A DNA stretch of 64,000 bases from contig CALRHC010000001.1 of NCBI GenBank assembly GCA_943359335.1, positions 22,466 through 86,465 on the forward strand. Direction: 5' to 3'. The position numbers were made by a program, and so were the translations under genes. This DNA is from Candidatus Yanofskybacteria bacterium (GTDB lineage: Bacteria; Patescibacteriota; Minisyncoccia; JACQLN01). Shown one piece after another: positions 1 to 64,000 of this stretch (position 1 is the first letter of the stretch; every line of letters begins with the position of its first letter). Below the pieces are notes generated by a model. That model did not search any database, had not been told where the DNA came from, and worked only from the letters and a program-made list of their open reading frames with translations.

Positions 1-866
1 ACCCTTACTTTGTTTCTTCTGGTTTGAGTGGTCGCTATATCGAAAAGGCTAGCTTGGCTTTTGATCCTCAAACGTCTCGCCCCGAGGTTTTATTAGAATT
101 TGATTCTGAAGGTAAAGAGCTTTTTGCTCAAATAACTAAAAAGAATGTAGGCAAACAATTAGCTATTTATTTAGACGGCTTACCAATTTCGGCTCCAGTT
201 GTTCAACAAGAAATTTTAGATGGCAGTGCTCAAATAACAGGAAAATTTTCTATAGATGAAGCCAAAACATTGGTAGAGCGTTTAAATTCTGGTGCTTTGC
301 CTGTGCCTATTGAATTAATTTCTCAACAAAGTGTAGGCGCAACGCTTGGCCAAGTTTCTTTAGAGAAAAGTTTAACAGCAGGTATTATAGGTTTTATTTT
401 AGTGGTTATATTTATGATTGTTTGGTACAGAATGGCCGGCATCATGGCGGTTATTGCTTTAATAATTTATACAATAATTTCTCTTTCTATTTTTAAACTT
501 ATTCCGGTTACATTAACCTTGGCCGGTATTACAGGCTTTATTCTTTCTATAGGTATGGCGGTGGATGCTAACGTTTTAATATTTGAAAGAGTGAAAGAGG
601 AATTAAGAAGTGGTAAATCTTTTGGATTATCTTTAAGAGAAGGTTTTACTAGGGCATGGACATCTATTCGCGATTCCAATGTTTCCAGTTTAATAACGGC
701 TTTTGTGCTTTATATATTTGGTTCTAGTTTGGTTAGGGGTTTTGCGTTAACACTTATTATTGGTATTTTGGTTTCTATGTTTTCCGCTATTACATTAACC
801 AGAACATTTTTAAGGGCTTTCGAAGGCACAAGGTTAGAAAAAATAAAGTTTTTGTGGAGACAATAA
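1..866 (+). CDS. secD: protein-export membrane protein SecD, C-terminal part (frame open to the 5' window edge; the TTG at 24 is an internal codon)
   Basis: Translation has the SecD periplasmic-head motif (LAFDPQ..LLEFDSEGKELFAQIT..LDGLPISAPVV) followed by 6 TM helices; lies directly upstream of secF with a 1-nt spacer. Confidence 0.8.
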   Translation, partial: PYFVSSGLSGRYIEKASLAFDPQTSRPEVLLEFDSEGKELFAQITKKNVGKQLAIYLDGLPISAPVVQQEILDGSAQITGKFSIDEAKTLVERLNSGALPVPIELISQQSVGATLGQVSLEKSLTAGIIGFILVVIFMIVWYRMAGIMAVIALIIYTIISLSIFKLIPVTLTLAGITGFILSIGMAVDANVLIFERVKEELRSGKSFGLSLREGFTRAWTSIRDSNVSSLITAFVLYIFGSSLVRGFALTLIIGILVSMFSAITLTRTFLRAFEGTRLEKIKFLWRQ

Positions 867-867
867 T

Positions 868-1755
868 ATGATATCTATAATTCCTAACAGAAAATTTTAT
901 TTAACTATTTCGGCAATATTGGTTGTTGTTAGTATTTTGCCCGTTGTTTTTTGGGGTTTAAAGCTCGGTATAGATTTTACTGGTGGTTCACAATGGGAAG
1001 TAGAGTTTAAAGATAATCGACCTGCCAACGAAGAAGTTTTAAAATCTTTAGATTTTTATAAATTAGAAAATTCTGTTTTACAACCAACAGGAGACAGGGG
1101 TTTAATTTTAAAGTTTAGATCTGTTAACGAAAATACACACGAAGCAATGAAGCAAGATTTAAATTCTGTCTTTCCAATAGAAGAGAAAAAGTTTGATTCT
1201 ATAGGGCCAGTTATAGGCAAAGAACTTCAGAAAAAATCTTTAAAAGCGGTTATATATGTTCTAACTTTAATAGTTATTTATATTGCTTGGGCGTTTAGAA
1301 AAGTTTCTAAACCTGTTTCTTCTTGGAAATACGGAATAATTGCGATTATTGCTTTAGTGCACGACGTAACAATTCCAATGGGTGTATTTGCTACTCTTGG
1401 TCATTTTTATGGGGTAGAAATCGATGCTTATTTTATTACAGCTATTCTTACAATTTTAGGTTTTTCGGTTCACGATACCATTGTAGTTTTCGATAGAATA
1501 AGAGAAAACCTAAGAAAGAATCCTTCTGAAGGCTTTTCTGTAACTATAAATAACAGTGTTAACCAAACCCTTGCTCGTTCTATTAATACATCCCTTACCG
1601 TATTCTTAGTGCTTTTGGCTAGCTACCTATTAGGAGGGGAAAGTACGAAAAATCTATCACTTGTTCTGCTTATAGGGGTCTTTTTTGGGACTTATTCCTC
1701 TATATTTTTGGCGAGCCCTATTTTAAGCCTTTGGGCAGGTTCCAAGCATAAATAG
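868..1755 (+). CDS. secF: protein-export membrane protein SecF
   Basis: 295 aa with N-terminal TM, periplasmic domain and C-terminal 5-TM SecDF-type domain (HDVTIPMGVFA, FDRIREN); gene order secD-secF. Confidence 0.85.
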   Translation: MISIIPNRKFYLTISAILVVVSILPVVFWGLKLGIDFTGGSQWEVEFKDNRPANEEVLKSLDFYKLENSVLQPTGDRGLILKFRSVNENTHEAMKQDLNSVFPIEEKKFDSIGPVIGKELQKKSLKAVIYVLTLIVIYIAWAFRKVSKPVSSWKYGIIAIIALVHDVTIPMGVFATLGHFYGVEIDAYFITAILTILGFSVHDTIVVFDRIRENLRKNPSEGFSVTINNSVNQTLARSINTSLTVFLVLLASYLLGGESTKNLSLVLLIGVFFGTYSSIFLASPILSLWAGSKHK

Positions 1756-1782
1756 CATATTTCCTTGGGGTACGTAGGGTAT

Positions 1783-1811
1783 TTGACATATATTTTAGGT
1801 AGTGATAGTAT
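1783..1811 (+). promoter_or_regulatory. sigma-70-type promoter (TTGACA-17-TAGTAT) upstream of 1843 gene
   Basis: Consensus -35 hexamer and 17-nt spacer; core ATTTGACATATA is shared with the promoter at 3459. Confidence 0.5.
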
Positions 1812-1842
1812 ATAAAAGCTTAAAAGTTAATACTTAATCAAA

Positions 1843-2874
1843 ATGGTCAAGTTTGATATCAAAAAAATTGTTAGCCGATTAGTAGATAACCTATCGGACC
1901 GCTCAAAGGACATAATCTTGTCCCGATTTGGCATTGGTAAAGATGACTACGATACCCTAGAAGCTATAGGGCAACGCTATGGCATTACTCGTGAAAGGGT
2001 TAGACAGATAGAAGCCGACGCTTTAAAGCATATTAAAAGTGCTTCTAATGAATCTATTATAAAACCGGTAATAACTGTTTTAAATGAATTCATAAAATCT
2101 AACGGTGGTGTTATGGATGAAAATGATCTAAAAGCTAGTTTTGCTTCTAATCATTTTGAAACAAAGCCAGAACCTACAAATAAGTACGAAGGCGCTACAA
2201 TGTTTTTCTTAAACTTGGCGGGTTCATTTGTTAGAACAAAAGAAGACGAAAATTTTTGGCCTCGCTGGGCATTAGAAAATTCTTATGTAAAAAACCAAGA
2301 AGCTTTGGTTGCTCATTTAACTGGTCAATTAAAAAAAGAAAAGAAAGTTGTTGGTTTTGAAGAAATGATTAATTGGGCCAAAAAACATAATACTGTTTTA
2401 AACAAAGATATTGTTTTGGCTTACTTAGCTTCTGCTAAAAATATTTCTAAAAATTCTTTTAGTGAATGGGGAATGATTTCTTGGGCAGAAGTTTCTCCTC
2501 GCGGTGTTCGTGACAAAGCCTACTTGGTAATGAAGCGCACGCAAAAGCCTATGCACTTTACAGAAGTTGCAGGCGAAATTAACAAAGCCAGTTTTTCTAA
2601 ACGCGTAGCTTTGCCTCAAACAGTTCACAATGAACTTATTAAAGATGGTAGATTCGTTTTGGTTGGCCGTGGTTTGTATGCTCTAAAAGATTGGGGTTAC
2701 GAAGCTGGCACAGTTAAAGATGTAATCAAAAGCGTACTTGCAGCCAAGGGTCCAATGAACCGAGAAGATGTTGTAAAATCTGTTTTGGCTAAGCGTATGG
2801 TAAAACCAAGTACAATTATTTTAAATTTAAACGGTTTTAAAAAGAAAGACGATAACAAGTATTATTTACTCTAA
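1843..2874 (+). CDS. sigma-70 region-4-like HTH domain protein, C-terminal 270 aa of unknown function
   Basis: N-terminus ILSRFGIGKDDYDTLEAIGQRYGITRERVRQIEADALKHIK matches the sigma-70 region 4.2 HTH; rest has no recognisable motif. Confidence 0.5.
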   Translation: MVKFDIKKIVSRLVDNLSDRSKDIILSRFGIGKDDYDTLEAIGQRYGITRERVRQIEADALKHIKSASNESIIKPVITVLNEFIKSNGGVMDENDLKASFASNHFETKPEPTNKYEGATMFFLNLAGSFVRTKEDENFWPRWALENSYVKNQEALVAHLTGQLKKEKKVVGFEEMINWAKKHNTVLNKDIVLAYLASAKNISKNSFSEWGMISWAEVSPRGVRDKAYLVMKRTQKPMHFTEVAGEINKASFSKRVALPQTVHNELIKDGRFVLVGRGLYALKDWGYEAGTVKDVIKSVLAAKGPMNREDVVKSVLAKRMVKPSTIILNLNGFKKKDDNKYYLL

Positions 2875-2895
2875 TAAAGTTTAACTAAACTTTCA

Positions 2896-2928
2896 AAAAC
2901 AGCTCCGATCTTGTATCGGAGCTGTTTT
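2896..2928 (+). terminator. intrinsic terminator hairpin (ACAGCTCCGAT-loop-ATCGGAGCTGT + T-run)
   Basis: Perfect 11-bp inverted repeat followed by TTTTGT; near-identical copy at 18309. Confidence 0.7.
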
Positions 2929-2987
2929 GTATTGTAGGCTTATGCTTAAGAATCTGTTCTTTAACTTTTAACTTCGAAAGGATAATT

Positions 2988-3374
2988 ATGGAAACTCCTT
3001 CCGTTGTAATGAATGAAGTTCAGGGGGAATTGTTTTTATTGAAAATGCTATTGAGTAATCTTAAGGCGGCGGAATTATTTATTTCTGCCGGTGTTGAAAT
3101 GGCGGATGCGTTAGTTGATTTATATCCTGCTGCCGATACAGTAGTTACAGAAAAGATGCGGCCCAAGACAATAGAATTTTTTAGATCGTTCGATAGGTCT
3201 ATGAATGCTCTTTCTAAGGATTTTCCAAAAGACTTAATCAAACAAGTCGAGAGTAGAGTAACTATTTTGGAAAAAACAACTACAGAAGGTTTGATAGATC
3301 AATCATCTAATGTTGGCACAGTACAAGGATCCGGAACTAATATTCATGATCCCGACCATACTGCAGAGTTGTAG
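2988..3374 (+). CDS. hypothetical protein (128 aa)
   Basis: ORF with ATG start 7 nt after an A-rich/GGA region; no recognisable motif; moderately elevated GC. Confidence 0.35.
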   Translation: METPSVVMNEVQGELFLLKMLLSNLKAAELFISAGVEMADALVDLYPAADTVVTEKMRPKTIEFFRSFDRSMNALSKDFPKDLIKQVESRVTILEKTTTEGLIDQSSNVGTVQGSGTNIHDPDHTAEL

Positions 3375-3458
3375 TTACTGTTTCGTCCCTAATAAAATGG
3401 GGACGATTTTTTTGTCTTCAAAAATTAGCCCGAGTAAAATCTAAAAATCACATTATAT

Positions 3459-3487
3459 TTGACATATAGTCAAATATTTGCTTTAAT
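3459..3487 (+). promoter_or_regulatory. sigma-70-type promoter (TTGACA-17-TTTAAT) upstream of lipoprotein gene
   Basis: TATATTTGACATATAG shares a 12-nt core with the promoter at 1783. Confidence 0.4.
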
Positions 3488-3539
3488 TTACACTCGTGTT
3501 CCTTGATTTTTTACTTTAATACCTTAAGTGGAGGTTGCA

Positions 3540-5474
3540 ATGATTCGTCGTCTGCTTTGTCTTTTTGCTATTTTGCTAGGCTTAAACGCCTGCGATAGCA
3601 AACGTGATGCGAACAAGATTTTGTCGCCAAATGTGGATGAAGAAGTGGTGGTCGCCCAAACGGAAAAAGAAGATACATCTTCTTGGGATTTAACCAAGGA
3701 TGTGTCTCTAGATTCTGTGCTGGCTATGCCAGTAGGTACAAAGATGTATTTTCGTACGGCTTTCGTCGGTAAGGTTTTGGAAGATTTCGAAGTCACTTTA
3801 GGTTATGGCAAAGTCGTATATGACCTCACTGCGCCGATGCCAGTGATACACTTGATAGCTTCCGACTCGAGGCTAATCGCTTTGGGTGGAGTATCTCACG
3901 GTATGAGTGGATCCCCAGTTTTTACCAAGGACGGCAAGGTCGGTGCGTTATCCATGAGTTTCGATGAGCAGACTGAGGACAAGAACATTGCTTTTTTTGC
4001 GACGTCGATTGAATGGATGAGGAAGGAAATTCCCAACAAGGAAATCAGGCTGGGTAAGCCGGTGGTTTGGAGGGGGTACATTGTAAGGCCATTGGCTCTT
4101 CCTCTGCTGATGTCTGGCGTTAACAATCATCTGATGAATGCGGCCATTCTCGAATACGCCGACAAACTGGGCGACGGCAATCTCAATATGTTATCGGCAT
4201 CAGGTTCGGCCGGAGCCGGTGGTAATATTGAACAGAAGTTTGAAGATGGTAGCCCGTTGACCGGAGTATTATTTACGGGAGACGAGGTGATCATCGGTGC
4301 CACAGGAACGGCAACCGATGTCCGAGGCAATAACATTTTCGGTTTCGGCCATCCCTGGTGGGGTAACGGGCAGACTTCGTTAGCCATGGTGGCCACCGAA
4401 ATTCTGGCCGAGGTTAGTGGTCCGTCGCCGTTCAAGTTAGCCAGGTTGGGCAATAAGGTTCTTGGGGAAATTATTTACGACCGTATGCCTGGAGTTGGGG
4501 GAGTTTTGGGCCAAATGCCCGAAATGATTCCCTTGGTTTTTAACGCTTCAATTTTTGGCGAGAAGGCGTTAAGCATGAATCATCAAATGTCTCCGGTAGT
4601 TTTATCCGGTTTCGACATGTTCATGCAGGCCATAATGGCCGGTACCACACTTCTTTCTCCTCTGGCCAATAGGCTAGACAATGCCAACGACAAAAGTTTG
4701 ATAGTTCGGACCAAAATCGACTTTAAGGGTTCTAACTTGAAGGTTGATTTTGAAAGGACTTATGCCCAGCCTCATGCTGGTGTATTGGATTTGATGAATG
4801 GTCCTTTGTTTGGTTTTGTTAATGCCTATTTAGGTTCTGTGGGTAACGATTATGCTGATCTGAAAGTTAGCAACATCCAAATGAATGTGGATGTTGTGGA
4901 CGAACCTTTGTTCGCAATCATACAAGGCTTCGAGGCGGATAGTGTCGTTACCGCTGGTAGTGATTTGCCAGTTAAGATCAGTTTAAGGGTTGGAGCAACT
5001 AAAGACGTCGATCTTAACTTGGCTTTTGCTGTGCCGGATAGTTTTGAGGCCGGCATCTATAGCCTGACGGTGGGTTCACTCGCAGCTTTGGAATATTCTT
5101 CCTATGAACCTTCCGATCCGAGCAAGTTTAAAAATCTGGAAGATGTGTTTGAAGACATCAACGAGGTTGATGGTAGTACCACTTTAAAGCTGGTTTTGTC
5201 TTTCAACGAGCCTTTGCCAGTGGAGGCCCCAGATAGCTTGGTGATTGTTGTGCCTGATACAGTAGTTGTGCCTGCTGATACAGTAAAGGTGGATTCACTG
5301 ATGCCTGTGCCACCACCAGTGATGGGTGGTGGTTCGATTGTGTCCTCACCAGGATTGCTACCTCCTTATCAAGAATCTATTGTCTATAACGATAAAGCCA
5401 GTATGGAAAAAAAGATAGACTGGGTTTTGCAGTATGATACAGGTACGGTTAAGGTGAAGGCGATGAAGAAGTAA
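3540..5474 (+). CDS. exported lipoprotein with SpoIVB/S55-like serine-peptidase motif (GMSGSP...GK.GA) and C-terminal Pro/Val-rich repeats
   Basis: ATG at 3540 preceded by GGAGG (the ORF-track start at 3528 is a GTG inside the SD); signal peptide MIRRLLCLFAILLGLNAC with a lipobox Cys; motif GGVSHGMSGSPVFTKDGKVGALSMSF resembles the catalytic-Ser region of peptidase S55; GC about 45-50% versus about 34% genome. Confidence 0.45.
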   Translation: MIRRLLCLFAILLGLNACDSKRDANKILSPNVDEEVVVAQTEKEDTSSWDLTKDVSLDSVLAMPVGTKMYFRTAFVGKVLEDFEVTLGYGKVVYDLTAPMPVIHLIASDSRLIALGGVSHGMSGSPVFTKDGKVGALSMSFDEQTEDKNIAFFATSIEWMRKEIPNKEIRLGKPVVWRGYIVRPLALPLLMSGVNNHLMNAAILEYADKLGDGNLNMLSASGSAGAGGNIEQKFEDGSPLTGVLFTGDEVIIGATGTATDVRGNNIFGFGHPWWGNGQTSLAMVATEILAEVSGPSPFKLARLGNKVLGEIIYDRMPGVGGVLGQMPEMIPLVFNASIFGEKALSMNHQMSPVVLSGFDMFMQAIMAGTTLLSPLANRLDNANDKSLIVRTKIDFKGSNLKVDFERTYAQPHAGVLDLMNGPLFGFVNAYLGSVGNDYADLKVSNIQMNVDVVDEPLFAIIQGFEADSVVTAGSDLPVKISLRVGATKDVDLNLAFAVPDSFEAGIYSLTVGSLAALEYSSYEPSDPSKFKNLEDVFEDINEVDGSTTLKLVLSFNEPLPVEAPDSLVIVVPDTVVVPADTVKVDSLMPVPPPVMGGGSIVSSPGLLPPYQESIVYNDKASMEKKIDWVLQYDTGTVKVKAMKK

Positions 5475-5481
5475 GCTCTTT

Positions 5482-5516
5482 AGAGCGAAGCGGAAAAACC
5501 GCTTCGCTCTTTTTAT
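5482..5516 (+). terminator. intrinsic terminator (AGAGCGAAGCGG-AAAAA-CCGCTTCGCTCT + TTTTT)
   Basis: 12-bp perfect stem followed by a T-run immediately after the stop at 5474. Confidence 0.75.
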
Positions 5517-5554
5517 TTTATTAAGATAATAAAAGTGATAAAATATAATATAAG

Positions 5555-6871
5555 ATGTTGCAAAATCCGTTTAGTTTAATATTCGATATTTTGGGAGTAG
5601 TCTCACACCATATTTGGTTATGGGGTTGGGTTTTTTTGCCGATTCTTTTGGCACCATTTTTATGGGATGCCTATATGTACCACATTCGTATTAAAACTTT
5701 AAAAAAATTTAAATGGCAGATGTTGGAATTTCGCTTACCGCCAGATGTGGAAAAAAGCCCATTGGCAATGGAACAGGTTTTAGCAATCTTACAAAGCACT
5801 CTTTTTAAAGGTGGTTGGTGGAAACGCTATGTGGAAGGGCGCGTTCAAGAATGGTTTAGTTTAGAAATAACTTCTTTCGAAGGCGAATTACATTTTTATA
5901 TTCGAACACTTGGGCAATTTAGAAATTTAGTTGAGGCGGCAATTTATGCACAATATCCACAAGCCGAAATTTTTGATGCTGAAGATTATACGGCAAACGT
6001 TCCAGCAATAATCCCAAACGAAACCCACGACCTTTTTGGTTGCGAACTTAAATTGGCACGTGAAGATGGTTACCCAATACGCACCTATAAAGATTTCGAA
6101 TTAAAGACCGAAAGTAGCAAAGAAGGTGGTTCTAATATTTCTTTGGTGGATCCTTTGGCGGGCATAGCCGAAACAATGACGCGTTTAAAAAAAGGTGAAC
6201 AAGCTTGGATTCAAATCGCTATAAGACCAACCGATGACGGTTGGAAAAAAGTAGCAATGGAGACGGTTTTAAAATTAGTCGGGCGCCCTAAAAAAGAAGT
6301 GCCACAGGGTTCTTATATGTGGGCGTTACTTAAAAAAGAATTATCCGATTTTGCTAAGGGAGCAGTGCAAGCGCCTTTTAAAACTCCGGAATTTGAACCT
6401 TTTGAATGGGGTTCACCAAAAAGTGATAAGCCTCACTCATTAATGCAGTTTCTTACTTCGGGTGAAAAAGAAATTATAGAGGCAATAGAAAGAAAAACCT
6501 CTAAAGTGGGTTTTGAGACAGTTATTAGAGTTGTGTATATAGGTACTAAAGAAGCTTTTTATATACCAACATTTTTTCAGGTGGCTTCCGGTTTTAACCA
6601 GTTTAGTACACAAAATTTAAATTCTATAAAAAGAGATGGCGCCACATTAACTGCAGGAAAATTTCCTTTTAAAAAATTTAAAGAAATGCAAAAGAAGAAG
6701 TGGATGTTATATAAATATAGAATTCGCGGCCGACCAGATACTATGTTTGTAATGAATACAGAAGAACTGGCAACACTTTACCACTTCCCAGGACGAGTTG
6801 TTATGGCGCCAAGCTTGCCTAGAGTTCAAGCTAAAAAAGGCGAACCACCAGCAGGATTACCCAGTTATTAG
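5555..6871 (+). CDS. hypothetical membrane protein (2 N-terminal TM segments plus large soluble domain), putative partner of the downstream ATPase
   Basis: 438 aa; hydrophobic N-terminus LIFDILGVVSHHIWLWGWVFLPILLAPFLW; no catalytic motif recognised. Confidence 0.5.
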   Translation: MLQNPFSLIFDILGVVSHHIWLWGWVFLPILLAPFLWDAYMYHIRIKTLKKFKWQMLEFRLPPDVEKSPLAMEQVLAILQSTLFKGGWWKRYVEGRVQEWFSLEITSFEGELHFYIRTLGQFRNLVEAAIYAQYPQAEIFDAEDYTANVPAIIPNETHDLFGCELKLAREDGYPIRTYKDFELKTESSKEGGSNISLVDPLAGIAETMTRLKKGEQAWIQIAIRPTDDGWKKVAMETVLKLVGRPKKEVPQGSYMWALLKKELSDFAKGAVQAPFKTPEFEPFEWGSPKSDKPHSLMQFLTSGEKEIIEAIERKTSKVGFETVIRVVYIGTKEAFYIPTFFQVASGFNQFSTQNLNSIKRDGATLTAGKFPFKKFKEMQKKKWMLYKYRIRGRPDTMFVMNTEELATLYHFPGRVVMAPSLPRVQAKKGEPPAGLPSY

Positions 6872-6896
6872 CTTCATTAGCTTTCAGCTTCTTTAG
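6868..6896 (+). repeat. left arm (AGCTTCATTAGC type) of the intergenic palindromic repeat family
   Basis: TTAGCTTCATTAGCTTTCAGCTTCTTTAG; its complementary arm lies at 7258..7289, beyond the four-helix-bundle gene. Confidence 0.6.
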
Positions 6897-6903
6897 ATAT
6901 TAG

Positions 6904-7266
6904 ATGATAAATTCTTACAAAGATTTAATTGTTTGGCAAAAATCATTGAAGTTATCATTGTTGGCTTATGAACTTACCGAAAAATTTCCAAAAGAAGAAA
7001 TCTATGGCTTAACATCGCAAATAAGAAGATCGGCAGTATCAATACCGTCTAATATAGCTGAAGGAAGATATAGAGGGACAAAAAATGATTTTACTCAGTT
7101 TTTAAGAATAGCTTATTCTTCGGGCGCAGAATTAGAGACACAAATAGAAATAGCTAGAAATTTATCAAAGACAAAAGATTTAGATTATTCAAAAATAGAT
7201 ATTTTAATAGTAGAGGTTATGAAGATGTTAAATGTTATGATAAGAAATATAAATCCTAAAAGCTAA
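6904..7266 (+). CDS. four-helix-bundle protein (23S rRNA intervening-sequence protein family)
   Basis: 120 aa, LIVWQKSLKLSLLAYELTEKFPKEE...QIRRSAVSIPSNIAEG..F..IAYSSGAELETQIEIA is the signature of this family. Confidence 0.75.
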   Translation: MINSYKDLIVWQKSLKLSLLAYELTEKFPKEEIYGLTSQIRRSAVSIPSNIAEGRYRGTKNDFTQFLRIAYSSGAELETQIEIARNLSKTKDLDYSKIDILIVEVMKMLNVMIRNINPKS

Positions 7267-7289
7267 AGAAGCTAGTGAAGCTAAAAGCT
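7258..7289 (+). repeat. right arm (GCTAATGAAGCT type) of the palindromic repeat family, ending at the ATG at 7290
   Basis: AGCTAAAGAAGCTAGTGAAGCTAAAAGCT|ATG; same arm precedes ATGs at 15601, 20835, 23430, 33591 and 36412(-). Confidence 0.6.
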
Positions 7290-9005
7290 ATGAATGACGA
7301 AATAACTTTATTTGCCGAAACAAATTTTAGAAACGAGAAGCGTCGTTTTGGTATTAAAAAAGACGATCGCCGCAGGCACACCTATATTATTGGAAAAACC
7401 GGTATGGGTAAAACGACCATGCTCGAAAACATGATTATTTCGGATATTATTCATGGCAAGGGTTTAGGTTTTATAGACCCACACGGGGATTCGGCCGAGA
7501 AAATTTTAGAATTTGTTCCACCAGAACGCATAAACGATGTAATTTATTTCGATCCTTCCGATTTAGAAATGCCTATAGCTTTTAATGCTATAGAAAATGT
7601 TGAAGCCGAAAAAAAGCATTTAGTAGCTTCGGGTTTGATGGGTGTGTTTAAAAAAATCTGGCCCGATGTATGGTCGGCCAGAATGGAATATATTTTAAAC
7701 AATACTATTTTAGCTTTGCTAGATTACCCTGGCGCCACTATTTTGGGTATTATGCGAATGCTTTCTAATAAAGAATACCGCAAGCAAGTGGTGGATGAAA
7801 TTAAGGATCCAATGGTTAAATCTTTCTGGGTAGATGAATTTGCTAAGTATACAGATAGATTTGCGGCCGAAGCCACTCCAGCTATTCAAAACAAAGTTGG
7901 GCAGTTTTTATCGGCTGCGGTTATTCGTAATATTGTAGGCCAAGTAAATAGTGCTATGGATATGCGCAAGGTTATGGACGAAGGCAAGATTTTAATTATG
8001 AACCTTTCCAAGGGCAAAATCGGCGAAGATAATTCTAAACTTTTGGGTGGTTTGCTGGTTACAAAATTACAGTTAGCAGCTATGAGCCGTGTAGATATTC
8101 CCGAAGAAGACCGTAAAGATTTCTTTTTATACGTAGACGAGTTTCAGAATTTTGCGACAGAATCTTTTGGTAATATTCTTTCCGAAGCTCGCAAATATCG
8201 CTTAGCCCTTATTTTGGCTAATCAGTACATTGCTCAATTAGTGCAAAGCGTGGGTGGTTCTAAAAGCACAGCGGTGCGAGACGCAATATTTGGTAACGTT
8301 GGTACCCTAATTTCTTTTAGGGTAGGCGCCGAAGATGCCGAATATTTAGAAAAAGAATTTGCACCAGAATTTGTGGCAACCGATATTGTTAATTTAGCCA
8401 AATACAATGTTTACTTAAAACTTATGATAGACGGCGCAGCTTCGCGGGCTTTTTCGGCCACAACTTTAGCTCCATACCCAAAACCAGCTGTTAATAATCG
8501 CGATGCCATTATTAAACATTCTAGGGAAACTTATGGCACACCTCGCGAAGACGTAGAAAATGAAATAGCCGATTGGGCTGGTGTTAGAGATTTAATGCCA
8601 TCTAGTATAAAAGCAGCAAAAGCAGAAAGTGATGCTGCTTTTCGTGATGGTTACGATACAGAAGCCGCACCAGCGGTTTCTGCTTCCAAGCCAAAAAGCG
8701 ACAAAGATCTTTTTGAAGCTGTTTGTTGGGAGGGTGGGGAAAAAGTTTGGGTGCCATTTAAACCAGATGGAGTCCGCCCAATTTATTGTAAAAACCATTT
8801 ATATAAATTAAACGAAGTTAAACAGCAAGTTATTTTTGAACAGTTTAAACCAGTAAGTTTGAAAGATGCTTTGCAGAAGGGCGGCATAGTTAATCACATA
8901 GGTAATAATCCTCGTCCAAATAAAAAGAAAAATAAACCTAAAGAACCTCCAGCCGATATAGAAGGTTTGCGTTCGCTGCTTTCCGATATCAAGCCAACTA
9001 CTTAA
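7290..9005 (+). CDS. P-loop ATPase of the TraD/VirD4/HerA-FtsK-like superfamily (T4SS DNA-binding-domain type) with C-terminal Cys/His zinc-ribbon-like motif
   Basis: Walker A IIGKTGMGKTT, Walker B LYVDEFQNF; C-terminus CWEGGEKVWVPFKPDGVRPIYCKNH; start set at ATG 7290 (ORF-track GTG 7275 lies inside the repeat arm) by analogy with the other repeat copies. Confidence 0.6.
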   Translation: MNDEITLFAETNFRNEKRRFGIKKDDRRRHTYIIGKTGMGKTTMLENMIISDIIHGKGLGFIDPHGDSAEKILEFVPPERINDVIYFDPSDLEMPIAFNAIENVEAEKKHLVASGLMGVFKKIWPDVWSARMEYILNNTILALLDYPGATILGIMRMLSNKEYRKQVVDEIKDPMVKSFWVDEFAKYTDRFAAEATPAIQNKVGQFLSAAVIRNIVGQVNSAMDMRKVMDEGKILIMNLSKGKIGEDNSKLLGGLLVTKLQLAAMSRVDIPEEDRKDFFLYVDEFQNFATESFGNILSEARKYRLALILANQYIAQLVQSVGGSKSTAVRDAIFGNVGTLISFRVGAEDAEYLEKEFAPEFVATDIVNLAKYNVYLKLMIDGAASRAFSATTLAPYPKPAVNNRDAIIKHSRETYGTPREDVENEIADWAGVRDLMPSSIKAAKAESDAAFRDGYDTEAAPAVSASKPKSDKDLFEAVCWEGGEKVWVPFKPDGVRPIYCKNHLYKLNEVKQQVIFEQFKPVSLKDALQKGGIVNHIGNNPRPNKKKNKPKEPPADIEGLRSLLSDIKPTT

Positions 9006-9456
9006 ACTTTATAGGTATTTCTATTTTATCGTCGTGTTCGGGCAATCCGGATGGATTGTCTTTTTTTAGTATTAAAAAACCAGTGCTTGTTGTTGGTTCT
9101 TTTTCAAAATAAAATTCTTGAGAAAACGGAACAAAATCTGTGGTCATCCATTCTGCTTTTGCTTGAATTGGTTCTAAAAGTAAAACATTTTCATCTGCAT
9201 CTTTAAGTTCTATTGGAAACGAAGCTTCGAAATACCAATTGCCTCTGGCTTCGCCTTCTATTACAAATGGATTTGTTATAATATCCCCAGCTTTAATATT
9301 ATTAACTTTAATTAAATCTTTTTTAGCATCTATTTTTTCTTGGTAACTAGAAATAAATTCTTTAGAAAAAACCGGAGCATATTTTTTATAAACAAATAGT
9401 CCTAGTATAGAAATGGCTGTTACGAAGCAGATAAATATAAGTAATTTTTTAAGCAT
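8998..9456 (-). CDS. hypothetical N-terminally anchored or exported protein (152 aa)
   Basis: Single N-terminal hydrophobic helix LLIFICFVTAISILGLFVY; no motif. Confidence 0.4.
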   Translation of the reverse strand: MLKKLLIFICFVTAISILGLFVYKKYAPVFSKEFISSYQEKIDAKKDLIKVNNIKAGDIITNPFVIEGEARGNWYFEASFPIELKDADENVLLLEPIQAKAEWMTTDFVPFSQEFYFEKEPTTSTGFLILKKDNPSGLPEHDDKIEIPIKFK

Positions 9457-9512
9457 AGATTAAGTTTAAACCAGATGTGACAAAATATCCAAAAAATGAT
9501 ATTTATTAATTT

Positions 9513-10616
9513 ATGTCAAATAGTGTTGATCGAAAGGTATACATAGGAATGTCGGGCGGGGTTGATAGCTCTGTTGCCGCTTTGTTGTTAAAAAACGAAG
9601 GCTATAATGTAACCGGTGTTTTTATGAAAAACTGGAGCGATCCAGCTTGGCCTTGCCCATGGGAAGAAGATCGCGCCGATGCTATGCGAGTTTGTTTAAA
9701 ACTTGGTATACCTTTCGAAACTTGGGATTTTACTAAAGAATACAAAGAAAAAGTTGTAGATTATATGATCCGCGAATACGCGGCCGGCCGAACGCCAAAC
9801 CCAGATGTAATGTGCAATAAAGAAATTAAGTTTGGTTTATTTTTTAATAAAGCCATAGAACTTGGTGCAGATTTTATTGCAACGGGACACTATGTGAGAA
9901 AAATCAAAAATCAAAAATCAAATCTCAAAAATTATGTACTCGCTCGCGCTCGCTATTTAGATAAGGATCAGTCTTACTTTCTTTGGACGCTCAAGCAGGG
10001 TCAGATAGAAAAATGTTTGTTTCCAATAGGCGAAATAGAATCTAAAGCCGAGGTTAGAAAAATTGCAGAAGGAGCAAGCCTGCCTACGGCAGGTAAAAAA
10101 GATTCGCAGGGAATTTGTTTTATGGGACCGGTAGATATAAAAGAATTTATAAAACCATTTGTTAAAAAAGAAATTGGCGATATTGTTACAACTTCTGGCC
10201 CTGGTCGGGCAAGCCAAAAAGTTGGCACGCATGGCGGTTTAGATTTTTATACTATCGGCCAACGCAAAGGTGTCGGCATTGGCGGCACGGGACCATATTA
10301 TGTTGCTAAAAAAGATTACGAAACTAATACACTAATTGTTTCACCTGTTACAGATATGCAATCATTGGAATCCAAATCGCTTACAGCTTCCGATATAAAT
10401 TTTATAGATGAGCGATTTGTCCCGAGTGCAGCCGAGGGAATCCAAATTCAAGCTTCTATTCGTTATCGCCAAGAACCAGTCTCGGCAGTATTGTCGAAAT
10501 TAGAAAACAATAAATACAAGGTAGAATTTGAAAAACCAGTTCGTGCCGTATCTTCCGGCCAATCAGTTGTGTTTTATAATGGAGACGAAATGTTGGGTGG
10601 TGGCGTGATAGAATAA
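9513..10616 (+). CDS. mnmA: tRNA-specific 2-thiouridylase MnmA
   Basis: PP-loop SGGVDSSVAA, catalytic Cys region, C-terminal barrel; contains a low-complexity insert KIKNQKSNLKN encoded by (ATCAAAA)3. Confidence 0.85.
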   Translation: MSNSVDRKVYIGMSGGVDSSVAALLLKNEGYNVTGVFMKNWSDPAWPCPWEEDRADAMRVCLKLGIPFETWDFTKEYKEKVVDYMIREYAAGRTPNPDVMCNKEIKFGLFFNKAIELGADFIATGHYVRKIKNQKSNLKNYVLARARYLDKDQSYFLWTLKQGQIEKCLFPIGEIESKAEVRKIAEGASLPTAGKKDSQGICFMGPVDIKEFIKPFVKKEIGDIVTTSGPGRASQKVGTHGGLDFYTIGQRKGVGIGGTGPYYVAKKDYETNTLIVSPVTDMQSLESKSLTASDINFIDERFVPSAAEGIQIQASIRYRQEPVSAVLSKLENNKYKVEFEKPVRAVSSGQSVVFYNGDEMLGGGVIE

Positions 10617-10656
10617 TTTTGATTTTATTACCCATTTTCCGTTACAATAAAGCCAC

Positions 10657-12375
10657 ATGAATTCTCAAGAAATAAGACAGAGGTTTCTTAAATTTTTCCA
10701 AGAACAGGGGCATAAGGCTGTGCCGTCTAGTTCGCTTGTCCCAACCGATCCCTCGGTTCTTTTAACAACTGCAGGAATGCAGCAGTTTAAACCGTACTTT
10801 GTTGGTCAAAAAGATCCGCTAGCCGATTTTGGTTCTAAAAATACTGTGTCTGTTCAAAAATCTTTCCGCACTTCGGATATTGATGAGGTGGGCGATGAAA
10901 CCCACCTAACATTTTTCGAAATGTTAGGGAACTTTAGTTTTGGCGGGTATTTTAAAAAAGAAGCTATCCATTATGGTTATGAATTTATAACCAAAGAAAT
11001 GGGTCTCACTATCGATTACGTTAGTGTTTTTGAAGGAGACTCGGAAGTCCCAGCCGATACGGAATCGGAAGAAATTTGGAGATCTTTAGGAATTACAAAA
11101 ATAGAAAGATTCGGCAGAAAAGATAATTTTTGGGGTCCAACTGGTGCCGAAGGCCCATGTGGCCCAACCACAGAAATTTATGTTAACGGTGTAGAGGTTT
11201 GGAATATAGTTTTTAATGAATACTATATGAAGCCAGATAAAACTTTAGAACCCTTAAAACAAAAAGGCGTAGATACCGGTATGGGTTTAGATCGTTTAGC
11301 GGTTATGGTACAAGGTAAAAAAAATGTTTTTGAAACAGACTTATTAGAACCAATTTTAAAAATTTTGCCAGAGAGTATGGATTCTCGGCACAAGCGAATA
11401 ATAGCCGATCACTTACGTGCTTCTGTCTTTCTTTTAGCCGACGGTGTAATGCCTTCTAATAAGGATAGGGGTTATATTTTGCGCCGATTGTTGCGCCGAG
11501 CATTTACATACGAACATATATATAAATTTTCACCTCAAACTGGCGAATCTTTAATTATAGAAGTTATAAAAAAATATGGTGATTTTTATCCCGAACTACA
11601 AAATCAAAAAAATAATATTATAGATATATATTTTGGCGAGTGGCAAGGTTTTAAATCGGCTTTAGAACGCGGTTTAAAGGTTTTAGAAAAAGAGAATAGT
11701 ATAGATGCCGAAAAAGCTTTTAATTTTTATGAAACATATGGTTTGCCTTACGATATTATAAAAGAAATTGCCGGTGTTAAAGCAGAAAGTTTAACATTAG
11801 AGGGTTTTGATGAAGAGTTTAAAAAACACCAAGAAATTTCTCGTGCTGGGGCCGAAAAAAAGTTTGGCGGGCATGGCATGGTGGAAGGTGATTTGACTGC
11901 GTTAGATGCGGCCGAGATGAAAGTAAAAACCGGTTTGCATACAGTTACACATTTGTTGAATGCGGCGTTGCACAAAGTTTTGGGCGAAGAAGTTTCTCAG
12001 CGTGGATCCGATATAACCGCAGAAAGAACTCGTTTTGATTTTGTTTTTAATAGGAAACTAACCGATGAAGAAATTAAAAAAGTAGAAGATTTGGTAAACG
12101 AAGCTATCTCAGCCAACTACCCAGTTAAAATAGAAACCATGCCACTGGAGGATGCTAAAAAATCTGGCGCTTTATATTTTTATAAAGGTAATTTTCCAGA
12201 AATGGTTAAGGTTTATTCTTTCGGTCCTTCGGCAGACTCAGGATCTCCTTTCAGTCGAGAAATATGTGGTGGTCCACATGTTTCAAGTACTGGAGAAATT
12301 GTAGGAAAATTTAGAATAATCAAAGAGGAAAGTTCAAGCGCAGGTATTCGCAGGATTAGAGCTACTGTGGAATAG
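10657..12375 (+). CDS. alaS: alanine--tRNA ligase, compact 572-aa form lacking the C-Ala domain
   Basis: N-terminal FLKFFQEQGHKAVPSSSLVP...TTAGMQQFKPYF class-II AlaRS motifs; editing-site HTVTHLLNAALH and CGGPHV present. Confidence 0.8.
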   Translation: MNSQEIRQRFLKFFQEQGHKAVPSSSLVPTDPSVLLTTAGMQQFKPYFVGQKDPLADFGSKNTVSVQKSFRTSDIDEVGDETHLTFFEMLGNFSFGGYFKKEAIHYGYEFITKEMGLTIDYVSVFEGDSEVPADTESEEIWRSLGITKIERFGRKDNFWGPTGAEGPCGPTTEIYVNGVEVWNIVFNEYYMKPDKTLEPLKQKGVDTGMGLDRLAVMVQGKKNVFETDLLEPILKILPESMDSRHKRIIADHLRASVFLLADGVMPSNKDRGYILRRLLRRAFTYEHIYKFSPQTGESLIIEVIKKYGDFYPELQNQKNNIIDIYFGEWQGFKSALERGLKVLEKENSIDAEKAFNFYETYGLPYDIIKEIAGVKAESLTLEGFDEEFKKHQEISRAGAEKKFGGHGMVEGDLTALDAAEMKVKTGLHTVTHLLNAALHKVLGEEVSQRGSDITAERTRFDFVFNRKLTDEEIKKVEDLVNEAISANYPVKIETMPLEDAKKSGALYFYKGNFPEMVKVYSFGPSADSGSPFSREICGGPHVSSTGEIVGKFRIIKEESSSAGIRRIRATVE

Positions 12376-12409
12376 ATTTTGTTTAAATGTAGTATAATAT
12401 AAGGCAAAC

Positions 12410-14113
12410 ATGTCAAAAGAAAATATATATATAGAACTCCACGAAGATATTCAATCGGCAGTTGAAAAAATACAATCTTCCGAAGCCGACACAATAGACC
12501 TAGTAATTCCAACAGGCGCTAGAATATTACAAAATATAGTAGATGCCCATTTAATAAAAGATGTTGCCGATGAATGTGACAAAGATTTAACCGTGATTAC
12601 AAGTGATCTTATGGGTAAAATTTTTGCAGAACGTGCTGGGTTAGCCGTTACTGGTTTAAATGGTGCCGAGGAATCGGGTGTAGTAGTTTCTCAGGCAATA
12701 TCATCTACCGGTAGAATTAGCGATATTATTCCAAGAAAAAGAGGAATACCAATAGGAATATCTTCCGAAAAAAAACAACAAGCAGTTTTAACCGCTAGAA
12801 CAAAAACCGTGGCAAGGTCTTCTGGTGGTTCTAGATCTAACGATAAAAAAGCAGAAGATTTTTATTTAAAGAAAAATAAAGGTGAAAATGGTGCGAGTTT
12901 TTTAAAATCATACAGAGAAGAACGTTCCAAAGCGAATGTTTTTGGTAATTTAAGTAAAATAAATCATAAAAAGTTTTTAAGCCCTAGTTCTTTTGTAGGG
13001 CTTATTGTTTTTGTAGCACTAGCAGTTTCTTTTGTTGTATTTAGCCAAGTTTTACCAAAGGCAGATATTTTGGTATATCCAGCACGTGAAGCAAAAAATG
13101 GAAGCATAGAAGTTTTTATTTCTGGGAAAGATTCTAAAACAGATTTAGAAAAAGGTATAATCCCTGGCGAACTTTTAACGAGCGAAAAAATGGAAAGTAT
13201 CGAATCTCCAGCAACAGGTACCCAAAGTTCTTCTGGTAAGGCACGAGGCAAGATAACTATATATAATACTTATTCAACACAGGCTCAAAAATTTGTATCT
13301 TCGAGATTTCAATCGGAAAGTGGAAAAATATTTTGGACAGTATCTAGTGTTAGTGTTCCTGGGTACACCACAAAGAGCGGGAAAATAGTTCCCGGAGAAA
13401 TTACAACCGATGTTGTAGCAGCCGAAGGTGGGGATTCTTATAATATTGCCTCTTCCAAATTTACAATGCCCGCATTTAAAGGTACTGCTAAGGGAGATAA
13501 AATTTATGCTGTATCTAAAGAAGCTATGACAGGTGGCGGAGCCAATGGAGCCAAAATTGTTTCAACTAATGACGCTACAAATGCATACGATAGCTTAAAA
13601 GAAGAAATAAAACCTCAGTTTGATTCTTTTAAACAAAATTTACCACAAGGTTTTAGTTTTTGGCCCGAAGCCTATAACGAAGAATTGGCTTCGAGTTCTG
13701 TTTCTCCGGAAGTTGGTTCGGTTGCCGAAAAATTTACAGCTACTGTAAAAATGGTGGCTAGAACGATTGTATTTAAAAACGACGATCTAGATTTATACAT
13801 AAACAAAAGAATCTCTAAAGATATAGACGAAAATAAAACATTGTTAACTAGTTCTAAAGATGTTTCTTTCTTAAAACAACCACTTGTCGATTACCAAAAA
13901 GGTACGGTTTCTGCGACTCTAAATGTTAAATACGATGTAATGGATGACTTTAATATAGATTCTTTCAAGAAAAGTATATTAAATAAAAAGAAAACAAACA
14001 TCGATATCGCCGATTATAAAGCCGACCGCATAGAAGTTAACCTTTGGCCGTTCTGGGTGAGGTCTATTCCATCTAATCCGGATAGGGTAAATGTGACCAT
14101 TGTAGGGCTTTAA
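12410..14113 (+). CDS. hypothetical membrane-anchored protein (567 aa; cytoplasmic N-domain, one TM, large Ser/Thr-rich extracytoplasmic part)
   Basis: TM at about residue 190 (FVGLIVFVALAVSFVVF); no recognised motif. Confidence 0.45.
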   Translation: MSKENIYIELHEDIQSAVEKIQSSEADTIDLVIPTGARILQNIVDAHLIKDVADECDKDLTVITSDLMGKIFAERAGLAVTGLNGAEESGVVVSQAISSTGRISDIIPRKRGIPIGISSEKKQQAVLTARTKTVARSSGGSRSNDKKAEDFYLKKNKGENGASFLKSYREERSKANVFGNLSKINHKKFLSPSSFVGLIVFVALAVSFVVFSQVLPKADILVYPAREAKNGSIEVFISGKDSKTDLEKGIIPGELLTSEKMESIESPATGTQSSSGKARGKITIYNTYSTQAQKFVSSRFQSESGKIFWTVSSVSVPGYTTKSGKIVPGEITTDVVAAEGGDSYNIASSKFTMPAFKGTAKGDKIYAVSKEAMTGGGANGAKIVSTNDATNAYDSLKEEIKPQFDSFKQNLPQGFSFWPEAYNEELASSSVSPEVGSVAEKFTATVKMVARTIVFKNDDLDLYINKRISKDIDENKTLLTSSKDVSFLKQPLVDYQKGTVSATLNVKYDVMDDFNIDSFKKSILNKKKTNIDIADYKADRIEVNLWPFWVRSIPSNPDRVNVTIVGL

Positions 14114-14143
14114 ATACCCTTGTTTTAAGCCATTATTTTATTG

Positions 14144-14172
14144 TTGACGCCACTGTTTCTATTTGTTATACT
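14144..14172 (+). promoter_or_regulatory. sigma-70-type promoter TTGACG-17-TATACT upstream of infA
   Basis: Good -35/-10 hexamers with 17-nt spacer 18 nt upstream of the infA ATG. Confidence 0.55.
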
Positions 14173-14189
14173 CTTGCAGTTACTAAATA

Positions 14190-14405
14190 ATGAAAAAGGA
14201 TGCTATCCGAAAGGAAGGAGTCGTATTAGAGGCTCTTCCAAGTGCCATGTTTAAGGTTCAATTAGACGATGGTACGGAGGTATTAGCCCATCTTTCAGGA
14301 AAGATGAGGTTGAATTTTATTCGTATTCTCCCTGGAGATAAAGTTGCTATGGAATTCTCTCCATACGACCCAAAAAGAGGTAGAATAGTGTATAGAGGAA
14401 GATAG
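14190..14405 (+). CDS. infA: translation initiation factor IF-1
   Basis: 71 aa S1-like fold, [31 protein letters not shown]...I.PGDKV. Confidence 0.9.
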
Positions 14406-14479
14406 ATTTATTTACACTGTAATTAAGATGATCTTTATTAAAAGATAAGGATTGTTTCTTTGCTGTTTGCAAATTAAAA

Positions 14480-14596
14480 ATGAAAGTTCAACCATCAGTT
14501 AAAAAAATATGCAATAAGTGTAAGACCGTTCGACGTAAGGGTAGAATTTACGTTATTTGTTCTAATCCTAAACATAAACAGCGTCAAGGCGCTTAG
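14480..14596 (+). CDS. rpmJ: 50S ribosomal protein L36
   Basis: Not in the ORF track (below its length cutoff); manual translation gives [38 protein letters not shown] (38 aa, zinc-ribbon L36). Confidence 0.85.
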
Positions 14597-14597
14597 T

Positions 14598-14655
14598 CTT
14601 GAAACTCGCAACTTGTAGCTTGTAACTCAAAAAGTTTCAAGCTTCAGGTTACAAG
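14598..14655 (+). promoter_or_regulatory. H-type pseudoknot in the rpmJ-rpsM leader (candidate S4-type autoregulatory element)
   Basis: Helix 1 CTTGAAACT(14598-14606)/AGTTTCAAG(14633-14641); helix 2 CTTGTAAC(14619-14626, inside loop 1)/GTTACAAG(14648-14655); 3' strand overlaps the AAGG just upstream of the rpsM ATG. Confidence 0.45.
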
Positions 14656-14668
14656 GTATAAGATTTAT

Positions 14669-15055
14669 ATGAGAATTGCAGGTATAAACATTCCAGATAA
14701 CAAAAGAGTAGAAGTCGCTTTGACTTATATTTTTGGCGTTGGTTTAACACTTTCTAAAGGTATTTTAAAAGCTACAAAAATAGATCCAGATAAAAGAGCT
14801 AAAGATTTAACTTCGGACGAAGCTAATAAGATTAAAGAATACGTTGAAAAGAATTTTAAAATAGAAGGAGAATTAAAAAGAGAAATAACTCAGAATATAA
14901 AAAGAAAGAAAGATATTGGTTCGTATCAGGGAATAAGGCATATGCGTGGTTTGCCAGTTCGTGGCCAGCAAACAAAAACAAATAACAGAACCAGAAGAGG
15001 GAATACAAGAAAGACTATGGGTTCTGGCAGAAAACCATCAGCACAGAAAACATAG
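14669..15055 (+). CDS. rpsM: 30S ribosomal protein S13
   Basis: [25 protein letters not shown]...; canonical S13. Confidence 0.9.
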
Positions 15056-15082
15056 ACCTAGCTTTAATATATAAATATTCAA

Positions 15083-15520
15083 ATGGGTAAAAAAAGAATT
15101 ATAGAAAAAGAGGAAAAGACAGGTGAAGCTTCAGAGGCTAAAGCTGCTCCAGCACAGAGCCGTAAGGTTGGTGCTGTAGAAAAGGGTAGGGTTTATATTC
15201 AGGCTAGCTATAACAATACTTTAATTAGTTTCACAGATGATGGAGGAAACTTGATTGCTCAGTCTTCAGCTGGAGCCTTAGGTTTTAAAGGACCAAGAAA
15301 AGCTACTCCATATGCTGCTAATAGAATAATCGAAACTTTGGGAGAAAAAATGAAGAAGGTTGGTTTAAGGGATGTAGTGGTTTTTGTAAAAGGCATTGGC
15401 TCTGGTAGAGAAGCTGCAGTTAGAGCTTTAGTAGGACAAGGTTTAAATGTTACTTCTATAAAAGATGTAACCCCTGTACCGCATAATGGCCCTAAGCCAC
15501 CTAAACCAAGAAGGGTATAA
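15083..15520 (+). CDS. rpsK: 30S ribosomal protein S11
   Basis: YIQASYNNTLISFTDDGGN...GFKGPRKATPYAA. Confidence 0.9.
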   Translation: MGKKRIIEKEEKTGEASEAKAAPAQSRKVGAVEKGRVYIQASYNNTLISFTDDGGNLIAQSSAGALGFKGPRKATPYAANRIIETLGEKMKKVGLRDVVVFVKGIGSGREAAVRALVGQGLNVTSIKDVTPVPHNGPKPPKPRRV

Positions 15521-15600
15521 ATCATCAGCTTCACTAGCTTCATTAGCTTATTAGGATATCAAACCTAAAAACTAAAGAAGCTAAAAGCTAAAAGCTAAAC
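15521..15600 (+). repeat. intergenic palindromic repeat (AGCTTCACTAGCTTCATTAGC ... GAAGCTAAAAGCTAAAAGCTAAAC|ATG)
   Basis: Member of the six-copy family; fills the whole rpsK-rpsD spacer and ends at the rpsD ATG. Confidence 0.6.
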
Positions 15601-16206
15601 ATGTATCAATCAACTTGTAAAAAATGCAGAAGACTAGGTTATAAGGTGTGTGATTCCGCTAAATGCGGTATGGTTCGCAAACCTTATCCACCAGGACAGC
15701 ACGGAAAAAATATTCGTCGCCGTCTTTCTGAATATGGAACCCAGCAAGCCGAAAAACAAAAGCTTAAACTTATTTATGGTTTAAGAGAAAAACAATTTAA
15801 AAAATATTTTGATACGGCTTCTAAAAAAAGCGGTATTACTCCTCAAATAATGATGGAGCTTTTAGAACGAAGATTAGACAATGTTATTTTTAGATTAGGA
15901 CTTGCTCCAACCAGACGTGCCTCAAGGCAATTAGTTGGGCATGGTCATATCACAATAAATAGCAAAAAGGTTAGCTCACCGTCTTATTCTGTGAGCCCAG
16001 GGGAATTAATAGATATTAAAGAATCCAGCAAAGCTAAAAAGACTTTTTCTGAAACCAAAACAATTTTAAAGAAATTTAATCCACCAAGATGGTTAGAGTT
16101 AGATAAAGAAAATCTTTCCGGAAAAGTGATTAGCGTACCAGATAAAGAATTTTTAGCTGGATTACCGGTAGAGGTTTCAAAAGTTTTGGAATATTATTCA
16201 AGATAA
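15601..16206 (+). CDS. rpsD: 30S ribosomal protein S4
   Basis: N-terminal Cys cluster CKKCRRLG..C..C, YPPGQHG, S4 domain. Confidence 0.9.
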   Translation: MYQSTCKKCRRLGYKVCDSAKCGMVRKPYPPGQHGKNIRRRLSEYGTQQAEKQKLKLIYGLREKQFKKYFDTASKKSGITPQIMMELLERRLDNVIFRLGLAPTRRASRQLVGHGHITINSKKVSSPSYSVSPGELIDIKESSKAKKTFSETKTILKKFNPPRWLELDKENLSGKVISVPDKEFLAGLPVEVSKVLEYYSR

Positions 16207-16269
16207 TAAATTAATAAATAATTCCGATCTAGCTTTGCCAAGTGGCTAACCTGGACGGTTATAAAAAAC

Positions 16270-17016
16270 ATGCAAAAATTTTCACTACCACAGTCACCAA
16301 AGATAGTAAAAAAAGATGGTAATTCAGCAGTCATTGAAGTTGACTCTCTTTACCCAGGATACGGCACAACTTTAGGCAATGCTTTGCGTAGAGTTCTTTT
16401 GTCGTCTATTCCGGGAGCTGCTATTACAACCGTAAAAATAACTGGAGTCGATCATGAGTTTTCTACTATCCCTAATGTAATGGAAGATGTTATTCATATT
16501 CTTTTAAATTTAAAACAGGTAAGATTTAAACTTTTTAAGGACGAAGCTATAACAATCAAATTATCTGTGAAAGGGGAAAAAAAGGTTACTGCAGCCGATT
16601 TTCAAACAATTGGCGGTGAGGTGGAAATCGTAAACACCGATGCTTATATTGCTACTCTTACCGATAAAAAAGCTAGCTTAGAAATAGAAGCTGAAATTAC
16701 TCCAGGCGTAGGTTACGAACCAATCGAAAGAAGAAAGAAAGATAAAATTGCTATTGGTAGTATTGCACTTGATGCTATCTATACTCCAGTTAGAAAGGTA
16801 ATGTTTAGCGCAGAAAATATGCGCGTAGGCGACAGGACAGATTTTAATAAATTAGTTTTTGAAATAGAAACAGACGGTTCTATAAGGCCGGAAGAAGCTT
16901 TTAAAAAAGCTGTAGATATTTTAGATGAACACATTAAAATTTTAGGTGAAATAGAAATTACCGAAGAAGAGGAAGTAAAGAAGGTGTCTAAGAAATCTAA
17001 AAAATCCGAAGAATAA
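16270..17016 (+). CDS. rpoA: DNA-directed RNA polymerase alpha subunit, N-terminal domain only (no alpha-CTD)
   Basis: 248 aa; alpha-NTD motifs (EVDSLYPGYGTTLGNALRRVLLSSIPGAAIT); ends in an acidic/Lys tail EEEEVKKVSKKSKKSEE instead of the usual 80-aa CTD. Confidence 0.8.
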   Translation: MQKFSLPQSPKIVKKDGNSAVIEVDSLYPGYGTTLGNALRRVLLSSIPGAAITTVKITGVDHEFSTIPNVMEDVIHILLNLKQVRFKLFKDEAITIKLSVKGEKKVTAADFQTIGGEVEIVNTDAYIATLTDKKASLEIEAEITPGVGYEPIERRKKDKIAIGSIALDAIYTPVRKVMFSAENMRVGDRTDFNKLVFEIETDGSIRPEEAFKKAVDILDEHIKILGEIEITEEEEVKKVSKKSKKSEE

Positions 17017-17021
17017 AAAAT

Positions 17022-17372
17022 ATGCGACACGTATCTAAGAAAGGCAGAAAATTCGGCAGGGTAAAGAAAGTAAGAAAGGCTTTGTTAAAGAGCTTGTGTT
17101 TAGCTTTGATTTTAAGAGGTAGAATCAGGACCACCGAAGCTAAAGCTAAAGAATTAGGTACGGTTATTTCACCATTTATCACTAAGGCTAGAAAAGGAGG
17201 ACTTGCCAATATAAAACTTATTGCTAAATTTTTACCAGAACAAGCTGTTAGTAAGTTAGTTAAAGAAATTGGTCCTAAGTATCAAGATAGAAACGGCGGA
17301 TACACCAGAATAATTAAATTGGGAGAAATGAGAAAAGACGGCGCTAGAATGTGTTTAATTGAATTTGTTTAG
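17022..17372 (+). CDS. rplQ: 50S ribosomal protein L17
   Basis: MRHVSKKGRKFGR...GGYTRIIKLG.R.GD. Confidence 0.9.
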   Translation: MRHVSKKGRKFGRVKKVRKALLKSLCLALILRGRIRTTEAKAKELGTVISPFITKARKGGLANIKLIAKFLPEQAVSKLVKEIGPKYQDRNGGYTRIIKLGEMRKDGARMCLIEFV

Positions 17373-17390
17373 ACCACGTAAAATACAAAC

Positions 17391-17765
17391 ATGAAAACAA
17401 ACAAAGAATACAAATTTGATGCAAAAGGAAAAATACTTGGTAGACTCGCTACCGAAGTGGCTTTGGTTTTGCGTGGCAAGGACGGTGCTGATTTTTCTCC
17501 TAATATGCCAGATCTAAGCAGAAAAGTAACTGTTTATAATACCGATGAATTAAAATTTACTGGTAATAAGCTGGAAGACAAAAAATATCATGTTTATTCT
17601 GGCTACCCAAGCGGTATTAGAACAAGAAGACTAGAAGAACAGATGGAAAGAGATTCCAGGGAAGTTTTAAAATTGGCGGTTTATGGTATGTTACCGAAAA
17701 ACAGATTAAGAAACAGATTTATTGCCAATTTAAAATTATTAAAAAAGGGATTAAAAGGCGAATAA
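17391..17765 (+). CDS. rplM: 50S ribosomal protein L13
   Basis: KILGRLATEVALVLRGKD..., canonical L13. Confidence 0.85.
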   Translation: MKTNKEYKFDAKGKILGRLATEVALVLRGKDGADFSPNMPDLSRKVTVYNTDELKFTGNKLEDKKYHVYSGYPSGIRTRRLEEQMERDSREVLKLAVYGMLPKNRLRNRFIANLKLLKKGLKGE

Positions 17766-17771
17766 AATAAT

Positions 17772-18287
17772 ATGGCTACAAAAGTACAAGAAAAAGAAAA
17801 AATCGAAGAGGTTGTTGAGGATTTAGATACCGAAAAGGAAGAGGCTACTGTTTTTAATACAGATAAAAAAGATTCTAAAAAATATTTTGAAGCAGTTGGC
17901 CGTAGAAAACGATCTATCGCTAGAGTCAGAATTTTTACAACTAACCCTAAAGAATCTGCTTCGCAAGGAGGTTTTGTTGTTAACGATAAAACATTAAAAG
18001 ATTATTTTGGTAGCACCCCAGCTTTTGTGGAAATGGCTTTAGAATCTTTGAACCGATTAAAAGCCTCCGATCATTTTAAAGTTTCGGTTAAGGTTAATGG
18101 TGGCGGAACAAATTCGCAAGCCGAAGCTATTCGTTTAGGTATTGCTCGGGCTTTGGTTAAATTCGATCTAAATTTTAGAAAGAAACTTAAAAAATCTGGA
18201 ATGTTACGCCGCGATCCACGTGAAAAAGAACGCCGCAAGTATGGTTTGAAGAAAGCTCGAAGAGCTCCGCAATTTTCAAAACGTTAA
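17772..18287 (+). CDS. rpsI: 30S ribosomal protein S9 (with about 40-aa acidic N-terminal extension)
   Basis: GRRKRSIARVRI...GGGTNSQAEAIRLGIARAL...RRDPREKERRKYGLKKARRAPQFSKR. Confidence 0.9.
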   Translation: MATKVQEKEKIEEVVEDLDTEKEEATVFNTDKKDSKKYFEAVGRRKRSIARVRIFTTNPKESASQGGFVVNDKTLKDYFGSTPAFVEMALESLNRLKASDHFKVSVKVNGGGTNSQAEAIRLGIARALVKFDLNFRKKLKKSGMLRRDPREKERRKYGLKKARRAPQFSKR

Positions 18288-18308
18288 GTCTATATACAAA
18301 AAAACAGC

Positions 18309-18345
18309 TCCGATCGATATCGGAGCTGTTTTTTATTACTTATTA
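18309..18345. terminator. bidirectional intrinsic terminator (ACAGCTCCGAT-CGAT-ATCGGAGCTGT flanked by A-run/T-run) between convergent rpsI and the 18343 gene
   Basis: Near-identical to the hairpin at 2896; A-run on the left and T-run on the right. Confidence 0.7.
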
Positions 18346-19659
18346 AAACTCCCCATCAAAAACTTTTACAGTAGAGTTTTCTAAAATATACAACTTAGAT
18401 TCTTTAGGTAAATAAATTACTTTATCAATTTTATTTTCTGGCCAAGAGGCGATATTTACATTGGAACGAGTGTCTATTTCTGCGGTTTTGAATAATTGTT
18501 CTTCGCTAAATAAAACATATTCGTCAAAGTGATGCCAAAACATTTCTCTTCTAATGGTTTCATTGCTTTGGTAAACTAACTCTTGATCGTTGGTTTTTTT
18601 AATTTGCCCGTTGGTTACTTCTTTTAACCAAATAACGCCAATATTTTTTCCGTTGGAATAAACAGCTTTGTCGCCTTCAAGGGAAAATTCTATAAAGTTT
18701 GGGTTTTCGAATTTAGTTTCACCCAAAGCCGAAATATTTTGTATGGCAGAATCCATCATTAAAAGTATGTTTGGGTTTTTAATAGCGATAATTTTGTTTT
18801 CAAATACATCGAAACTTTGAATGTTACTAAAGTTAAGATCGGTAACTTTTTCTTCTTTAACGTCTATTAAAAACAATTTAGCATCTATTAAGGCGATGAT
18901 GCTGTTTTTGCCAAACCATCTTAGTTCTGTTGGTAAAAACTTTGTAGGCAATGGTGTTGGGCTGGGGTTTTTTAATACTAGTTTTTTTTCGTATAGAGTT
19001 GTTAAGTTGGTAAACAAGTTACTAGTAGAATCGTAAAGATACCAGTTTTTAATAGCTCTTGTTGTTTCTCTTAAAACAATCAATTTTTGTGAATTCTTAG
19101 ACCAACCTTTATTGTTTTCTAAAAAGTTTACACTTTTATTTTTTAACTTATCTGGGAATTTTAATTCAGTCGAAGTGGCATTTATATTTGTTAAATCGCG
19201 CATTAAAATTTTTGCTGTATCTATTTTAATAGCAATAAGTTTTTTATCGTTAGAGATTGAAAAATCGTTTAAGCCTTGTGTTTCCGGCCAAACGATTTGG
19301 CTTTGTAATTGCTTAGGAAAGAGTATTACGTTTTCTGTGTTGGTTACTAAACCTGCGGTAACCTGAAATTCTTTTCCCCATGTTTGAAAAGTTTCTTTAG
19401 AAACATTAATAGTATATTTTTTTGAAGGTAAAAGATTTTTTATTAAAGCTGATCCTTTTTTATTGTAAACCTTACTGTTGTAAGTAATTTCTGTTTCTTT
19501 TGGATACGTTGATTTTACATAGATAGCTCCTGAAAGAACGAAGTTGTTATTTGAAAAATCCCAACGGTAACCTCGGGCGTACACAAGCAAGACAGAGCCT
19601 GCAGTTAAAAATATAACTACGGCTATGCCGAGCAAAATTCGTCTAATTCTTATAGTCAT
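18343..19659 (-). CDS. hypothetical membrane-anchored protein (438 aa, single N-terminal TM, probably beta-rich extracytoplasmic domain)
   Basis: N-terminal LLGIAVVIFLTAGSVLLVYA anchor; no catalytic motif. Confidence 0.4.
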   Translation of the reverse strand: MTIRIRRILLGIAVVIFLTAGSVLLVYARGYRWDFSNNNFVLSGAIYVKSTYPKETEITYNSKVYNKKGSALIKNLLPSKKYTINVSKETFQTWGKEFQVTAGLVTNTENVILFPKQLQSQIVWPETQGLNDFSISNDKKLIAIKIDTAKILMRDLTNINATSTELKFPDKLKNKSVNFLENNKGWSKNSQKLIVLRETTRAIKNWYLYDSTSNLFTNLTTLYEKKLVLKNPSPTPLPTKFLPTELRWFGKNSIIALIDAKLFLIDVKEEKVTDLNFSNIQSFDVFENKIIAIKNPNILLMMDSAIQNISALGETKFENPNFIEFSLEGDKAVYSNGKNIGVIWLKEVTNGQIKKTNDQELVYQSNETIRREMFWHHFDEYVLFSEEQLFKTAEIDTRSNVNIASWPENKIDKVIYLPKESKLYILENSTVKVFDGEF

Positions 19660-19753
19660 TTTATCGACTTTAAGTTAGCACACTTTTCTTTATTTGAAAA
19701 ACTCCAAAGTGATGTTAGGATAAAGGCCAGATTAGAGTCTTATTTTTGTAAAC

Positions 19754-20758
19754 ATGTCGGTAAAAATTGGAATTGATTTGGGAACCGCTAATATTTTGGT
19801 GTTTGTCCCGTCAAAAGGGATAGTTATTAACGAGCCTTCAGTGGTAGCGGTTTCTTTAGATGAAAACAAAATTATGGCGGTTGGGCACGAGGCTAAAGAG
19901 ATGATTGGTAGAACACACGAAGGTATTATAGCTGTTCGGCCCGTTAAAGATGGAGTTATTGCGGATTATCGTATAACCGAAGCTATGATTCGGCACTTTA
20001 TTAAAAAAATAACCGGCAGGTTTAGCTTTTTTAGGCCTGAAGTTATGGTGGCAGTTCCGGCTGGTGTAACATCAACCGAAAGACGGGCTGTTATAGAAGC
20101 TACACTTAAAGCAGGGGCTAAGGCAGCATATGTTGTTAAGGAACCAATTCTTGCTGCTTTAGGCGCTGGCATACCTATAAACGAAGCTTCGGGTAATATG
20201 ATAATAGATATAGGCGGAGGCACTACAGAGGTGGCTGTAATATCGTTAGGAGGGATTGTGGCGTGGGCATCGGCTCGTGTTGGGGGTAATGCAATTGATA
20301 CAGCTATTCAAAACTATATTCACAAGGTTCATAATTTAGCTGTAGGCGAGCGTACTGCCGAGCAAATTAAAATTGCAATAGGTTCTGCTGTGCCAAAAAA
20401 AGAAGAAGAAATTTTAGAGATTCGTGGCCGTGACCTCGTGGCTGGTTTGCCTAAAACCATAGAACTCCATTCCAACGAAATTCCTAAAGCCATAAAAGAT
20501 ACTTTGGCTGAAATTATAAAGACAGTAAAAATGGTTTTACAAGAAACTCCACCCGAGCTTTCCGCTGATATAATGGATAAAGGCATGATTATTTCTGGTG
20601 GTACAGCTTTATTGCGAAATTTGGATAGTTTAATAACTCAAGAAACTGGCGTGCCTTGTTATGTTGCCGATGATCCACTTTTCTGTGTGGTTAAAGGCAC
20701 AGGGATAGCTTTAGAAAATTTAGAATTATATAAAAGAGCGTTGTTTGCTAAGAGATAG
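19754..20758 (+). CDS. mreB: rod-shape-determining protein MreB (copy 1)
   Basis: Actin-fold motifs IGIDLGTANILV, VAVPAGVTSTERRAV, IIDIGGGTTEVAVISLGG. Confidence 0.85.
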   Translation: MSVKIGIDLGTANILVFVPSKGIVINEPSVVAVSLDENKIMAVGHEAKEMIGRTHEGIIAVRPVKDGVIADYRITEAMIRHFIKKITGRFSFFRPEVMVAVPAGVTSTERRAVIEATLKAGAKAAYVVKEPILAALGAGIPINEASGNMIIDIGGGTTEVAVISLGGIVAWASARVGGNAIDTAIQNYIHKVHNLAVGERTAEQIKIAIGSAVPKKEEEILEIRGRDLVAGLPKTIELHSNEIPKAIKDTLAEIIKTVKMVLQETPPELSADIMDKGMIISGGTALLRNLDSLITQETGVPCYVADDPLFCVVKGTGIALENLELYKRALFAKR

Positions 20759-20834
20759 CTTCAAAAGCTTGTTAGCTTCTTTAGCTTGGTTAGGAAAATC
20801 TAAAAGCTAATGCAGCTAATGAAGCTAAATTTTA
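20759..20834 (+). repeat. intergenic palindromic repeat (AGCTTGTTAGCTTCTTTAGCTT ... AAGCTAATGCAGCTAATGAAGCTAAATTTTA|ATG)
   Basis: Family member ending at the holB ATG. Confidence 0.6.
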
Positions 20835-21581
20835 ATGTATTCTCGTCAACTAAAATATTTAGATCTAGTTTTAAAGAACAACGCAGTGCCTCACGCTTTT
20901 CTTTTTTATGGTTCCGATTTTAATTATCAAGTTAATTTAGCCAAAGATTTTTTAATAAAAATAAACAAAGCCGAAGATAAAAAACAAATAATAAACGAAT
21001 CTCATCCCGATACTATTTTTATAAGCCGTGAAGATGAAAAAAAAGAAATAGGCATTGCTCAAATGAGGCGTCTTAAGGATTTTGCATCTTTAACCTCGAA
21101 CCACCTTAAATGTAAGGGTATTTTTATAAAGGAAGCTGAATATTTAAACGAAGAGTCTTGGAACGCGCTTTTAAAAACACTAGAAGAACCAATGGGTAAT
21201 AGTATTATCTTTATTCTTTCTAGTAACATTAAAAACATACCAAAAACTATTGTTTCTCGGGTTGTGAGCTTACCTTTTTATAATGAGGATATTTTAAACA
21301 AAGTCCATAGTCCAAAAGATGATATAATTATTACTAAGCTTTGCAGTATAGAAAAACTTGCTTTTGCAGAAAGAATTGATTTAGCAGAAGAAATAGCAAA
21401 AAAAGAAAATTTTTTTCCGTTATTAGACACTTGGCTAATTAAATTAAGATCAGATTTGCTAGTTAATAATAAAAAAGAAACAGCCGAGTTTATGGAAAGT
21501 TTGGCTAAAGCAAAAAATATTTTACTTTCGACCAACGTAAATACCCGTTTAGTTTTGGAGAATTTATTTTTTAGGGTTTAG
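20835..21581 (+). CDS. holB: DNA polymerase III delta-prime subunit (clamp-loader, AAA+ lid)
   Basis: VPHAFLFYGSDFNYQVNLAKDFL plus the sensor region; 248 aa. Confidence 0.6.
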   Translation: MYSRQLKYLDLVLKNNAVPHAFLFYGSDFNYQVNLAKDFLIKINKAEDKKQIINESHPDTIFISREDEKKEIGIAQMRRLKDFASLTSNHLKCKGIFIKEAEYLNEESWNALLKTLEEPMGNSIIFILSSNIKNIPKTIVSRVVSLPFYNEDILNKVHSPKDDIIITKLCSIEKLAFAERIDLAEEIAKKENFFPLLDTWLIKLRSDLLVNNKKETAEFMESLAKAKNILLSTNVNTRLVLENLFFRV

Positions 21582-21624
21582 TTTAGGATTTAAAAAGTTT
21601 TAAGTTATAGGTTACAAGATTTTT

Positions 21625-22761
21625 ATGGCTGGGTTATTAAAATTTATAATTTTCGCTGCTATCGTAGGTTCATTAGCCCTCTTTTTTGGGCAGATCTATT
21701 TTGGCCAATTTTTAAACCCACAAGGAGGTTTTTTTGTTAGCGCAGATAGAGGTACTACATGGAAAAAAATAGGTTTATTGGCCACAGGAGGGAGCATAAA
21801 TAGATTAAATATTTTAGAAATAAAATCTAACCCTAAAGATTCTAGAATCTTATACGCTATTACTTTAGGTGCCGGAGTTTTAAAAAGTGTAGATGGTGGA
21901 GAGGTTTGGTATAAATTAGGAGATAAAAATAATATTTTGATTCCTCGGGCAAATGTTCTTGCTTTAGCTACGGATTATCGTTACCCAGATTACAATAAAG
22001 ATATTCCGGATAAATTTTATTTAGCGGTTTATCAAAATAAATCTGGAAAAGTTTTAAAAACGGAAGATGGTGGTATTTCGTTTAAAGAAGTTTACATAAC
22101 CTCTCGTTCGGGTTTTCCTGTTTATGATGTAGCTTTGGACCCACGTAACCCAAATATTGTTTGGGTGGCTACGGGCGAGGGAAATTTATTAAAAAGCCCA
22201 GATGGTGGCGCAACTTGGAAGTTAGTGCAGGAATTTGGCAAAGCCATAAGTTTTTTGTTAATTAATCCTTCTAACCCAAGCTCAATGCTAGTTACTACTT
22301 TTACCGGAAGTATTTTTACTTCGCAAGATGGTGGTGCTACGTGGACAGACGATACCGAAGGAATTATATCTTTTAAAAATGCTCGTTTAATAGAAAAAGT
22401 TTTATATAACCCAACTGACGGTGGAGTTTATTTAACAAGTAAATTTGGTTTAATAAAATCTTATGATTTTGGCATAAACTGGCAGGCGATGGATGTTGTT
22501 ACCGCTAACGATATTTTACCTGCAACCGATGTTGCCTTTGGGCGGTTGTTAGGTTCGCAAAATGTTTATGTTTCTGCCAGCAACTTTATTTATTCTAGTA
22601 AAGATGGCGGAAAATTTTGGCAAATACGAAAACTTGGCACCGCTAGGCAAATTAGAACTTTATGGGTTGATCCTAAAAACCCAGATAAAATAATCGTTGG
22701 AACCAGTGGTTCTGGCAAGAAAGCTAAAAGTTCGTTGTTTATGTTTCCTACTGGGAAATAG
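21625..22761 (+). CDS. BNR/Asp-box repeat beta-propeller protein (Ycf48/sialidase-like), N-terminal TM anchor
   Basis: Six S/TxDGGxTW Asp-box repeats (SADRGTTW, SVDGGEVW, TEDGGISF, SPDGGATW, SQDGGATW, SKDGGKFW). Confidence 0.7.
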   Translation: MAGLLKFIIFAAIVGSLALFFGQIYFGQFLNPQGGFFVSADRGTTWKKIGLLATGGSINRLNILEIKSNPKDSRILYAITLGAGVLKSVDGGEVWYKLGDKNNILIPRANVLALATDYRYPDYNKDIPDKFYLAVYQNKSGKVLKTEDGGISFKEVYITSRSGFPVYDVALDPRNPNIVWVATGEGNLLKSPDGGATWKLVQEFGKAISFLLINPSNPSSMLVTTFTGSIFTSQDGGATWTDDTEGIISFKNARLIEKVLYNPTDGGVYLTSKFGLIKSYDFGINWQAMDVVTANDILPATDVAFGRLLGSQNVYVSASNFIYSSKDGGKFWQIRKLGTARQIRTLWVDPKNPDKIIVGTSGSGKKAKSSLFMFPTGK

Positions 22762-22827
22762 TAGAAATTTATCGAAGTTCCATGGTTTATACTAAAAACA
22801 TTTTCATGCTATGCTAATTTTATTAGT

Positions 22828-23358
22828 ATGGAGACACAAGAATTTAAAATTAAACTAAAAGAAGTCGCTACATTTTTGGCGAACGAACTATCAAAAGTGC
22901 GCAGTAACCGTGCTTCACCAGCTTTAGTGGAAGATATATCGGTAGATTATTTTGGCAATAAGACTCCAATAAAGGGTATTGCTAGCATAAGTTCATTAGA
23001 CGCTAGAACCTTGGTTATAGAACCTTGGGATAAAAGTGCCTTGGAACCAATTGCAAAGGCTATTGCCAATGCTAGTATTGGCGCGCAACCTATTGTAGAT
23101 AGCAAAAGCGTTAGATTAAGCTTGCCACAATTAACTCAAGAGCGTAGGCAAGAACTTATAAAATTGGTTTCTCAAAAAATGGAAGAAGCAAAAATAAGAG
23201 CTCGCAGATTGCGTGATGATGCCGTAAAAAGCGCCCAGCAAGAAAAATCCGAAGATATTAAGTTTAGAAAGAAAGACGAAATCGAAAAGGCGATGAAAGA
23301 AAATAATCAGGCTTTGGAAGATTTAAAAAGTAAAAAAGAGAAAGAGTTAATGAACTAG
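22828..23358 (+). CDS. frr: ribosome recycling factor
   Basis: LSKVRSNRASPALVEDISVDYFGNKTPIKGIASIS...LPQLTQERRQELIK. Confidence 0.9.
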   Translation: METQEFKIKLKEVATFLANELSKVRSNRASPALVEDISVDYFGNKTPIKGIASISSLDARTLVIEPWDKSALEPIAKAIANASIGAQPIVDSKSVRLSLPQLTQERRQELIKLVSQKMEEAKIRARRLRDDAVKSAQQEKSEDIKFRKKDEIEKAMKENNQALEDLKSKKEKELMN

Positions 23359-23429
23359 CTTTCAGCTTCATTAGCTTTTAGGAAACTACCTATAAGCTAA
23401 CGAAGCTAACGAAGCTAACGAAGCTAATC
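23359..23429 (+). repeat. intergenic palindromic repeat (AGCTTTCAGCTTCATTAGCTTTT ... (GCTAACGAA)x3 GCTAATC|ATG)
   Basis: Left arm complementary to the right arm; right arm is a 9-bp tandem repeat; ends at the rseP ATG. Confidence 0.65.
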
Positions 23430-24509
23430 ATGACAGTTTTAATATTTTTTATTGTATTATCTGTTCTAGTTCTGGCTCATGAATATGGCCATTACATAAC
23501 TGCTAAGCGCGCCGGCGCTAAGGTGGAGGAATTTGGTTTTGGTTTTCCGCCTAAAATTTTCTCTATAAAAAGGGGCGATACTGTTTTTTCTTTTAATTTA
23601 ATTCCCTTTGGCGGTTTTGTAAAAATATTTGGTGAATCTGGCGAACACAGAAACGAAGTTGGTAGTTTTTCGTCTTTAAAAATATCTAAACGAGCTAAAA
23701 TAGTTTGTGCCGGTGTTTTTATGAACTTGGTTTTAGCCTATGTGCTATTAAGTTTCGGAAATTTAATGGGCAGGCCAATGATTTTAGATGAAACAAATAG
23801 TGCTAAAGCTACTAATATTAAAATTCAAATAACTGCACTTTCCGAAAATTCTCCCGCATCAAGTAATGGTATTAAAGTGGGTGATTCTGTTATGGGTATA
23901 AAGTTAACCGATGGCACATTAAAAACATTTCCCGAAGTTTCCGAATTTAGATCTTTTGTAGAAAGCGAAGCCGGAAAAGAAATAAATTTAGTTTTATTGC
24001 GAGGCAAAGAAAATATAGATATTAAAATTACTCCACGTGTTAACCCGCCAGAAAACGAAGGTGCTTTGGGTGTGGCTCTAGCTAAAACTGGTTTGGTTAA
24101 ATCGCCGTGGTACTTATTTTTATGGAGCGGATTAAAAGATTTAGGCTTTATGGTTTGGATGATCGGATCCGCACTACTTTTATTTTTTAAAACTTTATTT
24201 ATTGAGGGCAGGGTAATGGGTGAAATTACAGGGCCAATAGGCATAGCTTCTTTAACGGGCGAGGCTTACAACATGGGTATAGTTTATTTGTTAAATTTAG
24301 TAGCCATACTTTCTGTTAATTTGGCTATACTAAACATAATGCCTTTTCCGGCGCTTGATGGTGGCAGGTTAGTGTTTTTAATCATAGAAAAAATAAAGGG
24401 CTCGCCTTTAAGCCAAAAATTTGAAAATACAGTAAACGTTGCTGGGTTTATTTTGTTACTTGCACTAATGTTTTTTGTAACTTGGAAAGATATAGTTAAA
24501 TTTTTCTAA
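23430..24509 (+). CDS. rseP: RIP site-2 zinc metalloprotease RseP (M50)
   Basis: HEYGHYITAKRAG (HExxH), PDZ insert, C-terminal LDGG motif (FPALDGGRLVF). Confidence 0.85.
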   Translation: MTVLIFFIVLSVLVLAHEYGHYITAKRAGAKVEEFGFGFPPKIFSIKRGDTVFSFNLIPFGGFVKIFGESGEHRNEVGSFSSLKISKRAKIVCAGVFMNLVLAYVLLSFGNLMGRPMILDETNSAKATNIKIQITALSENSPASSNGIKVGDSVMGIKLTDGTLKTFPEVSEFRSFVESEAGKEINLVLLRGKENIDIKITPRVNPPENEGALGVALAKTGLVKSPWYLFLWSGLKDLGFMVWMIGSALLLFFKTLFIEGRVMGEITGPIGIASLTGEAYNMGIVYLLNLVAILSVNLAILNIMPFPALDGGRLVFLIIEKIKGSPLSQKFENTVNVAGFILLLALMFFVTWKDIVKFF

Positions 24510-24516
24510 TACTTTA

Positions 24517-24604
24517 TCAAAATATCACTCCTCGCAGACGACACGGAGGCCTCTCAATTGTAGAATCGGTCATCTCCGTGATGCTACTCGGATTGATGTT
24601 TTGA
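24517..24604 (+). ncRNA. structured RNA-like element E1 (homolog of the element at 39787..39909), starts 8 nt after the rseP stop; strand inferred
   Basis: 15-nt terminal helix TCAAAATATCACTCC/GGATTGATGTTTTGA; inner helix ACGGAG/CTCCGT; conserved joining strands TCGCAGACGAC and GATGCTACTC identical or near-identical to E2 with compensatory changes in both helices. Confidence 0.5.
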
Positions 24605-24653
24605 TTTTCATGCTATATATAAAAAGCCCCGACAAAGGTCGAGGCTTACTCTT

Positions 24654-25073
24654 TTAACAACACAACTTGGTTTGAGATTTTTTTCTTAATATTATACTTG
24701 TTACTACATCTGAACTTGGAGATTTTGTTTCGTGGGGCATTAGTATTTGGCCCACACATACAGGCATAGTTATATCAATTCCCCCAATTTCTGTATTGTG
24801 TATATGAAGGGCTTTTATTGTAACTTCGCAAATACTCCAGATATTTCCAGTCTTACATAGTTTACAGAAGATCTCCGATTCAGCCGGCCAGTGTTCGGGA
24901 AAAATCTTTATTCTGGCTTCTTTGGTATGGCCATGGATCTTTTTCGGCTTCACATATTCCAGTTCAGCTTTTGCTATGGGCATCCAACCATCCAGTGTGC
25001 CTATAAACAAGTCGTCTAGTCTTACTAAGAGTCTGCAAATTTCTAGTGTCATAGAGCCGATTATATGCCTCAT
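24654..25073 (-). CDS. hypothetical Cys-rich protein (139 aa); weak HGHT-type metal-binding motif
   Basis: KIHGHTKE...HIHNTEIGG; GC slightly above background; no confident family. Confidence 0.35.
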   Translation of the reverse strand: MRHIIGSMTLEICRLLVRLDDLFIGTLDGWMPIAKAELEYVKPKKIHGHTKEARIKIFPEHWPAESEIFCKLCKTGNIWSICEVTIKALHIHNTEIGGIDITMPVCVGQILMPHETKSPSSDVVTSIILRKKSQTKLCC

Positions 25074-25211
25074 AACAATTTTCTCCCCGTTTAGTGTGTT
25101 TGAAAGAACTTTAATAAAATAACACTTAGTTTATTTTTTGTCAAAATAATTGTCAGGTGTCGAATGGAGTGTTAAAATCTATCAATTATTAGAATCTAGA
25201 CTATTTATTTT

Positions 25212-26462
25212 ATGCGTTACTCTCAATCGTTTATAAATACTCGTCGGGACGATCCAAAGGACGAAACAGCCACAAATGCTCGTTTGTTAATTCGTGGTGG
25301 TTTTATAGACAAGCTTATGGCTGGTTCTTACACCTTCCTGCCTTTAGGTTGGCGGGTTTATCAAAAAATAGAACAGATTGTTCGCGAAGAAATGAATGCT
25401 GTTGGTAGTGGCGAAATTTTAATGCCACTGCTTCATCCACGCGATGTTTGGAATGAGACTGGTCGCTGGGCGGATCCAAACGTTAAACAGATAATGTATC
25501 AGTTTAAATCCGTAGATGAAAAAGAATATGGACTTTCGTTTACACACGAAGAAATATTTTTAGATGTTGTTCGCAAAAATTCTTTAAGTTACAAGAATTT
25601 ACCAATAAAGCTTTATCATTTTTCTACCAAGTTTAGAAACGAACCTCGGGCGAAATCTGGTTTATTGCGTGGCCGTGAATTTATAATGAAAGATTTATAT
25701 AGCTTGCACGCTACTCAAGACGATTTAGATAAATTTTATTGGGAAGTTAAAGATGCATACTTACGTGTGTTTGATCGGGTTGGATTAAAAGATGTTAAGG
25801 TGGTTGAAGCTTCGGGTGGAGTTTTTACTTCTGGGCATACACACGAATTTCAGCTAGTAAGCCCAGTAGGTGAAGATAATATTTATTTTTGCGATAAATG
25901 TGATTGGGCACAAAACAAAGAAATTTATACACATAAAATTGGCGAAGCTTGCCCAAAGTGTGGCGGACAAGTTGAAGAAGCAAGCTCCATTGAAGTTGGA
26001 AATATTTTTAGATTTGGTACGGTATATTCCGAAAAAATGGGAATTAATTTTAAAGATTCCGATGGTAAAGATAATCCACCATATTTAGGTAGTTATGGTA
26101 TAGGTATGAGCCGTTTGGTTGGAGTTTTGGCCGAAGTATTTAATGATGAAGCTGGAATGAAGTGGCCAAAAAGTGTGGCTCCATTTTTGATCCACCTTAC
26201 TTTTTTGGGTGGCGCTAAAGATGAAGCCGAAAAATTATATAAATCTTTAGCCCAAAAGAATATGGATGTTTTATGGGATGATCGCGAAGAGTCTGCTGGA
26301 GTAAAGTTGTCGGATGCAGATTTAATTGGTATTCCTTATAGAGTAATTGTTAGCGATAAAACTTTGGCTAAAGATAGTGTAGAAATAAAAGAAAGAGGTA
26401 GTGATAAAGTAGAGATGGTTAAATTGGATGAATTGTCTTCTTGGTTGGAAAGGTTAGAGTAG
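25212..26462 (+). CDS. proS: proline--tRNA ligase, short form without the INS editing domain
   Basis: Class-II motifs (FRNEPRAKSGLLRGREF, GYGIGMSRL), anticodon-binding C-domain; CxxC-x18-CxxC insert CDKCDW...CPKCGG. Confidence 0.8.
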   Translation: MRYSQSFINTRRDDPKDETATNARLLIRGGFIDKLMAGSYTFLPLGWRVYQKIEQIVREEMNAVGSGEILMPLLHPRDVWNETGRWADPNVKQIMYQFKSVDEKEYGLSFTHEEIFLDVVRKNSLSYKNLPIKLYHFSTKFRNEPRAKSGLLRGREFIMKDLYSLHATQDDLDKFYWEVKDAYLRVFDRVGLKDVKVVEASGGVFTSGHTHEFQLVSPVGEDNIYFCDKCDWAQNKEIYTHKIGEACPKCGGQVEEASSIEVGNIFRFGTVYSEKMGINFKDSDGKDNPPYLGSYGIGMSRLVGVLAEVFNDEAGMKWPKSVAPFLIHLTFLGGAKDEAEKLYKSLAQKNMDVLWDDREESAGVKLSDADLIGIPYRVIVSDKTLAKDSVEIKERGSDKVEMVKLDELSSWLERLE

Positions 26463-26468
26463 ATTTTT

Positions 26469-27530
26469 ATGTATTTACTGAATAAATTTTTTGGTCATTT
26501 TGCTAAAGATATAGGTGTTGATCTGGGAACAGTCAACACCCTTATTTATGTTAAGGATAGAGGTATTGTTGTTAACGAACCTTCTTTAGTTGCGGTTAAT
26601 AAAAAAACAGGGCAAGTTTTGGCAATTGGTAGGGAAGCTAAAAAAATGTTGGGGCGAACTCCTAATCATATTATAGCTATTAAGCCTTTGGCTAACGGAG
26701 TAATTTCCGATTTTGAAGTGACAGAACAAATGCTTAAACATTTTTTCCAAAAAGTTCATGGAGAATCTTTTTATATGGTGCCTCGGCCAAGGGTTGTTAT
26801 TGGAATTCCATCGGGTGTAACCGAAGTAGAAAAAAGAGCTGTCGAGGAAGCTGCGCGCAACGCCGGCGCTAGAGAGGTTATGTTAGTAGAAGAACCCGTG
26901 GCTGCGGCATTAGGCGCTAGATTACCTGTACAGGAGGCACTTGGTAATATGATTGTAGATATTGGTGGCGGTACCACCGAAGTTGCTGTTATTTCTTTGG
27001 GTGGCTTAGTGGCTGGAAGAAGTTTAAGGGTAGCGGGAGAAAAATTAAACGAAGATATTATTCAGATGGCTCGGGACGATCATAGCTTGCTTTTGGGGCC
27101 TCGTTCAGCAGAAGAAATTAAAATAGCAGTTGGTAGTGTAGTAGATTTAAGCGAAAAATTGGAAACTGTTATGCGTGGCCGCGATTTAATAACTGGTTTA
27201 CCAAAAGAAGTTATAGTAACCTCAAAAGATGTAAAAAAAGCTATATCAAAATCGGTTAAAACTATTGTAGATATGGTTCGCGAAATTGTTGAAAAAACTC
27301 CGCCGGAACTTTTAGGTGATATTATGAAACGTGGAATTGTTTTGGCCGGTGGTGGTAGCTTGTTACGTGGTATAGATGAATTAATAAATAAAGAAACGGG
27401 AATTGTTGTTAAAGTTGCCGATGATCCCTTAACTGCCGTGGCTCGTGGCACGGGGATAATTTTAGAAGATACAGAAAAATACAAAGAACTTTTGGCTTCG
27501 AGGGATTATGTTACTGCGCCAAAAGATTAA
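26469..27530 (+). CDS. mreB: MreB paralog (copy 2), immediately upstream of mreC
   Basis: IGVDLGTVNTLIYV, IGIPSGVTEVEKRAV, IVDIGGGTTEVAVISLGG. Confidence 0.85.
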   Translation: MYLLNKFFGHFAKDIGVDLGTVNTLIYVKDRGIVVNEPSLVAVNKKTGQVLAIGREAKKMLGRTPNHIIAIKPLANGVISDFEVTEQMLKHFFQKVHGESFYMVPRPRVVIGIPSGVTEVEKRAVEEAARNAGAREVMLVEEPVAAALGARLPVQEALGNMIVDIGGGTTEVAVISLGGLVAGRSLRVAGEKLNEDIIQMARDDHSLLLGPRSAEEIKIAVGSVVDLSEKLETVMRGRDLITGLPKEVIVTSKDVKKAISKSVKTIVDMVREIVEKTPPELLGDIMKRGIVLAGGGSLLRGIDELINKETGIVVKVADDPLTAVARGTGIILEDTEKYKELLASRDYVTAPKD

Positions 27531-27532
27531 TT

Positions 27533-28327
27533 ATGTCTAATTGGCAGAAAATTGCTATAACCCTTTTTACAGCGACTATTTTATTTTTTTTAGATAAAGC
27601 TGGTTTTTTTAATTTTTCTGTAAATTTACTAAATCGTTTTGGAGTGGCTCCAATTACAAGATCGGTTTTTTATTTAGGCAAGGAAAGCAGTTTTTTATTT
27701 AAAAATATTTTTGGTGTAAGAGATTTAATAAAAGAAAATATCTTTTTAAAAAGTGAAAGAGATTTTTTTAGGGGAGAATATTTTAAAATTCTGCAGTTAA
27801 AAGAAGAAAACGATTTTTTGCGTAAAGCTTTAAGTTTGGGCCAAAAAGAATCTAAAAAAATAATTTTTGCAGACACTCTTTCGCTAGACCCATTCCAAGC
27901 TAGTGATTCTTTATTAGTAAATAAAGGTTTTAAAGATGGGGTTGGTGTGGGTGATTCGGTAATTCTTTCTGGAAATATTTTAGTTGGTCGGATAAAGGAA
28001 GTTTTTGCTAAAGAGAGTAGGGTTACCTTAGTAACATCAGCTCAAAATAAAGTTACGGTTGCTTCCGAAGACAGTGGGGTTAAGGGTGTAATAACGGGTT
28101 CTGCTAGTGGCGTGCTTAATTTAGATCTTGTTTTAAAAGAATCGGAATTAATAAGTGGGCAGATCCTCTTAAGTTCTGGGTTGGATGGTTTTTTTAAAGG
28201 TGGTTTTTTAGTAGGAGAGGTTGTTAAGGTTAGTAATAGCGATTCTGATCCTTTTAAAAAAGCTTTAGTGCGACCATTCTTTAATTCTAAGGATTTAAAA
28301 CAAGTTTTCATTATTGTTTCCGAATAG
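27533..28327 (+). CDS. mreC: rod-shape-determining protein MreC
   Basis: N-terminal TM, coiled-coil, two beta domains (GDSVILSGNILVGRIKEV; LLSSGLDGFFKGGFLVGEVVKV). Confidence 0.7.
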   Translation: MSNWQKIAITLFTATILFFLDKAGFFNFSVNLLNRFGVAPITRSVFYLGKESSFLFKNIFGVRDLIKENIFLKSERDFFRGEYFKILQLKEENDFLRKALSLGQKESKKIIFADTLSLDPFQASDSLLVNKGFKDGVGVGDSVILSGNILVGRIKEVFAKESRVTLVTSAQNKVTVASEDSGVKGVITGSASGVLNLDLVLKESELISGQILLSSGLDGFFKGGFLVGEVVKVSNSDSDPFKKALVRPFFNSKDLKQVFIIVSE

Positions 28328-28385
28328 TTGCTTATTTGTATTTTTTCTTGCTAAGATTCTTAAATAATTTAAATACCATTATCAA

Positions 28386-29075
28386 ATGGAACCACAACAA
28401 GAAACCACTCAATCTGTAAAAAGCTCTCTTTCGGTCCCGCTCTCTATTGTAGTAGCCGGCTTATTAATAGCGGGGGCTGTTTGGTTTAGGGGTACAGGAA
28501 ATATAGATACCACAGCTCAAGTTGGTACGAAGCCCGTTAAGGTTGATTTAGGTAACTTGCCTGTTTTAGGAGATGAAAATGCAAAAATAACCATAATAGA
28601 ATTTGCGGATTATCAATGTCCATATTGCGAAGCTTTTTTTACTCAAGTTGAACCAATACTAAGAGAAGAATATGTAAAAAAAGGGCTAGTTAAGGTGCAG
28701 TGGCGAGATTTTGCTTTTTTGGGTCCTGAATCTTTTTGGGCAGCCGAAGCAGCAAGGTGTGCTAACGATCAAGGAAAGTTTTGGCAATATCATGACTTGT
28801 TGTTAAATAGGCAAAAAGGAGAAAATGAAGGTGCTTTTAGTAAAGAAAATTTAAAAACCTTTGCCGGCGAACTTGGTTTAAATACAGCAGATTTTGATTC
28901 TTGTTTAGACACAGGCAAATATGTTCAAACTGTTAAGGATGACACCGATTATGGCCGTTCGGTTGGCGTTACTGGTACGCCAGGAACATTTATAAACGGC
29001 GAACAAGTTGTTGGTGTAGATAGAAATGATCCGTTTACTCAGTTTAAAGTTGTAATAGATAAATATTTAAAATAA
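28386..29075 (+). CDS. DsbA-family thioredoxin-fold thiol:disulfide oxidoreductase (membrane anchored)
   Basis: IIEFADYQCPYCEAFF (CPYC active site), N-terminal TM. Confidence 0.75.
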   Translation: MEPQQETTQSVKSSLSVPLSIVVAGLLIAGAVWFRGTGNIDTTAQVGTKPVKVDLGNLPVLGDENAKITIIEFADYQCPYCEAFFTQVEPILREEYVKKGLVKVQWRDFAFLGPESFWAAEAARCANDQGKFWQYHDLLLNRQKGENEGAFSKENLKTFAGELGLNTADFDSCLDTGKYVQTVKDDTDYGRSVGVTGTPGTFINGEQVVGVDRNDPFTQFKVVIDKYLK

Positions 29076-29079
29076 CTTA

Positions 29080-29550
29080 ATGAATAAAAAAAGAATAATA
29101 ATTTTAATAGTTATTTTAATAATTGCACTAGGTGCTTTTTGGTTTTTAAAATCGCCTTCGGAAAAACCAGGTGAAGCTGTGTCTATCCAACCTAATGAAA
29201 TTATAAAACCGGGCGATCCATTACCGGGATTATATCTTACAAATCCGCCAGTTTCTGGCTGGCATTATGCCGACAAAGCTAATTGGGGAATTTATACAGA
29301 AGAATTACCAGATCAAACGTTAATAGCTAATCTAGAAGATGGTGGTGTTTGGATTTCTTACCACCCAGATGCTCCACCAGAAATGGTTGAAAGTTTAAGC
29401 AAAATAGTTTCCAATTATAAAACCGGTGTAATTTTAACTCCCAGAACCAGTAGTGATAAATTAATTTCTTTGGCGGCTTGGGGCAGGTTAGATAAGTTTG
29501 ATTATTTTGACGAGGCAAGAATTTTAAAGTTTATAAAAGCATATAAATAA
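29080..29550 (+). CDS. hypothetical N-terminally anchored protein (possibly DUF3105-like) co-located with DsbA
   Basis: TM then PPVSGWHYADKANWGIY...GGVWISYHPDAPPE; family assignment tentative. Confidence 0.35.
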   Translation: MNKKRIIILIVILIIALGAFWFLKSPSEKPGEAVSIQPNEIIKPGDPLPGLYLTNPPVSGWHYADKANWGIYTEELPDQTLIANLEDGGVWISYHPDAPPEMVESLSKIVSNYKTGVILTPRTSSDKLISLAAWGRLDKFDYFDEARILKFIKAYK

Positions 29551-29578
29551 GTTTGCTCTTTAAAAAAGGAGGTTTAAA

Positions 29579-30001
29579 GTGCTAATAAAAGTTGATATAG
29601 AAATCAACAACGGTCATGAGGTTGGAACTTTTCTTGGTGAGGTTTTAATAACATTTCCAGAGATGAATATTTTTGGAAGGAGTTTTACTTTTTTTGTTGA
29701 AGAATCTGGAGGTGTTGTTTTTCTTACTATTTATAGAGACGGCGATGTTTACGCTAAAGCATTCTATAACAACAGCAGAAGTCCGACTATTTTACTAGCA
29801 GAGAATAATGGGTTTGGGCAACTTTGGTTGGTTAGGCATATCTGTAACCTTATTAGCGTTGCGGCAATGTTTTTAGAAACTAACACTTTTTCATCCGATT
29901 GTTTTATTTATCAAAATACTCTTAAGACACCTTTAACAGAAATTGACGATCGTATTTGTGGTGTTGTCTCTATGATGTGCCGCCAAACCGTTCCAAAATA
30001 A
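29579..30001 (+). CDS. hypothetical protein (140 aa), GTG start preceded by AAGGAGG
   Basis: Strong SD 7 nt upstream of GTG; no motif. Confidence 0.4.
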   Translation: MLIKVDIEINNGHEVGTFLGEVLITFPEMNIFGRSFTFFVEESGGVVFLTIYRDGDVYAKAFYNNSRSPTILLAENNGFGQLWLVRHICNLISVAAMFLETNTFSSDCFIYQNTLKTPLTEIDDRICGVVSMMCRQTVPK

Positions 30002-30002
30002 A

Positions 30003-30037
30003 AATCCCGCTTAGCGTTTTTGCCTAGCGGGATTTGT
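30003..30037. terminator. bidirectional terminator hairpin AAATCCCGCTTAGCG-TTTTT-GCCTAGCGGGATTT
   Basis: Imperfect 12-bp stem with flanking A/T runs between convergent transcripts. Confidence 0.6.
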
Positions 30038-30041
30038 TTGT

Positions 30042-30158
30042 GGCGACAGAGCTGTGTAGCAGTGACCCGACGTTTCCGTCAACGCCTAAGGTGGGCTGAG
30101 CACTGAACTACAAGAAATTCCTACTTATGGAATTTCTCCTTTCGGCAACTCTGCCGCC
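30042..30158 (-). ncRNA. unassigned structured small RNA (about 117 nt, three stems)
   Basis: On the minus strand: 10-bp closing helix GGCGGCAGAG/CUCUGUCGCC (G·U on minus, A-C mismatch on plus), perfect 9-bp hairpin AGAAAUUCC-AUAAGUA-GGAAUUUCU, third arm UGUAG..CAGUG..GACG-GAAA-CGUC..CACUG..CUACA with a GNRA loop; no ORF; lies 3' of the two tRNAs. Confidence 0.45.
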
Positions 30159-30169
30159 GGTATAATTTT

Positions 30170-30250
30170 TGGTGGGGGCAGCGGGATTTGAACCCACGAC
30201 CTACCGATTGGCAATCGGTAGCTCTTCCTACATATCTGAGCTATGCCCCC
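30170..30250 (-). tRNA. tRNA-Gly (anticodon GCC), CCA encoded, unusually long 13-nt D-loop
   Basis: Hand fold: acceptor GGGGGCA/UGCCCCC, anticodon arm ACCGA-UUGCCAA-UCGGU, T-arm GUGGG-UUCAAAU-CCCGC, 3' ACCA. Confidence 0.7.
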
Positions 30251-30260
30251 ACGCAAAATT

Positions 30261-30336
30261 TGGCTGTGCCCCAGGGAGTCGAACCCCGATAGCCTCCTCG
30301 TTTAGAGGTGGTGTCCTGCCATTGAACGAGGGCACA
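30261..30336 (-). tRNA. tRNA of unresolved identity with non-canonical anticodon arm (19 nt in place of 17)
   Basis: Acceptor UGUGCCC/GGGCACA (U1-A72), D-arm GUUC-AAUGGCA-GGAC, T-arm CGGGG-UUCGACU-CCCUG, encoded GCCA; anticodon region CCACCUCUAAACGAGGAGG folds only as an imperfect stem with a 5-, 7- (CUAAACG) or 9-nt loop. Confidence 0.5.
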
Positions 30337-30412
30337 GCACAGAAAAGATCTGGGTAGTAATTTAGCAATTACCTAAAAAACTGTCAATTCTTCTTTTGTA
30401 AGCTATTTTTCT

Positions 30413-32734
30413 GTGTTATTATTTTCTAGTAATATACTCAACCTAATGCCAGCTGAAAAAGAAAAAGAGGATATTAAAAATCCTAAAAAACCTCAAACAA
30501 AAAAGCTAAAAAAGGAAACTTCTTGGCTTCATTTAGAATCAGGCGTCAAAAGAAGCGTTGCAGGCGTTTTATTGTTAGCTGTGGCTCTGGTAACAACTTT
30601 AGCTTTTTTTGGCTTGTCTGGATCTTTTTCGGAAGCCATCACCAGTGGCGCCGATTATTTGTTTGGCTCCGGCAGTTTCTTTGTGCCCTTAACAATGTTT
30701 TTAATGTCGTTTTTTATTTTAACTTCCGATAAGAAAAAAATATTGGGTTCCACTATAATTGGTGGCAATCTTTTGATTTTAAGTTTTTTAGGAATGATGG
30801 AAGTTTTTTCTAATAACCATGCTGGTGGAAATATTGGATATTATTTTAGTTGGCCGTTTATGCAAATGTTTGGTTTTTGGGGTTCGCTAGTATTTTTTAT
30901 AGCATTTTTCTTTTCAGCCATGTTAATTGTTTTTCGCTTGCCACTTAAAGACCAAATAAAAGAAAAGGTTACGTTTAAGGCAGATGAAAACGGTGAAATG
31001 ATTTCAGAAAAGAAACTAGTTTTAGAAAAGGGTTTGGTAACAAAAATTGCAACATTGGCGAATAAAGCAAAATTACCACAAGTAGCTGTTAAAAAAGCAG
31101 AAGCCCCAAAACCTGCTGGTGATACTGTTACTATAAATTCTCCACAAGGTAACGCGCTTGCAGCAAAAACAGACGAAGCTCCAAAAAAGAAACAAGACAT
31201 GGCCAGCGGGTTTAGTGTTTTACCTTTGTCTGTTAATTACAAATTTCCACCACTCGATTTATTAGAAGACGAAGGTTCGATGCCGGTTACCGGTGACATT
31301 AAGGGTAATGCCATAATTATTCAAAAAACTTTAGAGAATTTTAATATTCCAGTAGAAATGTCGGAGGTTAATATTGGGCCTGCGGTTACACAATTTACCT
31401 TAAAGCCAGCAATGGGAGTTAAGCTTGCCAGTATTTTAGCTTTGCAAAAGGATTTATCTTTGGCTTTGGGTGGGGAGTCTTTAAGAATAGAGGCGCCGAT
31501 TCCAGGGAAGTCTTTGGTGGGTATAGAAATACCAAATCAAAAATCGATGGTTGTGCGTTTAAAGGCTTTGCTTCAAGGCTTTGAGGCATCGGAACATAAA
31601 AACTTTTTAAATATTGGTTTAGGTAAAGATGTTTCGGGTAGGTCAACTTGGTCGGCATTAACAAAAATGCCTCACTTACTTATTGCAGGAGCCACGGGTT
31701 CTGGTAAAAGTGTTGCCATAAATTCTTTAATAGTTAATTTACTGTATCAACATTCTCCAGAAATTTTACGTTTTATAATGGTGGATCCAAAAAGAGTTGA
31801 ATTAACTTTATATAATGGTATTCCTCATTTATTAACACCAGTTATTGTGGAACCTAAAAAAGCTGTATCTGCTTTAAAATGGGCAGTTTCCGAAATGGAA
31901 AGAAGGTATACAGTGCTATCGGAAAAAGGCGTAAGAGATATTGGTAGTTTTAATTCTCAAATAGATGGTAAAAAAGGCGACGATTTAATGCCTTATTTGG
32001 TTATTATAATAGATGAGCTTGCCGATTTAATGTCTACATATGGTAGAGAGATTGAAGCTACTGTTGTTCGTTTGGCTCAAATGGCTCGCGCAGTTGGAAT
32101 CCATTTGGTTTTAGCTACCCAGCGTCCATCGGTAGAAGTTATTACCGGATTAATTAAGGCTAACATTACTACACGCATAGCTTTTGCGGTGGCCTCGCAA
32201 ATAGATTCAAGAACAATTTTAGATTCTGCTGGTGCCGAAAAACTTTTGGGTATGGGCGACATGCTTTTTGTAACTTCCGATTCACCAAAGCCAAAACGTA
32301 TTCAAGGAACTTTCGTTTCGGAAAAAGAAGTTAAAAAAGTTGTTGGGTTTATAAAATCTAATTTACCCGAAGATGCGCCAGATACCAACCCAGACGAAGC
32401 TCTTGGTTTGGAAAAAGCTGTTTCCGATCATAAACCAATATTGGCTGGCGTAGATTTAAGTAGTATGGATTCTAATGGCGAAGATGATGACGAACTTTTG
32501 CCTCAAGCCAAAGAAGCTATTATGCAGGCAGGTAAAGCCTCGGCTTCGCTATTGCAGCGTCGATTACGCGTAGGTTATGCACGCGCTGCCAGATTACTCG
32601 ATATTCTAGAGGCTCAAGGTATGATTGGCCCAGGGGAAGGTGCTAAGCCAAGGGAAGTTTTGGTAAAAGCTGAAACATCTGCAGAAGATCAACAACTAGA
32701 TTCCGAACTTGATAAGTCAAGTGAAACTATTTAA
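30413..32734 (+). CDS. ftsK: DNA translocase FtsK/SpoIIIE
   Basis: N-terminal 4-5 TM, motor domain GATGSGKSVAINSLI, C-terminal gamma winged helix LLQRRLRVGYARAARLLDILEAQGMIGP. Confidence 0.85.
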   Translation: MLLFSSNILNLMPAEKEKEDIKNPKKPQTKKLKKETSWLHLESGVKRSVAGVLLLAVALVTTLAFFGLSGSFSEAITSGADYLFGSGSFFVPLTMFLMSFFILTSDKKKILGSTIIGGNLLILSFLGMMEVFSNNHAGGNIGYYFSWPFMQMFGFWGSLVFFIAFFFSAMLIVFRLPLKDQIKEKVTFKADENGEMISEKKLVLEKGLVTKIATLANKAKLPQVAVKKAEAPKPAGDTVTINSPQGNALAAKTDEAPKKKQDMASGFSVLPLSVNYKFPPLDLLEDEGSMPVTGDIKGNAIIIQKTLENFNIPVEMSEVNIGPAVTQFTLKPAMGVKLASILALQKDLSLALGGESLRIEAPIPGKSLVGIEIPNQKSMVVRLKALLQGFEASEHKNFLNIGLGKDVSGRSTWSALTKMPHLLIAGATGSGKSVAINSLIVNLLYQHSPEILRFIMVDPKRVELTLYNGIPHLLTPVIVEPKKAVSALKWAVSEMERRYTVLSEKGVRDIGSFNSQIDGKKGDDLMPYLVIIIDELADLMSTYGREIEATVVRLAQMARAVGIHLVLATQRPSVEVITGLIKANITTRIAFAVASQIDSRTILDSAGAEKLLGMGDMLFVTSDSPKPKRIQGTFVSEKEVKKVVGFIKSNLPEDAPDTNPDEALGLEKAVSDHKPILAGVDLSSMDSNGEDDDELLPQAKEAIMQAGKASASLLQRRLRVGYARAARLLDILEAQGMIGPGEGAKPREVLVKAETSAEDQQLDSELDKSSETI

Positions 32735-32846
32735 CTAATATCAAGGTTAAACCTTGATATGTTTAAAATCACCCAACGCGGGTGGTTTTTTCTTGCTTAC
32801 AAAATATTGCGGTGTTAATCTAAAGTAAATATTTTTACATACTATC

Positions 32847-33506
32847 GTGCCCATAGCTCAAACTAAAGACAATTTAAAGCTCAATGATTATTTAACAGAA
32901 AGAAGAAAATTTTTAAAGATTTCTTTCGGGGATTTGGTTACAAAAACAGGAATTCCGGCGAAGCATTTAAAAAAAATTGAAAAAGGTGAGTGGTGCGATC
33001 TGCCCTCGGGGGTTTATGTTAAAGGTTTTTTAAAAAAATATGCCGGAGTGGTTGGCTTAGACGAAAACGAATTAGCTTTAAGATATGAAAACGAATGGCA
33101 GCAGATTTGCAAAATTGATTTACCCAAACAAGGTAATAAAACCTTAAATAAAATAAATTTTCTAAAACAATTTTCTTTCAGGTGGGTTGTTTTGGGAGTT
33201 ATCGGAGTTTTTGTGCTATTTTATATCGGTTGGCAGTTTAAAGTTATTTTAGAAAAACCAGATTTAAATTTGAATTATCCTATTGGAAGCGATACTATTG
33301 TGGATAATCCTAAGATGGAGTTTAAAGGAAAAGTTTCGGAAGATTCAGTCTTAACTATAAATAATGAAATAGTCTTGATGACAGAGGATGGATCTTTTAT
33401 TAAGGAAGTGGAATTACTTAATGGAATCAATACATTCGAGATAAAGGCAGTAAGTAGATTTGGTAAAGAAAATAAAATAATTAGACGGGTAACATATAAT
33501 CCATAA
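32847..33506 (+). CDS. rodZ: RodZ-like HTH/TM cytoskeleton protein (GTG start)
   Basis: N-terminal XRE-type HTH with YVKGFLKKYAGVVGLDENEL (RodZ signature), single TM, C-terminal beta domain. Confidence 0.5.
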   Translation: MPIAQTKDNLKLNDYLTERRKFLKISFGDLVTKTGIPAKHLKKIEKGEWCDLPSGVYVKGFLKKYAGVVGLDENELALRYENEWQQICKIDLPKQGNKTLNKINFLKQFSFRWVVLGVIGVFVLFYIGWQFKVILEKPDLNLNYPIGSDTIVDNPKMEFKGKVSEDSVLTINNEIVLMTEDGSFIKEVELLNGINTFEIKAVSRFGKENKIIRRVTYNP

Positions 33507-33587
33507 ACACAGCTTCGTTAGTTGTTAGCTTCGTTAGCTTTTAGTAAATTTTGAAAGCTAGTGAAGCTAGAAGCTAAAAGCTAAATA
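33507..33587 (+). repeat. intergenic palindromic repeat (CAGCTTCGTTAGTTGTTAGCTTCGTTAGC ... GCTAGTGAAGCTAGAAGCTAAAAGCTAAATATTG|ATG)
   Basis: Family member ending at the recA ATG (33591). Confidence 0.6.
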
Positions 33588-33590
33588 TTG

Positions 33591-34634
33591 ATGGCTAAAA
33601 AAAATATAGTTCCAGAAGAAAAATTTCCTGTAAAATCAAATAGTAAGGGTTTACAAGAAACCGTAAAAGAAATCAGAGAACGTTTTGGAGAAGGTTCCAT
33701 AATGGCTTTGGGCGATGCACCAAAAGTAGATGTTGATGCGATTCCAACAGGATCAATTTCTTTGGATCTGGCTTTGGGTGTGGGTGGAATACCAAAAGGA
33801 AGGGTAGTAGAAATATATGGCCCGGAAAGCTCTGGTAAAACAACTCTAACTTTGCATATTGTAGCCGAAGCACAGCGACGTGGTAGTTTAGCTGCTTTCG
33901 TTGATGCTGAACACGCACTTGATCCAGACTATGCTAAAAAGATTGGTGTTAACATAGATGATCTTTTGGTTTCACAACCAGATAATGGTGAACAAGCATT
34001 AGACATTGTGGAGGCCTTGGTAAAATCTGGTAGGGTCGGTGTTGTGGTTGTAGATTCTGTAGCAGCATTAACTCCTCAAGCCGAAATAGATGGCGAGATG
34101 GGCGATATGCAAATGGGTTTGCAAGCAAGATTAATGTCTAAGGCGCTTCGAAAACTTACAAACATTGCTTCTAAAAGCGGAACAACAGTTATATTTACAA
34201 ACCAAATAAGAATGAAACTTGGTGTTATGTTTGGCAACCCAGAAACTACTCCGGGTGGAAATGCTTTAAAGTTTTTTTCTTCGGTAAGAATGGATATTCG
34301 CCGCATCGCGCAATTAAAAAGCAAAGAAGAAATTGTTGGAAACCGTGTCCGTGTAAAAGTTGTAAAAAATAAAGTAGCCGCGCCTTTTAGGCAAGCAGAG
34401 TTTGATATTATGTATAACCAAGGTATTGCATCGCTCGCGGATATTTTGCAAACAGGTGTGCGCTTGGGTGTGCTAGATAAATCTGGTTCTTGGTATCAAT
34501 ACTCTGGGCAGAAAATAGGGCAGGGCACAGAAGCCACAGTAGCCTATTTAAAAGAAAACGTTAAAACATCTTTACAGATATTAGAAGAAATAAAAAAGAA
34601 ATCTATAGACGCTCAAACAGCTTTAACAGCCTAA
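33591..34634 (+). CDS. recA: recombinase RecA
   Basis: [13 protein letters not shown] Walker A, L1/L2 loops; ATG 33591 preferred over TTG 33588. Confidence 0.9.
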
Positions 34635-34636
34635 AC

Positions 34637-34668
34637 AAAAACCCTCCGACCAATATCGGAGGGTTTTT
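34637..34668 (+). terminator. intrinsic terminator ACCCTCCGA-CCAATA-TCGGAGGGT + TTTTT
   Basis: CTCCGA-family hairpin; sibling at 35617. Confidence 0.7.
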
Positions 34669-34738
34669 GACTATATGGGGTTTTTGTTTTAATATTCAAA
34701 AATTGTTATACAAGGTTCTTTAATAAAAGGAGGTTCGT

Positions 34739-35614
34739 ATGCCTCGTAAACGTCAGGCTGCCGAATTAGTTTTTGATGATGAGTCTGAATTGTTAATTTA
34801 TTTTAATGATATAGAAAATTCAAGAGGTCTCTCAGCAGAGATAGAACAAGTACTTTCAAGGGATATAAAAAATGGAGACGAGGAAGCTCTAAAAAGACTT
34901 GTTTCGAAAAACCTTCGCTTTGTTGTTAGTATTGCTAAAGAATATGTGGGTAATGGTGTATCTCTCCCTGATCTAATTCAAGCCGGTAATATGGGTCTTA
35001 TTGTGGCAGCTAAGAGATTTGATGGAACAAAGGGTTTTAAACTTATTTCATATGCTGTCTGGTGGATAAGGCAAGGAATTCTTCAGACTTTAGCGGAACA
35101 TTCTCGTATAGTTCGTTTGCCAACAAATAAAGTTGGTGAACTGATTAGATTGGGTAAGATAGATAAAAAAATGACTCAAGTCTTGGGACGCGCTCCAACT
35201 ACAAAAGAAATTACTGAGGCATACAAAGAGATTGATAATATTGAAGATCTTAGGATGATATCACAAAAGCCGGTTTCTTTAGACGAAAGGCTTGAAGACG
35301 ACAGTCTGAATACTTTTTTAGATTATTTAACGGATAACAGTCAGTCTGTAGAAGAATCTATAGAAGTTAGCGAGATACGTACTATTATTTCCGATGGTAT
35401 AAAACTCCGTTTGGATGATAGAGAAGCTAGGGTTATAAGGCGTTATTTTGGTTTAGATGGAGCTCCTCCTCAAACCTTAGAACAAATAGCTACAGAGTTG
35501 AAAGATAAAAAAGGAACTAGAAAACTAACAAGAGAAAGAGTTCGTCAAATAAAGGAAAGGGCTTTGCCCAAGTTGCGTGCCTATATTAGAAGTAGAATGG
35601 TTGATGTTCTTTAA
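34739..35614 (+). CDS. RNA polymerase sigma factor, sigma-70 family (alternative; regions 2-4 only), strong SD AAAGGAGG
   Basis: Region 2 LVSKNLRFVVSIAKEYVGNGVSLPDLIQAGNMGL..YAVWWIRQ, region 4.2 TLEQIATELKDKKGTRKLTRERVRQIKERAL. Confidence 0.75.
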   Translation: MPRKRQAAELVFDDESELLIYFNDIENSRGLSAEIEQVLSRDIKNGDEEALKRLVSKNLRFVVSIAKEYVGNGVSLPDLIQAGNMGLIVAAKRFDGTKGFKLISYAVWWIRQGILQTLAEHSRIVRLPTNKVGELIRLGKIDKKMTQVLGRAPTTKEITEAYKEIDNIEDLRMISQKPVSLDERLEDDSLNTFLDYLTDNSQSVEESIEVSEIRTIISDGIKLRLDDREARVIRRYFGLDGAPPQTLEQIATELKDKKGTRKLTRERVRQIKERALPKLRAYIRSRMVDVL

Positions 35615-35616
35615 AC

Positions 35617-35650
35617 AAAAACCCTCCGATATTGTTCGGAGGGTTTTTTA
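35617..35650. terminator. bidirectional terminator ACCCTCCGAT-ATTGT-TCGGAGGGT between convergent sigma gene and rpsR
   Basis: A-run upstream, T-run downstream. Confidence 0.7.
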
Positions 35651-35651
35651 T

Positions 35652-35897
35652 TTATCTTACGTGTTGTGTAAACGGTAGCAAGCCGGCAATGCGGGATCGC
35701 TTTATAGCGTTAGCCACTCGGCGTTGGTGTTTAGAACAATTGCCAGTACGAGTTCTAGAAGCGATTTTATATTGGTGGGTTAAAAAGCTTTTAAGCCCAG
35801 CTGCTTCTTTAAAATCGACAACGTCAATATCGTTCGTGCAAAAATAGCACTGCTTTTTTTCTACCTTTGCTTTTTTATGTGTTGGTTTATATGCCAT
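35652..35897 (-). CDS. rpsR: 30S ribosomal protein S18
   Basis: CYFC..IDVVDFK....LK.F.....KI..RTRTGNCSKHQRRVANAIKRSRIAGLLPF. Confidence 0.85.
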   Translation of the reverse strand: MAYKPTHKKAKVEKKQCYFCTNDIDVVDFKEAAGLKSFLTHQYKIASRTRTGNCSKHQRRVANAIKRSRIAGLLPFTQHVR

Positions 35898-35929
35898 GTT
35901 TTTCTATGAATTTCTTAGTATAGACAATA

Positions 35930-36412
35930 TTAGAAGGGAATGTCCGAAATGTCAACTTCCTCGGCATCTTGTTCTATTATTGGTATGTTTTCTTCTTTTT
36001 GATTTTGACTTCTTTCTTGGGGTTTATTTGCTACTGGAGTATTTGGTCTGCTAGATGTAAAACTTGCTCCGCTTGTCTCACCAGCTGTTCTGGGTCCTAA
36101 CTGTATAGCTTCGGCGACAACTTCGGTTCTGTATTTTTTTGTGCCATCGGCTGCGTCCCAGCTTCGGTTTTGAATTCTACCTTCTACTAAAACCATTTTG
36201 CCCTTGTTTAAATATTTGGCACAGGTTTCAGCCATTCTGCCAAAAACAACAACATTATGAAACTGAGTATCTTGTTGTTTTTGTCCGCTTTTGTCGTTCC
36301 ATACTCTGTTGGTAGCAACTGCAAAGCTTGCGACAGTTCCGCCTGATGGTAGCGAACGCACTTCTGGGTCTCGGGTTAAATTACCAAGAACAAATATTTT
36401 GTTAAGATTCAT
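35930..36412 (-). CDS. ssb: single-stranded DNA-binding protein
   Basis: OB fold NKIFVLGNLTRDPEVR...FHNVVVFGRMAE..YL.KG..V.VEGR; acidic tail ending DISDIPF. Confidence 0.9.
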   Translation of the reverse strand: MNLNKIFVLGNLTRDPEVRSLPSGGTVASFAVATNRVWNDKSGQKQQDTQFHNVVVFGRMAETCAKYLNKGKMVLVEGRIQNRSWDAADGTKKYRTEVVAEAIQLGPRTAGETSGASFTSSRPNTPVANKPQERSQNQKEENIPIIEQDAEEVDISDIPF

Positions 36413-36497
36413 TAATTAGCTTTTAGCTTTTAGCTTTTAGCTTTTAGCTTTTTAGAAAATTCCTAACAAGCTAATGAAGCTAATGAAGCTAGTTTTA
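36413..36497 (-). repeat. intergenic palindromic repeat (minus-strand reading: TAGCTTCATTAGCTTCATTAGC ... (AGCTAAA)x5 AGCTAA|ATG of ssb)
   Basis: Five 7-bp tandem AGCTTTT units on plus; same family and same placement immediately 5' of a start codon. Confidence 0.65.
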
Positions 36498-36959
36498 CTA
36501 CTTAAGTAATTCTTCTAATTTTTTATCAACTTCTTCTGTATTCATTTCTACAACTTCTGGTTTTTGTTCAACTACAGGAGCGGTCTCGAAAACAGGAGCA
36601 GGTTTTCTTTCTGTTCTATATTGGCGAGGTTCAAATACAGGTAACGATTTTGTCTTCTTTAACATTTTTTCTGTCTTGGCAATAAGCATATAGCGCAAAA
36701 CATTTTCGCCGTGGCGTAATTGAGTTTCAACTTCTTTAGGAAAGATAGCTTCTTCTCCACCAGAAAGTTCTAAATCTACAGTGTTACCCTGCATAGAATG
36801 TTTAATAGGGTATGGTAAATATTCTCCTAATTTTATTTTAGAGTATGTGATCCCAAAACCACTTTTTGCTAAAGTATCGGTTGTTTCGGAAACAAATTTA
36901 TTAACGCCTTCTTCGTTTAAAGTTGGCTTTAAAACAATATATAGTTCGTACAATCTCAT
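36498..36959 (-). CDS. rpsF: 30S ribosomal protein S6
   Basis: MRLYELYIVLKPTLNEE...; start moved to the internal Met (36959) because S6 begins MR.YE..; rpsF-ssb-rpsR order conserved. Confidence 0.85.
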   Translation of the reverse strand: MRLYELYIVLKPTLNEEGVNKFVSETTDTLAKSGFGITYSKIKLGEYLPYPIKHSMQGNTVDLELSGGEEAIFPKEVETQLRHGENVLRYMLIAKTEKMLKKTKSLPVFEPRQYRTERKPAPVFETAPVVEQKPEVVEMNTEEVDKKLEELLK

Positions 36960-37124
36960 AGACCCGAGTTTATCAGGTTTTACTTGCCAAAACAAGAGGT
37001 TTAGGTTGACTATTGACAATACCTTTAATATAGACTATACTATAACCATAGTTCATTTTTTATAAAATAGGCGGCGACGGCCTATGACGGTCGCTATTTA
37101 AATGTTTTTCAATGGGAGGTTCCT

Positions 37125-37946
37125 ATGAGTTCTTCGAGGCAGTTGGTTGAGAGGTTGGAGAAGGCGGAAGTTCAAAGAAACACCCGTCTCAATCCGATGA
37201 CGGTCATCGGGAAAGAAGAGATCATGCTCCGGTGGAGCAAACAGCAGATCGCGATCCTTATCCCTGGGGACAAGATCATGACTGACCTCTACGAAGAGGC
37301 TCTGGAAGCTGATCCCTGCATGGTGCTCCGCGACGGCGATTCGTTCGAGTACGAGGGTGTCGACGAACACGGACGAAAAATAAAGTACTGGGTGACCTGC
37401 TACCTAAACGAACATGGCTTGGCTCGTTACAGCCGTGACGACGAGACCAAGAAAAACACTCGAGAGAGGTACCAGACAGAGGCTGCAGAGATCGCCAAGC
37501 TGAAGGACACCTATGGTTTCGATGGTGTCGCCATCAACAAGTTGAGAGCGGCATCCCGAGTAGGGCTTCTGCTTTCCCCTGTGGTTTGGCTCGAGAATGC
37601 TTTGAAGATGCAGGGTGAGGCAGATGTGGTGAGGAATCTTCTCGCAACTCTCTTCAAGGGTGCTGAGAATTTTCCGGAGAAAGAATTCCGGAGCATCCTG
37701 AATCACATCGGCTTCGAACCCCCCGTTGAAACTGGCAGGGACTTTGTCTCCGTATGCTTCGGGGTGAGGGCTTTGCTGGTGAACATCGACTTTGGCAAGA
37801 AGGTTGTTGAGCCCGAGACCAATGGTCACGCGAAGATCAACGGCAACGGTTACCACAATCCCTCCGAAGACGGGCCTGCCATCGGTCCAGAACACGCCAA
37901 ACGGGCGGCTGGCATCAGCGAAACGTTCGCGCCGGTCGTCCAGTAA
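37125..37946 (+). CDS. hypothetical protein (273 aa) in a GC-rich (about 55%) laterally acquired insert; own SD GGGAGG and terminator
   Basis: Sharp compositional break versus flanking about 34% GC; many antisense ORFs typical of high-GC coding DNA; no motif recognised. Confidence 0.55.
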   Translation: MSSSRQLVERLEKAEVQRNTRLNPMTVIGKEEIMLRWSKQQIAILIPGDKIMTDLYEEALEADPCMVLRDGDSFEYEGVDEHGRKIKYWVTCYLNEHGLARYSRDDETKKNTRERYQTEAAEIAKLKDTYGFDGVAINKLRAASRVGLLLSPVVWLENALKMQGEADVVRNLLATLFKGAENFPEKEFRSILNHIGFEPPVETGRDFVSVCFGVRALLVNIDFGKKVVEPETNGHAKINGNGYHNPSEDGPAIGPEHAKRAAGISETFAPVVQ

Positions 37947-37970
37947 TAGCTACAAGTAAGCAGTACCTTA

Positions 37971-38000
37971 AGAGGTTCCTAAACAGGAACCTCTTTTTTA
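37971..38000 (+). terminator. intrinsic terminator AGAGGTTCCT-AAAC-AGGAACCTCT + TTTTTTA
   Basis: Perfect 10-bp stem and T-run 25 nt after the stop. Confidence 0.8.
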
Positions 38001-38033
38001 TTTTTGCTTACTGATACATAATGCAAATATAAT

Positions 38034-39785
38034 ATGAATTCTCAAGTAGAAGATATTAAAAATCGCTTAGATATCGCCGAAGTTATTCAGGGCTATTTAA
38101 AATTGCAAAAAGCTGGTGCCAACTGGAAAGGCTCGTGCCCGTTTCATCACGAAAAGACCCCTTCTTTTGTGGTAACACCTGCTAGGCAAATTTGGCATTG
38201 TTTTGGTTGTGGTGAAGGTGGTGATGTTTTTTCGTTTGTGCAAAAAATGGAGGGTTTGGAATTTTATGATGTTTTAAAAATGTTGGCCGAAAAAGCTGGA
38301 GTTAAATTAATAAAACGCGACCAAGATGTAGAGTTGGGTTCGCAGAGAAAAAGAATTTACGAAATTTCGGAACTTGCTACAAAATTTTTTGAACGCCAGT
38401 TGTTATCAAAGCAGGGTCAGCTAGCTGGAGAATATTTAAAAGATAGAGGTGTAACCAAAGAATCTTTAATTAGTTTTAGAATTGGTTGGGCACCCGATAC
38501 TTGGCAATCATTGCATAACTTTTTAAGTAGTGAGGGTTATACCGATGATGAAATAGATAAATCGGGACTTGCAGTAAAAAGCGAAACAACGGGCGAATAT
38601 CACGATAGGTTTAGACACAGAATAATGTTTCCCATAGCCGATAGCCAAGGGCAGGTGATTGGTTTTACCGGAAGAATTTTTGAAAAAGTAAAAGGTAAAA
38701 CTGTGCACGAAGATGCGGGAAAATATGTTAATACTCCAAGTACAATTTTATACGATAAATCGCAGGCACTTTATGGTTTAGATAAATCTAGAACATATAT
38801 TAGAAACGAGGGCTGTATTTTGCTGGAAGGTACAATGGATGTTTTAATGTCGCACCAAGCTGGTGTAAAAAATGTTGCGGCAACTTGTGGTACGGCTTTT
38901 GGTGTGGGGCATGCCAGAATAATTAAAAGATACACAGAAAAATTAATGCTAGCGTTTGATGCCGATGATGCAGGAGATTCTGCTTTAAAAAAAGGTGTGA
39001 ACATGGCAATTGCTTCGGGGCTTAATGTTTCGGTAATTTCTATTCCCTCGGGTAAAGATACGGCGGACGCTGTAAAAGAAGATCCAAAACTTTGGAGCGA
39101 GTCGGTTTCAAAACCCGTGCCATACTTAGCTCATATTATAAATAGATCGCTAAAAGATTTTTCTGGAACATTGGAATCTAAAAAGAATGTTTTAGTAAAT
39201 GTTTTGCCGTTTATAAAAAGTATTGTTTCTCCGTTAGATAAAGATTATTGGTTAGAAGAACTTTCGCATAGAGTTGGTGTAGCAAGGGATGTTTTAAATT
39301 TGGAATTAAAACAATTACCTGTTCAGGATTTTAACTCCACATTACAGGCTCCCAGTATACTTTCTTCTAAGGTTATTGCTTCTCCAAAAGATTTGCCGGG
39401 TTTACGTCAAGAAGAGTATCTGCTATCTTTACTATTAAGATATCCAGACTTAAAAGGCCGCCTTGGCAATGAGGAGCTAGAATTATTCTCCCAGCCAAAC
39501 TTATTTTCGCTGGCCCAAAGTCTACTGGCAAATGACGGAACCAAAATTCCGGATTCGGCTGATTCTCGCTTGATTGCTATGAGCGAACTAATAGCCGATT
39601 TTAATATTGATCCGGAAGACGAATTTGCTAGAACTCTTGTTAGTTTAAAAAAACAAAGTTTGCAGTCTAAGCTTAAAGTTATTCAAGCCGATATTAAAAA
39701 AGCTGAAGCCGATGGCGACAGCCAAGCTTTGAATCTTTTGCTTAAGGAATTTGGCGAACTTTCTCAAAAATTATTAAATATATAA
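38034..39785 (+). CDS. dnaG: DNA primase
   Basis: Zinc-binding CPFHHEKTPSF..WHCFGCGEGGDV, TOPRIM domain (EGTMDV, LAFDADDAG). Confidence 0.9.
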   Translation: MNSQVEDIKNRLDIAEVIQGYLKLQKAGANWKGSCPFHHEKTPSFVVTPARQIWHCFGCGEGGDVFSFVQKMEGLEFYDVLKMLAEKAGVKLIKRDQDVELGSQRKRIYEISELATKFFERQLLSKQGQLAGEYLKDRGVTKESLISFRIGWAPDTWQSLHNFLSSEGYTDDEIDKSGLAVKSETTGEYHDRFRHRIMFPIADSQGQVIGFTGRIFEKVKGKTVHEDAGKYVNTPSTILYDKSQALYGLDKSRTYIRNEGCILLEGTMDVLMSHQAGVKNVAATCGTAFGVGHARIIKRYTEKLMLAFDADDAGDSALKKGVNMAIASGLNVSVISIPSGKDTADAVKEDPKLWSESVSKPVPYLAHIINRSLKDFSGTLESKKNVLVNVLPFIKSIVSPLDKDYWLEELSHRVGVARDVLNLELKQLPVQDFNSTLQAPSILSSKVIASPKDLPGLRQEEYLLSLLLRYPDLKGRLGNEELELFSQPNLFSLAQSLLANDGTKIPDSADSRLIAMSELIADFNIDPEDEFARTLVSLKKQSLQSKLKVIQADIKKAEADGDSQALNLLLKEFGELSQKLLNI

Positions 39786-39786
39786 A

Positions 39787-39909
39787 ATAAAATATCGTTC
39801 TTCGTAGACGATATGGAGCCTCTTTATTGTATCAAAAGTCTTCCTGCCTACGGCAGGTAAACTCCATACCTGCCCGCCTCTGGCGGGATGCTACTCAGAA
39901 CGATATTTT
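39787..39909 (+). ncRNA. structured RNA-like element E2 in the dnaG-rpoD spacer, homolog of E1 (24517..24604); strand inferred
   Basis: Perfect 13-bp terminal helix AAAATATCGTTCT/AGAACGATATTTT; inner helix ATGGAG/CTCCAT; extra hairpins CCTGCC-TAC-GGCAGG and CCCGCC-TCT-GGCGGG; joining strands TCGTAGACGAT and GATGCTACTC; begins 2 nt after the dnaG stop. Confidence 0.5.
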
Positions 39910-39924
39910 CTCGTAAATTTTTCT

Positions 39925-41103
39925 ATGCCAAAAAAGAAAAAGATAAAAAAAATAAAGAAATCTAAACCAAAAAAGGTTTCTAAAAAAACCTCTAAAGTTA
40001 AAAAGGCTAAGCCAAGCCATAAAGCTAAAACTCCGGTTGTTACCGAAGAAAAATTAGCCGATTTAGTTAGACGTGGTAAAAGCAGGGGTTTTATTACTGA
40101 ATCAGAAATTATTCAAACTTTTCCAAATATCGAACAAGATATTTCTGGTTTGGAGTATTTGTATACTCACTTAGAATCTATAAATATAAAAATAATTAGT
40201 GCGCAGGAGAGACTTAAAACTTTAGAACCTGGCAAAGAAAAAACAAAGAAATCGGATCATGTGGGTTTAGGACCTTTGTTTGATTCTGTTCAAATATATT
40301 TACGCGAAATTGGCAGAGTGCCGCTTTTGCGTGGTCCAGAAGAAGTTGAACTTGCTAAAAGAATAGAAAAAGGTGATGCGGAAGCTAGGCAAAAACTAAC
40401 CCAAGCAAATTTGCGTTTGGTGGTTTCGATTGCTAAAAAATATGTTGGTAGAAGTTCGCATTTAACACTGCTCGATTTAATTCAAGAAGGAAATATTGGT
40501 TTAACCAAAGCCGTAGAAAAATTTGATTACACCAAAGGTTATAAATTTTCTACTTATGCCACTTGGTGGATTCGCCAAGCAGTAACTCGCGCTTTAGCCG
40601 ACCAAGCCAGAACAATTCGTATTCCGGTACACATGGTGGAAACGATTTCTAAATACACACAGGTAAAAAGGAGATTGCTTCAAGATCTTGGCCGAGAACC
40701 TTTAGCCGAAGAAATTGCTCAAGAAATGGATATGGATGTAACCAAAGTTAGGCACATTCAAAAAATTACACAAGAAGCAGTATCGTTAGAATCTCCAGTG
40801 GGCGATAGTGACGAAGACAGTACACTTGGCGAACTTATAGAAGACGAAAAAACTTTATTGCCTTCGCAAGTAGCGGCTCAACAATTATTACGCGATCAAA
40901 TTAAAATGATAATAGACGATCTTTCGCCACGCGAACAAAAAATATTGCAGATGCGTTTTGGTTTGGAAGATGGCGCCACACACACTTTAGAAGAAGTGGG
41001 TAAAGAGTTTGGTGTAACTCGCGAACGTATTAGGCAGATCGAAGCCAAAGCTTTAGACAAAATACGTGGCCACGAGAGGATTCATAAATTGAGGGAGTAT
41101 TAA
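39925..41103 (+). CDS. rpoD: primary RNA polymerase sigma factor RpoD (Lys-rich N-terminus replacing region 1.1)
   Basis: Region 1.2 [12 protein letters not shown], 2.x [34 protein letters not shown], 3.0 [13 protein letters not shown], 4.2 [24 protein letters not shown]; dnaG-rpoD synteny. Confidence 0.9.
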
Positions 41104-41112
41104 TTTTGTATA

Positions 41113-41148
41113 AAAAAAATCCACGCACTGTTTTTGGTGCGTGGAGTG
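41113..41148. terminator. bidirectional terminator ATCCACGCAC-TGTTTTTG-GTGCGTGGA between rpoD and the convergent helicase
   Basis: 9-bp stem with A-run/T-run. Confidence 0.65.
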
Positions 41149-41163
41149 AAGGCAAGGTATTAT

Positions 41164-43254
41164 TTACTCTTTGCCAAGGAATTTTTTCCAGCCAGGGAAA
41201 TCCTTATAGAAATAATATGGATTACCCGGAAGTTTTGGATCATTTCTATATGATCTTGTATACATAGGTCCTGAGATGATGTTCAGCTTTATCGCCGCTC
41301 TAGAAGCTTCTTTCCATGTTTTGTACTTAATGGATCCACCCAAGAATATAATCCAGCCAGGGAAATCTTTATAAGTCTCATCCGGATTACTTGGGAGTCT
41401 CTCATCTTTTTTGTAGTATCTTTGATACTTGGGTCCAGATGTGATGCCTAGAGATATGGCCGCTACTCCTGCCTCTTGCCAAGTCGGATATCTAACAGTT
41501 CTGTCTAAGAATACTGACCATCCCGGAAAGTTTTGGTAAGTAATTCTAGGTATTGATGGTAGCTTTCTATCTTTTTTATATTCTCCACTTTTATAACCAG
41601 ATGATGTTTTGATGCTCAACTTTACCGCCGCTCTAGAAGCTTCTTGCCAAGTTGGGTAAAAAATATTTTGTAAGAATTCTCCATATCCAGGAAAATCAGG
41701 ATAGGTACTGTTTGGATTTGATGGTAGCCTAGGGTCTTCCTTGTATCTCTCGTTCTTCTTGTAGTCTGTCGTATCTCTAATACCCAACTTTATCGCCGCT
41801 CTAGAAGCTTCTTGCCATGTCGGATACACATTTTCAGCAGTACGCTTGGGACCGCCCTTTCCTAAAAAAACATTCCAACTAGGAAAGTTTTTATAGGTAT
41901 ATGATGGATCTGGTGGTAACTTGTTATCTTTGCGATACATCTCTCGGTATTCGGATACTTTTTTAAGACCAAGTTTTTGTGTGGCTTGTGACGCTTCTTC
42001 CCATGTAGTATAGAATTCTCTTTCGCAATGATCTAGAACTTTCATTAAATCCACTACCTCATCAGAGAAAGTGAACTCAAATCCCTTTCCAGACACTTCA
42101 AACTTTTGTCTAGTATAACCTTCATGTTCTATCTCTTTTTTAGAAGTGTATTCTTCGTGAAGATTGGAAATTTTGTTCATCATCTCAAGTACTAGCTGAA
42201 TACGCTCAAGATTTCCCACAAAGTCTAGAACTATGAGCTTATCTTTTCCAGGACGAAGTCCGCGGCCAAGTTGTTGCCGAAAGACAGTCAAAACTCCAGT
42301 AACTCGGCAGAATGCAACCAATCCAACAGATGGAACATTAACTCCTTCGTTGAAAGCATTTACTGCACATACCCTGCGAACCGTTCCGTTATGCAAAGCT
42401 CCGAGAACTTTTTGGTTCTTACTCCAAGAGTCGTTCTTGTCTTTGCCTTTGCGTGAATGAAATGTTTCTGAAAGTTCAAGTGATTTACTGAGTCTTTCAG
42501 CGTGGGTAATTGAGTCGCAAAATACAACTGCTTTTTCAAGATAACCATTTATGATTCTCGTGATTTCTTCGTCACGTTTCCTTATAAAGATTCGGCGGTT
42601 AACTTCTGCCATGGTAAAACGTTTCTTGCCTTCATGGATTTCAGCTGTAATTTCTTGAAGTACTTTATCGTCCAAACTCTGGTCGGTAATAACGTGATAC
42701 TCAATTCTAGGAAGCCAACTACGGGCAATAGCTTCTTCTAGAGTTATGTTAATCACTTCGGGACCAAAGATGCTACGAATGTCTGCTCCATCTTCGCGGT
42801 CAGGTGTAGCAGTAAGACCGAGCTTAGCTCCGGTGAAGTAATTAGTTACTGGTCGATACGTTTCAGCTTCCGAGTGATGGGCTTCGTCTACGATGATCAA
42901 ACCAAAATGATTTCGTGACCATTGTTTAAGATTGTTTCTCATGGTCTGCCAAGTGGCAAAAACAATATCTCCTTCTTTTGCTCCGTTCTTTGACATGCCA
43001 TTATATATAACCATTCTAGTTTTTCTTTCATCAAAAACTAGGCCGAATTCATCAAGGGCGTGTTTCAGAATATGGTTGTTATGAACCAAAAACAAGGTTT
43101 TTTTGGGACGAAATTTCTTTGTAACAAATATAGCTGTTAGGGTTTTGCCCAAACCAGTAGCCATTACAACCAATGCTCTTTTAGAGTGACTACGTAATTC
43201 TTTCAGAGCGGCTTTAGTGGCTAGCTCTTGGTAAACACGAGGTTCTATCTTCAA
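41164..43254 (-). CDS. SF2 DEAD/DEAH-box (ResIII-type) helicase with five C-terminal tandem repeats of about 55 aa
   Basis: Walker A MATGLGKT, DEAH box IVDEAHH, helicase-C QQLGRGLR; repeats YPTWQEASRAAIKLGI...YK.D.RLPSNP..TY.DFPGW..FLG x5; GC about 41%. Confidence 0.65.
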   Translation of the reverse strand: MKIEPRVYQELATKAALKELRSHSKRALVVMATGLGKTLTAIFVTKKFRPKKTLFLVHNNHILKHALDEFGLVFDERKTRMVIYNGMSKNGAKEGDIVFATWQTMRNNLKQWSRNHFGLIIVDEAHHSEAETYRPVTNYFTGAKLGLTATPDREDGADIRSIFGPEVINITLEEAIARSWLPRIEYHVITDQSLDDKVLQEITAEIHEGKKRFTMAEVNRRIFIRKRDEEITRIINGYLEKAVVFCDSITHAERLSKSLELSETFHSRKGKDKNDSWSKNQKVLGALHNGTVRRVCAVNAFNEGVNVPSVGLVAFCRVTGVLTVFRQQLGRGLRPGKDKLIVLDFVGNLERIQLVLEMMNKISNLHEEYTSKKEIEHEGYTRQKFEVSGKGFEFTFSDEVVDLMKVLDHCEREFYTTWEEASQATQKLGLKKVSEYREMYRKDNKLPPDPSYTYKNFPSWNVFLGKGGPKRTAENVYPTWQEASRAAIKLGIRDTTDYKKNERYKEDPRLPSNPNSTYPDFPGYGEFLQNIFYPTWQEASRAAVKLSIKTSSGYKSGEYKKDRKLPSIPRITYQNFPGWSVFLDRTVRYPTWQEAGVAAISLGITSGPKYQRYYKKDERLPSNPDETYKDFPGWIIFLGGSIKYKTWKEASRAAIKLNIISGPMYTRSYRNDPKLPGNPYYFYKDFPGWKKFLGKE

Positions 43255-43364
43255 TTTAGACCACCTTTCTTTTCGGTAGGTATTTAATTTTTAAGGATCA
43301 AAAAGCATTTTATGCTTTGGCAACGATTATAACAATAATTATAGTTTTGTCAAGATTTTATTAG

Positions 43365-43415
43365 CTTTCTTAGTTCGCAATCTTTTTCGCCGCAGAATTT
43401 GTTCCAAAACCTTAA
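43365..43415. repeat. direct repeat DR1: degenerate copy of the last about 22 codons of the 43993..46866 gene
   Basis: CTTTCTTAGTTCGCAATCTTTTTCGCCGCAGAATTTGTTCCAAAACCTTAA matches 44006..44065 (about 85% identity, 9-nt deletion); minus-strand translation gives LRFWNKFCGEKDCELRKLIKS* versus LKFWNKFCGEKDCEYCELRKLIS*. Confidence 0.7.
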
Positions 43416-43441
43416 GTTTCACTGTTACTGTGGATAGAGTG

Positions 43442-43470
43442 TTGACTTCGCTTAAGTGTGTGAGTATAAT
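43442..43470 (+). promoter_or_regulatory. sigma-70 promoter TTGACT-17-TATAAT for the toxin-antitoxin cassette
   Basis: Consensus hexamers 40 nt upstream of 43510. Confidence 0.6.
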
Positions 43471-43509
43471 TGTAACATAATTTGTTACAATTAATTTTTT
43501 AATAAAAAC

Positions 43510-43725
43510 ATGCGTAATATAGTTAATATATCTTTACCTAAAGAGATGGTTCAAGCAGTAGAAGAAAGTATGAAGAAGAATAATTTTGCTACCAAAAGCG
43601 AATTTTTTAGGGCTATTTTGAGAACTTGGTTGGAAGATAAATTAGCTAAAGAACTAGAGGAGAGTAGAAAAGAATTACAGCAAGGTAAGGGTAAAATTTT
43701 AAAATCTCTTAAAACTCTTAGGTAA
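43510..43725 (+). CDS. ribbon-helix-helix (CopG/ParD-like) antitoxin
   Basis: 71 aa; ISLPKEMVQAVEESMKKNNFATKSEFFRAILRTWL is a RHH motif; directly upstream of a RelE/ParE-like ORF. Confidence 0.65.
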   Translation: MRNIVNISLPKEMVQAVEESMKKNNFATKSEFFRAILRTWLEDKLAKELEESRKELQQGKGKILKSLKTLR

Positions 43726-43734
43726 ACTTACCCA

Positions 43735-43992
43735 ATGCAGATTTACTATTCCACCAAGTTTAAGAGGGAATATAAAAAACTGCCAAAACAAGTAAAACTT
43801 TTAGCGGAAGAAAAAGAACAAATTTTCAGAAAAGATCTTTTTGATAAAAGGCTAGATACTCATAAATTACACGGTAAGCTAAAAGAATATTGGGCTTTTA
43901 GTATAGATGGTAAAAATAGAATAGTTTTTGAGTTTGCCAAGAAAAATGCTATTTGGTTTCATTCAGTTGGCGATCATTCTATTTATTATTAA
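43735..43992 (+). CDS. RelE/ParE-family type II toxin
   Basis: 85 aa; YSTKFKREYKKLPKQVK..L..HKLHGKLKEYWAFSIDGKNRIVFEF.....I.FHSVGDH fits the RelE/ParE fold signature. Confidence 0.65.
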   Translation: MQIYYSTKFKREYKKLPKQVKLLAEEKEQIFRKDLFDKRLDTHKLHGKLKEYWAFSIDGKNRIVFEFAKKNAIWFHSVGDHSIYY

Positions 43993-46866
43993 TTAGGAAA
44001 TTAACTTCCTTAGTTCGCAATATTCACAGTCTTTTTCACCGCAGAATTTATTCCAGAACTTTAAATTTAAAATTTCATCGGTACATTTTACGATAGTTTC
44101 TTTTAGCTCTTTGGTATGTTCGTTAGAAATTTCAAAAACCTCTCTTTTAAATCTGTTTTTATCGTCAGGCTCGGTAAAATCAATTGCACCTGCCATCATA
44201 TTATATTTTTTATTTGGCAATGAATCTAAAAGTAATTTGTAAAAAACCAATTGCCTAAAGTAATTACCGTCGGCGTTTTTTGTGTTGCCTAAAATTTCGT
44301 TACGGCTTTTGGCCGCACCTGTTTTGTAATCAACTACAGTTACAGCTGGGCTATTTGGTTTTAACTCAAGTCTATCTAGTTTTCCGCTTAGCTTAATTTC
44401 ATGTTTGCCTAAGTTTAAACTAACGCCTTTTATATTAAGCTCGTTAACTGTTTTTTGCGGTAAAGAGTCTTTATAAAAATTATAATAAGCCGTTAAACTT
44501 TCTATTCCTTTTTTAAGCAGGGCTTCGTGATCTTTCGGCATTAAAGGGTAATTTCGCAAATCTTCTATAAATTTTTCTATTATAAATTTATAAGTTATTT
44601 TTTTGTTTTTTTCTCTTTCGTCAAAGAATAACTGCAAAGCCTTGTGTTTGGCATTGCCGTAAATTAAATAATTAGCTTGGGCTTTAGGTATACGCAGTAA
44701 ATTGTTGTAGAAAAAATTCCAAGGGCAATCTAAGTAGTTGTTTAGAGAAGTAGGCGAGAAGCCGCGGTGTAAAAAGAGATCAATCACAAAAGATTTTTCA
44801 TTTATTTTTGGTTTTTCGTTATTAGAAGTTGAAACTAAAACAATCTTTTTAATTTCCGAGTTTGGTTTAGCAACAATTTCTTCTTTTAAAGATGGGTTAA
44901 TTTCGTTTATAAATTGGCTAGGGACTTGTTCTTTGCCATCGAACGAAGTTGTTGAGTAGGTAATAAAAGCTTCTTTTTTGGCGCGAGTTATGGCCATATA
45001 GAATAATCTGCGCTCGTCCTCGTTTTTTTCTATTTTACTAGCATCAAAGCTGGTTTTAATTGGTAGTTTAATATGGCTCATGTTTCGTTTATTGCCCCAG
45101 TGGCCGTTGTAGGCGCCAATAATAAAAACATAATCAAATTCTAAGCCTTTGGCTCGATGGGCTGTCATAAGCCGAATATTTTCCGGCAGGGTTTTTGTTT
45201 TAATTTGTATAGGTAGGTTGTGTTCTTTTAAAATTTCTAAATGGTTTATGTAATCTGGTAAAGAGAAGTTATGGTTAGCAAAATTTATTTTTTTAACTTC
45301 ACTAAAAAGAGTATGAAGCTTATTTAGTTTATCGTTGTAATTTTGCCCCGCTAGTAAATTTTTTAAATAACCAGATTCATTTATTACTTTTTCGAAAAAC
45401 TTAACAAATATATTGTTATGGCTATATTTTTTCCACTCGCCGATCTTTTTAAATAAATTAGAAACAGTAGGCGAACTATTAGGATTTTTTGATTCTATGG
45501 TTTGGAAAGTTTCAAGTGGATTAATATTTAAAAAATCTAAATGAAGTGCTGGGGCTAAAAACTCTAACGAGGGAAAGTTTTCTATAGCCTTAAAAAGTAT
45601 ATTTAATTTTTTAATATCTATGTCTTCTAGAATATTTTCATCGGATTCTACACCATGAGTTATATTTTGTTTGGTTAAAAAATCAGATAAAGAAAAAGCA
45701 TCTTTGTTTTCTCTGTATAAAATGGCAATTTTATGCGCCTCAACTTTTTGTTTTAGTAATTCTTTTATTTTTTGAGTTATAAAAAGATATTCAGATTCTG
45801 GAGATTCAAAAGAAATAACTTTAATATTGCTACCAGTGGTTTTTTGGTTTGCTTTCAATTGTACTGCAGCAAGTATGGTTTGGTTTTTTTCTATTAAACT
45901 ATGCGAAGCATCTAATATTTTTTGAGTAGAACGATAGTTTTGTTTAAGCTCTACTAATTTGGCTTTTTTAAATTTTTCTTTAAAATATAAAAAGTTTTCC
46001 AAACTAGCACCTTGAAACCTATATATAGCTTGTTTTTCGTCGCCTACAACGAACAGGTTTGGGTTTGTATCATAACTAGTTAAAAGTTCTAAAGCTTTGT
46101 TTTGGGCGCCGTTTGTATCTTGGTGTTCGTCTACTAATATGTACTGGTACTTTTCCTGAAGATCTAACAAAAAATCTTTATTCTTTTTAAGTGAATCTAT
46201 GGTTTCTAAAATCATATCTTCAAAGTCGTATAATTTTTTCTTTGAAAGTTCGTCTTGGTATTTTTTATAAACCAAAGATAATTCCTTTAAACGTTCAGTG
46301 TTCTTTTCCTCTTTAATATCTTCGGTGTTTATTTTTGAAGTTATATTTTTAAATTCTAAAGGATTAATACCTTCGCTTTTTAGTTGGCGGATATTTTTTA
46401 AAATTTCGGTAACATAATAATATTTATTGCCGAATGGTTTTAAGTTTTTAAAATTATTTTCGTCTATAATTTTTCTAACAATTTGAATTTGATCTACTTG
46501 GTTGGCATTATTGGAACCAATTATTTTTGGAAAATTTTCTGGGTAGTCTTGAATAATTTTGTTACAAAAGCCATGGAAGGTATGGATATTAATATAGTAG
46601 CTAGGCGTCCCTATCAAACTAGTCAAACGTCGCCTCATATTAGCAGTGGCGGATTCAGTAAATGTTAAAGCTAAAATATTTTCTGGGTTGGTATCGGTTT
46701 TGTTTAAGATATTAGCAATGCGCAAAGTTAAAATTTGAGTTTTACCTGTGCCAGGCCCAGCAATAACCATAACCGGGCCATCTATAGTTTCCACCGCTTG
46801 GCGCTGTTCGGGGTTTAAAGAAGTTAATTCTTTTTTGAATTTAGAGATGTCCATATTGGTTACCAT
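43993..46866 (-). CDS. UvrD/PcrA-type SF1 helicase fused to a C-terminal RecB/Cas4-like PD-(D/E)xK nuclease with Fe-S Cys cluster
   Basis: Walker A AGPGTGKTQ, UvrD motifs; C-terminus CPWNFF...DRLELK...VVDYKTG...CGEKDCEYC (4-Cys cluster plus DYK nuclease motif). Confidence 0.75.
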   Translation of the reverse strand: MVTNMDISKFKKELTSLNPEQRQAVETIDGPVMVIAGPGTGKTQILTLRIANILNKTDTNPENILALTFTESATANMRRRLTSLIGTPSYYINIHTFHGFCNKIIQDYPENFPKIIGSNNANQVDQIQIVRKIIDENNFKNLKPFGNKYYYVTEILKNIRQLKSEGINPLEFKNITSKINTEDIKEEKNTERLKELSLVYKKYQDELSKKKLYDFEDMILETIDSLKKNKDFLLDLQEKYQYILVDEHQDTNGAQNKALELLTSYDTNPNLFVVGDEKQAIYRFQGASLENFLYFKEKFKKAKLVELKQNYRSTQKILDASHSLIEKNQTILAAVQLKANQKTTGSNIKVISFESPESEYLFITQKIKELLKQKVEAHKIAILYRENKDAFSLSDFLTKQNITHGVESDENILEDIDIKKLNILFKAIENFPSLEFLAPALHLDFLNINPLETFQTIESKNPNSSPTVSNLFKKIGEWKKYSHNNIFVKFFEKVINESGYLKNLLAGQNYNDKLNKLHTLFSEVKKINFANHNFSLPDYINHLEILKEHNLPIQIKTKTLPENIRLMTAHRAKGLEFDYVFIIGAYNGHWGNKRNMSHIKLPIKTSFDASKIEKNEDERRLFYMAITRAKKEAFITYSTTSFDGKEQVPSQFINEINPSLKEEIVAKPNSEIKKIVLVSTSNNEKPKINEKSFVIDLFLHRGFSPTSLNNYLDCPWNFFYNNLLRIPKAQANYLIYGNAKHKALQLFFDEREKNKKITYKFIIEKFIEDLRNYPLMPKDHEALLKKGIESLTAYYNFYKDSLPQKTVNELNIKGVSLNLGKHEIKLSGKLDRLELKPNSPAVTVVDYKTGAAKSRNEILGNTKNADGNYFRQLVFYKLLLDSLPNKKYNMMAGAIDFTEPDDKNRFKREVFEISNEHTKELKETIVKCTDEILNLKFWNKFCGEKDCEYCELRKLIS
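44006..44065. repeat. direct repeat DR2 (authentic 3' coding end of the helicase-nuclease gene), partner of DR1
   Basis: See DR1; the two copies bracket the 43510..43992 toxin-antitoxin cassette and its promoter. Confidence 0.7.
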
Positions 46867-46901
46867 TTAATCATTTTTAGATGTTTGCTACAATCTAATT
46901 A

Positions 46902-47471
46902 ATGAATTCTAAAACCATAATTGTTTTAGGTAGGTCGGGGTCGGGTAAAGGTACACAGGTTGAGCTTTTAAAAAAACTTATAGAACCTTGTCTTTATATT
47001 TACGCCGGCGATCTTTTTCGTGAACTTTCTGAATTCGATACAGTGGCTGGCAAAAAAATAAAAGCCGATTTAGCAACTGGTGGTTTACCACCAGAATGGA
47101 TCGCCGCTTTTTTGTGGCAAAAAGAACTAGTTTATGGTGTTCATGGGCTAGAAAATATTATTATTGATGGTTCACCTCGCCGTTTAGACGAAGCCAAAGA
47201 AATAGACAAAGTTTTAAGTTGGCTAGGTAGAACCGATATTAAAGTTATTTTAATAGATATTACAGAAGATGAAGCTGTTAAGCGTTTGCTTAAACGTGGC
47301 CGCGCCGATGACACCGAAGAATCAATTCGCTCGCGTTTAAGTTGGTTTAATACAGATGCTATGCCTGCGATTGAATATTACGAAAAATCGAATAGGTTGA
47401 TTAAAGTTGATGGTATGGGTAGTATAGACGAAATCCATGAGCGTATAAAAACAGCTCTAGAAATTGAATGA
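46902..47471 (+). CDS. adk: adenylate kinase-like nucleoside monophosphate kinase
   Basis: P-loop LGRSGSGKGTQ, NMP-binding and LID-less short form (189 aa). Confidence 0.7.
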   Translation: MNSKTIIVLGRSGSGKGTQVELLKKLIEPCLYIYAGDLFRELSEFDTVAGKKIKADLATGGLPPEWIAAFLWQKELVYGVHGLENIIIDGSPRRLDEAKEIDKVLSWLGRTDIKVILIDITEDEAVKRLLKRGRADDTEESIRSRLSWFNTDAMPAIEYYEKSNRLIKVDGMGSIDEIHERIKTALEIE

Positions 47472-48229
47472 TAGCCATAAAGACACCAGAAGAAATAGAA
47501 ATCATGCGCCAAGGAGGAAAAATCCTGGCGCGTGTTTTACAGGAGCTCGCTTTAGAAGTAAAGGTGGGCGTTAGTTTGAATTACCTAGACGATTTAGCCG
47601 AAAAACTTGTTTTAGGTTATGGAGCTAAGCCTTCTTTTAAAGGTTATAAACCCGCTGGAGCTAAGAAAGCTTATCCGGCTACTTTGTGTGCTTCGTTAAA
47701 CTACGAAGTTGTTCATGGTGTGCCCGACGATAGAGTTTTAAAAAATGGAGATATTATTAGTTTAGATTTGGGAGTTTTTTATAATGGTTATCATACAGAT
47801 AGCGCTGTAACTTTTGGTGTGGGCGAAATTTCTGAAAAAGCTACGCAACTTTTATTGGTAACCGAAGGTGATTTGGATTTAGCTATAACTTTAATAAAAC
47901 CAAATGTTTATTGGGGTGATATCGCTTACGAAATGCAGCGTCATGTGGAGGCTGCAAGATTTTCCGTGGTAAAAGATTTAACGGGGCATGGTGTTGGAAA
48001 AAATTTACAAGAAGAACCGTTTTTGCCTAATTACGGCAGTAAAGGCGACGAACCAATGTTAAAAGAAGGAATGGTTATTGCAATTGAACCTATGGTGGCT
48101 GTTGGTAAATCTGCGGTAGAATTAGGTTTGGATGGTTTTGTGTATCAAACAAAAGATAAAAGTTTAGCTGCACACTTTGAACATACAATTGTTGTTACCA
48201 AAAAGGGTGCCGAGGTTTTAACGAAATAA
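47468..48229 (+). CDS. map: methionine aminopeptidase type I
   Basis: pita-bread fold metal ligands (D..D..H..E..E context: VHGVPDD, DLGVFYNGYHTDSA, HGVGK, IAIEPM). Confidence 0.85.
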   Translation: MIAIKTPEEIEIMRQGGKILARVLQELALEVKVGVSLNYLDDLAEKLVLGYGAKPSFKGYKPAGAKKAYPATLCASLNYEVVHGVPDDRVLKNGDIISLDLGVFYNGYHTDSAVTFGVGEISEKATQLLLVTEGDLDLAITLIKPNVYWGDIAYEMQRHVEAARFSVVKDLTGHGVGKNLQEEPFLPNYGSKGDEPMLKEGMVIAIEPMVAVGKSAVELGLDGFVYQTKDKSLAAHFEHTIVVTKKGAEVLTK

Positions 48230-48240
48230 TATTAGTCCTT

Positions 48241-48798
48241 ATGACTTTAGATATCGGTTTAGGTATTTTATTTTCGATTTTAGTTTCTAAAATATTCAAT
48301 ATAGAATTAACGCCACAACTTATAATGATTGGTGCTGGTTTTTCTTTGTTGCCAGATTTAGATGTTTTTGTAGAATTAGCAAAGCGAGGACGAATAGGTG
48401 GTAGGGTTCAAGGGCATCATCGCGAATTAACACATTTTCCTTTAACTTTTTTGATAGTTGCTGTACTAGTTTATATATATTTTGGAGGGGTTTGGTTTTC
48501 TCTTTTTTCTTTAACTATTTTGGCTCATTTTCTACACGATAGTTTCGGAATGGGTTGGGGGATACAATGGTTATGGCCTTTTACTAATAGGGCTTACAAA
48601 TTTTTTTCTAATAAAGACGGCAGCTTTTCGAAAAACTTTATTGTTTCTTGGAAACCCAATGAATTAAAAGAGACAATAAAAAAATATGGAGATGATCATT
48701 GGCTTAGGAATTACTATTTAAAATTGCACCCAATAGCCATTTTCGAATTTTTGTTTTTGGTTTTTTCTCTAATAGTGCTATATATAAGTTTACAATGA
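48241..48798 (+). CDS. membrane-bound metal-dependent hydrolase, YdjM/DUF457-like
   Basis: 5 TM; His-rich motifs HHRELTHFPL and HFLHDSFGMGWGIQWLWPF. Confidence 0.5.
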   Translation: MTLDIGLGILFSILVSKIFNIELTPQLIMIGAGFSLLPDLDVFVELAKRGRIGGRVQGHHRELTHFPLTFLIVAVLVYIYFGGVWFSLFSLTILAHFLHDSFGMGWGIQWLWPFTNRAYKFFSNKDGSFSKNFIVSWKPNELKETIKKYGDDHWLRNYYLKLHPIAIFEFLFLVFSLIVLYISLQ

Positions 48799-49166
48799 TT
48801 TACTTAGGAATTGATTACGGCGAAAAGAGAATAGGTTTGGCTAAGGGTGATAGTTTATTGAAAATAGCCACACCTTTAAAAACTATTTTAAATGGTGAAG
48901 GTGTTTTAAATGAACTCGCGCACATTGTTAATACAGAAGTTGTAGAAAAGATAATTGTAGGCATACCCGTAAGTTTTAATGGCGAAGTAAACGAATTTGC
49001 TGAAAAGATAATAGAATTTTCCGAAGATTTGGAAGCCAGAACCGATATTCCAGTTGAAACTATCAATGAAATTTTTTCTTCTAAAATGGCTGGTCAAAAT
49101 TCTACTAAAATAGATGAATCTTCCGCGGCCTTAATTTTGCAAACATACCTTGACAAAAGGGTATAA
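48795..49166 (+). CDS. ruvX: Holliday-junction resolvase-like nuclease RuvX/YqgF
   Basis: MIYLGIDYGEKRIGLAKGD N-terminal RNase H-like motif, 123 aa. Confidence 0.75.
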   Translation: MIYLGIDYGEKRIGLAKGDSLLKIATPLKTILNGEGVLNELAHIVNTEVVEKIIVGIPVSFNGEVNEFAEKIIEFSEDLEARTDIPVETINEIFSSKMAGQNSTKIDESSAALILQTYLDKRV

Positions 49167-49401
49167 ATTTTGTAAGTTATTGTTTATAAATTTGTTCTTT
49201 TCACCATCAAATAGAAAGGATGGTTGGTTATGCTAGGTTTGCAAGAGATTGTGAGCTTTTTAACTCCGTCAAGTTGGAAGAGTTTCTTATACGGAGGTGT
49301 TGCTTGCCCAGTAATTTTATGTATATTTTTTGTTATAGTACTTCTTTGTTTTTGGGTGGTGGGCGATTTGCGGTCAAGGCGACGCGTAAGGAGAGGTTAA
49401 T

Positions 49402-49704
49402 ATGACAGAAAAAGTTCCTTTTAAATGTGCGGTTTGTGGAAACACAAGTTATGAATCAATAGGTCACTCTTCAAGAGAGTCTAGGGTGGGTATAGTAGGT
49501 ACTTTCAGAGCTGTAAATCTTTTCGCTTGTACAAGATGCACCAATGTTTTTACAGATCCAAAAAAATTCACTTCCATCATTGGTATAATGCCGCTCTTAA
49601 GCAATCAAGAAGAAGAGCTCGAGAGGGATATGGAGTTTATCGATAAAACTGGTGAAGAAATCCAAGCCTTAGGAGTAATAGGAGGAGAATCGGCGTTCCA
49701 TTAA
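49402..49704 (+). CDS. hypothetical zinc-ribbon protein (100 aa), strong SD AAGGAGAGG
   Basis: CAVCGN...CTRCTN four-Cys ribbon; terminator hairpin AAAACGGAGCCGTTTTT follows. Confidence 0.4.
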   Translation: MTEKVPFKCAVCGNTSYESIGHSSRESRVGIVGTFRAVNLFACTRCTNVFTDPKKFTSIIGIMPLLSNQEEELERDMEFIDKTGEEIQALGVIGGESAFH

Positions 49705-49814
49705 AAAACTCCGAGCTGAACGTCTATGTATATGTCGGCGATTACGGTTCCGTATAAAAACGGAGCCGTTTTTATTTGGCTTTAAATGTTGTAGAGTGAT
49801 AAAATTAAAATATT

Positions 49815-50552
49815 ATGAATCCCTATATCTCTGTCGTTATTCCTTCTTATAACGAGGAAAAAAGAATAGCTAAAACCTTGCAAAGGTTTAAAGAATATTT
49901 ATCGGTTCAAGATTACACTTACGAAGTTTTGGTTGTAGTGGATGGTGCTCGCGATAATACCGCCGAAGTTGCCGAAAAATTTAGTTTAGATTGGACGCAA
50001 TTAAAAGTTGTTAATAATAAACAAAATCATGGTAAAGGTTTTGTGGTTAAGCAGGGAATGCTAGAAGCTAAGGGCGAATATAGAGTTTTTACCGATGCCG
50101 ATAACTCTACCGATATTAAACATTTGGAAAAAATGATTCCAAAGTTTAAAGAAGGTTTTAAAGTTGTTATTGGTTCACGCGATTATAAAGATGCGATTGG
50201 TGCTAAACAGGCAATTCCACAATCTGGTTTTAAACGTTTACTGGGTAATATGGGTAATATTTTTATTCAAGTTGTGGCAGTTTTTGGTATATGGGATACC
50301 CAAGCTGGTTTTAAGGGTTTTTCGGCTGAGGCCGCAGAGAAAATATTTTCTAAGGCAACAATTGAACGCTGGGGTTTCGACATCGAGGTTTTGGCCCTTG
50401 CCCGCAAGTTTGGTTATAAAATTGCAAAAATTCCTTTGTATTGGGAAAACGATACAGAGAGTCATGTAAAGTTATCTAGTTATTTGGGTGTTTTACGTGA
50501 CACTGTGAAAGTAAGGATTAACTTATGGAGTGGAAAATATAATGCAAAATAA
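49815..50552 (+). CDS. family-2 glycosyltransferase (dolichyl/polyprenyl-phosphate sugar synthase-like)
   Basis: VVIPSYNEE, VVVDGARDNT (DxD-like), QAGFKGF motifs. Confidence 0.75.
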   Translation: MNPYISVVIPSYNEEKRIAKTLQRFKEYLSVQDYTYEVLVVVDGARDNTAEVAEKFSLDWTQLKVVNNKQNHGKGFVVKQGMLEAKGEYRVFTDADNSTDIKHLEKMIPKFKEGFKVVIGSRDYKDAIGAKQAIPQSGFKRLLGNMGNIFIQVVAVFGIWDTQAGFKGFSAEAAEKIFSKATIERWGFDIEVLALARKFGYKIAKIPLYWENDTESHVKLSSYLGVLRDTVKVRINLWSGKYNAK

Positions 50553-51537
50553 AAAAGATATTTCAGAACTTCGCCAAGATCCAGTTAGCCGTGATTGGAT
50601 TATAATTTCTTCTGGCAGATCTAAAAAGCCGGATTTTTTTGGGTCGAACAAAAATCTCCACGAAGAAACGCCCATTAATCTTTGTCCTTTCGAAGACCCC
50701 AAAGCTCACGGTAATGAAATTGTAAAAAATTATTCATCGGGTATAAAAGTGGTTAATAATAAATTTCCCATAATAAGGGGCGAGGTTTGTAATTCAGAAA
50801 AAAGATATGGTCCGTATTTAATAAAAGATTCAGCAGGTTATCATGAAGTTGTAATTTTTAAAGATCATAAAAAAGGTATAGCCGAATTAGATAGCGAAAG
50901 CGTTTGGCAAATTGTTTCGGCTTATCACGATAGATATAACAATCTTAAAAATAAAGAATGCGCTAATTATATTTTAATAATTCATAATCATGGACGTGAG
51001 GCTGGGGCTTCGGTTTCTCATCCGCATTCCCAAATATTAGCCATACCTTTTATACCGTCGGATATTAGCCGGAGTTTATCTGGTTCGGCTATATATAAGA
51101 TGGAAAGAAAGCGTTGCGTCCATTGCGATATTATAGAATGGGAACTTAAAGAACAAAAAAGAGTAATATTCGAAAATGATAGTTTTGTAGCGTTGGTGCC
51201 TTATGTACCAAGATTTTCGTACGAAATAAGAATTTTTCCTAAAAAACATCAAGTCTTTTTTGAAGAAGCGGATAATTTAGAATTAAAAGATTTTGCCGAA
51301 GCCTTAAGAGTTTCTTTAGCCAAGATTTTTCATGGCTTAAATAATCCTGCCTATAATTTTTTTATACATACTCCGTCCACCGATGCCGAACATGATTACG
51401 GTTTTTACCATTGGCATTTAGAAATAAACCCAAGATTAGGCGTTTGGGGCGGTTTTGAATTAGGTACGGGCGGTGAAGTTATAAATACTGACCCAGATGA
51501 AGCAGCGGAATACCTTAGGAGGGTGAATTACGAATAA
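50530..51537 (+). CDS. galactose-1-phosphate uridylyltransferase-family (HIT-like) nucleotidyltransferase
   Basis: HIT-type HPHSQ active-site motif (SVSHPHSQILAIPF) and second-half YHWHLEI; overlaps upstream gene by 23 nt. Confidence 0.55.
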   Translation: MENIMQNKKDISELRQDPVSRDWIIISSGRSKKPDFFGSNKNLHEETPINLCPFEDPKAHGNEIVKNYSSGIKVVNNKFPIIRGEVCNSEKRYGPYLIKDSAGYHEVVIFKDHKKGIAELDSESVWQIVSAYHDRYNNLKNKECANYILIIHNHGREAGASVSHPHSQILAIPFIPSDISRSLSGSAIYKMERKRCVHCDIIEWELKEQKRVIFENDSFVALVPYVPRFSYEIRIFPKKHQVFFEEADNLELKDFAEALRVSLAKIFHGLNNPAYNFFIHTPSTDAEHDYGFYHWHLEINPRLGVWGGFELGTGGEVINTDPDEAAEYLRRVNYE

Positions 51538-51602
51538 AGAATTAAGAATTATGATAAGAAAGTTTTTTCTTAATTCATAATTCCTGATTCATAATTCTTT
51601 TT

Positions 51603-52340
51603 ATGAAACTTATTATTGCCAATTGGAAATTAAATCCAACGACATTAAACGAGGCTATTGCTTTAGTTTCTGGTTTAGCTCATTTAATGAAAGTAGAAGA
51701 ATTTGAAAGGATTGTTATTTTGCCGCCATTTATTTTTTTAGAAGAATTAGTAAAACGTTTTAAGCATTTTAAATGGGGAGCCCAAAATGTTTTTTGGGAA
51801 AAGATAGGCGCTTATACCGGTGAAGTTTCTTTGCCGATGCTAAAGGGCGTTGGCGCGGAATGGGTTTTAGTGGGTCATTCCGAGCGTCGTTTAATTTTTG
51901 GTGAAACCGATGAAGATATTAATAAAAAAATGAATACAGCTTTAGAAGCTGGTTTTAATGTAATAGTTGCTGTAGGCGAACTTCAGAAAGATGATCACTC
52001 GGATGAAGTTATAAAAAGTTTTAAAAAAAGTATTACGGGCGCTGATAAATCAAAATTAGAAAAATTAATTGTGGCTTACGAACCTGTATGGGCTATAAGT
52101 ACTACACCCAATGCTAAGCCAGATAACCCAGCGCGGTCTAACCAAATAATAGGGGAACTTAAACATACTGCATTTAAAATGTTTGGCGAAGATTCTAAAA
52201 AGATAAAGTTTTTGTATGGCGGTTCGGTTAATGCAGAAAATGCAAGTAAGTTTTTAAGTGAACCATATATTGACGGCGCTTTGGTGGGTGGAGCTTCTTT
52301 AAAAAGTGATGAATTTTACGAAATAATAAAAAAATCATAA
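51603..52340 (+). CDS. tpiA: triosephosphate isomerase
   Basis: IANWKLN, VGHSERR, AYEPVWAIST, GGSV motifs. Confidence 0.9.
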   Translation: MKLIIANWKLNPTTLNEAIALVSGLAHLMKVEEFERIVILPPFIFLEELVKRFKHFKWGAQNVFWEKIGAYTGEVSLPMLKGVGAEWVLVGHSERRLIFGETDEDINKKMNTALEAGFNVIVAVGELQKDDHSDEVIKSFKKSITGADKSKLEKLIVAYEPVWAISTTPNAKPDNPARSNQIIGELKHTAFKMFGEDSKKIKFLYGGSVNAENASKFLSEPYIDGALVGGASLKSDEFYEIIKKS

Positions 52341-52343
52341 CCA

Positions 52344-53525
52344 ATGTTACCTAGTTTAAAAAAAATAACCGATCTAAATGGAAAAAAAGTTATTTTAAGA
52401 GCCGATGTTAATGTACCTATTGTTGATGGCGAAGTAGCAGTGGGGGCGGATTGGCGGATTCGCGCGATTTTGCCCACTTTAAATTATCTTTCCAATGCTG
52501 GAGCAAAAATAATAATAATTGCTCATTTAGGCAGACCAAAAGGGCATGATATGCATTTTAGTTTGTACCCAGTTTTTTCTAGGTTAAAAGAGCTGTGGCA
52601 CAAGGATAAAATATTTTTTAGTACTGAAGTTATTGGTAAGGAAACAGAAAATAAAATAGCTAAATTAAATGAAGGTGAGGTCTTAATGTTGGAAAATTTA
52701 AGGTTTCACAAAGAAGAAGAATCTAACGAAGAAAATTTTTCTAAAAAATTGGCTAGTTACGGCGAAATTTTTGTAAACGATGCTTTTGCCGCTTCGCATA
52801 GGGCACATGCCTCCATTGTGGGTTTGCCAAAATTTTTAAAATCTTACGCCGGTTTTCTTTTAGAGAAAGAGGTTTCTATTTTAGGAATGATTAGGGCTAA
52901 ACCTCGTCACCCGTTAGTTTTTATAATGGGTGGAGCCAAGGCTGATACAAAACTAAAATTGATTAAGGAATTTTTAAATAAATCCGAAGCAATTTTACTA
53001 GGCGGTATTTTAGCTAACACCGTTCTTAACGCTAAAGGTTTAAGCGTGGGCCAGTCTTTAGTAGAAGAAAAATTGTTAGCCGAGGCCAAAAGAATTAGTT
53101 CTGCTTCTAATAATTTATTTTTGCCAACAGATGTTTCTGTTACAGAATCTTTAGCCAGAGCTAAAAATATAGCTACAAGAAAAATAAAAGATGTTAAACC
53201 CGAAGAATTTGTGGTTGATATCGGGCCGGAAACAATTTTTTCTTTTAAAAAAATAATTAAAACAGCCAAGATGATTGTTTGGAATGGTCCGGTAGGCTAT
53301 GTTGAATTGCCCGATTTTAGAAAGGGTTCGTTAGAAATTGCTAAAGCCGTAGCCGAAAACAGTGGAGAGAAAATAATAGGTGGGGGAGACTTGATTGGTT
53401 TTTTAGCCGAAGAAGGTTTAACGGATAAAATGACATATATTTCCACAGGCGGAGGTGCGATGTTAGAATTTTTGGCAGGAGATGAACTGCCTGGGGTAAA
53501 AGTGTTAGAATCATGGAGTAAATAA
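52344..53525 (+). CDS. pgk: phosphoglycerate kinase
   Basis: ILRADVNVP, IAHLGRPKG, GGGA...FLAG C-terminal motifs. Confidence 0.9.
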   Translation: MLPSLKKITDLNGKKVILRADVNVPIVDGEVAVGADWRIRAILPTLNYLSNAGAKIIIIAHLGRPKGHDMHFSLYPVFSRLKELWHKDKIFFSTEVIGKETENKIAKLNEGEVLMLENLRFHKEEESNEENFSKKLASYGEIFVNDAFAASHRAHASIVGLPKFLKSYAGFLLEKEVSILGMIRAKPRHPLVFIMGGAKADTKLKLIKEFLNKSEAILLGGILANTVLNAKGLSVGQSLVEEKLLAEAKRISSASNNLFLPTDVSVTESLARAKNIATRKIKDVKPEEFVVDIGPETIFSFKKIIKTAKMIVWNGPVGYVELPDFRKGSLEIAKAVAENSGEKIIGGGDLIGFLAEEGLTDKMTYISTGGGAMLEFLAGDELPGVKVLESWSK

Positions 53526-53532
53526 AATTGAC

Positions 53533-55248
53533 ATGAAATATAAATGGATTTTTAATGATCAGGCCGAGCCTGATTTTTTATCTAAAGCGCCGGAATATTC
53601 AGAAATAATATCTGCACTGCTTTTGGATAGAGGTTTAGATTCTAAAGAAAAAATAGAAAGTTTTTTTAATCCGGAATATTCTACCGGTTTGCACGATCCT
53701 TTTTTACTTAAAGATATGGATAAAGCTTGCGAGCGTGTCAAACGCGCTATAGCTAACAAGGAAAAAATTGTTATCTATTCCGATTACGATGTAGATGGCG
53801 TTTGTTCGGCTACAGTTTTAGGAGAATATTTTAAAAGCATAGATTATCCAATAGAGGTGTATATGCCCGATCGGCAAAAAGAAGGTCACGGTGTTAATCA
53901 AACTGCTTTAGAATCAATTATAGCTAATGGAGCTAAACTTATAATAACTTTGGATTGCGGTACTACTAACATTAAAGAAATAGAGTGGGCGAAAAATAAT
54001 GGGGTAGATATGATCGTGGTAGATCACCATCAAACCGTGGCAGGAAATCCAGCGACAGTGGCTTTTGTAAATCCCTATCAAGAAGGCGACACATATCCGT
54101 TTAAGGGTTTGTGTGGCACGGGACTCGCTTTTAAATTACACTGCGCTCTTAAGGGTGGAGATAGTTCTTCGCCGAAATGGCTTTTAGATTTAGTGGCTAT
54201 GGCTACTGTAGCCGATATGATGCCACTTTTGGATGAGAATAGGATGTTGGTTAAATATGGTTTATTTGTTTTAGCTAAAACAAAAAGAGTTGGTTTAAGA
54301 AAATTAATGGAATCAGCTGGAGTTGAGGCTAAATATAATTTAGAAACCATTAGCACTAATCTAGATAGCTTTACTTTGGGCTTTACTTTAGGCCCACGCA
54401 TAAATGCGGCAAGCCGTATGGCTCATGCCAATTTAGCTTACGAACTTTTAACCAGTAACGATGAATCTAAAATAGATGAATTAGTTTTATCTCTTAACGA
54501 TAATAATCGTAAACGTCAGCAAGTTGTAGATAAAGTTTTAAAAGATGTTCGTTCCAGAATAGACGCTTATTCAGAATTACCTAGTTTTATAGTGGAGGGT
54601 TCATCTGATTGGTCTATTAATCTTTTGGGTTTAGTAGCTTCAAAAATTACAGAGCGTTATCAAAGGCCAGTGTTGTTGTATCAAAACAAAGATGAGACTA
54701 AGGCCAAAGGCTCGCTTCGTAGTATAGACGGTTTTAATTTAATTGATGCCTTAGGATCGATTAGCAATTTACTTATTCAATATGGTGGGCATACTGCTGC
54801 GGGCGGTTGCACCTTCGAAATTTCTAATGCAGAAAAAGTAAAACTAGGTTTAGATGCTTATGCTAAAAATATTTTAACTCCAGAATTATTACAAAAAAAG
54901 TTAAAAATTAGCGCAGAAATAAATTTGGCTAAAATAGATTGGCCACTAATGGAAACACTCAAAAAATTTGAACCATTTGGCATGGCAAATCCTAAGCCAA
55001 AGTTTTTAAGTAGAGATATCGAAGTTACAAAACTGGTATTACTAGGGCAGAAAGCGGAACATTTAAAAATTTTTATAACCGATAAAAAAATAAATAAAAC
55101 TTTTCCAGTTTTGTTTTTTAGACATAATGGACTTGCCGAAGATTTTAAAATCGGCGACACTTTAGATGTTGTTTACGAGTTAGATATTAACGAATGGAAC
55201 GGGAATAGGGAAATACAATTAAAATTAATAGATTATGCCAAAAAATAA
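53533..55248 (+). CDS. recJ: single-stranded-DNA-specific exonuclease RecJ
   Basis: DHH motifs (YSDYDVDGV, DCGT, VVDHHQ) and DHHA1 YGGHTAAGG. Confidence 0.85.
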   Translation: MKYKWIFNDQAEPDFLSKAPEYSEIISALLLDRGLDSKEKIESFFNPEYSTGLHDPFLLKDMDKACERVKRAIANKEKIVIYSDYDVDGVCSATVLGEYFKSIDYPIEVYMPDRQKEGHGVNQTALESIIANGAKLIITLDCGTTNIKEIEWAKNNGVDMIVVDHHQTVAGNPATVAFVNPYQEGDTYPFKGLCGTGLAFKLHCALKGGDSSSPKWLLDLVAMATVADMMPLLDENRMLVKYGLFVLAKTKRVGLRKLMESAGVEAKYNLETISTNLDSFTLGFTLGPRINAASRMAHANLAYELLTSNDESKIDELVLSLNDNNRKRQQVVDKVLKDVRSRIDAYSELPSFIVEGSSDWSINLLGLVASKITERYQRPVLLYQNKDETKAKGSLRSIDGFNLIDALGSISNLLIQYGGHTAAGGCTFEISNAEKVKLGLDAYAKNILTPELLQKKLKISAEINLAKIDWPLMETLKKFEPFGMANPKPKFLSRDIEVTKLVLLGQKAEHLKIFITDKKINKTFPVLFFRHNGLAEDFKIGDTLDVVYELDINEWNGNREIQLKLIDYAKK

Positions 55249-55684
55249 TAAAGTAGTTGTTTATACAGACGGTGGTTCTAGGGGTAATCCTGGCCCATCG
55301 GCGGTTGGAGTGGTGGTTTACGATGAATCGGAGAAAATAGTAAAAGAATATAATCAGGTTCTAGAAGTTTCTACCAATAATGAAGCTGAATACGAAGCGG
55401 TTATTTTTGCTTTAAAAAAACTAAAACAGCTTTTCGGTAAGGATGGCACTAAAAATTTAGATATAGAATTTAGAATGGATAGCCAGCTTATTGCTTCGCA
55501 ATTAGGTGGTAAATTTAAAATAAACGAAGAAAGAATGCAGGCACTTTTTATTAAGGTTTGGAATTTAAAATTTGAATTTGGAAATATAATCTTTAAATAT
55601 ATTCCACGCGAACAAAACAAACGCGCTGATCAATTAGTAAACGATGCGCTTGACGGCAAAGGAAAAAACGATAAATTACTCTAA
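55235..55684 (+). CDS. rnhA: ribonuclease H (type 1)
   Basis: VVVYTDGGSRGNPGPSAVGVVVYD, NNEAEY, catalytic D/E/D spacing; overlaps recJ by 14 nt. Confidence 0.8.
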   Translation: MPKNNKVVVYTDGGSRGNPGPSAVGVVVYDESEKIVKEYNQVLEVSTNNEAEYEAVIFALKKLKQLFGKDGTKNLDIEFRMDSQLIASQLGGKFKINEERMQALFIKVWNLKFEFGNIIFKYIPREQNKRADQLVNDALDGKGKNDKLL

Positions 55685-55687
55685 AAA

Positions 55688-55727
55688 CAAAACATCCAGC
55701 TCGCCTAGAGAGCTGGATGTTTTTGTT
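55688..55727. terminator. bidirectional terminator AACATCCAGCTC-GCCTAGA-GAGCTGGATGTT with A-run/T-run; 3' end of both rnhA (+) and rnpB (-)
   Basis: 12-bp perfect stem; core CCAGCT...CCTAGA...AGCTGG repeated at 56221. Confidence 0.7.
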
Positions 55728-56170
55728 AAGAAAGTCGTAAGCCGAATTCTGTCTTGCCTCAACGGCAAGGATAATCATCTGTCTGGGATTGTTATTGCTA
55801 ACAACCTCTGGCGACTCTTCCTTAATAATTTAGATTACTAAGGACACGGTCTTGCACCAAGTGGGGTTTACAACTATTTAGTATTGCTACTAAACAGAAT
55901 CGCGTTTGACGCGACACTTTTCACCTTTAGACTCAATTTTTACATTGAGCTTAGTATAGTCTCTGTTGCATAGGCTCACGGAATCAGCTGTCATCAATGA
56001 ACCTATATCCAATAAAGGACACTTTCCCTGGGCTTGAACCTAATTTTCATTAGATCTGCTCCCGGTTGCATTTCGCAACCACTTGTTTCCTCCGTTTATT
56101 CAACGGATTCGGTGTTCGGACTTTCCTCAATCCATTTTTAGATGAATTGCGATTATCTCACTTTCTTAAC
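55725..56170 (-). ncRNA. rnpB: RNase P RNA (bacterial type)
   Basis: Minus strand carries the universal GAGGAAAGUCCGAACACC (P4 5' strand), ACAGAAUUCGGCUUAC (P4 3' strand) and a perfect P1 GUUAAGAAAGU/ACUUUCUUAAC; minus-strand promoter TTGACT-17-TATCAT at 56205..56177; no ORF of substance. Confidence 0.85.
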
Positions 56171-56220
56171 AATATAATGATAATGTTTTTGTTATATTTA
56201 GTCAATATTGAATTTGGCAT

Positions 56221-56257
56221 AACAATACCCAGCTTACCTAGAAAGCTGGGTATTGTT
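56221..56257. repeat. perfect 15-bp palindrome AACAATACCCAGCTT-ACCTAGA-AAGCTGGGTATTGTT between the rnpB promoter and the 56314 gene
   Basis: Same CCAGCT / CCTAGA-loop / AGCTGG core as the rnpB terminator hairpin at 55690. Confidence 0.6.
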
Positions 56258-56313
56258 ATTATCAAGGTGTTACTGATAAACTTAATAGATATTTCTTTTA
56301 TTTTTCTTACTAA

Positions 56314-58719
56314 ATGAGCTCGGATTTTGTTTTTATAGACCCTAATAAAATTCCTCCACGCAGATCGGTTAAACCAGCGAGGTCTGGTCGTTTTAAGGTT
56401 AAGAAAATATCATCTAAGGTTTGGGAAAATAATTATGAAGAAGAGGTAGAATCCCAAGAAGAAGTTCCCGAATTTAATTTACTCGATAGTGTTTTACCGC
56501 AAAATAATATTGCGGTTCAAGCCAGTAGCATTGACCCTTTGAGTCAAGCTATATTTACACCAGAAAAAGTTGTTTTTAGTTCTATAAATAATTATTTACC
56601 TCAAGCAGTTGTAAAAAATAATACAAAAACAAAAGAAGATTTTCGCAAAGAACTTTTAGCGGAAATAGAAAATATCTATGCAAAGGACGATGAACTTTCT
56701 AGAAGAATAAACGAAATGTCTTCTACTTCTCGTTCGGTTCCAATGCATCTAGTCAGCTCTTCTATAATAAATAAAGATATTGATGATAATGGTAATTTAA
56801 AAATTCATATTGCTCCTAAACAAGATTTTTATAAAAACTTTGGAGATAAAGAAAATAAAGATATTTATATTGCAGAGACTTTCATTAAAAAAGATTTGAC
56901 CGAACGTTATAGAGCGGAAAGCGATTGGTTTCAGGTTAGTTCGACAGCGCCTTCTAGGGTTTCTGATTTAAAAAAATACTATGAAGCTAAAGATAGACGT
57001 GGTTCTAATTCTCAACAGGTAAAGTTTGAATTATCTAAAAAAGATAATAGATTTAATTTAAAATCTATCGTTGGGTATATGTCGGTATTTTTAGTCCCTG
57101 TTTCCTTGGTGTATCTTTTTGTTTCCGGTCAGTTTTCTCTTTCTGGTTTTGTTTTAGGTAGTGGAAACTTTGTAAAAACTGCTTTGGGTGGGGTTAATTC
57201 TAAGTTATTAAGCACATCTAGCTTTACCTTGGTTAATTCTAAGGATAGTGAAATTTTTCCACAACTTACAGAATTTAGTTCACAAATTAAAGAGGCTGGT
57301 TTAGGTAAAGAGTTAAGCGATAGTATAGAAAGCTTTTTACAAAAGAATGCAGAATTTTCTTGGTTTAATCTTTTTAAGAGTAAATCTATAAACAATAATT
57401 TTTCTATAATCGAGACAGAAAGTTTAGCCAAAGTTAAAAATGCTTTAAACACTTTAAGTATTAATAATAAAAATTTAATTAGGCTTAGTTCGGAGTTTTC
57501 TAACTATCTTTCCATCATTTCTTTTTGGAATCAGGTTTTGTTGCCAGATAAAAATTATTTAATAGTAGTTTTAAATTCTGAACGTTCTTGGCCGGGTGGG
57601 GGTGAACCAAAAAATTATGTTGTTGTTAGTACCTCTAAAGAAGGTTTAGAAACAGTGTCATCTGGTAAATTTTCCGAACTAGATGCTGCATTCGATTTAA
57701 AAGTAGTTCCGCCCGATCCAATTAAAGTAGCTAGCACTTCCTGGTTACCATCGCAATCTTTTTGGTTTATGGATTTTAAAGAATCCGCCAAAACAATTAC
57801 AAACTTTTTTGAAAATACTTCTGGAAAAAGAATCGACGGCGTAATTGCGGTAAATGAAAGCTTTTTAAAAAATTTAAGTTTTAAAGAAAGTTTAACAATG
57901 GATACTTCTTCACCTAGTTGGTTTTATGGTTTTTACGAAGCTTTTGGTCGCAAGCCGGCTGGCAGATGGGTATCTTTAGCAAGTATTTTAAATAATGGTT
58001 TAAATTCTCACGATGTTCAGTTTTATTTTAAAGATTCTGCGTTAGAAAAATTTGTTGAAGGCTCTGGTTGGTCAACTAAAGTTGCTAGTGAAGACTCAAA
58101 AGATATTTTAGGTGTTTCTTGGGCTAGTATAAAGGGCGGATCTTTAAATTTGGAACTGGCTGAATATAGAACACAAATATTTCAAGATGGTTCGGTTATA
58201 GTAAAACTTAATTTAATGGTTCGTCAAAATATTGGAGATGAATCGTTAAGTTATTTAAAAGTATATTTGCCAAAAGGTGCTCAAGTTTTGAAAGCAGAAG
58301 GTTTTTCGGTTAAAGAAAAAATTCCAAAATTTAGTTATGCAGTTAAGGGTTTTTCTTCGGATAGAAGAATAAATAATTTTACAGATTCTAAGGCGGGCGA
58401 TATAGATATTTTTGATGAAGGCAATAACGCTGTTGTGGGTGGTTGGATTAACTTAAAAAGAAACGCAAGAAACACGGTTAATTTGGAATATATTTCTTCT
58501 ACAAAAATTTCGCGGGTAGATGGAAAAGGAGATTATTCTTTGAAAATTATTCGGCCAAGTCAAAAAGATAATGTCCCTTTTCGTTATGTGATTACTCCAC
58601 AAGAAGGTGTAATTATTGAATCTTTAGAACCAAATGGTTTTGTAAGCCAGAACCTGGGTGAATATCAGGGCAATATTTCGCAGGATCTAAATTTAATTTC
58701 ATCGTTTTTGTTTAAATAA
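56314..58719 (+). CDS. large hypothetical membrane-anchored protein (801 aa; TM near residue 250, Ser/Asn-rich extracytoplasmic region)
   Basis: Single internal TM YMSVFLVPVSLVYLFVSGQF; no recognised motif. Confidence 0.4.
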   Translation: MSSDFVFIDPNKIPPRRSVKPARSGRFKVKKISSKVWENNYEEEVESQEEVPEFNLLDSVLPQNNIAVQASSIDPLSQAIFTPEKVVFSSINNYLPQAVVKNNTKTKEDFRKELLAEIENIYAKDDELSRRINEMSSTSRSVPMHLVSSSIINKDIDDNGNLKIHIAPKQDFYKNFGDKENKDIYIAETFIKKDLTERYRAESDWFQVSSTAPSRVSDLKKYYEAKDRRGSNSQQVKFELSKKDNRFNLKSIVGYMSVFLVPVSLVYLFVSGQFSLSGFVLGSGNFVKTALGGVNSKLLSTSSFTLVNSKDSEIFPQLTEFSSQIKEAGLGKELSDSIESFLQKNAEFSWFNLFKSKSINNNFSIIETESLAKVKNALNTLSINNKNLIRLSSEFSNYLSIISFWNQVLLPDKNYLIVVLNSERSWPGGGEPKNYVVVSTSKEGLETVSSGKFSELDAAFDLKVVPPDPIKVASTSWLPSQSFWFMDFKESAKTITNFFENTSGKRIDGVIAVNESFLKNLSFKESLTMDTSSPSWFYGFYEAFGRKPAGRWVSLASILNNGLNSHDVQFYFKDSALEKFVEGSGWSTKVASEDSKDILGVSWASIKGGSLNLELAEYRTQIFQDGSVIVKLNLMVRQNIGDESLSYLKVYLPKGAQVLKAEGFSVKEKIPKFSYAVKGFSSDRRINNFTDSKAGDIDIFDEGNNAVVGGWINLKRNARNTVNLEYISSTKISRVDGKGDYSLKIIRPSQKDNVPFRYVITPQEGVIIESLEPNGFVSQNLGEYQGNISQDLNLISSFLFK

Positions 58720-58746
58720 AAAACCGACCCGTTTTGGGTCGGTTTG
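58720..58746. terminator. bidirectional terminator AAACCGACCC-GTTTTG-GGTCGGTTT
   Basis: Perfect 10-bp stem between convergent genes. Confidence 0.75.
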
Positions 58747-58768
58747 TGGTAACACTCTTAAGGAGATA

Positions 58769-59431
58769 TTATTCGGTTTCTATTTCCAGATTCTCCAATT
58801 CTTGTCTGATGGTATAGCGCGAGATACCTCTTGATCGACGTAGTTTTCCAACCAAGTTTACCGATACGCCTGCACATTCGGCTATGATCTTATCGCTCAA
58901 ATGTCCAAGAAATGGACCGACTTTATCTCTCCAATTGTTTTTATTTATTTCTGTAAAAGAATATTTTTTTCCGATTCTTTCAAAGGCCTGGGTAAGTCCT
59001 CCAAAGTGAACCACGGCCGAGTGGTAAATAGCTGGATGTTCCTTTAGCATCTCTTCCGGTGATAGACCTTCTTTGCCAAACAACTTAGGCAAAGTCTGAG
59101 CCGCACAGAAAAAAGGCAACTCTATATTGCTATATCTACCATGGCAAATAAGCTTGGGTTGAAAGCGATTGCCGCAACCAGAACAAGCTGTGGTGAAATC
59201 ATCTGGATCAGGTAAAAAACCTTTAATAATCTCTAGAGCCGTCATTTTACAACTACACTTGGGGCATGTTGCTTGGGGTTCGTACTTGTCGCCCCTCAAC
59301 GCTTCAACTAAATCCAAACGCATCTGAAGTTGTGCTTGCTGGATATATATACGTTGCTCAACATTCAATGATAGAGTGATTCTTTGCATATTTCTCAAAC
59401 TCTGCGAAAGTGACACTTCTTGCATCAACAT
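58769..59431 (-). CDS. hypothetical zinc-ribbon plus C-terminal HTH protein (220 aa), GC about 42%
   Basis: CPKCSC...CSGCGNRF ribbon; C-terminal LVGKLRRSRGISRYTIRQEL resembles an HTH. Confidence 0.4.
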   Translation of the reverse strand: MLMQEVSLSQSLRNMQRITLSLNVEQRIYIQQAQLQMRLDLVEALRGDKYEPQATCPKCSCKMTALEIIKGFLPDPDDFTTACSGCGNRFQPKLICHGRYSNIELPFFCAAQTLPKLFGKEGLSPEEMLKEHPAIYHSAVVHFGGLTQAFERIGKKYSFTEINKNNWRDKVGPFLGHLSDKIIAECAGVSVNLVGKLRRSRGISRYTIRQELENLEIETE

Positions 59432-59580
59432 CTTTTCTCTCCTCTTAAGGGGTTTAAATGAGCTTTTTTTATTTTACTTAATATTATATATTTGTCAAGT
59501 GACAACCTCTTTAGTCCGCAGTTTAATTTGGAATGAATGTTTTTATTTGTACTCTCTATTTATGCTAATATCTAGTAACA

Positions 59581-61200
59581 ATGGCTCTAGACAGATTTAA
59601 CGGCTTTTTAAGCCAAAAAACAAAAGGTGTTTTGGCTGCAGCAAGTATATTGGCTTTGGCTGGTCTTTTGAGCCGTTTGCTTGGCTTTGGCAGAAACGCA
59701 TTGCTGGCTTACTACTTTGGAGCAGGCGATGTTTTGGATGCTTATTTTTTAGCTTTTAGATTACCTGATTTCTTTTTTAATCTATTATTTTTTGGTGCTT
59801 TTTCAGCTGGTTTTGTTCCGGTGTTTATAAAAATTAAAAACGAAAATGCAGAGCGTGCTTGGAAGTTGGCTAGCGATGTTTTAAGTATTACACTTGTGAT
59901 ATTTGCAGTGTTTGGCGCTTTATTTTTTGTAGCGGCTCCATGGATTTTAAAACTAATTGCCCCCGGTTTTGAAGGCGAAAAATTGGACCTTGCTGTAAAA
60001 TTAAGCAGAGTAATGTTTTTACAGCCCATGTTTTTAGGTGTGTCGGTTGTGTTTTCGGGAATACTACAATCAACACATAGATTTTTGGCTTATGCTTTTG
60101 CTCCAATTTTTTATAACATCGGGATAATAATTGGTATTTTATTTTTTGCTACTAGACTCGGTCCCATTGGTTTAGCTTGGGGTGTTGTTTTGGGTGCTTT
60201 GCTACATATGTTAGTACAGTATCCAGCAGCTAAGCATAGTGGTTTTAATTACAAACCTTCTTTTTCTTTTAAGGAAAATTCTATAAGGGATATTTTTCAT
60301 ATAATAATTCCACGTTCTTTGAGTTTGATTTTGGCTCAACTTAATTTAGTTGTTTTGGCCGGAGTAGCTTCTTTTTTAGGTTCGGGCAGAGTTTCTATTT
60401 TTAGTTTTGCAAACGATTTAAACGGTTTAATTTTGGGTGTGGTAGCAGTGCCGCTTGGTGTGGCCGTGTTTCCGGTTTTTGCTAGCGAAATATCTAAAAA
60501 AAGATTCGAAGAGTTTTCTGCTATTTTTATAAAAACATTGCGCCAGCTTTTATTTGTAATGATACCAGCCACTGCTTTGTTTTTTGTTTTGCGTGCACAA
60601 ATAGTGCGTTTAACTTTAGGCTATGGCCAGTTTGACTGGCTTGATACTGTTTTAACGATAGATACCTTAGGATTATTTTTGATAGGTTTAATTTTTCAAG
60701 GAATGCTCGCTATTATTCTTAGAGCATTTTTTGCTTTGGAAGACGCCAAGACAACTTTTTGGGTTCTATTATTTGGTGTTTTAATAAGCGTAGTTAGCGC
60801 TCTGTCTTTGGGACCAATTATGGATGTTCCGGCTTTGGCGCTTGCAATGAGCATAGCTTCTGTGTTTAATACAGTTGTTTTATTTATATTTTTAACAAAA
60901 AGAATTAAGACTATTTCTTTAAAACTTTTATTAAAACCAGTTAGTGTCTTTATTCTTGGAGCCTTAGTTGCTGGTTTTTTGGCTCACTATACACTTTATT
61001 TTATAGATAGATTTATAGATACGCACAAAGTTTTACATTTAATTATACAGGGGTTATTATCGGGTCTTGTTGGGTTAGTAGCGTACTTTGTTGTTTTGGG
61101 TTTTTCTGGAATAGAGGAATACAAGTTTATTGTTGAAAAAATTAAATCTAGTAAAAAAATTATTTTACCGAACTTAGACGAAGAAACACATCAAAGCTAG
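59581..61200 (+). CDS. murJ: lipid II flippase MurJ (MviN)
   Basis: 14-TM MOP-family; N-terminal LLSRLLGFGRNALLAYYFGAGDVLDAYFLAFRLPDFF. Confidence 0.85.
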   Translation: MALDRFNGFLSQKTKGVLAAASILALAGLLSRLLGFGRNALLAYYFGAGDVLDAYFLAFRLPDFFFNLLFFGAFSAGFVPVFIKIKNENAERAWKLASDVLSITLVIFAVFGALFFVAAPWILKLIAPGFEGEKLDLAVKLSRVMFLQPMFLGVSVVFSGILQSTHRFLAYAFAPIFYNIGIIIGILFFATRLGPIGLAWGVVLGALLHMLVQYPAAKHSGFNYKPSFSFKENSIRDIFHIIIPRSLSLILAQLNLVVLAGVASFLGSGRVSIFSFANDLNGLILGVVAVPLGVAVFPVFASEISKKRFEEFSAIFIKTLRQLLFVMIPATALFFVLRAQIVRLTLGYGQFDWLDTVLTIDTLGLFLIGLIFQGMLAIILRAFFALEDAKTTFWVLLFGVLISVVSALSLGPIMDVPALALAMSIASVFNTVVLFIFLTKRIKTISLKLLLKPVSVFILGALVAGFLAHYTLYFIDRFIDTHKVLHLIIQGLLSGLVGLVAYFVVLGFSGIEEYKFIVEKIKSSKKIILPNLDEETHQS

Positions 61201-61230
61201 TATTTAGAATAGAGACAAGAAAAAACAAAG

Positions 61231-63030
61231 ATGAAACCAGAAACTCAAAATATAAGAAACTTTTCAATAATTGCCCATATCGATCACGGCAAGTCTACTT
61301 TGGCCGATAGGCTTTTAGAATTAACGAAAACCGTAGAAGTGCGCCAGATGCATTCGCAGTATCTAGATATGATGGATTTAGAACAGGAACGTGGCATAAC
61401 CATTAAAATGCAGCCGGTTAGAATGCAATACAATGGTTATATTTTAAATTTAATAGATACACCAGGGCATGTAGATTTTTCCTACGAAGTTTCCCGTTCT
61501 TTGGCTGCAGTAGAAGGCGTTATTTTATTAGTAGATGGAACTAAAGGTATACAAGCGCAAACCTTGGCGCATTTGAGCCAGGCTCAAAAGCAAAATAAAG
61601 TTATAATTGCGGCGGTAAATAAAATAGATTTACCTAATGCTCGCCCAGAAGAAATAGAAGAAGAGTTAAAAAATCTTTTAGGTCAAGATGTAGAAATTTT
61701 TAAAATATCGGCTAAAGACGGCACCAATGTAGATAAGCTTTTAGATACAGTTATAGAAAGAGTGCCTTCACCTAAAAATTCACCAAGCTCTTTAGATAGA
61801 GCTTTGATTTTTGATTCCACTTACGATTCTTACAAAGGAGTTTTAGCATATGTACGTGTTTTTAACGGTAGTTTTAGGGGTGATCAAAAAATAAAATTAA
61901 TCGCTCAAAATAAAGAAGCAGGAATTATGGAAGTTGGGCATTTTAAACCCCAGCTTTCGGTTCAAAAAGAAATCAAAGAAGGGGAAATAGGTTTTATTGC
62001 CACAGGCTTAAAAGACCCTTCACTTATAAGAGTGGGTGACACCGCAGTTATTTTAAATTCGGAATCTCAATTTTTAGATTTAAAAAACTTTGCCCTAGAA
62101 GGTTACAAAGATCCTCGTCCAGTTGTATTTGCCAGTATGTTTCCAAAGGATGGTGCGGAGTTTGCTATGTTAAAAGATTCCTTACTTAAACTTAAACTTT
62201 CCGATGCGGCTTTAACTTTCGAACTAGATTCACAAGAAGTTTTAGGACGAGGTTTTAGATGTGGGTTTTTGGGTTCCTTGCATATGGAAATTGTTTTAGA
62301 ACGCTTGGAACGGGAATATAATTTATCTTTAATAACAACGACACCTTCGGTAAGTTACGAAATAATTTTAAGAGATGGAACAATTCAGAATATTTTCTCG
62401 GCGGCTGATTTGCCAACTTCTGATAGATATTCAGAAGTTCGTGAACCTTGGGTTTCTTTAACTTTGCTTTCACCTTCAAAATATATTGGAGGTATTTTAG
62501 AACTTTTAGCTCACCGCCGCGGAATTTCTAAACACACTGAATATATTTCGGAAGACAGGGTAGAAATTTTTTATGAAATACCCCTTGCCGAAATTATTGT
62601 AGATTTTCACGATAAGTTAAAAAGCGTTTCTTCGGGCTATGCTTCGCTAAGTTACGAATTTTTAGAACTTAGAAAAGGCGATTTAATTAAATTAGATATT
62701 TTAGTAGCAGGTGAACTAGTTGATGCTTTAAGCCGAATTGTGCCGAGCGATCAAGCCCAAGACGAAGGCAAAAGAATTGTAGAAAGATTAAAAGAACTTT
62801 TACCAAGGCAGTGGTTCGAAGTAATGTTACAAGCCGCCATTGGTGGAAAAATAATTGCTCGCGAAAATATCGCCGCTTTAAAGAAAGATGTAACTAGCCA
62901 TATGTATGGAGGCGATATTACACGCAAAATGAAGCTTAGGGAAAAGCAAAAAAAGGGTAAGAAAAAAATGAAAGAAAGGGGAAGAGTAGACATTCCAAAC
63001 TCTGTTTTTTTCGAATTATTAAAGCGCTAG
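61231..63030 (+). CDS. lepA: elongation factor 4 (LepA)
   Basis: G domain AHIDHGKST, DTPGHVDF, NKID; LepA C-terminal domain. Confidence 0.9.
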   Translation: MKPETQNIRNFSIIAHIDHGKSTLADRLLELTKTVEVRQMHSQYLDMMDLEQERGITIKMQPVRMQYNGYILNLIDTPGHVDFSYEVSRSLAAVEGVILLVDGTKGIQAQTLAHLSQAQKQNKVIIAAVNKIDLPNARPEEIEEELKNLLGQDVEIFKISAKDGTNVDKLLDTVIERVPSPKNSPSSLDRALIFDSTYDSYKGVLAYVRVFNGSFRGDQKIKLIAQNKEAGIMEVGHFKPQLSVQKEIKEGEIGFIATGLKDPSLIRVGDTAVILNSESQFLDLKNFALEGYKDPRPVVFASMFPKDGAEFAMLKDSLLKLKLSDAALTFELDSQEVLGRGFRCGFLGSLHMEIVLERLEREYNLSLITTTPSVSYEIILRDGTIQNIFSAADLPTSDRYSEVREPWVSLTLLSPSKYIGGILELLAHRRGISKHTEYISEDRVEIFYEIPLAEIIVDFHDKLKSVSSGYASLSYEFLELRKGDLIKLDILVAGELVDALSRIVPSDQAQDEGKRIVERLKELLPRQWFEVMLQAAIGGKIIARENIAALKKDVTSHMYGGDITRKMKLREKQKKGKKKMKERGRVDIPNSVFFELLKR

Positions 63031-63087
63031 AAAATGGCTTAAAACCGAGTTTTTCTAGCAATATTTACGGTTTTTGGGTTGTAGGAC

Positions 63088-63115
63088 TTGACAGGATTTA
63101 TGGCTATGGTATACT
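63088..63115 (+). promoter_or_regulatory. sigma-70 promoter TTGACA-16-TATACT driving the GC-rich locus
   Basis: Consensus hexamers immediately upstream of the compositional jump. Confidence 0.55.
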
Positions 63116-63118
63116 GGA

Positions 63119-63787
63119 AACATCATTGATCGTTAGCGGTTTCCCTCCCCGAGGGCCACTAGCTGATCATAGTTCATTCATTTTCAAAGAAAGAAAGGAA
63201 GGTGCCAAGTGGACGAGAGCCGTGGACAGCCGTCTGGGTTCACCCTATTCCAAATTTCTCGCTCCGGCTAACCTGGTCCTCGACGACCTGGTCGCCAACT
63301 TCTCCGCCGGCGCTGGCCATACCGAATAGGTTCTGGCCGCAGCCCGCGCGAAGGTGAGTGTAAGTCGACTCAATAGCGAGTCGCTGCTCGCGATGCTCGG
63401 CAACTGCGAAAGTTGCCGAGTCTGCCCGAACGCTCTGGAGACGCCAGATGCGTTATTGTCCGATGGATCGCCCCCGTAACGCGGAGGCTCTACCGTGCCA
63501 AGAAGGCGCTGCGGAATTCCAGGTCCTATTTAGGACGAGGGTTCAGGGAATAAGATTCTCCTAGTGTTGTCTAACTGTTTAGATGATGTCTTCGCTCAAA
63601 TTGTTTCTAGCGAGACAGCCGATCTGGCAGTTCAATGCATAGGATAAAAGAATCTTAACAATCCTCGTCCTGTGTCACCTTTTGGAGTTAGTTAGATGGC
63701 CCTCCGCCTCCTTTCTTTGTTGTTTTAATGAAATTGGGAGCGGACACCCCGATTTCACCCCCGACACTACGGTGTCGGGGCTTTTTA
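63119..63787 (+). other. GC-rich (about 52-55%) promoter- and terminator-bounded locus without a convincing ORF: candidate large structured RNA or decayed foreign gene
   Basis: About 670 nt between the promoter and hairpin CCCCGACAC-TAC-GGTGTCGGGG+TTTTT; only a 67-codon ORF (63126..63329) interrupted by in-frame TAG; GNRA hairpin GGCAAC-UGCGAAAG-UUGCC; sharp GC break from neighbours. Confidence 0.4.
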
Positions 63788-63867
63788 TTTATTTAACACT
63801 AAGTGTTGAACAAATATCCTGAGTGAGTAAAACGAATCGAAGGATTTAAGATGGGTTTTATTTATTA

Positions 63868-63905
63868 AAAAACTCCTTCGATTTGGTATCGGAGGAGTTT
63901 TAGTT
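63868..63905. terminator. CTCCGA-family hairpin AACTCCTTCGA-TTTGGTA-TCGGAGGAGTT
   Basis: 11-bp stem with one G·U; A-run/T-run flanks. Confidence 0.55.
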
Positions 63906-64000
63906 TTCTTGAGGTTCGGTTTCTGCTTTAGCAAAGCTTTTTATTATAGGGTCCATATTGCCATCTAAAACTTTATCTATTTGGCTCCAACTTTTTTTAA

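Follow-up and report, generated by a model that had tools for sequence, protein, structure and literature searches.

A gene at positions 30261..30336 on the minus strand of the window (the whole 64-kb stretch of Candidatus Yanofskybacteria DNA analysed here) encodes a 76-nt tRNA-like RNA with a tRNA-Gln-type body, an encoded CCA end and an oversized anticodon arm. Our preferred but tentative reading, to which we give slightly less than an even chance, is that this RNA derives from tRNA-Gln and is a functional 'pseudo-tRNA', a non-decoding but still selected and expressed RNA that uses the tRNA fold as a scaffold; its expression, its processing, the absence of decoding and the role of its loop motif are all things that we infer from sequence. 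The new elements appear to be evolutionary evidence that the body is constrained and the arm free, and an island in which this clade carries aberrant tRNA-like genes.

ARAGORN, which the first-pass annotation had proposed as a check, called only two tRNA genes in the window, at 30170-30250 and 30261-30336, both on the minus strand and located between a 140-codon open reading frame (ORF) and ftsK. Read directly, the full RNA of the second, odd gene is UGUGCCC UC GUUC AAUGGCA GGAC A CCACCUCUAAACGAGGAGG CUAU CGGGG UUCGACU CCCUG GGGCACA G CCA. A 7-bp acceptor stem, a 4-bp D stem, G18G19, a 5-bp T stem, a UUCRANY loop, the discriminator and CCA are all present, and the minimum-free-energy fold is a cloverleaf; direct reading and folds agree with the earlier description of canonical acceptor, D and T arms and an encoded GCCA end, 76 nt in total. 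In a search of 901 nt, the Rfam tRNA model gives the gene 33.5 bits (E = 4.8e-5), above its gathering score of 29; 8 positions of the gene fall in a loop for which the model allots 6, marking the loop as oversized. In the whole-window Rfam gathering search the odd gene was unlisted, the neighbouring tRNA-Gly being the sole tRNA there. Sequencing error as the cause of the long arm, by which the first-pass annotation had said that its reading could fall, is ruled out by the identical gene in independent assemblies of different samples from ENA (L001) and Logan (L002). The window, part of the chromosome of a groundwater Patescibacteria (CPR) bacterium, has a GC content of ~36%, and the housekeeping genes proS, mreB, mreC, ftsK, recA and a sigma factor gene lie around the site. 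The proteins most similar to its FtsK are labelled Patescibacteria or Minisyncoccia.

The anticodon arm, CCACCUCUAAACGAGGAGG (30293..30311, minus strand), is 19 nt long against the canonical 17, and the alternative pairings noted for it earlier are borne out by direct reading and folds. In the first, 5 bp close a 9-nt loop, UCUAAACGA (30298-30306, minus strand), which contains CUAAA. The second is the ARAGORN solution, a 7-nt loop CUAAACG that gives the name 'Phe(aaa)'; it requires either a sixth pair, for a 6-bp stem, or, as ARAGORN draws it, five pairs of which one is A·A and a 2-nt junction, and it places C at position 37 and G at 38. The third, the minimum-free-energy fold, consists of 7 bp with the A·A mismatch and a 5-nt loop. 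The odd gene lacks the canonical arrangement, in which a 5-bp stem carries a 7-nt loop that has U33 and a purine at 37, and direct reading finds no UUG or CUG anticodon (YUG) in the whole loop. If C31-G39 is opened, the loop reads C-U-CUA-A-A, a perfect amber-suppressor loop with four extra nucleotides on its 3′ side. We also considered an inverted anticodon hairpin, as the loops are the reverse complement of the Gln-like UUURG, but rejected it, given that inversion yields no canonical 7-nt loop.

The body was typed by a D-arm pattern search, which recovered many tRNAs; the combination of features in the odd gene (with AAUGGYA as the D-loop) is that of tRNA-Gln genes among viral and Patescibacteria-rich metagenome matches. 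It shares with bacterial tRNA-Gln (UUG/CUG) the pair U1-A72, G73, U8-C9, the GUUC/GGAC D stem, a 7-nt D-loop (AAUGGCA), a 4-nt variable loop (xUAU), the CGGGG/CCCUG T stem (within a CGGGG-UUCGAxU-CCCUG T arm) and a tRNA-Gly(GCC) neighbour. On groundwater Patescibacteria-type contigs, canonical tRNA-Gln(UUG) starts as UGCSGGG UC GUUC AAUGGUA GGAC A CCnnn CUUUGGA nnnGG and usually directly adjoins tRNA-Gly(GCC). The odd gene differs from bacterial tRNA-Gln in lacking YUG, in its 19-nt rather than 17-nt arm, in a loop of 9, 7 or 5 nt and in the reversed order relative to the Gly gene. Judged by these marks, it is a tRNA-Gln paralogue beside Gly(GCC), with the cluster order reversed and without the Gln anticodon. 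Bacterial tRNA-Gln (UUG/CUG) of this type is charged via a non-discriminating GluRS and GatCAB. A nearby class II aminoacyl-tRNA synthetase gene is proS and is unrelated. Two Gln(CUG)-like genes with irregular arms, L205 and L261, were set aside as non-relatives, their source organisms having 56% GC.

Among 80 related loci gathered by FtsK, the odd gene occurs at the same place in only one, L004 (NCBI JAUYOU01; L004:260-336), the FtsK of which is ~93-94% identical to that of the window. Orthology of the two genes follows from their surroundings: promoter, 5′ leader and the spacer before the neighbouring tRNA can each be aligned. Of 57 body positions, 3 differ, two of them as a compensatory change, U3-A70 to C3-G70. 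The alignment of the arms has 20 columns, and 7 of these differ, 6 by substitution and 1 by an indel; the loop is 10 nt in L004, CACCAAAGGA, against the 9-nt UCUAAACGA in the window. The 5-bp anticodon stem is nevertheless preserved by a second compensatory change (C31-G39 to U-A in L004), and the A·A mismatch of the window becomes U-A; in total there are two double compensatory changes, and 97.6% of cells are paired. As a yardstick for these differences, 117 of 294 four-fold sites in ftsK differ between the same two loci (39.8%). Relative to this rate, the body diverges 7-8 times more slowly (P = 2.5e-9), whereas divergence of the arm is approximately neutral (arm versus body, Fisher p = 0.002). 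Within the limits of a single pairwise comparison, this shows that the body of the odd gene is under strong purifying selection and that the arm is not. As both orthologues are non-canonical, the constraint on the body acted while the arm was already aberrant, and this combination, present in both, is what speaks most strongly for a functional RNA that has no need of a fixed anticodon. Gene conversion from a canonical tRNA-Gln copy could also keep the body similar without selection on the odd gene.

The same comparison bears on a rival explanation, namely that the gene is a true pseudogene, a decaying duplicate of tRNA-Gln. A duplicated Gly/Gln tRNA pair would have landed behind an ftsK-proximal promoter, the anticodon arm would have been struck by indels or by a template-switch mutation, and the gene would now be being lost. 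The nearly neutral divergence of the arm is what such decay predicts, and the gene's patchy presence among lineages with FtsK 90-94% identical to the window's points the same way, as do the fast turnover of the island in which it lies, the IS200-like transposase found there in some relatives and the adjacency of Gly(GCC) and Gln(UUG) in other Patescibacteria, which suggests a duplicated cluster. We nonetheless regard decay as unlikely, if a serious contender: the slow body and the compensatory pairs in the acceptor and anticodon stems are at odds with it, the non-canonical state is common to both lineages and so predates their split, and the promoter, leader and CCA end are intact. The odd gene is missing at the same site in the equally close lineages L269, L003/L278 and L282, so it must be either dispensable or mobile.

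Searches for further copies covered three sources. Contigs around the window FtsK and nine homologues held no further orthologue, only other island variants. A metagenome scan, the gap range of which admitted canonical tRNAs with a 5-nt variable loop, likewise returned no orthologue; its matches were mostly normal tRNA-Gln, tRNA-His and others, and served to type the body. Of two scans of viral sequences, the first was too generic and the second was without any match.

A second rival would keep the odd gene in translation, as a decoder with an unusual loop: a weak amber suppressor of Gln type (CUA, read if C31-G39 opens), a reader of UUR or UUU (YAA/AAA) or a +1/+2 frameshift tRNA (CUAAA). In favour of this, the acceptor, D and T arms have all that a working tRNA needs, the string U-CUA-AA lies within the loop, and codons of 4 or 5 bases can be read by engineered tRNAs whose loops have 8 or 9 nt. 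The coding sequences around it argue otherwise. Among 58 ORFs in the window, where genes are densely packed, 40 end in TAA, 16 in TAG (28%) and 2 in TGA. Since mreB follows in the same frame two codons after the TAG of proS, efficient amber suppression would produce a proS-mreB fusion. The distance to the next in-frame stop (a median of 3 codons after TAG versus 8.5 after TAA) was too weak a signal to use. Where FtsK positions are conserved in 80% or more of 99 homologues, window codons keep their usual meanings: TTA stands for Leu in 19 of 19 cases and TTG in 9 of 10, CAA and CAG for Gln in 6 of 6, and TGG for Trp in 2 of 2. The ORF stops and the FtsK codon alignment together show that the window uses the standard code, and reassignment of a stop or sense codon is rejected for the window on the stop counts, the proS-mreB junction and the FtsK codons. 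Given these standard meanings, a Gln-type tRNA that read UUU, UUR, UGG or UAG efficiently would be harmful.

The orthologue adds to the case against decoding. No anticodon is common to the window and L004 loops in one register, and ARAGORN, working from different registers, names the former 'Phe(aaa)' and the latter 'Trp(cca)'; there is also no common 4-base anticodon and, with loops of 9 and 10 nt, no conserved 8-nt loop. Taking C-Y-A as the anticodon would mean a switch from amber to Trp in L004. Most registers lack U at position 33, the minimum-free-energy fold leaves a loop of just 5 nt, and an active frameshifter would be toxic in this AT-rich genome, where UUUAG and UUUGG should occur very often. 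We therefore consider a decoding role improbable. Two suggestions of the first-pass annotation are likewise unsupported: that of a frameshift suppressor, because the L004 loop differs in length and shares no anticodon in a common register, and that of stop-codon or Leu/Phe decoding, because TAG and TAA are ordinary stops, TTA/TTG, CAA/CAG and TGG are standard and, again, no anticodon is shared.

What the enlarged loops do share is a short motif. C-Y-A-A-A is found in 4 of 4 loops of 9-10 nt, on at least three different bodies (Gln-type, Gly-type and others): U-CUAAA-CGA in the window, CA-CCAAA-GGA in L004, GG-CCAAA-AC in L272 and AA-CUAAA-CC in L278, one of the four loops being taken from a predicted fold. 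The motif was defined on the window/L004 pair after the data had been seen and was then tried on three other non-7-nt loops, in two of which it recurs (chance P ~0.0006-0.0017, in a small sample and post hoc). From its sequence it can be read as CYA + AA, with a Trp or amber anticodon, as C33 + YAA, with a Leu UUR anticodon, or as the complement of U33-U34-U35-G36-G37 of tRNA-Gln(UUG). Its recurrence in 9-10-nt loops arranged 2+5+2 would also suit a decoder. If the odd gene is instead a non-decoding scaffolded RNA, as we prefer, the former anticodon arm would be a longer hairpin of 5-7 bp with a 5-9-nt A-rich loop and without a standard U33-NNN-R37 anticodon, free to vary except in its stem and in the C-Y-A-A-A motif, which would presumably contact a partner other than a codon. 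A search of the window and of L004 for a local antisense partner of the loop gave none.

The odd gene stands at the head of what may be a small RNA operon. A predicted sigma-70 promoter, TTGACA-17-TAAATT with TG before the -10 element (30359..30387, minus strand; 10 of 12 matches), lies ~22 nt upstream of it. This promoter and a downstream CTGwTCTTT are kept ahead of the first RNA gene in L004, L003, L005, L272 and L273, so that the conservation spans six lineages, including every relative examined, whereas the genes behind the promoter differ. Directly 3′ of tRNA-Gly is a 117-nt structured RNA (30042..30158, minus strand; minimum free energy -55.1 kcal/mol, z = -6.7), which none of 200 shuffles matched in folding and which is probably in the same transcription unit as tRNA-Gly. 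Its identification as SRP RNA or 6S RNA was rejected, as neither had Rfam support and there was no family match; the Rfam whole-window search placed an RNase P RNA gene at 55723-56168. A hairpin flanked by T-runs on both sides (30002..30035) reads as a putative bidirectional terminator, probably for the RNA operon and for the upstream plus-strand ORF. In L278 and L282, homologous hairpins close the RNA island; a simple terminator scan did not call the window hairpin.

We envisage that the odd gene would be transcribed first in this operon (odd tRNA, tRNA-Gly and 117-nt RNA) from the strong promoter, and that its intact acceptor, D and T arms and CCA end would let RNase P and the 3′-end enzymes mature a stable L-shaped RNA. 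The tRNA body would in this way supply placement in the transcription unit, processing and stability. Of the three ideas offered in the first-pass annotation, that of a pseudo-tRNA kept as a processing signal comes nearest, but only its first half is retained: a processing-signal role for the downstream tRNA is not required, as the odd gene comes first behind a conserved promoter.

The RNA genes that occupy this site vary from lineage to lineage. In the window, the order is odd Gln-like gene, tRNA-Gly and 117-nt RNA; in L004, the odd Gln-like gene is followed by a Gly-type tRNA with a ~61-68-nt insert in its anticodon loop. L272 has a Gly-type body with the arm CUCCC GGCCAAAAC GGGAG. In L273, an 85-nt non-coding RNA (ncRNA) precedes an Asn-type body that has an 8-nt loop and, in its D-loop, a 22-nt hairpin, and in L282, tRNA-His and the 85-nt ncRNA precede the same Asn-type body, here with a ~32-nt D-loop insert and the loop CUGAUAA. 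L270 and L271 carry tRNA-His followed by a tRNA with a 47-nt D-loop, and L003 and L278 carry tRNA-His, the ncRNA and a tRNA-like RNA in which AACUAAACC caps an extended anticodon helix, as well as the IS200-like transposase. No tRNA was found at the same island site in L269, L274-L277, L006 or L007. Judged from these gene orders, the content of the island upstream of ftsK turns over fast. The tRNA-His of the same island is canonical, which argues that the lineage does not have odd loops in general.

These arrangements suggest a wider idea, which we put forward as a speculation more doubtful than well founded: in this clade, a single strong and conserved promoter beside ftsK may serve a shifting repertoire of RNAs that derive from tRNAs but are no ordinary decoders, built on Gln, Gly, Asn-like and other scaffolds and carrying either 9-10-nt C-Y-A-A-A loops or D-loop hairpin inserts. 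If true, they would constitute a new class of functional RNA built on the tRNA scaffold. The alternative that they are natural tRNAs with five-base anticodons is less likely.

The inserts in the relatives' tRNA genes (~22-47 nt in D-loops and, in one case, ~61-68 nt in an anticodon loop) invite a further explanation, in which the odd gene is an ordinary tRNA with a small lineage-specific insertion that the cell excises or tolerates, leaving a mature tRNA that decodes normally. We judge this very improbable. Deleting any 2 nt of the window loop never restores a Gln anticodon (UUG/CUG), an insert of 2-3 nt is far below the size of any known intron, and we know of no bacterial mechanism for removing such mini-inserts. 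A group I intron, which would add at least ~200 nt in the anticodon loop, was rejected, as the excess is only 2 nt and no intron family matched. Introns in tRNA genes are known from Patescibacteria, which would lend the insertion idea some plausibility, but the group I introns hidden in these genes are a different phenomenon (PMC13011429).

Among known RNAs, one parallel is found in Bacillus, from which non-translational pseudo-tRNAs are known, such as the 'tRNA-Other' of Bacillus cereus. Genes of this type are expressed beside a full canonical tRNA set. The odd gene resembles 'tRNA-Other' in combining a cloverleaf with an aberrant anticodon region that fits no codon; it differs in lineage and in body, and the case made here is evolutionary, resting on a constrained body and a free arm, rather than experimental. 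With the frameshift suppressors sufD, sufJ and SufB2 and with engineered tRNAs that have 8-9-nt loops, it shares extra anticodon-loop nucleotides in an otherwise normal tRNA. Those tRNAs are mutants of a decoder, with one extra base next to a defined anticodon; the arm of the odd gene is longer by 2 or 3 nt, its orthologues differ and its most stable loop is 5 nt. No need for recoding was seen in the stops, proS-mreB junction or FtsK codons of the window. A possible 6-bp stem with a 7-nt loop recalls the 6-bp anticodon stems of tRNA-Sec, tRNA-Pyl and mitochondrial tRNA-Ser(UCN), but the odd gene has a 7/5 acceptor/T arrangement and a normal D arm and variable loop. Its anticodon is not the UCA of tRNA-Sec, nor, in the 6-bp fold, the CUA of tRNA-Pyl, and the matching recoding is absent.

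Deviant anticodon stems are uncommon but real among bacterial tRNA genes. In a survey of 42,109 bacterial genomes and ~1.7 million tRNA genes, 4-bp anticodon stems made up 5.6% and stems of 2, 3, 6 or 7 bp 0.2%, and 'bottom-unpinned' forms with loops enlarged by 2 nt were noted but left unstudied there (PMC13092985). Such genes lend some weight to the decoder alternative. The surveyed deviant-stem tRNAs have a 17-nt arm and an anticodon that matches the body, however, whereas the odd gene has a 19-nt arm and a mismatch between body and loop (PMC13092985).

These distinctions matter for annotation. Automatic pipelines would label the odd gene tRNA-Phe(AAA) and its orthologue tRNA-Trp, and both names are wrong, being annotation artefacts that would skew both the tRNA inventories of Patescibacteria and the inference of their genetic code. 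To our knowledge, an AAA anticodon is almost never used in bacteria. If the body is indeed selected and the arm is not, the gene would be an example from nature of a tRNA put to new use as a scaffold, in a non-decoding role, and in very small genomes every retained RNA is informative. With its D-loop hairpin inserts, its ~61-68-nt anticodon-loop insert and its unassigned structured RNAs, the island further suggests that current tools undercount and misread the tRNA-like genes of Patescibacteria, which would extend what is known from group I introns in these organisms.

The adjacent tRNA-Gly(GCC) gene (30170..30250, minus strand; 81 nt) is, as had been noted from the first, a convincing tRNA: Rfam scores it at 62.6 bits, ARAGORN calls it and its anticodon loop, UUGCCAA, is canonical. 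It has A73 and G2-C71, against U73 and C2-G71 in canonical Patescibacteria tRNA-Gly. The 62-codon TTG ORF at 30169..30357 is purely mechanical and covers both tRNAs, and its earlier dismissal as an artefact holds. Two other origins were considered for this locus and rejected: phage derivation, since blastn against phage genomes found generic tRNA-Ile and tRNA-Arg bodies, ~75% identical and over the Gly gene only, and a permuted tmRNA, since the weak Rfam match (E = 0.83) is only to the T arm and CCA end of tRNA-Gly. Direct reading, Rfam and ARAGORN agree on the 13-nt D-loop, AGAUAUGUAGGAA (30225..30237, minus strand), which has an extra 6 nt between A16 and G18G19, in the alpha region. Going by general tRNA structure, extra nucleotides at this point should be able to protrude without breaking the contact between the D and T loops. 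The tRNAs of relatives have inserts of ~22 to 47 nt at the same D-loop site, and by this comparison the D-loop of the window tRNA-Gly is the smallest of a series of insertions at one site.

The tRNA-Gly(GCC) gene that adjoins the odd tRNA-Gln-type gene (window 30170–30250, reverse strand) carries A73 and G2–C71, whereas canonical Patescibacteria tRNA-Gly(GCC) has U73 and C2–G71, and in blastn comparisons its body is like those of Ile/Arg-type tRNAs. Directly 3′ of it lies a 117-nt RNA (window 30042–30158, reverse strand; MFE −55 kcal/mol, z = −6.7), whose predicted MFE fold places three inner hairpins within a long closing helix. This RNA matched no Rfam family and is not conserved in L004, the relative's locus holding the sole orthologue found for the odd gene.

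Unusual anticodon arms recur in the RNA islands of relatives, whose loci were fetched via FtsK. At L004:111–248 (reverse strand), a Gly-type tRNA (GCGGGGG..U73; Rfam, 42.6 bits) holds a structured insertion of about 61–68 nt in its anticodon loop; a group I intron would be far longer. Two tRNA-like genes, L272:2277–2355 and L278 ~1838–1945 (both reverse strand), have 9-nt loops containing C-Y-A-A-A, GGCCAAAAC and AACUAAACC, respectively; the latter gene additionally carries a hairpin in its D loop, and its anticodon helix is about 16 bp long.

Other island tRNA genes are enlarged in the D loop. In L282:1814–1919, L273:2198–2296 and L270:1399–1516 (all reverse strand), the alpha region holds an insert of roughly 22–47 nt that in most cases forms a hairpin. 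ARAGORN detects only the L273 gene of the three, and Rfam searches detected neither that gene nor the one in L270. The L282 and L273 genes share an Asn-type body (UCCGCGG...), with anticodon loops CUGAUAA and CCGAGAAG, respectively, rather than CUGUUAA.

An ncRNA of about 85 nt adjoins tRNA-His at four loci of relatives (L003:2950–3040, L278:1950–2040, L282:1930–2015 and L273:2300–2385, all reverse strand). Its hairpins are capped by GAAA and GAGA/GAAA tetraloops, its closing helix is GGGGCGUG/CACGCCCY and one stem covaries between lineages; an Rfam search returned no match. In some lineages, an IS200/IS605-like Y1 transposase gene lies between ftsK and the RNA-island promoter (L278:2239–2913, L282:2231–2905 and L003 ~3230–3900).

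Elsewhere in the window are a bacterial class A RNase P RNA (55723–56168, reverse strand; 145 bits) and proS (25212–26462, forward strand), which encodes only 416 aa, apparently lacks the INS editing domain and ends in TAG, with the mreB start two codons downstream in the same frame.

Odd tRNA genes also occur in unrelated metagenomic contigs of higher GC, with 8–10-nt anticodon loops or bulged anticodon stems (L205:962–1038, L261:376–450, L212, L203 and L242). The first two resemble Gln(CUG) genes, and their T arm is near-identical to the window's. Separately, a tRNA with G73 and the anticodon loop CUUCAAA (UCA), found in JGI metagenomes (L267:549–603, L210 and L251), is possibly a UGA-decoding tRNA-Trp from an unrelated organism.

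Follow-up and report, generated by a model that had tools for sequence, protein, structure and literature searches.

The window analysed here is a stretch of 64,000 nucleotides from a Candidatus Yanofskybacteria contig. It contains, in a gene neighbourhood made up of recA, sigma, rpsR, ssb, rpsF, dnaG and rpoD, a GC-rich island with a single gene, hereafter X. In 200-nt windows, GC goes from 0.33-0.35 (positions 36800-37099) to 0.50-0.57 (37100-37999) and then to 0.37-0.39 beyond; in 40-nt steps, the climb starts at about 37060 and the drop lies at about 37940-37980. The interval 37100-37950 has about 54% GC, against about 35-36% for its flanks, which confirms the abrupt jump described in the original prediction for this locus. 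The features are as follows:

37013..37041, + strand: sigma-70-type promoter TTGACA-17-TATACT (scanner match, 11/12 to consensus)
37048..37124, + strand: inferred 5′ UTR of about 77 nt (transcription start inferred about 7 nt past the -10 element; alignment of 8 leaders)
37060..37953, no strand: replaceable segment (blastn and pairwise alignments, window versus lineage L092)
37068..37094, + strand: predicted H-type RNA pseudoknot of 27 nt (pairings S1 and S2, covariation)
37114..37119, + strand: Shine-Dalgarno (SD) sequence GGGAGG, 5 nt 5′ of the ATG
37125..37946, + strand: coding sequence of protein X, 273 aa, pI 5.7 (coding statistics, family alignment, AlphaFold model)
37970..38005, + strand: intrinsic terminator (11-bp stem, 4-nt loop, T-run; hairpin at 37970-37995)
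37098..37895, - strand: a pair of antisense frames (37098..37370, 37404..37895) that are no genes

X is a genuine protein-coding gene, since its open frame of 282 codons exceeds those of all 2000 shuffles of the island (mean 108, maximum 273) and the domain of the product that is best conserved, the helical core, has a dN/dS of 0.07. The ORF, for which 273 residues had correctly been predicted, has 54.1% GC, i.e. 0.58, 0.38 and 0.67 at codon positions 1, 2 and 3, with GC2 below both GC1 and GC3. The genes adjoining X have a GC3 of 0.23-0.35, and the mean for 27 host genes of the window is 0.265 (SD 0.028), which places X at +14.5 SD; this comparison, suggested in the original prediction, agrees with its picture of an orphan gene of foreign-looking composition in a housekeeping neighbourhood. 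A second GC3 outlier in the window is an S55-like lipoprotein, likewise fast-diverging. The two antisense frames noted earlier do exist; such frames measure about 180 to 363 codons and are interrupted at differing points in different alleles, consistent with their being, as was proposed, a by-product of G/C-ending sense codons.

The island constitutes a self-contained monocistronic unit, with promoter, pseudoknot leader, AU-rich spacer, SD, ORF and terminator. Its near-consensus promoter, canonical SD and canonical terminator (the last two had been recognized in the original prediction) are all unusual for this genome: for instance, a canonical SD of at least 6 nt is found in just 4 out of 57 genes. 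AAGCTAA repeats were considered as a possible SD substitute, but they form oppositely oriented intergenic arrays and are more likely hairpin elements. The same TTGACA-17-TATACT promoter is present in L001, L005 and most other alleles, and is identical between the window and L092; it is located in the conserved flank, outside the segment that is swapped (see below). The terminator, whose sequence is kept among alleles, also sits in a conserved flank. Between promoter and gene, the leader consists, in this order, of a variable 5′ part, the pseudoknot, an AU-rich spacer (UAUUUAAAUGUUUUUCAAU) and the SD.

In the predicted pseudoknot, S1 pairs 37068-37072 with 37080-37084 and S2 pairs 37074-37078 with 37090-37094, leaving loops of 1, 1 and 5 nt. 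Over the alignment 98.8% of cells are paired, versus 15-46% when the partners are slid. S2 displays two fully compensatory pairs (G-C to C-G in L090 and G-C to A-U in L092), A-U, G-U and G-C pairs are seen across alleles in S1, and only 6 out of 500 shuffles reach the covariation score. The pseudoknot occurs once in the window and, in all loci, is found only upstream of X; a search for the leader pattern in viral, phage and plasmid records gave no match. Rfam was scanned with the whole window, with the island and with the leader by itself, at gathering thresholds and at E<=10, and gave no match over 37060-37950. This 27-nt H-type structure with compensatory changes is a candidate new cis-regulatory RNA. 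Two other interpretations of the leader were discarded: an upstream ORF starting from an ATG within the pseudoknot, since this ATG is not kept (GUG, AAG or ACG in three alleles), and a mini-ykkC/guanidine-type riboswitch suggested by two ACGG motifs, for which no tetraloop-presenting hairpins could be drawn by eye.

How widespread is X? The family amounts to about eight sequences among the billions of proteins searched: X itself and one other match among 5.8e9 clusters, five strong matches among 1.84e9 representative proteins, and five matches when a profile of the family was used as query. Every member sits between S6 (rpsF) and DnaG in one small clade of Patescibacteria. Of the related lineages, eight have rpsF beside dnaG; X is present in each of them, even in one whose DnaG is only 76% identical, and no empty rpsF-dnaG site was seen; 79 more distant relatives have neither X nor the rpsF-dnaG adjacency. 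GC-rich patches upstream of dnaG in some distant relatives (L069, L032 and others) were examined as possible analogous cassettes and turned out to be unrelated genes. No homologue was detected outside the clade in the 1.84e9 representative proteins, in viral contigs, or in phage or plasmid records. There are no flanking repeats around X, no mobility genes among its neighbours and no tRNA at the locus, the closest tRNAs lying 7 kb off. X is therefore a resident gene of one small clade and not a fresh insertion. The original prediction, according to which the island was almost certainly a recent lateral acquisition, had proposed to look for an empty site in relatives and had named a gene present at this position in all of them as counter-evidence; within the clade, the latter is essentially what is seen. 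For the gene as such, in the absence of empty site, donor, mobility genes and amelioration, the idea of a recent acquisition is not supported. What survives of it concerns the level of alleles.

Comparison of the window with L092 provides the clearest case of allele exchange. Their flanks are 94-97% identical at the nucleotide level (S6 protein 100%, 5′ end of dnaG 96%), yet their X proteins share only 32% identical residues and no nucleotide similarity is detectable across 37095-37953. The differences start at about 37060, with breakpoints at about 37060-37095 on one side and at 37953, just past the stop codon, on the other; the pseudoknot therefore travels with the allele. L092, from the Hainich groundwater series, is a contig of 2.5x coverage with an N gap, so that an assembly chimera is possible, but the junction sequence common to lineages is shorter than the usual assembly k-mers, which counts against it. 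An apparent frameshift in L092 X is just a run of Ns. Disagreement in the other direction is provided by L093 and L005, independently of L092: these lineages are 0.83 identical in RecA and 0.66 in S6, and 0.80 in X. In addition, a C-terminal tail module is common to X of the window and of L091. Taken as a whole, alleles differing by 50-68% in the X protein are found on near-identical flanks. At the sequence level, then, the segment from just 5′ of the pseudoknot to just 3′ of the stop codon appears as a replaceable cassette, and the tree of X alleles can be seen to disagree with that of the flanks in both directions. This two-way disagreement indicates that X alleles are exchanged by homologous recombination in the conserved flanks; it follows that recombination may well have brought the window its own allele.

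The divergence of X is uneven: dN/dS is 0.30 overall, with the low value already given for the helical core and values >1 in the N-terminus and tail, against 0.03-0.08 in core genes. Diversifying or frequency-dependent selection would presumably maintain this diversity, as it does for genes that take part in conflicts with phages, hosts or competitors, and the anti-defence, toxin or host-interaction roles envisaged in the original prediction are compatible with such hypervariability. A small sigma factor encoded 1.5 kb from X is equally hypervariable and is swapped between close strains. Co-evolution of X with this sigma factor was considered and rejected, because their pairwise identities are uncorrelated (for L093-L005, 0.80 in X and 0.47 in sigma). 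The GC3 of the sigma gene is 0.23-0.27, and that of two other rapidly replaced small genes is low as well.

The composition of X does not follow that of its hosts. GC3 is 0.66-0.77 in every allele, when that of host core genes is 0.23-0.36 in five lineages and 0.40-0.64 in two lineages of higher GC. Synonymous sites are saturated (pS about 0.65, dS about 1.5, pS being 0.62-0.73 in all allele pairs but one). Since GC3 stays at this level in spite of saturation, the high GC is being maintained and is no leftover; it is an equilibrium property, held whatever the GC3 of the host, and the opposite of what an un-ameliorated recent import would display. As to the force responsible, we think of selection on the message as the main one. 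In 7 out of 7 alleles, the X mRNA folds more stably than permutations of its synonymous codons: z runs from -0.96 to -6.7 and is only -1.6 for the window allele, while host genes average -0.39 (Mann-Whitney p=0.003). Per nt, the minimum free energy (MFE) of the X mRNA lies at about -0.36 to -0.44, and that of host genes at -0.17 to -0.27. The MFE of the consensus fold has a z of -4.7 relative to codon-column shuffles, a control confounded by the clustering of conserved blocks; no covariation excess was found in the consensus fold of the body of X, shuffles reaching a covariance term at least as good. The elevated GC3 is not a general consequence of allele exchange, because the hypervariable sigma neighbour keeps a low GC3. 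The sequences provide, at this point, no positive reason for a GC-rich message to be needed by this particular gene.

Our reading, which we hold to be probable, is thus that X is a resident gene of the ‘conflict type’, whose alleles are swapped on an expression platform that stays conserved. Several other explanations have to be weighed against it. One is that the window allele, and others too, recently recombined in from an unsampled relative with about 55% GC, and that the GC is simply that of the donor. Allele exchange is real, GC does vary in the group (about 36-38% for the window and L001, about 46% for L005 and L093, and possibly 41-51% if we judge by the names of Taylorbacteria MAGs), and GC1 and GC2 of X are slightly raised as well. 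However, the composition of X fits that of its host in none of the eight lineages: even in the GC-richest hosts, GC3 of X is 0.70-0.71, compared to 0.40-0.57 for most core genes and 0.55-0.64 for ssb. Moreover, the 1.84e9 representative proteins contain no X homologue from a GC-rich genome, and alleles that are saturated at synonymous sites and yet equal in GC3 would demand a continuous one-way flow from an unsampled source. We regard this explanation as unlikely, if less so than those that follow. A variant of our own reading, to which we would give a slightly lower and still small likelihood, is that the GC set-point of X is under direct selection: a GC-rich, highly structured mRNA with ‘universal’ bacterial expression signals, kept up through synonymous saturation and repeated swaps of alleles, would have to survive or function in special conditions, and its expression would be gated by a new class of pseudoknot leader that co-evolves with the allele. 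Such conditions could be, for example, RNase attack during a conflict with a phage or toxin, or a GC-richer partner cell in which the gene is expressed or to which it is delivered, the X-bearing bacterium being presumably episymbiotic.

Another possibility is GC-biased gene conversion, frequent exchange of alleles at a recombination hot spot pushing GC up in the converted tract. Recombination accompanies higher GC3 in many bacteria (PMC4450053). In our case, the GC-rich tract is the exchanged tract, and the fast-diverging S55-like lipoprotein mentioned above is the second GC3 outlier. But the sigma factor located only 1.5 kb away and the two further rapidly replaced small genes have low GC3 values, and the AU-rich spacer, although within the exchanged tract, is not enriched in GC. 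Furthermore, the bacterial effect of recombination on GC is expected to be much smaller than the +0.4 of X, and gene conversion seems improbable to us as the cause. Only a little less improbable than the next two is that X is an ordinary clade-specific housekeeping accessory, such as a replisome or transcription partner of DnaG, SSB or sigma, evolving fast under relaxed constraint and with an incidental composition. The universal presence of X in the clade, at a fixed place among recA, ssb, dnaG and rpoD, and the purifying selection on its core domain would suit such a role, which we nevertheless find doubtful because relaxed constraint leaves unexplained how X can be as little as 32% identical when the backbones are nearly the same, why the trees disagree in both directions, and how a GC3 14.5 SD off that of the genome is kept across lineages.

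In AT-rich genomes, a GC-rich island is frequently a structured RNA, and the segment might be, or also be, a functional RNA for which the ORF is secondary (a dual-function RNA). The stability of the X mRNA in all alleles, a consensus fold better than column shuffles and the strong promoter and terminator go in this direction. On the other hand, the low GC2 relative to GC1 and GC3, the frame exceeding all shuffles and the strongly constrained core are signs of a protein gene, the body lacks covariation excess, no Rfam family matches, and the alleles are unalignable in nucleotides while the protein is conserved. A structured RNA as sole explanation is thus largely refuted, and we deem the whole proposal very unlikely. 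Lastly, targeted hypermutation in situ of the transcribed region (DGR-like or transcription-coupled) in place of allele exchange would agree with a divergent tract running roughly from leader to terminator, but deserves hardly any credence given the incongruence in both directions (with X more conserved than S6 in L093 versus L005), the lack of a reverse transcriptase, template repeat or other repeats nearby, and the divergence of all codon positions together with strong purifying selection in the core.

What kind of protein would such a conflict-type gene encode? X begins with a basic N-terminal helix (aa 2-22; net charge of the first 25 aa +2 to +4 among alleles), followed by a beta-rich domain (aa 25-106), a long helix (aa 107-130), a helical bundle (aa 134-221) and a disordered tail (aa 227-273). 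In the AlphaFold model (pLDDT 75.6), the order of elements is beta1-3/alpha/beta4-6. Six of the seven alleles have a tail with a net charge of -7 to -18; in that of the window it is -2. Neither a signal peptide nor a transmembrane segment was found, and the product should be soluble and of cytoplasmic type. The earlier statement that the protein has no recognisable motif stands: neither single sequences nor the family profile, used as queries, gave a match in Pfam, NCBIfam, PADLOC or PDB sequences, PHROGs matched only at E>0.1, and Foldseek against PDB and BFVD yielded only insignificant PAS/LOV-like and miscellaneous matches. An exhaustive search also returned P0007, a coiled-coil repeat protein of 2356 aa that matches the long helix by composition and is spurious. 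X can be described as an orphan two-domain protein without known fold relatives. It is probably a soluble factor that binds nucleic acids or proteins, its N-terminal helix being basic and its disordered tail mostly acidic.

Comparison with known systems is instructive in several respects. In the operator of phage T4 gene 32, an RNA pseudoknot of about 28 nt on the 5′ side precedes an AU-rich stretch of lesser structure that contains UUAAA/UAAA elements and the RBS, and in gp32 the N-terminal ~20 residues give cooperativity and an acidic C-terminal segment binds partners (PMC535899). Similarly, X has a 27-nt pseudoknot followed by an AU-rich spacer (UAUUUAAAU in three of eight alleles) and an SD, its product starts with a basic helix and ends in a mostly acidic tail, and the gene lies near ssb, dnaG and recA. 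A single UUUAAAU, to be compared with the UUAAA/UAAA of T4, is found in the leaders of the window, L005 and L093 and is absent from the other five. The two proteins differ otherwise: X shows no sequence or profile similarity to SSB or OB-fold proteins (an hhalign run against the neighbouring SSB gave a probability of 0.2), no OB-fold chain appears among its fold-search matches, it has no conserved zinc-site residues, and gp32 is neither hypervariable nor compositionally deviant.

Strain-variable replacement loci between core genes, e.g. those for surface antigens, specificity subunits or immunity genes, are under diversifying or frequency-dependent selection. X is like them in its conserved flanks, sharply bounded alleles, incongruent tree, mosaic of modules and, in places, dN/dS above 1; it is unlike them in being soluble, of no known family, and a single gene on a dedicated platform of promoter, leader and terminator. 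To our knowledge, an extreme GC3 offset persisting in all alleles has not been described for such loci. With a classical acquired islet, X shares an abrupt, gene-sized island with its own expression signals, but not the empty site, donor, mobility genes, repeats or amelioration. As in an integron cassette, the promoter is in the platform, and the exchanged unit starts 3′ of this promoter and extends up to a hairpin-forming element; unlike in integrons, there is no integrase and no attI/attC-like repeat, and the alleles belong to one family at a single site. An integron mechanism is not needed, because homologous recombination in the flanks suffices. Two further systems were looked for. For a diversity-generating retroelement, there is no reverse transcriptase domain in the neighbours and no repeat of X sequence within 9 kb, and, unlike in a target of such an element, the divergence of X covers the whole gene. 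As for the small subunit of type III CRISPR systems (Cas11/Cmr5/Csm2), seven X members gave no Pfam or PADLOC match, the called genes of L001 and L003 (+/-10 kb) contain no cas domain, and no CRISPR-like repeat was found at 33-42 kb of the window.

The pseudoknot would be a post-transcriptional control site for X. The most economical model would be autogenous translational repression in the style of phage T4 gene 32: protein X would nucleate on the pseudoknot and then cover the adjacent AU-rich region with the RBS. Autoregulation of X is here a pure analogy with the phage system.

A resident gene with a +0.4 GC3 offset as its equilibrium is a counter-example to the rule that a compositional island means recent horizontal transfer. 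Therefore some force, whether a local bias of an unusual kind or selection acting on the message, would have long held X off the composition of its genome, and X thus offers a very simple system in which to test for selection on synonymous sites. The biology of conflicts and host interactions of the ultra-small CPR/Patescibacteria is almost unknown. In X, as sampled through eight alleles, several of which are on short contigs, these bacteria have a strain-level hypervariable locus with a defined exchange unit and a defined platform, which could be tracked in metagenomic time series.

Windowed GC bears out the abrupt compositional jump claimed in the original prediction: in 200-nt windows, GC is 0.33-0.35 over 36800-37099, 0.50-0.57 over 37100-37999 and 0.37-0.39 beyond, and in 40-nt steps it goes up from near 37060 and down at 37940-37980. 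The 273-aa gene (X) and its strong Shine-Dalgarno (SD) sequence and terminator, proposed at the same time, are also present:

37013-37041, + strand: promoter TTGACA-17-TATACT, 11/12 match to the sigma-70 consensus
5 nt upstream of the ATG, + strand: SD sequence GGGAGG
37125..37946, + strand: X open reading frame, 273 aa, GC1/GC2/GC3 of 0.58/0.38/0.67
37970-37995, + strand: terminator hairpin, then a T-run

X is a real coding sequence, because its open frame of 282 codons is longer than any obtained in 2000 shuffles of the island (mean 108, maximum 273) and the protein is under purifying selection. The comparison with core genes that had been suggested places its GC3 14.5 SD from that of 27 host genes of the window (0.265 ± 0.028); the neighbours recA, small sigma factor, rpsR, ssb, rpsF, dnaG and rpoD have values of 0.23-0.35. 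At four-fold sites, A (0.11 vs 0.26) and T are avoided, C and G favoured. X is among the only 4 of 57 window genes with a canonical SD of at least 6 nt, and 39 of the 57 window ORFs of at least 120 aa show no SD-like match. Two neighbouring genes, rpsF (start 36959, - strand; -10-like TAAACT 7 nt ahead of the ATG) and dnaG (start 38034, + strand; preceded by the conserved TGATACATAAT), may lack a leader or have only a very short one.

The X family comprises the window protein and about seven relatives in the available protein universe: an exhaustive search of 1.84 × 10^9 representatives gave five strong hits, a profile-query search five hits, and a search of 5.8 × 10^9 clusters one further cluster. 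The order S6 (rpsF product, -), X (+), DnaG (+) is found in every relative with fetchable DNA (loci L001, L005, L085/L088, L090, L091, L092 and L093). The nearest GTDB representative, L005 (DnaG 76% identical), has X and an intact recA-sigma-rpsR-ssb-rpsF-X-dnaG-rpoD. The empty rpsF-dnaG spacer that was to be looked for in relatives did not appear in a DnaG-anchored survey of one genome per GTDB species; the 79 relatives that come next after L005 (Patescibacteria/Parcubacteria-type MAGs, DnaG 36-48%) have neither the rpsF-dnaG adjacency nor X. There is no integrase, tRNA or flanking repeat near X, and no homologue among viral contigs, phage records and plasmid records. A resident, clade-specific and hypervariable gene carried on a conserved expression platform, not a fresh insertion, is the best-supported reading. 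Of the proposed 'recent lateral acquisition', recent acquisition of the gene is not borne out, and what stands is lateral exchange of its alleles. L091 has, between the X terminator and dnaG, an extra 206-aa gene (1211-1831, - strand; no Pfam hit) seen in that one lineage.

That exchange is clearest in L092, a contig with 94-97% nucleotide identity to the window across 35886-37094 and 37954-38281 (S6 protein 100% identical, dnaG 5' end 96%), whereas the two X proteins share 32% identity, the family minimum, and blastn finds no similarity across X. In pairwise alignment the divergence begins just upstream of the leader pseudoknot, from about 37060, and ends a few bases past the stop codon, at about 37953. 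Within these bounds X behaves as a replaceable cassette. Conversely, L093 and L005 have X at 0.80 despite core divergence equal to that of any pair (RecA 0.83, SSB 0.84, S6 0.66), and a C-terminal tail module (about 77% nucleotide identity over 66 nt) is common to the window and L091 but missing from the others. Since the incongruence runs in both directions and the alleles are mosaic, the alignments point to exchange by recombination in the conserved flanks. The same two observations argue against in-situ hypermutation as the source of the divergence, and there is neither a reverse transcriptase nor a template repeat. At 2.5x coverage L092 could conceivably be a chimera; this caveat is softened because sequences common to lineages at the junctions are at most 15 nt, which would be shorter than usual assembly k-mers, and because the L093/L005 result is independent of L092. 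An apparent frameshift in L092 X was ruled out, being a run of Ns. Most of rpsR (S18) appears absent between the sigma fragment and ssb (L092 380-423 vs window 35685-35885), which reflects a deletion or else an artefact of the 2.5x assembly.

Another hypervariable gene lies between recA and rpsR:

34739-35614, + strand: small sigma-70-family factor
34632-34668 and 35612-35648: nearly identical GC-rich hairpin elements of 33-37 nt bracketing it, 97% complementary as an inverted repeat

Its product is 0.44-0.58 identical in all lineage pairs, even at RecA 0.96; for the L092 fragment, identity to the window is 41% on the near-identical backbone. The gene, whose SD is a perfect AAGGAGGT, may be a second replaceable cassette.

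GC3 of X is 0.66-0.77 across all alleles and does not track the host, since it holds whether core genes are at 0.23-0.36 (five lineages) or mostly at 0.40-0.57, with ssb at 0.55-0.64 (the higher-GC L005 and L093). A comparison of the window with L001 gives 91-94% identity for core proteins (dN/dS 0.03-0.08) vs 49% for X (dN 0.46, dS 1.5, dN/dS 0.30). Within X, dN/dS falls to 0.07 in the helical core (codons 145-224) and exceeds 1 at the start (codons 1-25) and in the tail. With a single exception, allele pairs are effectively saturated at synonymous sites (pS 0.62-0.73). Because every allele shows the same composition although synonymous substitutions exceed one per site, it is at equilibrium, the opposite of an un-ameliorated import, and active maintenance is the best-supported reading. 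A role for GC-biased gene conversion, which is documented as correlating with bacterial recombination (PMC4450053), is opposed by the equally hypervariable sigma factor 1.5 kb upstream, whose GC3 is a normal 0.23-0.27, and by two further rapidly replaced small genes that are also low in GC3. Donor composition is unlikely, as no lineage or donor of matching composition exists. There is some positive support for selection on the X message: folding energies are -0.36 to -0.44 kcal/mol/nt for X mRNAs vs -0.17 to -0.27 for host genes, and each of the seven alleles is more stable than permutations of its own synonymous codons (z -0.96 to -6.7, mean -2.7), whereas z averages -0.39 ± 1.24 in ten host genes (Mann-Whitney p = 0.003). 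General structuredness is better supported than one specific conserved structure, because the consensus fold, though more stable than codon-column shuffles (z -4.7), has no covariation excess and its control is confounded.

Further features of the window are as follows:

3528/3540-5474, + strand: S55/SpoIVB-peptidase-like lipoprotein, 644-648 aa, lipobox LLGLNAC, second GC3 outlier
30261-30336, - strand: tRNA-Phe, anticodon AAA (ARAGORN), beside tRNA-Gly(GCC)
41164-43254, - strand: SNF2/ResIII helicase with four 'integrase repeat' units, downstream of rpoD
55723-56168, - strand: ordinary bacterial RNase P RNA class A, 145 bits
36416-36450(-)/36468-36483(+), 33525-33584, 23371-23427, 20772-20828 and 15543-15598: examples of AAGCTAA arrays

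The lipoprotein (GC3 0.48, z = 7.7; about 0.5 in both window and L001) is also among the four genes with a strong canonical SD and is fast-diverging (60% identity to the L001 orthologue vs 88-93% for neighbours). It has distant relatives in Acidobacteriota and Gemmatimonadota, and adjoins DUF8128 and a TrwB/VirD4-like coupling protein (7275-9005). The AAA call is odd; Rfam at gathering threshold gave only tRNA-Gly. An RHH/YafQ-like toxin-antitoxin pair also lies downstream of rpoD (genes listed for L003, an identical contig); since helicase and pair (41164-43900) are absent at the matching L001 position (14235), they form a strain-variable insertion ahead of a UvrD/PD-(D/E)XK helicase-nuclease. 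The heptamer AAGCTAA (55 copies vs 26.7 ± 4.4 expected) clusters intergenically in oppositely oriented tandem arrays that could form long hairpins, and it may represent an intergenic repeat or terminator element specific to the lineage. A GC-rich patch (about 0.45-0.46) after lepA, from 63100 to the window end at 64000, contains no ORF above 67 aa and matches nothing in Rfam at E<=0.01.

The X leader contains a 25-nt core, GGCGGCGACGGCCTATGACGGTCGC (37070-37094), far better conserved than the coding region and confined to the region upstream of X, with one copy in the window, one per X locus and none in viral contigs. Its predicted H-type pseudoknot has loops of 1, 1 and 5 nt:

37068-37072 with 37080-37084, + strand: stem S1
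37074-37078 with 37090-37094, + strand: stem S2

On the eight-allele alignment 98.8% of cells are paired, vs 15-46% with partners slid. Two changes in S2 are fully compensatory (G-C to C-G in L090, G-C to A-U in L092) and a further two involve G-U, one S1 pair varies between A-U, G-U and G-C, and only 6 of 500 shuffles match the covariation score. Nested-only folding recovers either S1 or S2, depending on the allele. Rfam holds no match, and the leader is best described as a new pseudoknot. In L001 the called start of P0002 (288 aa) is a non-conserved AUG within it (10001-10045); the annotation is probably 15 codons too long, the aligned start giving 273 aa as in the window.

In line with the lack of a recognisable motif remarked on at the outset, X matches nothing among protein families, solved structures or RNA families. 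The product is acidic and soluble, without a hydrophobic segment, and its AlphaFold model (seven sequences; pLDDT 75.6, residues 21-226 above 80) comprises:

aa 2-22: helix
aa 25-106: beta1-3/alpha/beta4-6 domain
aa 107-130: long helix
aa 134-221: helical bundle
aa 227-273: disordered tail

Foldseek against PDB and BFVD returned nothing significant. The T4 gene 32 operator is a pseudoknot followed by an AU-rich spacer and the SD (PMC535899), and the X leader has the same layout, with a pseudoknot of about 27 nt and an AU-rich spacer carrying UAUUUAAAU in three alleles. The basic N-terminal helix and acidic disordered tail of X also recall the domain logic of gp32; hhalign of X with the neighbouring SSB is negative, and fold searches gave no OB-fold chain. 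Because the breakpoint lies upstream of the pseudoknot, the latter moves together with its X allele. Were the predicted pseudoknot the cis site recognised by the encoded protein, such co-travel would be the behaviour required. By analogy alone, X may be autoregulated in a gp32-like manner. It may also have a role in genetic conflict.

Follow-up and report, generated by a model that had tools for sequence, protein, structure and literature searches.

A lineage-specific family of hairpin repeats in a Parcubacteria subclade and its expanded copy in the dnaG-rpoD spacer

In Escherichia coli, the rpsU-dnaG-rpoD operon carries an internal terminator before dnaG, promoters inside dnaG and a site of RNase E processing between dnaG and rpoD. 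Structured non-coding sequence between co-transcribed dnaG and rpoD is also found in the Patescibacteria/Parcubacteria genome considered here, and raises the question of whether it likewise serves the expression of the primase and the primary sigma factor, or is an element of another kind that has come to lie between them. The window, by which the whole analysed stretch of 64,000 nucleotides is meant, is AT-rich (36% G+C), and the nearest named relatives of its RpoD are found in Sungbacteria- and Portnoybacteria-like MAGs. The element in its dnaG-rpoD spacer, E2, is real, and belongs to a previously undescribed family of hairpin repeats, F1: small elements lying behind many genes in tiny groundwater bacteria, new as a family though of a known kind. 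A regulatory interpretation of E2 is not supported.

Anatomy of the element between dnaG and rpoD

All features of the locus lie on the + strand. The upstream gene, dnaG (38034-39785), was identified from the list of open reading frames and by the Pfam domains Zn_ribbon_DnaG, DNAG_N and Toprim, and ends with the stop codon TAA at 39783-39785; rpoD (39925-41103), likewise identified by Pfam, starts with the ATG at 39925. The spacer of 139 nt between them houses a closed hairpin element at 39789-39909, which ends 15 nt before the rpoD start. The original prediction had placed an expanded copy of a repeated element here, and its coordinates and anatomy are borne out by the closing stem and by the assignment of both genes. 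That closing stem, P1, is a perfect helix of 13 bp in which the 5' arm AAAATATCGTTCT (39789-39801) is the exact inverted repeat of the 3' arm AGAACGATATTTT (39897-39909). Inward of P1, in accordance with the consensus fold of the family, P2 pairs GTAG (39804-39807) with CTAC (39891-39894) and is extended past a bulged A by the pairs C39809-G39890 and G39810.U39889; the 3' strand of P2b and P2 (TG and CTAC, 39889-39894) lies within the conserved ATGCTACTC motif. P3 pairs TATGGAG (39812-39818) with CTCCATA (39862-39868), both strands placed by the family alignments, which also delimit the conserved apical region CCTCTTTATTGTATCAAAAGTCTT (39819-39842) with its motifs CCUCU ... RGUCWU and a weak AU stem, P4.

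Aligned with plain copies of the family, E2 has a surplus of exactly two blocks of 19 nt. The first, CCTGCCTACGGCAGGTAAA (39843-39861), comes right after the conserved GTCTT and is made up of the hairpin CCTGCC-TAC-GGCAGG (39843-39857) and TAAA; the second, CCTGCCCGCCTCTGGCGGG (39869-39887), comes after CTCCATA and is made up of CCTG and the hairpin CCCGCC-TCT-GGCGGG (39873-39887). Both GC-rich hairpins are thus present as originally described. In the family fold both insertions fall at loops or mismatches, and removing the two blocks returns E2 to the family structure, at -29.4 kcal/mol. No other F1 copy has these hairpins, including the orthologous copies in the related contigs L105 and L084, and E2 would appear to have gained them later, at loop positions, in the source genome. 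A 19-mer identical to the first insertion lies inside an mnmA-like open reading frame at 10079-10097 (blastn-short E 2.8e-5).

The complete element is unusually stable on either strand, with a fold of -45.6 kcal/mol on the + strand (z -5.6 to -6.7) and of -54.3 kcal/mol on the - strand (z -7.7 to -8.2), and in both cases 0 of 200 shuffles were as stable. The 5' CCTGCC of the second insertion can instead pair with the GGCAGG of the first; local and mutual pairing of the two insertions come to -45.4 versus -45.6 kcal/mol, a difference of no more than 0.2 kcal/mol. Canonical P3 has a probability of only about 11% in the sense-strand ensemble of E2. Position 39838 is exactly where the Logan contig is interrupted.

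A dispersed family with a covarying hairpin

A plain copy of the element, E1, lies on the + strand of the window at about 24518-24603, starting 8 nt past the stop codon of an M50 protease gene (rseP, 23430-24509), with a separate bidirectional terminator downstream at 24624-24647. E1 scores 109 bits under the covariance model, and E2 scores 66 bits (E ~1e-15) whether or not it is included in the training of the models. Together with an nhmmer match between the two, this confirms the earlier view of E2 as an expanded copy of the element seen at E1.

Searches of the rpoD and rseP loci of relatives with two covariance models, R1 and R2, put the family at approximately 16 copies, at 11 different gene junctions on eight related Parcubacteria contigs, with strong copies scoring 45-109 bits. 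The junctions concerned are the 3' side of rseP (E1 in the window), dnaG-rpoD (E2 in the window, and L105), polX-ogt (L083), adk-map (L088 and L105), ydjM-ruvX, GT2-galT and galT-tpiA (L088, L097 and L103), the 3' side of rpoD (L097), mreB-like-holB (L107), and frr-rseP and proS-mreB (L106). At 11 of 11 junctions the element lies 0-16 nt downstream of a stop codon and is sense to the upstream gene. Genomes carrying the family have between 1 and 4 copies in 21 kb; genome-wide copy number is an extrapolation from the roughly 400 kb of related sequence covered. When metagenome contigs were scanned for exact patterns, one further copy came to light, that of L083, a Hainich groundwater contig on which it lies between polX and an ogt-like gene.

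Copies are typically 85-90 nt long and share the conserved core YCG-GYAG-ACGA-YAYGGAG-CCUCU...RGUCWU-CUCCRUR-AUG-CURC-UC. The closing stem P1 around it has 10-15 bp, is variable in sequence and often has a single mismatch, placed four or five pairs away from the core. It is followed inwards by a small internal loop (YC/UC), P2 (G-Y-A-G/C-U-R-C), a bulged A, a C-G and a G.U pair, an A.A mismatch, P3 (YAYGGAG/CUCCRUR), a pyrimidine-rich internal loop, and finally an apex formed of a weak AU stem and a loop bearing the conserved CCUCU...RGUCWU. This fold was drawn by hand, and RNAalifold recovered the same fold de novo. In the alignment of 11 copies, pairing is present in 86% of cells, and both partners have changed in 17 of the 27-28 pairs, a level of covariation matched by 0 of 500 shuffles, and pairing falls to 34-47% in controls with slid partners. 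P2 occurs as GUAG/CUAC, GCAG/CUGC and ACAG/CUGU, P3 is TATGGAG/CTCCATA in E2 versus CACGGAG/CTCCGTG in E1-type copies, and the closing pairs of P4 (36-56 and 37-55) covary as well. The G.U pair in P2b is invariant in the sense strand (11/11 copies). Two sequence subfamilies can be distinguished, A (TCGYAGACGA...ATGCTRCTC) and B (TCGCTC...TCGCTC); the core is bounded in subfamily A by G(T/C)AG and its complement (39804-39807 and 39891-39894 in E2), and in subfamily B by GCTC. Conservation is highest in the apical region and P3. The outer arms vary, and at the outer ends only an inner CATCAYYCC/GGRRTGATG trend is common to the copies.

F1 is a lineage-specific family of non-coding repeats from a subclade of the Parcubacteria (Patescibacteria). 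No copy was found in L089 or L094 (86-87% RpoD identity), in the 73% relative L108/L110, or at distant Saccharibacteria-like dnaG-rpoD loci of the genome collection. Rfam 15 at gathering scores returned only RNase P RNA and one tRNA from the window; at E<=10 the E1 and E2 regions gave only chance-level matches to unrelated families, and at E<=0.01 the contigs L083, L088, L089 and L097 gave tmRNA only. BLAST against phage and plasmid collections produced no match to F1, a pattern scan of viral contigs produced three chance matches and no F1 element, and nothing relevant on such repeats was found in the literature on Patescibacteria/Parcubacteria. The family and its covariance model become available for the streamlined genomes of the Candidate Phyla Radiation, in which repeats are thought rare, yet here break assemblies and inflate screens for 'intergenic RNA motifs'.

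Several functional classes were considered and rejected. A cis-regulatory leader or riboswitch fails on the 11 unrelated junctions, which offer no coherent set of downstream genes; two copies face a convergent gene and therefore have nothing downstream at all. Small open reading frames on either strand of F1 have start codons that are not conserved between the subfamilies, and by inspection the ACGA/AUG loop does not follow the strand rules of a kink-turn or a C/D box.

Filled and empty sites, and the expression of rpoD

The dnaG-rpoD junction was compared across relatives, as the original prediction had proposed. Within the group of 96-97% RpoD identity, L105 has a plain sense copy between the two genes, with an outer stem recognisably that of E2 (AAGAAAAYATC/GATRTTTTCTT, one compensated change) and a conserved leader of 45 nt downstream of it. 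L084/L091 have exactly the arms of E2, enclosing an interior that is inverted (49.7 bits for the - strand and 18.4 for the + strand; z 14.5 for alignment to the reverse complement) and in which the central motifs have been replaced by another hairpin. The spacers of L088, L089 and L097 contain different structured inserts; that of L088 was rejected as a further-expanded E2 (alignment z 0.8), despite a similar CCTGCC...GGCAGG hairpin. In L094, L103 and L108 (RpoD identity 87%, 84% and 73%), dnaG and rpoD overlap by 4, 8 and 29 nt respectively, and because they do so in these three more distant lineages, the spacer is derived. The copy within it would represent a secondary insertion into an ancestrally overlapping, co-expressed gene pair.

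This comparison went against the original prediction. Because the element flips, decays or vanishes among near relatives, a device that sets the dnaG:rpoD ratio is not to be expected here, and a conserved dnaG-rpoD regulator is not supported by the genomes compared. Unlike the signals of the E. coli operon, to which it is not homologous, E2 is not conserved even in near relatives and belongs to a clade that was ancestrally spacer-less. A tempting but wrong reading of the locus is thereby removed.

Presence and absence of F1 vary at other junctions too. In the window and in L084, adk runs into map and ydjM into ruvX with an overlap of 4 nt (ATGA), and in L088 and L105 these junctions contain a copy of 90 nt; the proS-mreB spacer is 6 nt in the window versus 178 nt, with an F1 copy, in L106; and galT-tpiA is filled in three lineages and empty in the window. 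In the closest relative, L107 (RseP 94% identical), the E1 site is a spacer of 40 nt with the terminator only and no copy. The filled and empty pairs at adk-map, ydjM-ruvX, the rseP 3' side, proS-mreB and frr-rseP display no clean target duplication, and gene ends and flanks have diverged at them. That a core might have lodged in an existing terminator loop was rejected for E1: the surplus over L107 comprises the complete element with its P1, the terminator itself survives, and P1 is therefore not the old terminator. Filled and empty sites of this kind between near relatives provide markers for strain-level evolution.

Such insertions bear on how rpoD is expressed. Counts of promoter-like sites in or after E2 equalled the shuffled expectation, in agreement with the earlier remark that no independent rpoD promoter is obvious in the 15-nt gap. 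The gap between E2 and rpoD contains neither a Shine-Dalgarno-like nor a promoter-like site, a terminator scan of 39786-39924 called no site, and consensus scans for promoters and terminators around E1 were at chance level as well. Because no promoter-like site stands out in or after E2, rpoD most likely depends on read-through of E2, and its expression probably relies on transcription from upstream of dnaG. An RNA-level side effect of E2 on processing or stability is possible. Read-through would hold for the family in general. The positions of F1 copies within operons imply co-transcription, and plain copies lie 8-20 nt before essential genes (map, rpoD, ruvX) with no room for a promoter; since no terminator is called and the copies precede promoter-less essential genes, F1 would normally have to be read through.

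These observations speak against the proposal that E2 is an operon-internal intrinsic terminator or attenuator, whose alternative GC hairpins gate the access of RNA polymerase to rpoD. P1 does recall the A-tract, stem and U-tract of the bidirectional terminators of this genome, and the inserted hairpins can pair locally or mutually at the near-equal energies given above. An intrinsic terminator requires a G+C-rich stem of 5-14 bp, a small loop and a free U run directly after it, whereas E2 is a hairpin of 121 nt with an AU-rich base, in which the U run is taken up by pairing with the 5' A run. The scan calls no terminator-like site within it, the GC hairpins are unique to the source genome and missing from the orthologous copies in L105 and L084, and efficient termination before map, ruvX or rpoD, with spacers of 8-20 nt and no promoter, would presumably be lethal. 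A role as terminator, attenuator or ratio-setter, as first put forward, finds no backing in a family spread over 11 unrelated junctions and unstable at the orthologous site, and termination at E2 is very improbable. Just as improbable is that F1 encodes a small RNA of its own, perhaps antisense to the operon, or a trans-acting decoy that binds a protein: the antisense strand is the better folder and presents the conserved loop as AAAGAGG, but a promoter would not fit into the 15 nt that separate E2 from the rpoD ATG, or into the 7-20 nt available at other copies, and promoter-like matches are at chance level.

E2 would instead be transcribed within the dnaG-rpoD message, fold on itself and be read through. 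Since it folds within itself, the A/U-rich region at the rpoD start stays unpaired, and no Shine-Dalgarno-like sequences were seen at the starts examined in these genomes; taken together, these two features may explain why insertions between formerly coupled genes have been tolerated.

Strand asymmetry, probable mobility and known repeat systems

If F1 is normally read through, it may still have been kept by selection as a cis-acting RNA module behind stop codons, be it as a stabiliser, as a site for RNase III or RNase E or as a translation uncoupler, and E2 would then tune dnaG:rpoD, a role compatible with a mobile origin. Much of the family's anatomy would suit such a role: all 11 independent sites are sense and within 16 nt of a stop codon, unpaired motifs are conserved and stems covary, the sense-strand G.U in P2b is invariant, galT-tpiA is filled in three lineages, the insertions of E2 leave its helices intact, and the sole antisense copy (L084/L091) lacks the central motifs. 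Correia and ERIC repeats act on mRNA in this way (PMC2229807). Against this stand the absence of the copy from orthologous sites of the closest relatives, the low occupancy of canonical P3 in the sense ensemble of E2, the lack of any common function among the genes served and the behaviour of the two strands.

In 14 of 16 F1 copies the better fold is that of the antisense strand, and with the same alignment columns used for both, the consensus energies are -37.4 kcal/mol (antisense) and -29.6 kcal/mol (sense). Among non-Watson-Crick positions in stems, which represent intermediates of covarying pairs, C.A in the sense strand (equivalent to G.U in the antisense strand) outnumbers the reverse by roughly 16 to 5, a count in which several positions are probably inherited and not independent. 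GC skew on the element strand is +0.10 to +0.17 at every F1 locus, a G-richness of the sense strand to which the fold advantage of the antisense strand runs counter; in these data, orientation with respect to genes is inseparable from orientation with respect to replication. Two pairs go the other way and are better suited to the sense strand, namely the invariant G.U of P2b and the U.G of P4. The asymmetry as a whole runs against a simple sense-RNA function of F1. A selected cis-acting module is rated as rather unlikely.

The reading preferred here is that F1 is probably a mobile but non-autonomous hairpin repeat, comparable in kind to REP/REPIN, ERIC or Correia elements, which is co-transcribed with its neighbours and read through, with rpoD dependent on read-through from dnaG. 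Within a Parcubacteria subclade it would have spread into the few bases behind stop codons, moving via a single-stranded hairpin intermediate with an enzyme encoded elsewhere, for which RAYT-like Y1 transposases are candidates. The sequences show directly that the copies form a dispersed family with a covarying hairpin, present in some relatives, absent from others and inverted at one site; that F1 moves, is read through and has no dedicated regulatory role is what we infer from this, and some observations pull the other way. No transposase is linked to F1, and the all-sense sites, conserved loops and filling of galT-tpiA in three lineages would also fit a selected RNA. The family has the multi-copy presence/absence polymorphism of a classical MITE, but not its conserved, shared terminal inverted repeats; conservation is lowest at its termini, and no clear target-site duplication can be made out at the diverged sites compared.

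Candidate enzymes are present in a sister genome, where L106 encodes two RAYT-like Y1 proteins (2985-3776 and 17158-17832) with HUH and Y motifs, matching NF047646 at E ~6e-10 and 39 bits, below the cut-off of 80. One of these genes is bordered by direct copies of AAAAAGGACCGCCCTTTT, a repeat different from F1, and the other is without intergenic flanks. There is no RAYT-like gene within the 64-kb window, and a protein search with a RAYT fragment of 62 aa returned no match.

Movement is also suggested by the cores themselves, which recur near-identically at different loci in three contigs with varying termini. The L083 copy (E3) has the core of E1 at 57 of 58 positions, and the central 46 nt of the copy at 9862-9948 of L106 are as in E1 and E3 save for one change; in both, the closing stems are unrelated. 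Where sites are orthologous, the closing stem is preserved as well as the core is, and the different stems of near-identical cores are for that reason not simply a matter of fast drift. Possible explanations are that the G(T/C)AG-bounded core moves alone, that gene conversion homogenises the cores of old copies, or that selection on the core is very strong. A conserved core, a variable stem and a strand-asymmetric fold together pose a concrete puzzle as to how such elements move.

One specific solution, which we regard as quite doubtful, unites F1 and a second family, F2, in a REPIN-like system. The G(T/C)AG core would be moved as single-stranded DNA by a RAYT-like Y1 enzyme, with the antisense fold preserved; short inverted repeats at filled sites would let the core flip, and loops would take short templated patches such as the 19-mer shared with the mnmA-like frame. 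If true, F1/F2 would constitute a domesticated or persistent replicator that shapes operon spacing in genomes supposedly stripped of repeats.

GTAG-tagged REPs and REPINs are hairpins located 3' of coding regions, between unidirectional and convergent genes (PMC3733652, PMC3116915). F1 resembles them as a short, non-coding, gene-downstream and plausibly transcribed hairpin repeat with covarying stems, with inverted G(T/C)AG ... CU(A/G)C tags at the ends of its core as in a head-to-head dimer, and with RAYT-like Y1 (HUH) genes in a sister genome. It differs in that its centre is the most conserved part and its outer stem the least, whereas a REPIN has conserved REP arms and a variable spacer. 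Its GYAG tags are base-paired together, in contrast to the unpaired tags of PMC3733652, and its host, a Patescibacterium, lies outside the phyla listed there. Furthermore, its halves are not clear self-contained palindromes, and the RAYT-like gene with readable flanks is not bordered by F1.

ERIC and Correia elements offer a second point of comparison. ERIC elements are co-transcribed and have an orientation-dependent effect on upstream mRNA, Correia elements are RNase III substrates that occur in forms of 107 and 155 bp differing by an internal block, and the orientation-dependent mRNA effects of both act via RNase E or RNase III (PMC2229807). Like ERIC/IRU and Correia/NEMIS, of which ERIC and Correia measure approximately 100-150 nt, F1 is an imperfect palindrome in intergenic regions that are probably transcribed, presumably as part of the messages of flanking genes, and is filled or empty at the same site in related genomes. 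The relation of E2 to E1 recalls the long and short Correia forms, except that the additions of E2 are unique to one genome and not recurrent. Unlike ERIC and Correia elements, to which it has no sequence similarity, F1 has no conserved terminal inverted repeat and no visible TA target duplication.

Integron attC sites, defined by R''/R' core sites (RYYYAAC ... GTTRRRY) in a cassette array beside an integrase, were considered and rejected: F1 stems end in ...GTTCT/AGAAC... or otherwise, and the neighbours are housekeeping genes, not cassettes. A last likeness is to the bidirectional terminators of the same genome, with which F1 shares the layout of A-run, stem and U-run in its outer P1. The family differs from them in its conserved core of approximately 60 nt in place of a loop of 3-9 nt, and in the AU-rich base of its stem. 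The terminator stem at 55690-55723 (ACATCCAGCT/AGCTGGATGT) resembles some P1 stems, and the P1 part of model R1 matches bidirectional terminators.

A 19-mer and an assembly break in E2, and folding across the F1 family

E2, the expanded copy of the F1 hairpin repeat that lies in the dnaG-rpoD spacer, carries as its first GC-hairpin insertion a 19-mer, CCTGCCTACGGCAGGTAAA (window 39843-39861), which recurs identically at 10079-10097 (blastn-short E 2.8e-5) within an mnmA-like ORF (9513-10616), a tRNA 2-thiouridylase gene. There the 19-mer translates as SLPTAGK, through GC-rich codons that are atypical of the window's genome. The 19-nt identity suggests gene conversion, or a templated patch, between the ORF and insertion 1. 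In a Logan assembly made independently from this organism there is a break within E2, position 1 of the contig corresponding to window 39838, so that GTCTT and then the first GC hairpin follow immediately 3' of it; the break could be repeat-induced, or could reflect population heterogeneity (e.g. inversion, or presence and absence of the hairpin). Across F1 as a family, 14 of 16 copies fold into a thermodynamically better hairpin on the strand antisense to the flanking genes, even though the sense strand is skewed towards G.

Other intergenic elements in the window and its relatives

Among the loci of related Parcubacteria there is a second repeat family, F2, whose conserved ends (CCCC-GTAGTAGAA ... 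TTCACTAC-GGGG) enclose 9-60 nt of highly variable sequence. Copies lie in L097 (4415-4492, 9861-9893), L103 (6622-6654, minus strand), L105 (10172-10243, 11895-11972), L106 (9149-9221) and L089 (~9790-9850), and in L097 and L089 F2 fills the dnaG-rpoD spacer. No F2 copy was found in the window, and the family had no match in Rfam. 5' of rpoD, three relatives carry a conserved leader of ~40 nt, ..AACTATTCATTT.ATTCATAGAAAAATATG (L088 9955-10000; L105 2725-2762 and 10245-10286; L097 9895-9932), which in L105 is also found 5' of ydjM, adjoining an F2 copy. The leader is without counterpart in the window and in L084; it is possibly a portable cassette of promoter or start-region type.

Many of the window's intergenic spacers (6856-6903, 7251-7286, 15527-15602, 20795-20830, 23350-23429, 33513-33588, 36416-36494), among them the one between frr and rseP, contain hairpins composed of reiterated GAAGCTAA(Y)/TTAGCTTC units. 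L106 and L107 have the motif too in their orthologous spacers, and these hairpins are a third lineage-specific intergenic repeat.

RAYT-like genes, and other loci in the window

Genes for RAYT-like Y1/HUH transposases, the type that accompanies REP/REPIN repeats, occur in L106, the Hainich H52 genome (2985-3776, 17158-17832), and in L084 (1-190). The two in L106 are paralogues, 38% identical and at most 15 kb apart; the second is bounded on both sides by direct copies of AAAAAGGACCGCCCTTTT and occupies the place of tRNA genes in the window. ARAGORN calls a tRNA-Phe (anticodon AAA) at window 30261-30336 (minus strand), adjoining tRNA-Gly(GCC); it had no match to the Rfam tRNA model at gathering score, only tRNA-Gly being reported there, and the prediction is odd or doubtful.

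A SNF2/ResIII helicase ORF (41164-43254) contains four diverged tandem coding repeats of 165-168 nt (41255-41826, minus strand) that match Pfam INT_rpt units; L084 and L105 have a shorter orthologue of it, and L088 has none. Class A RNase P RNA (55723-56168, minus strand; 145 bits) is convergent with a protein gene, and the two have in common a bidirectional terminator stem, ACATCCAGCT/AGCTGGATGT (55686-55727), similar to the stems that close certain F1 copies, GCATCAGCT/AGCTGATGC in L103 being one.
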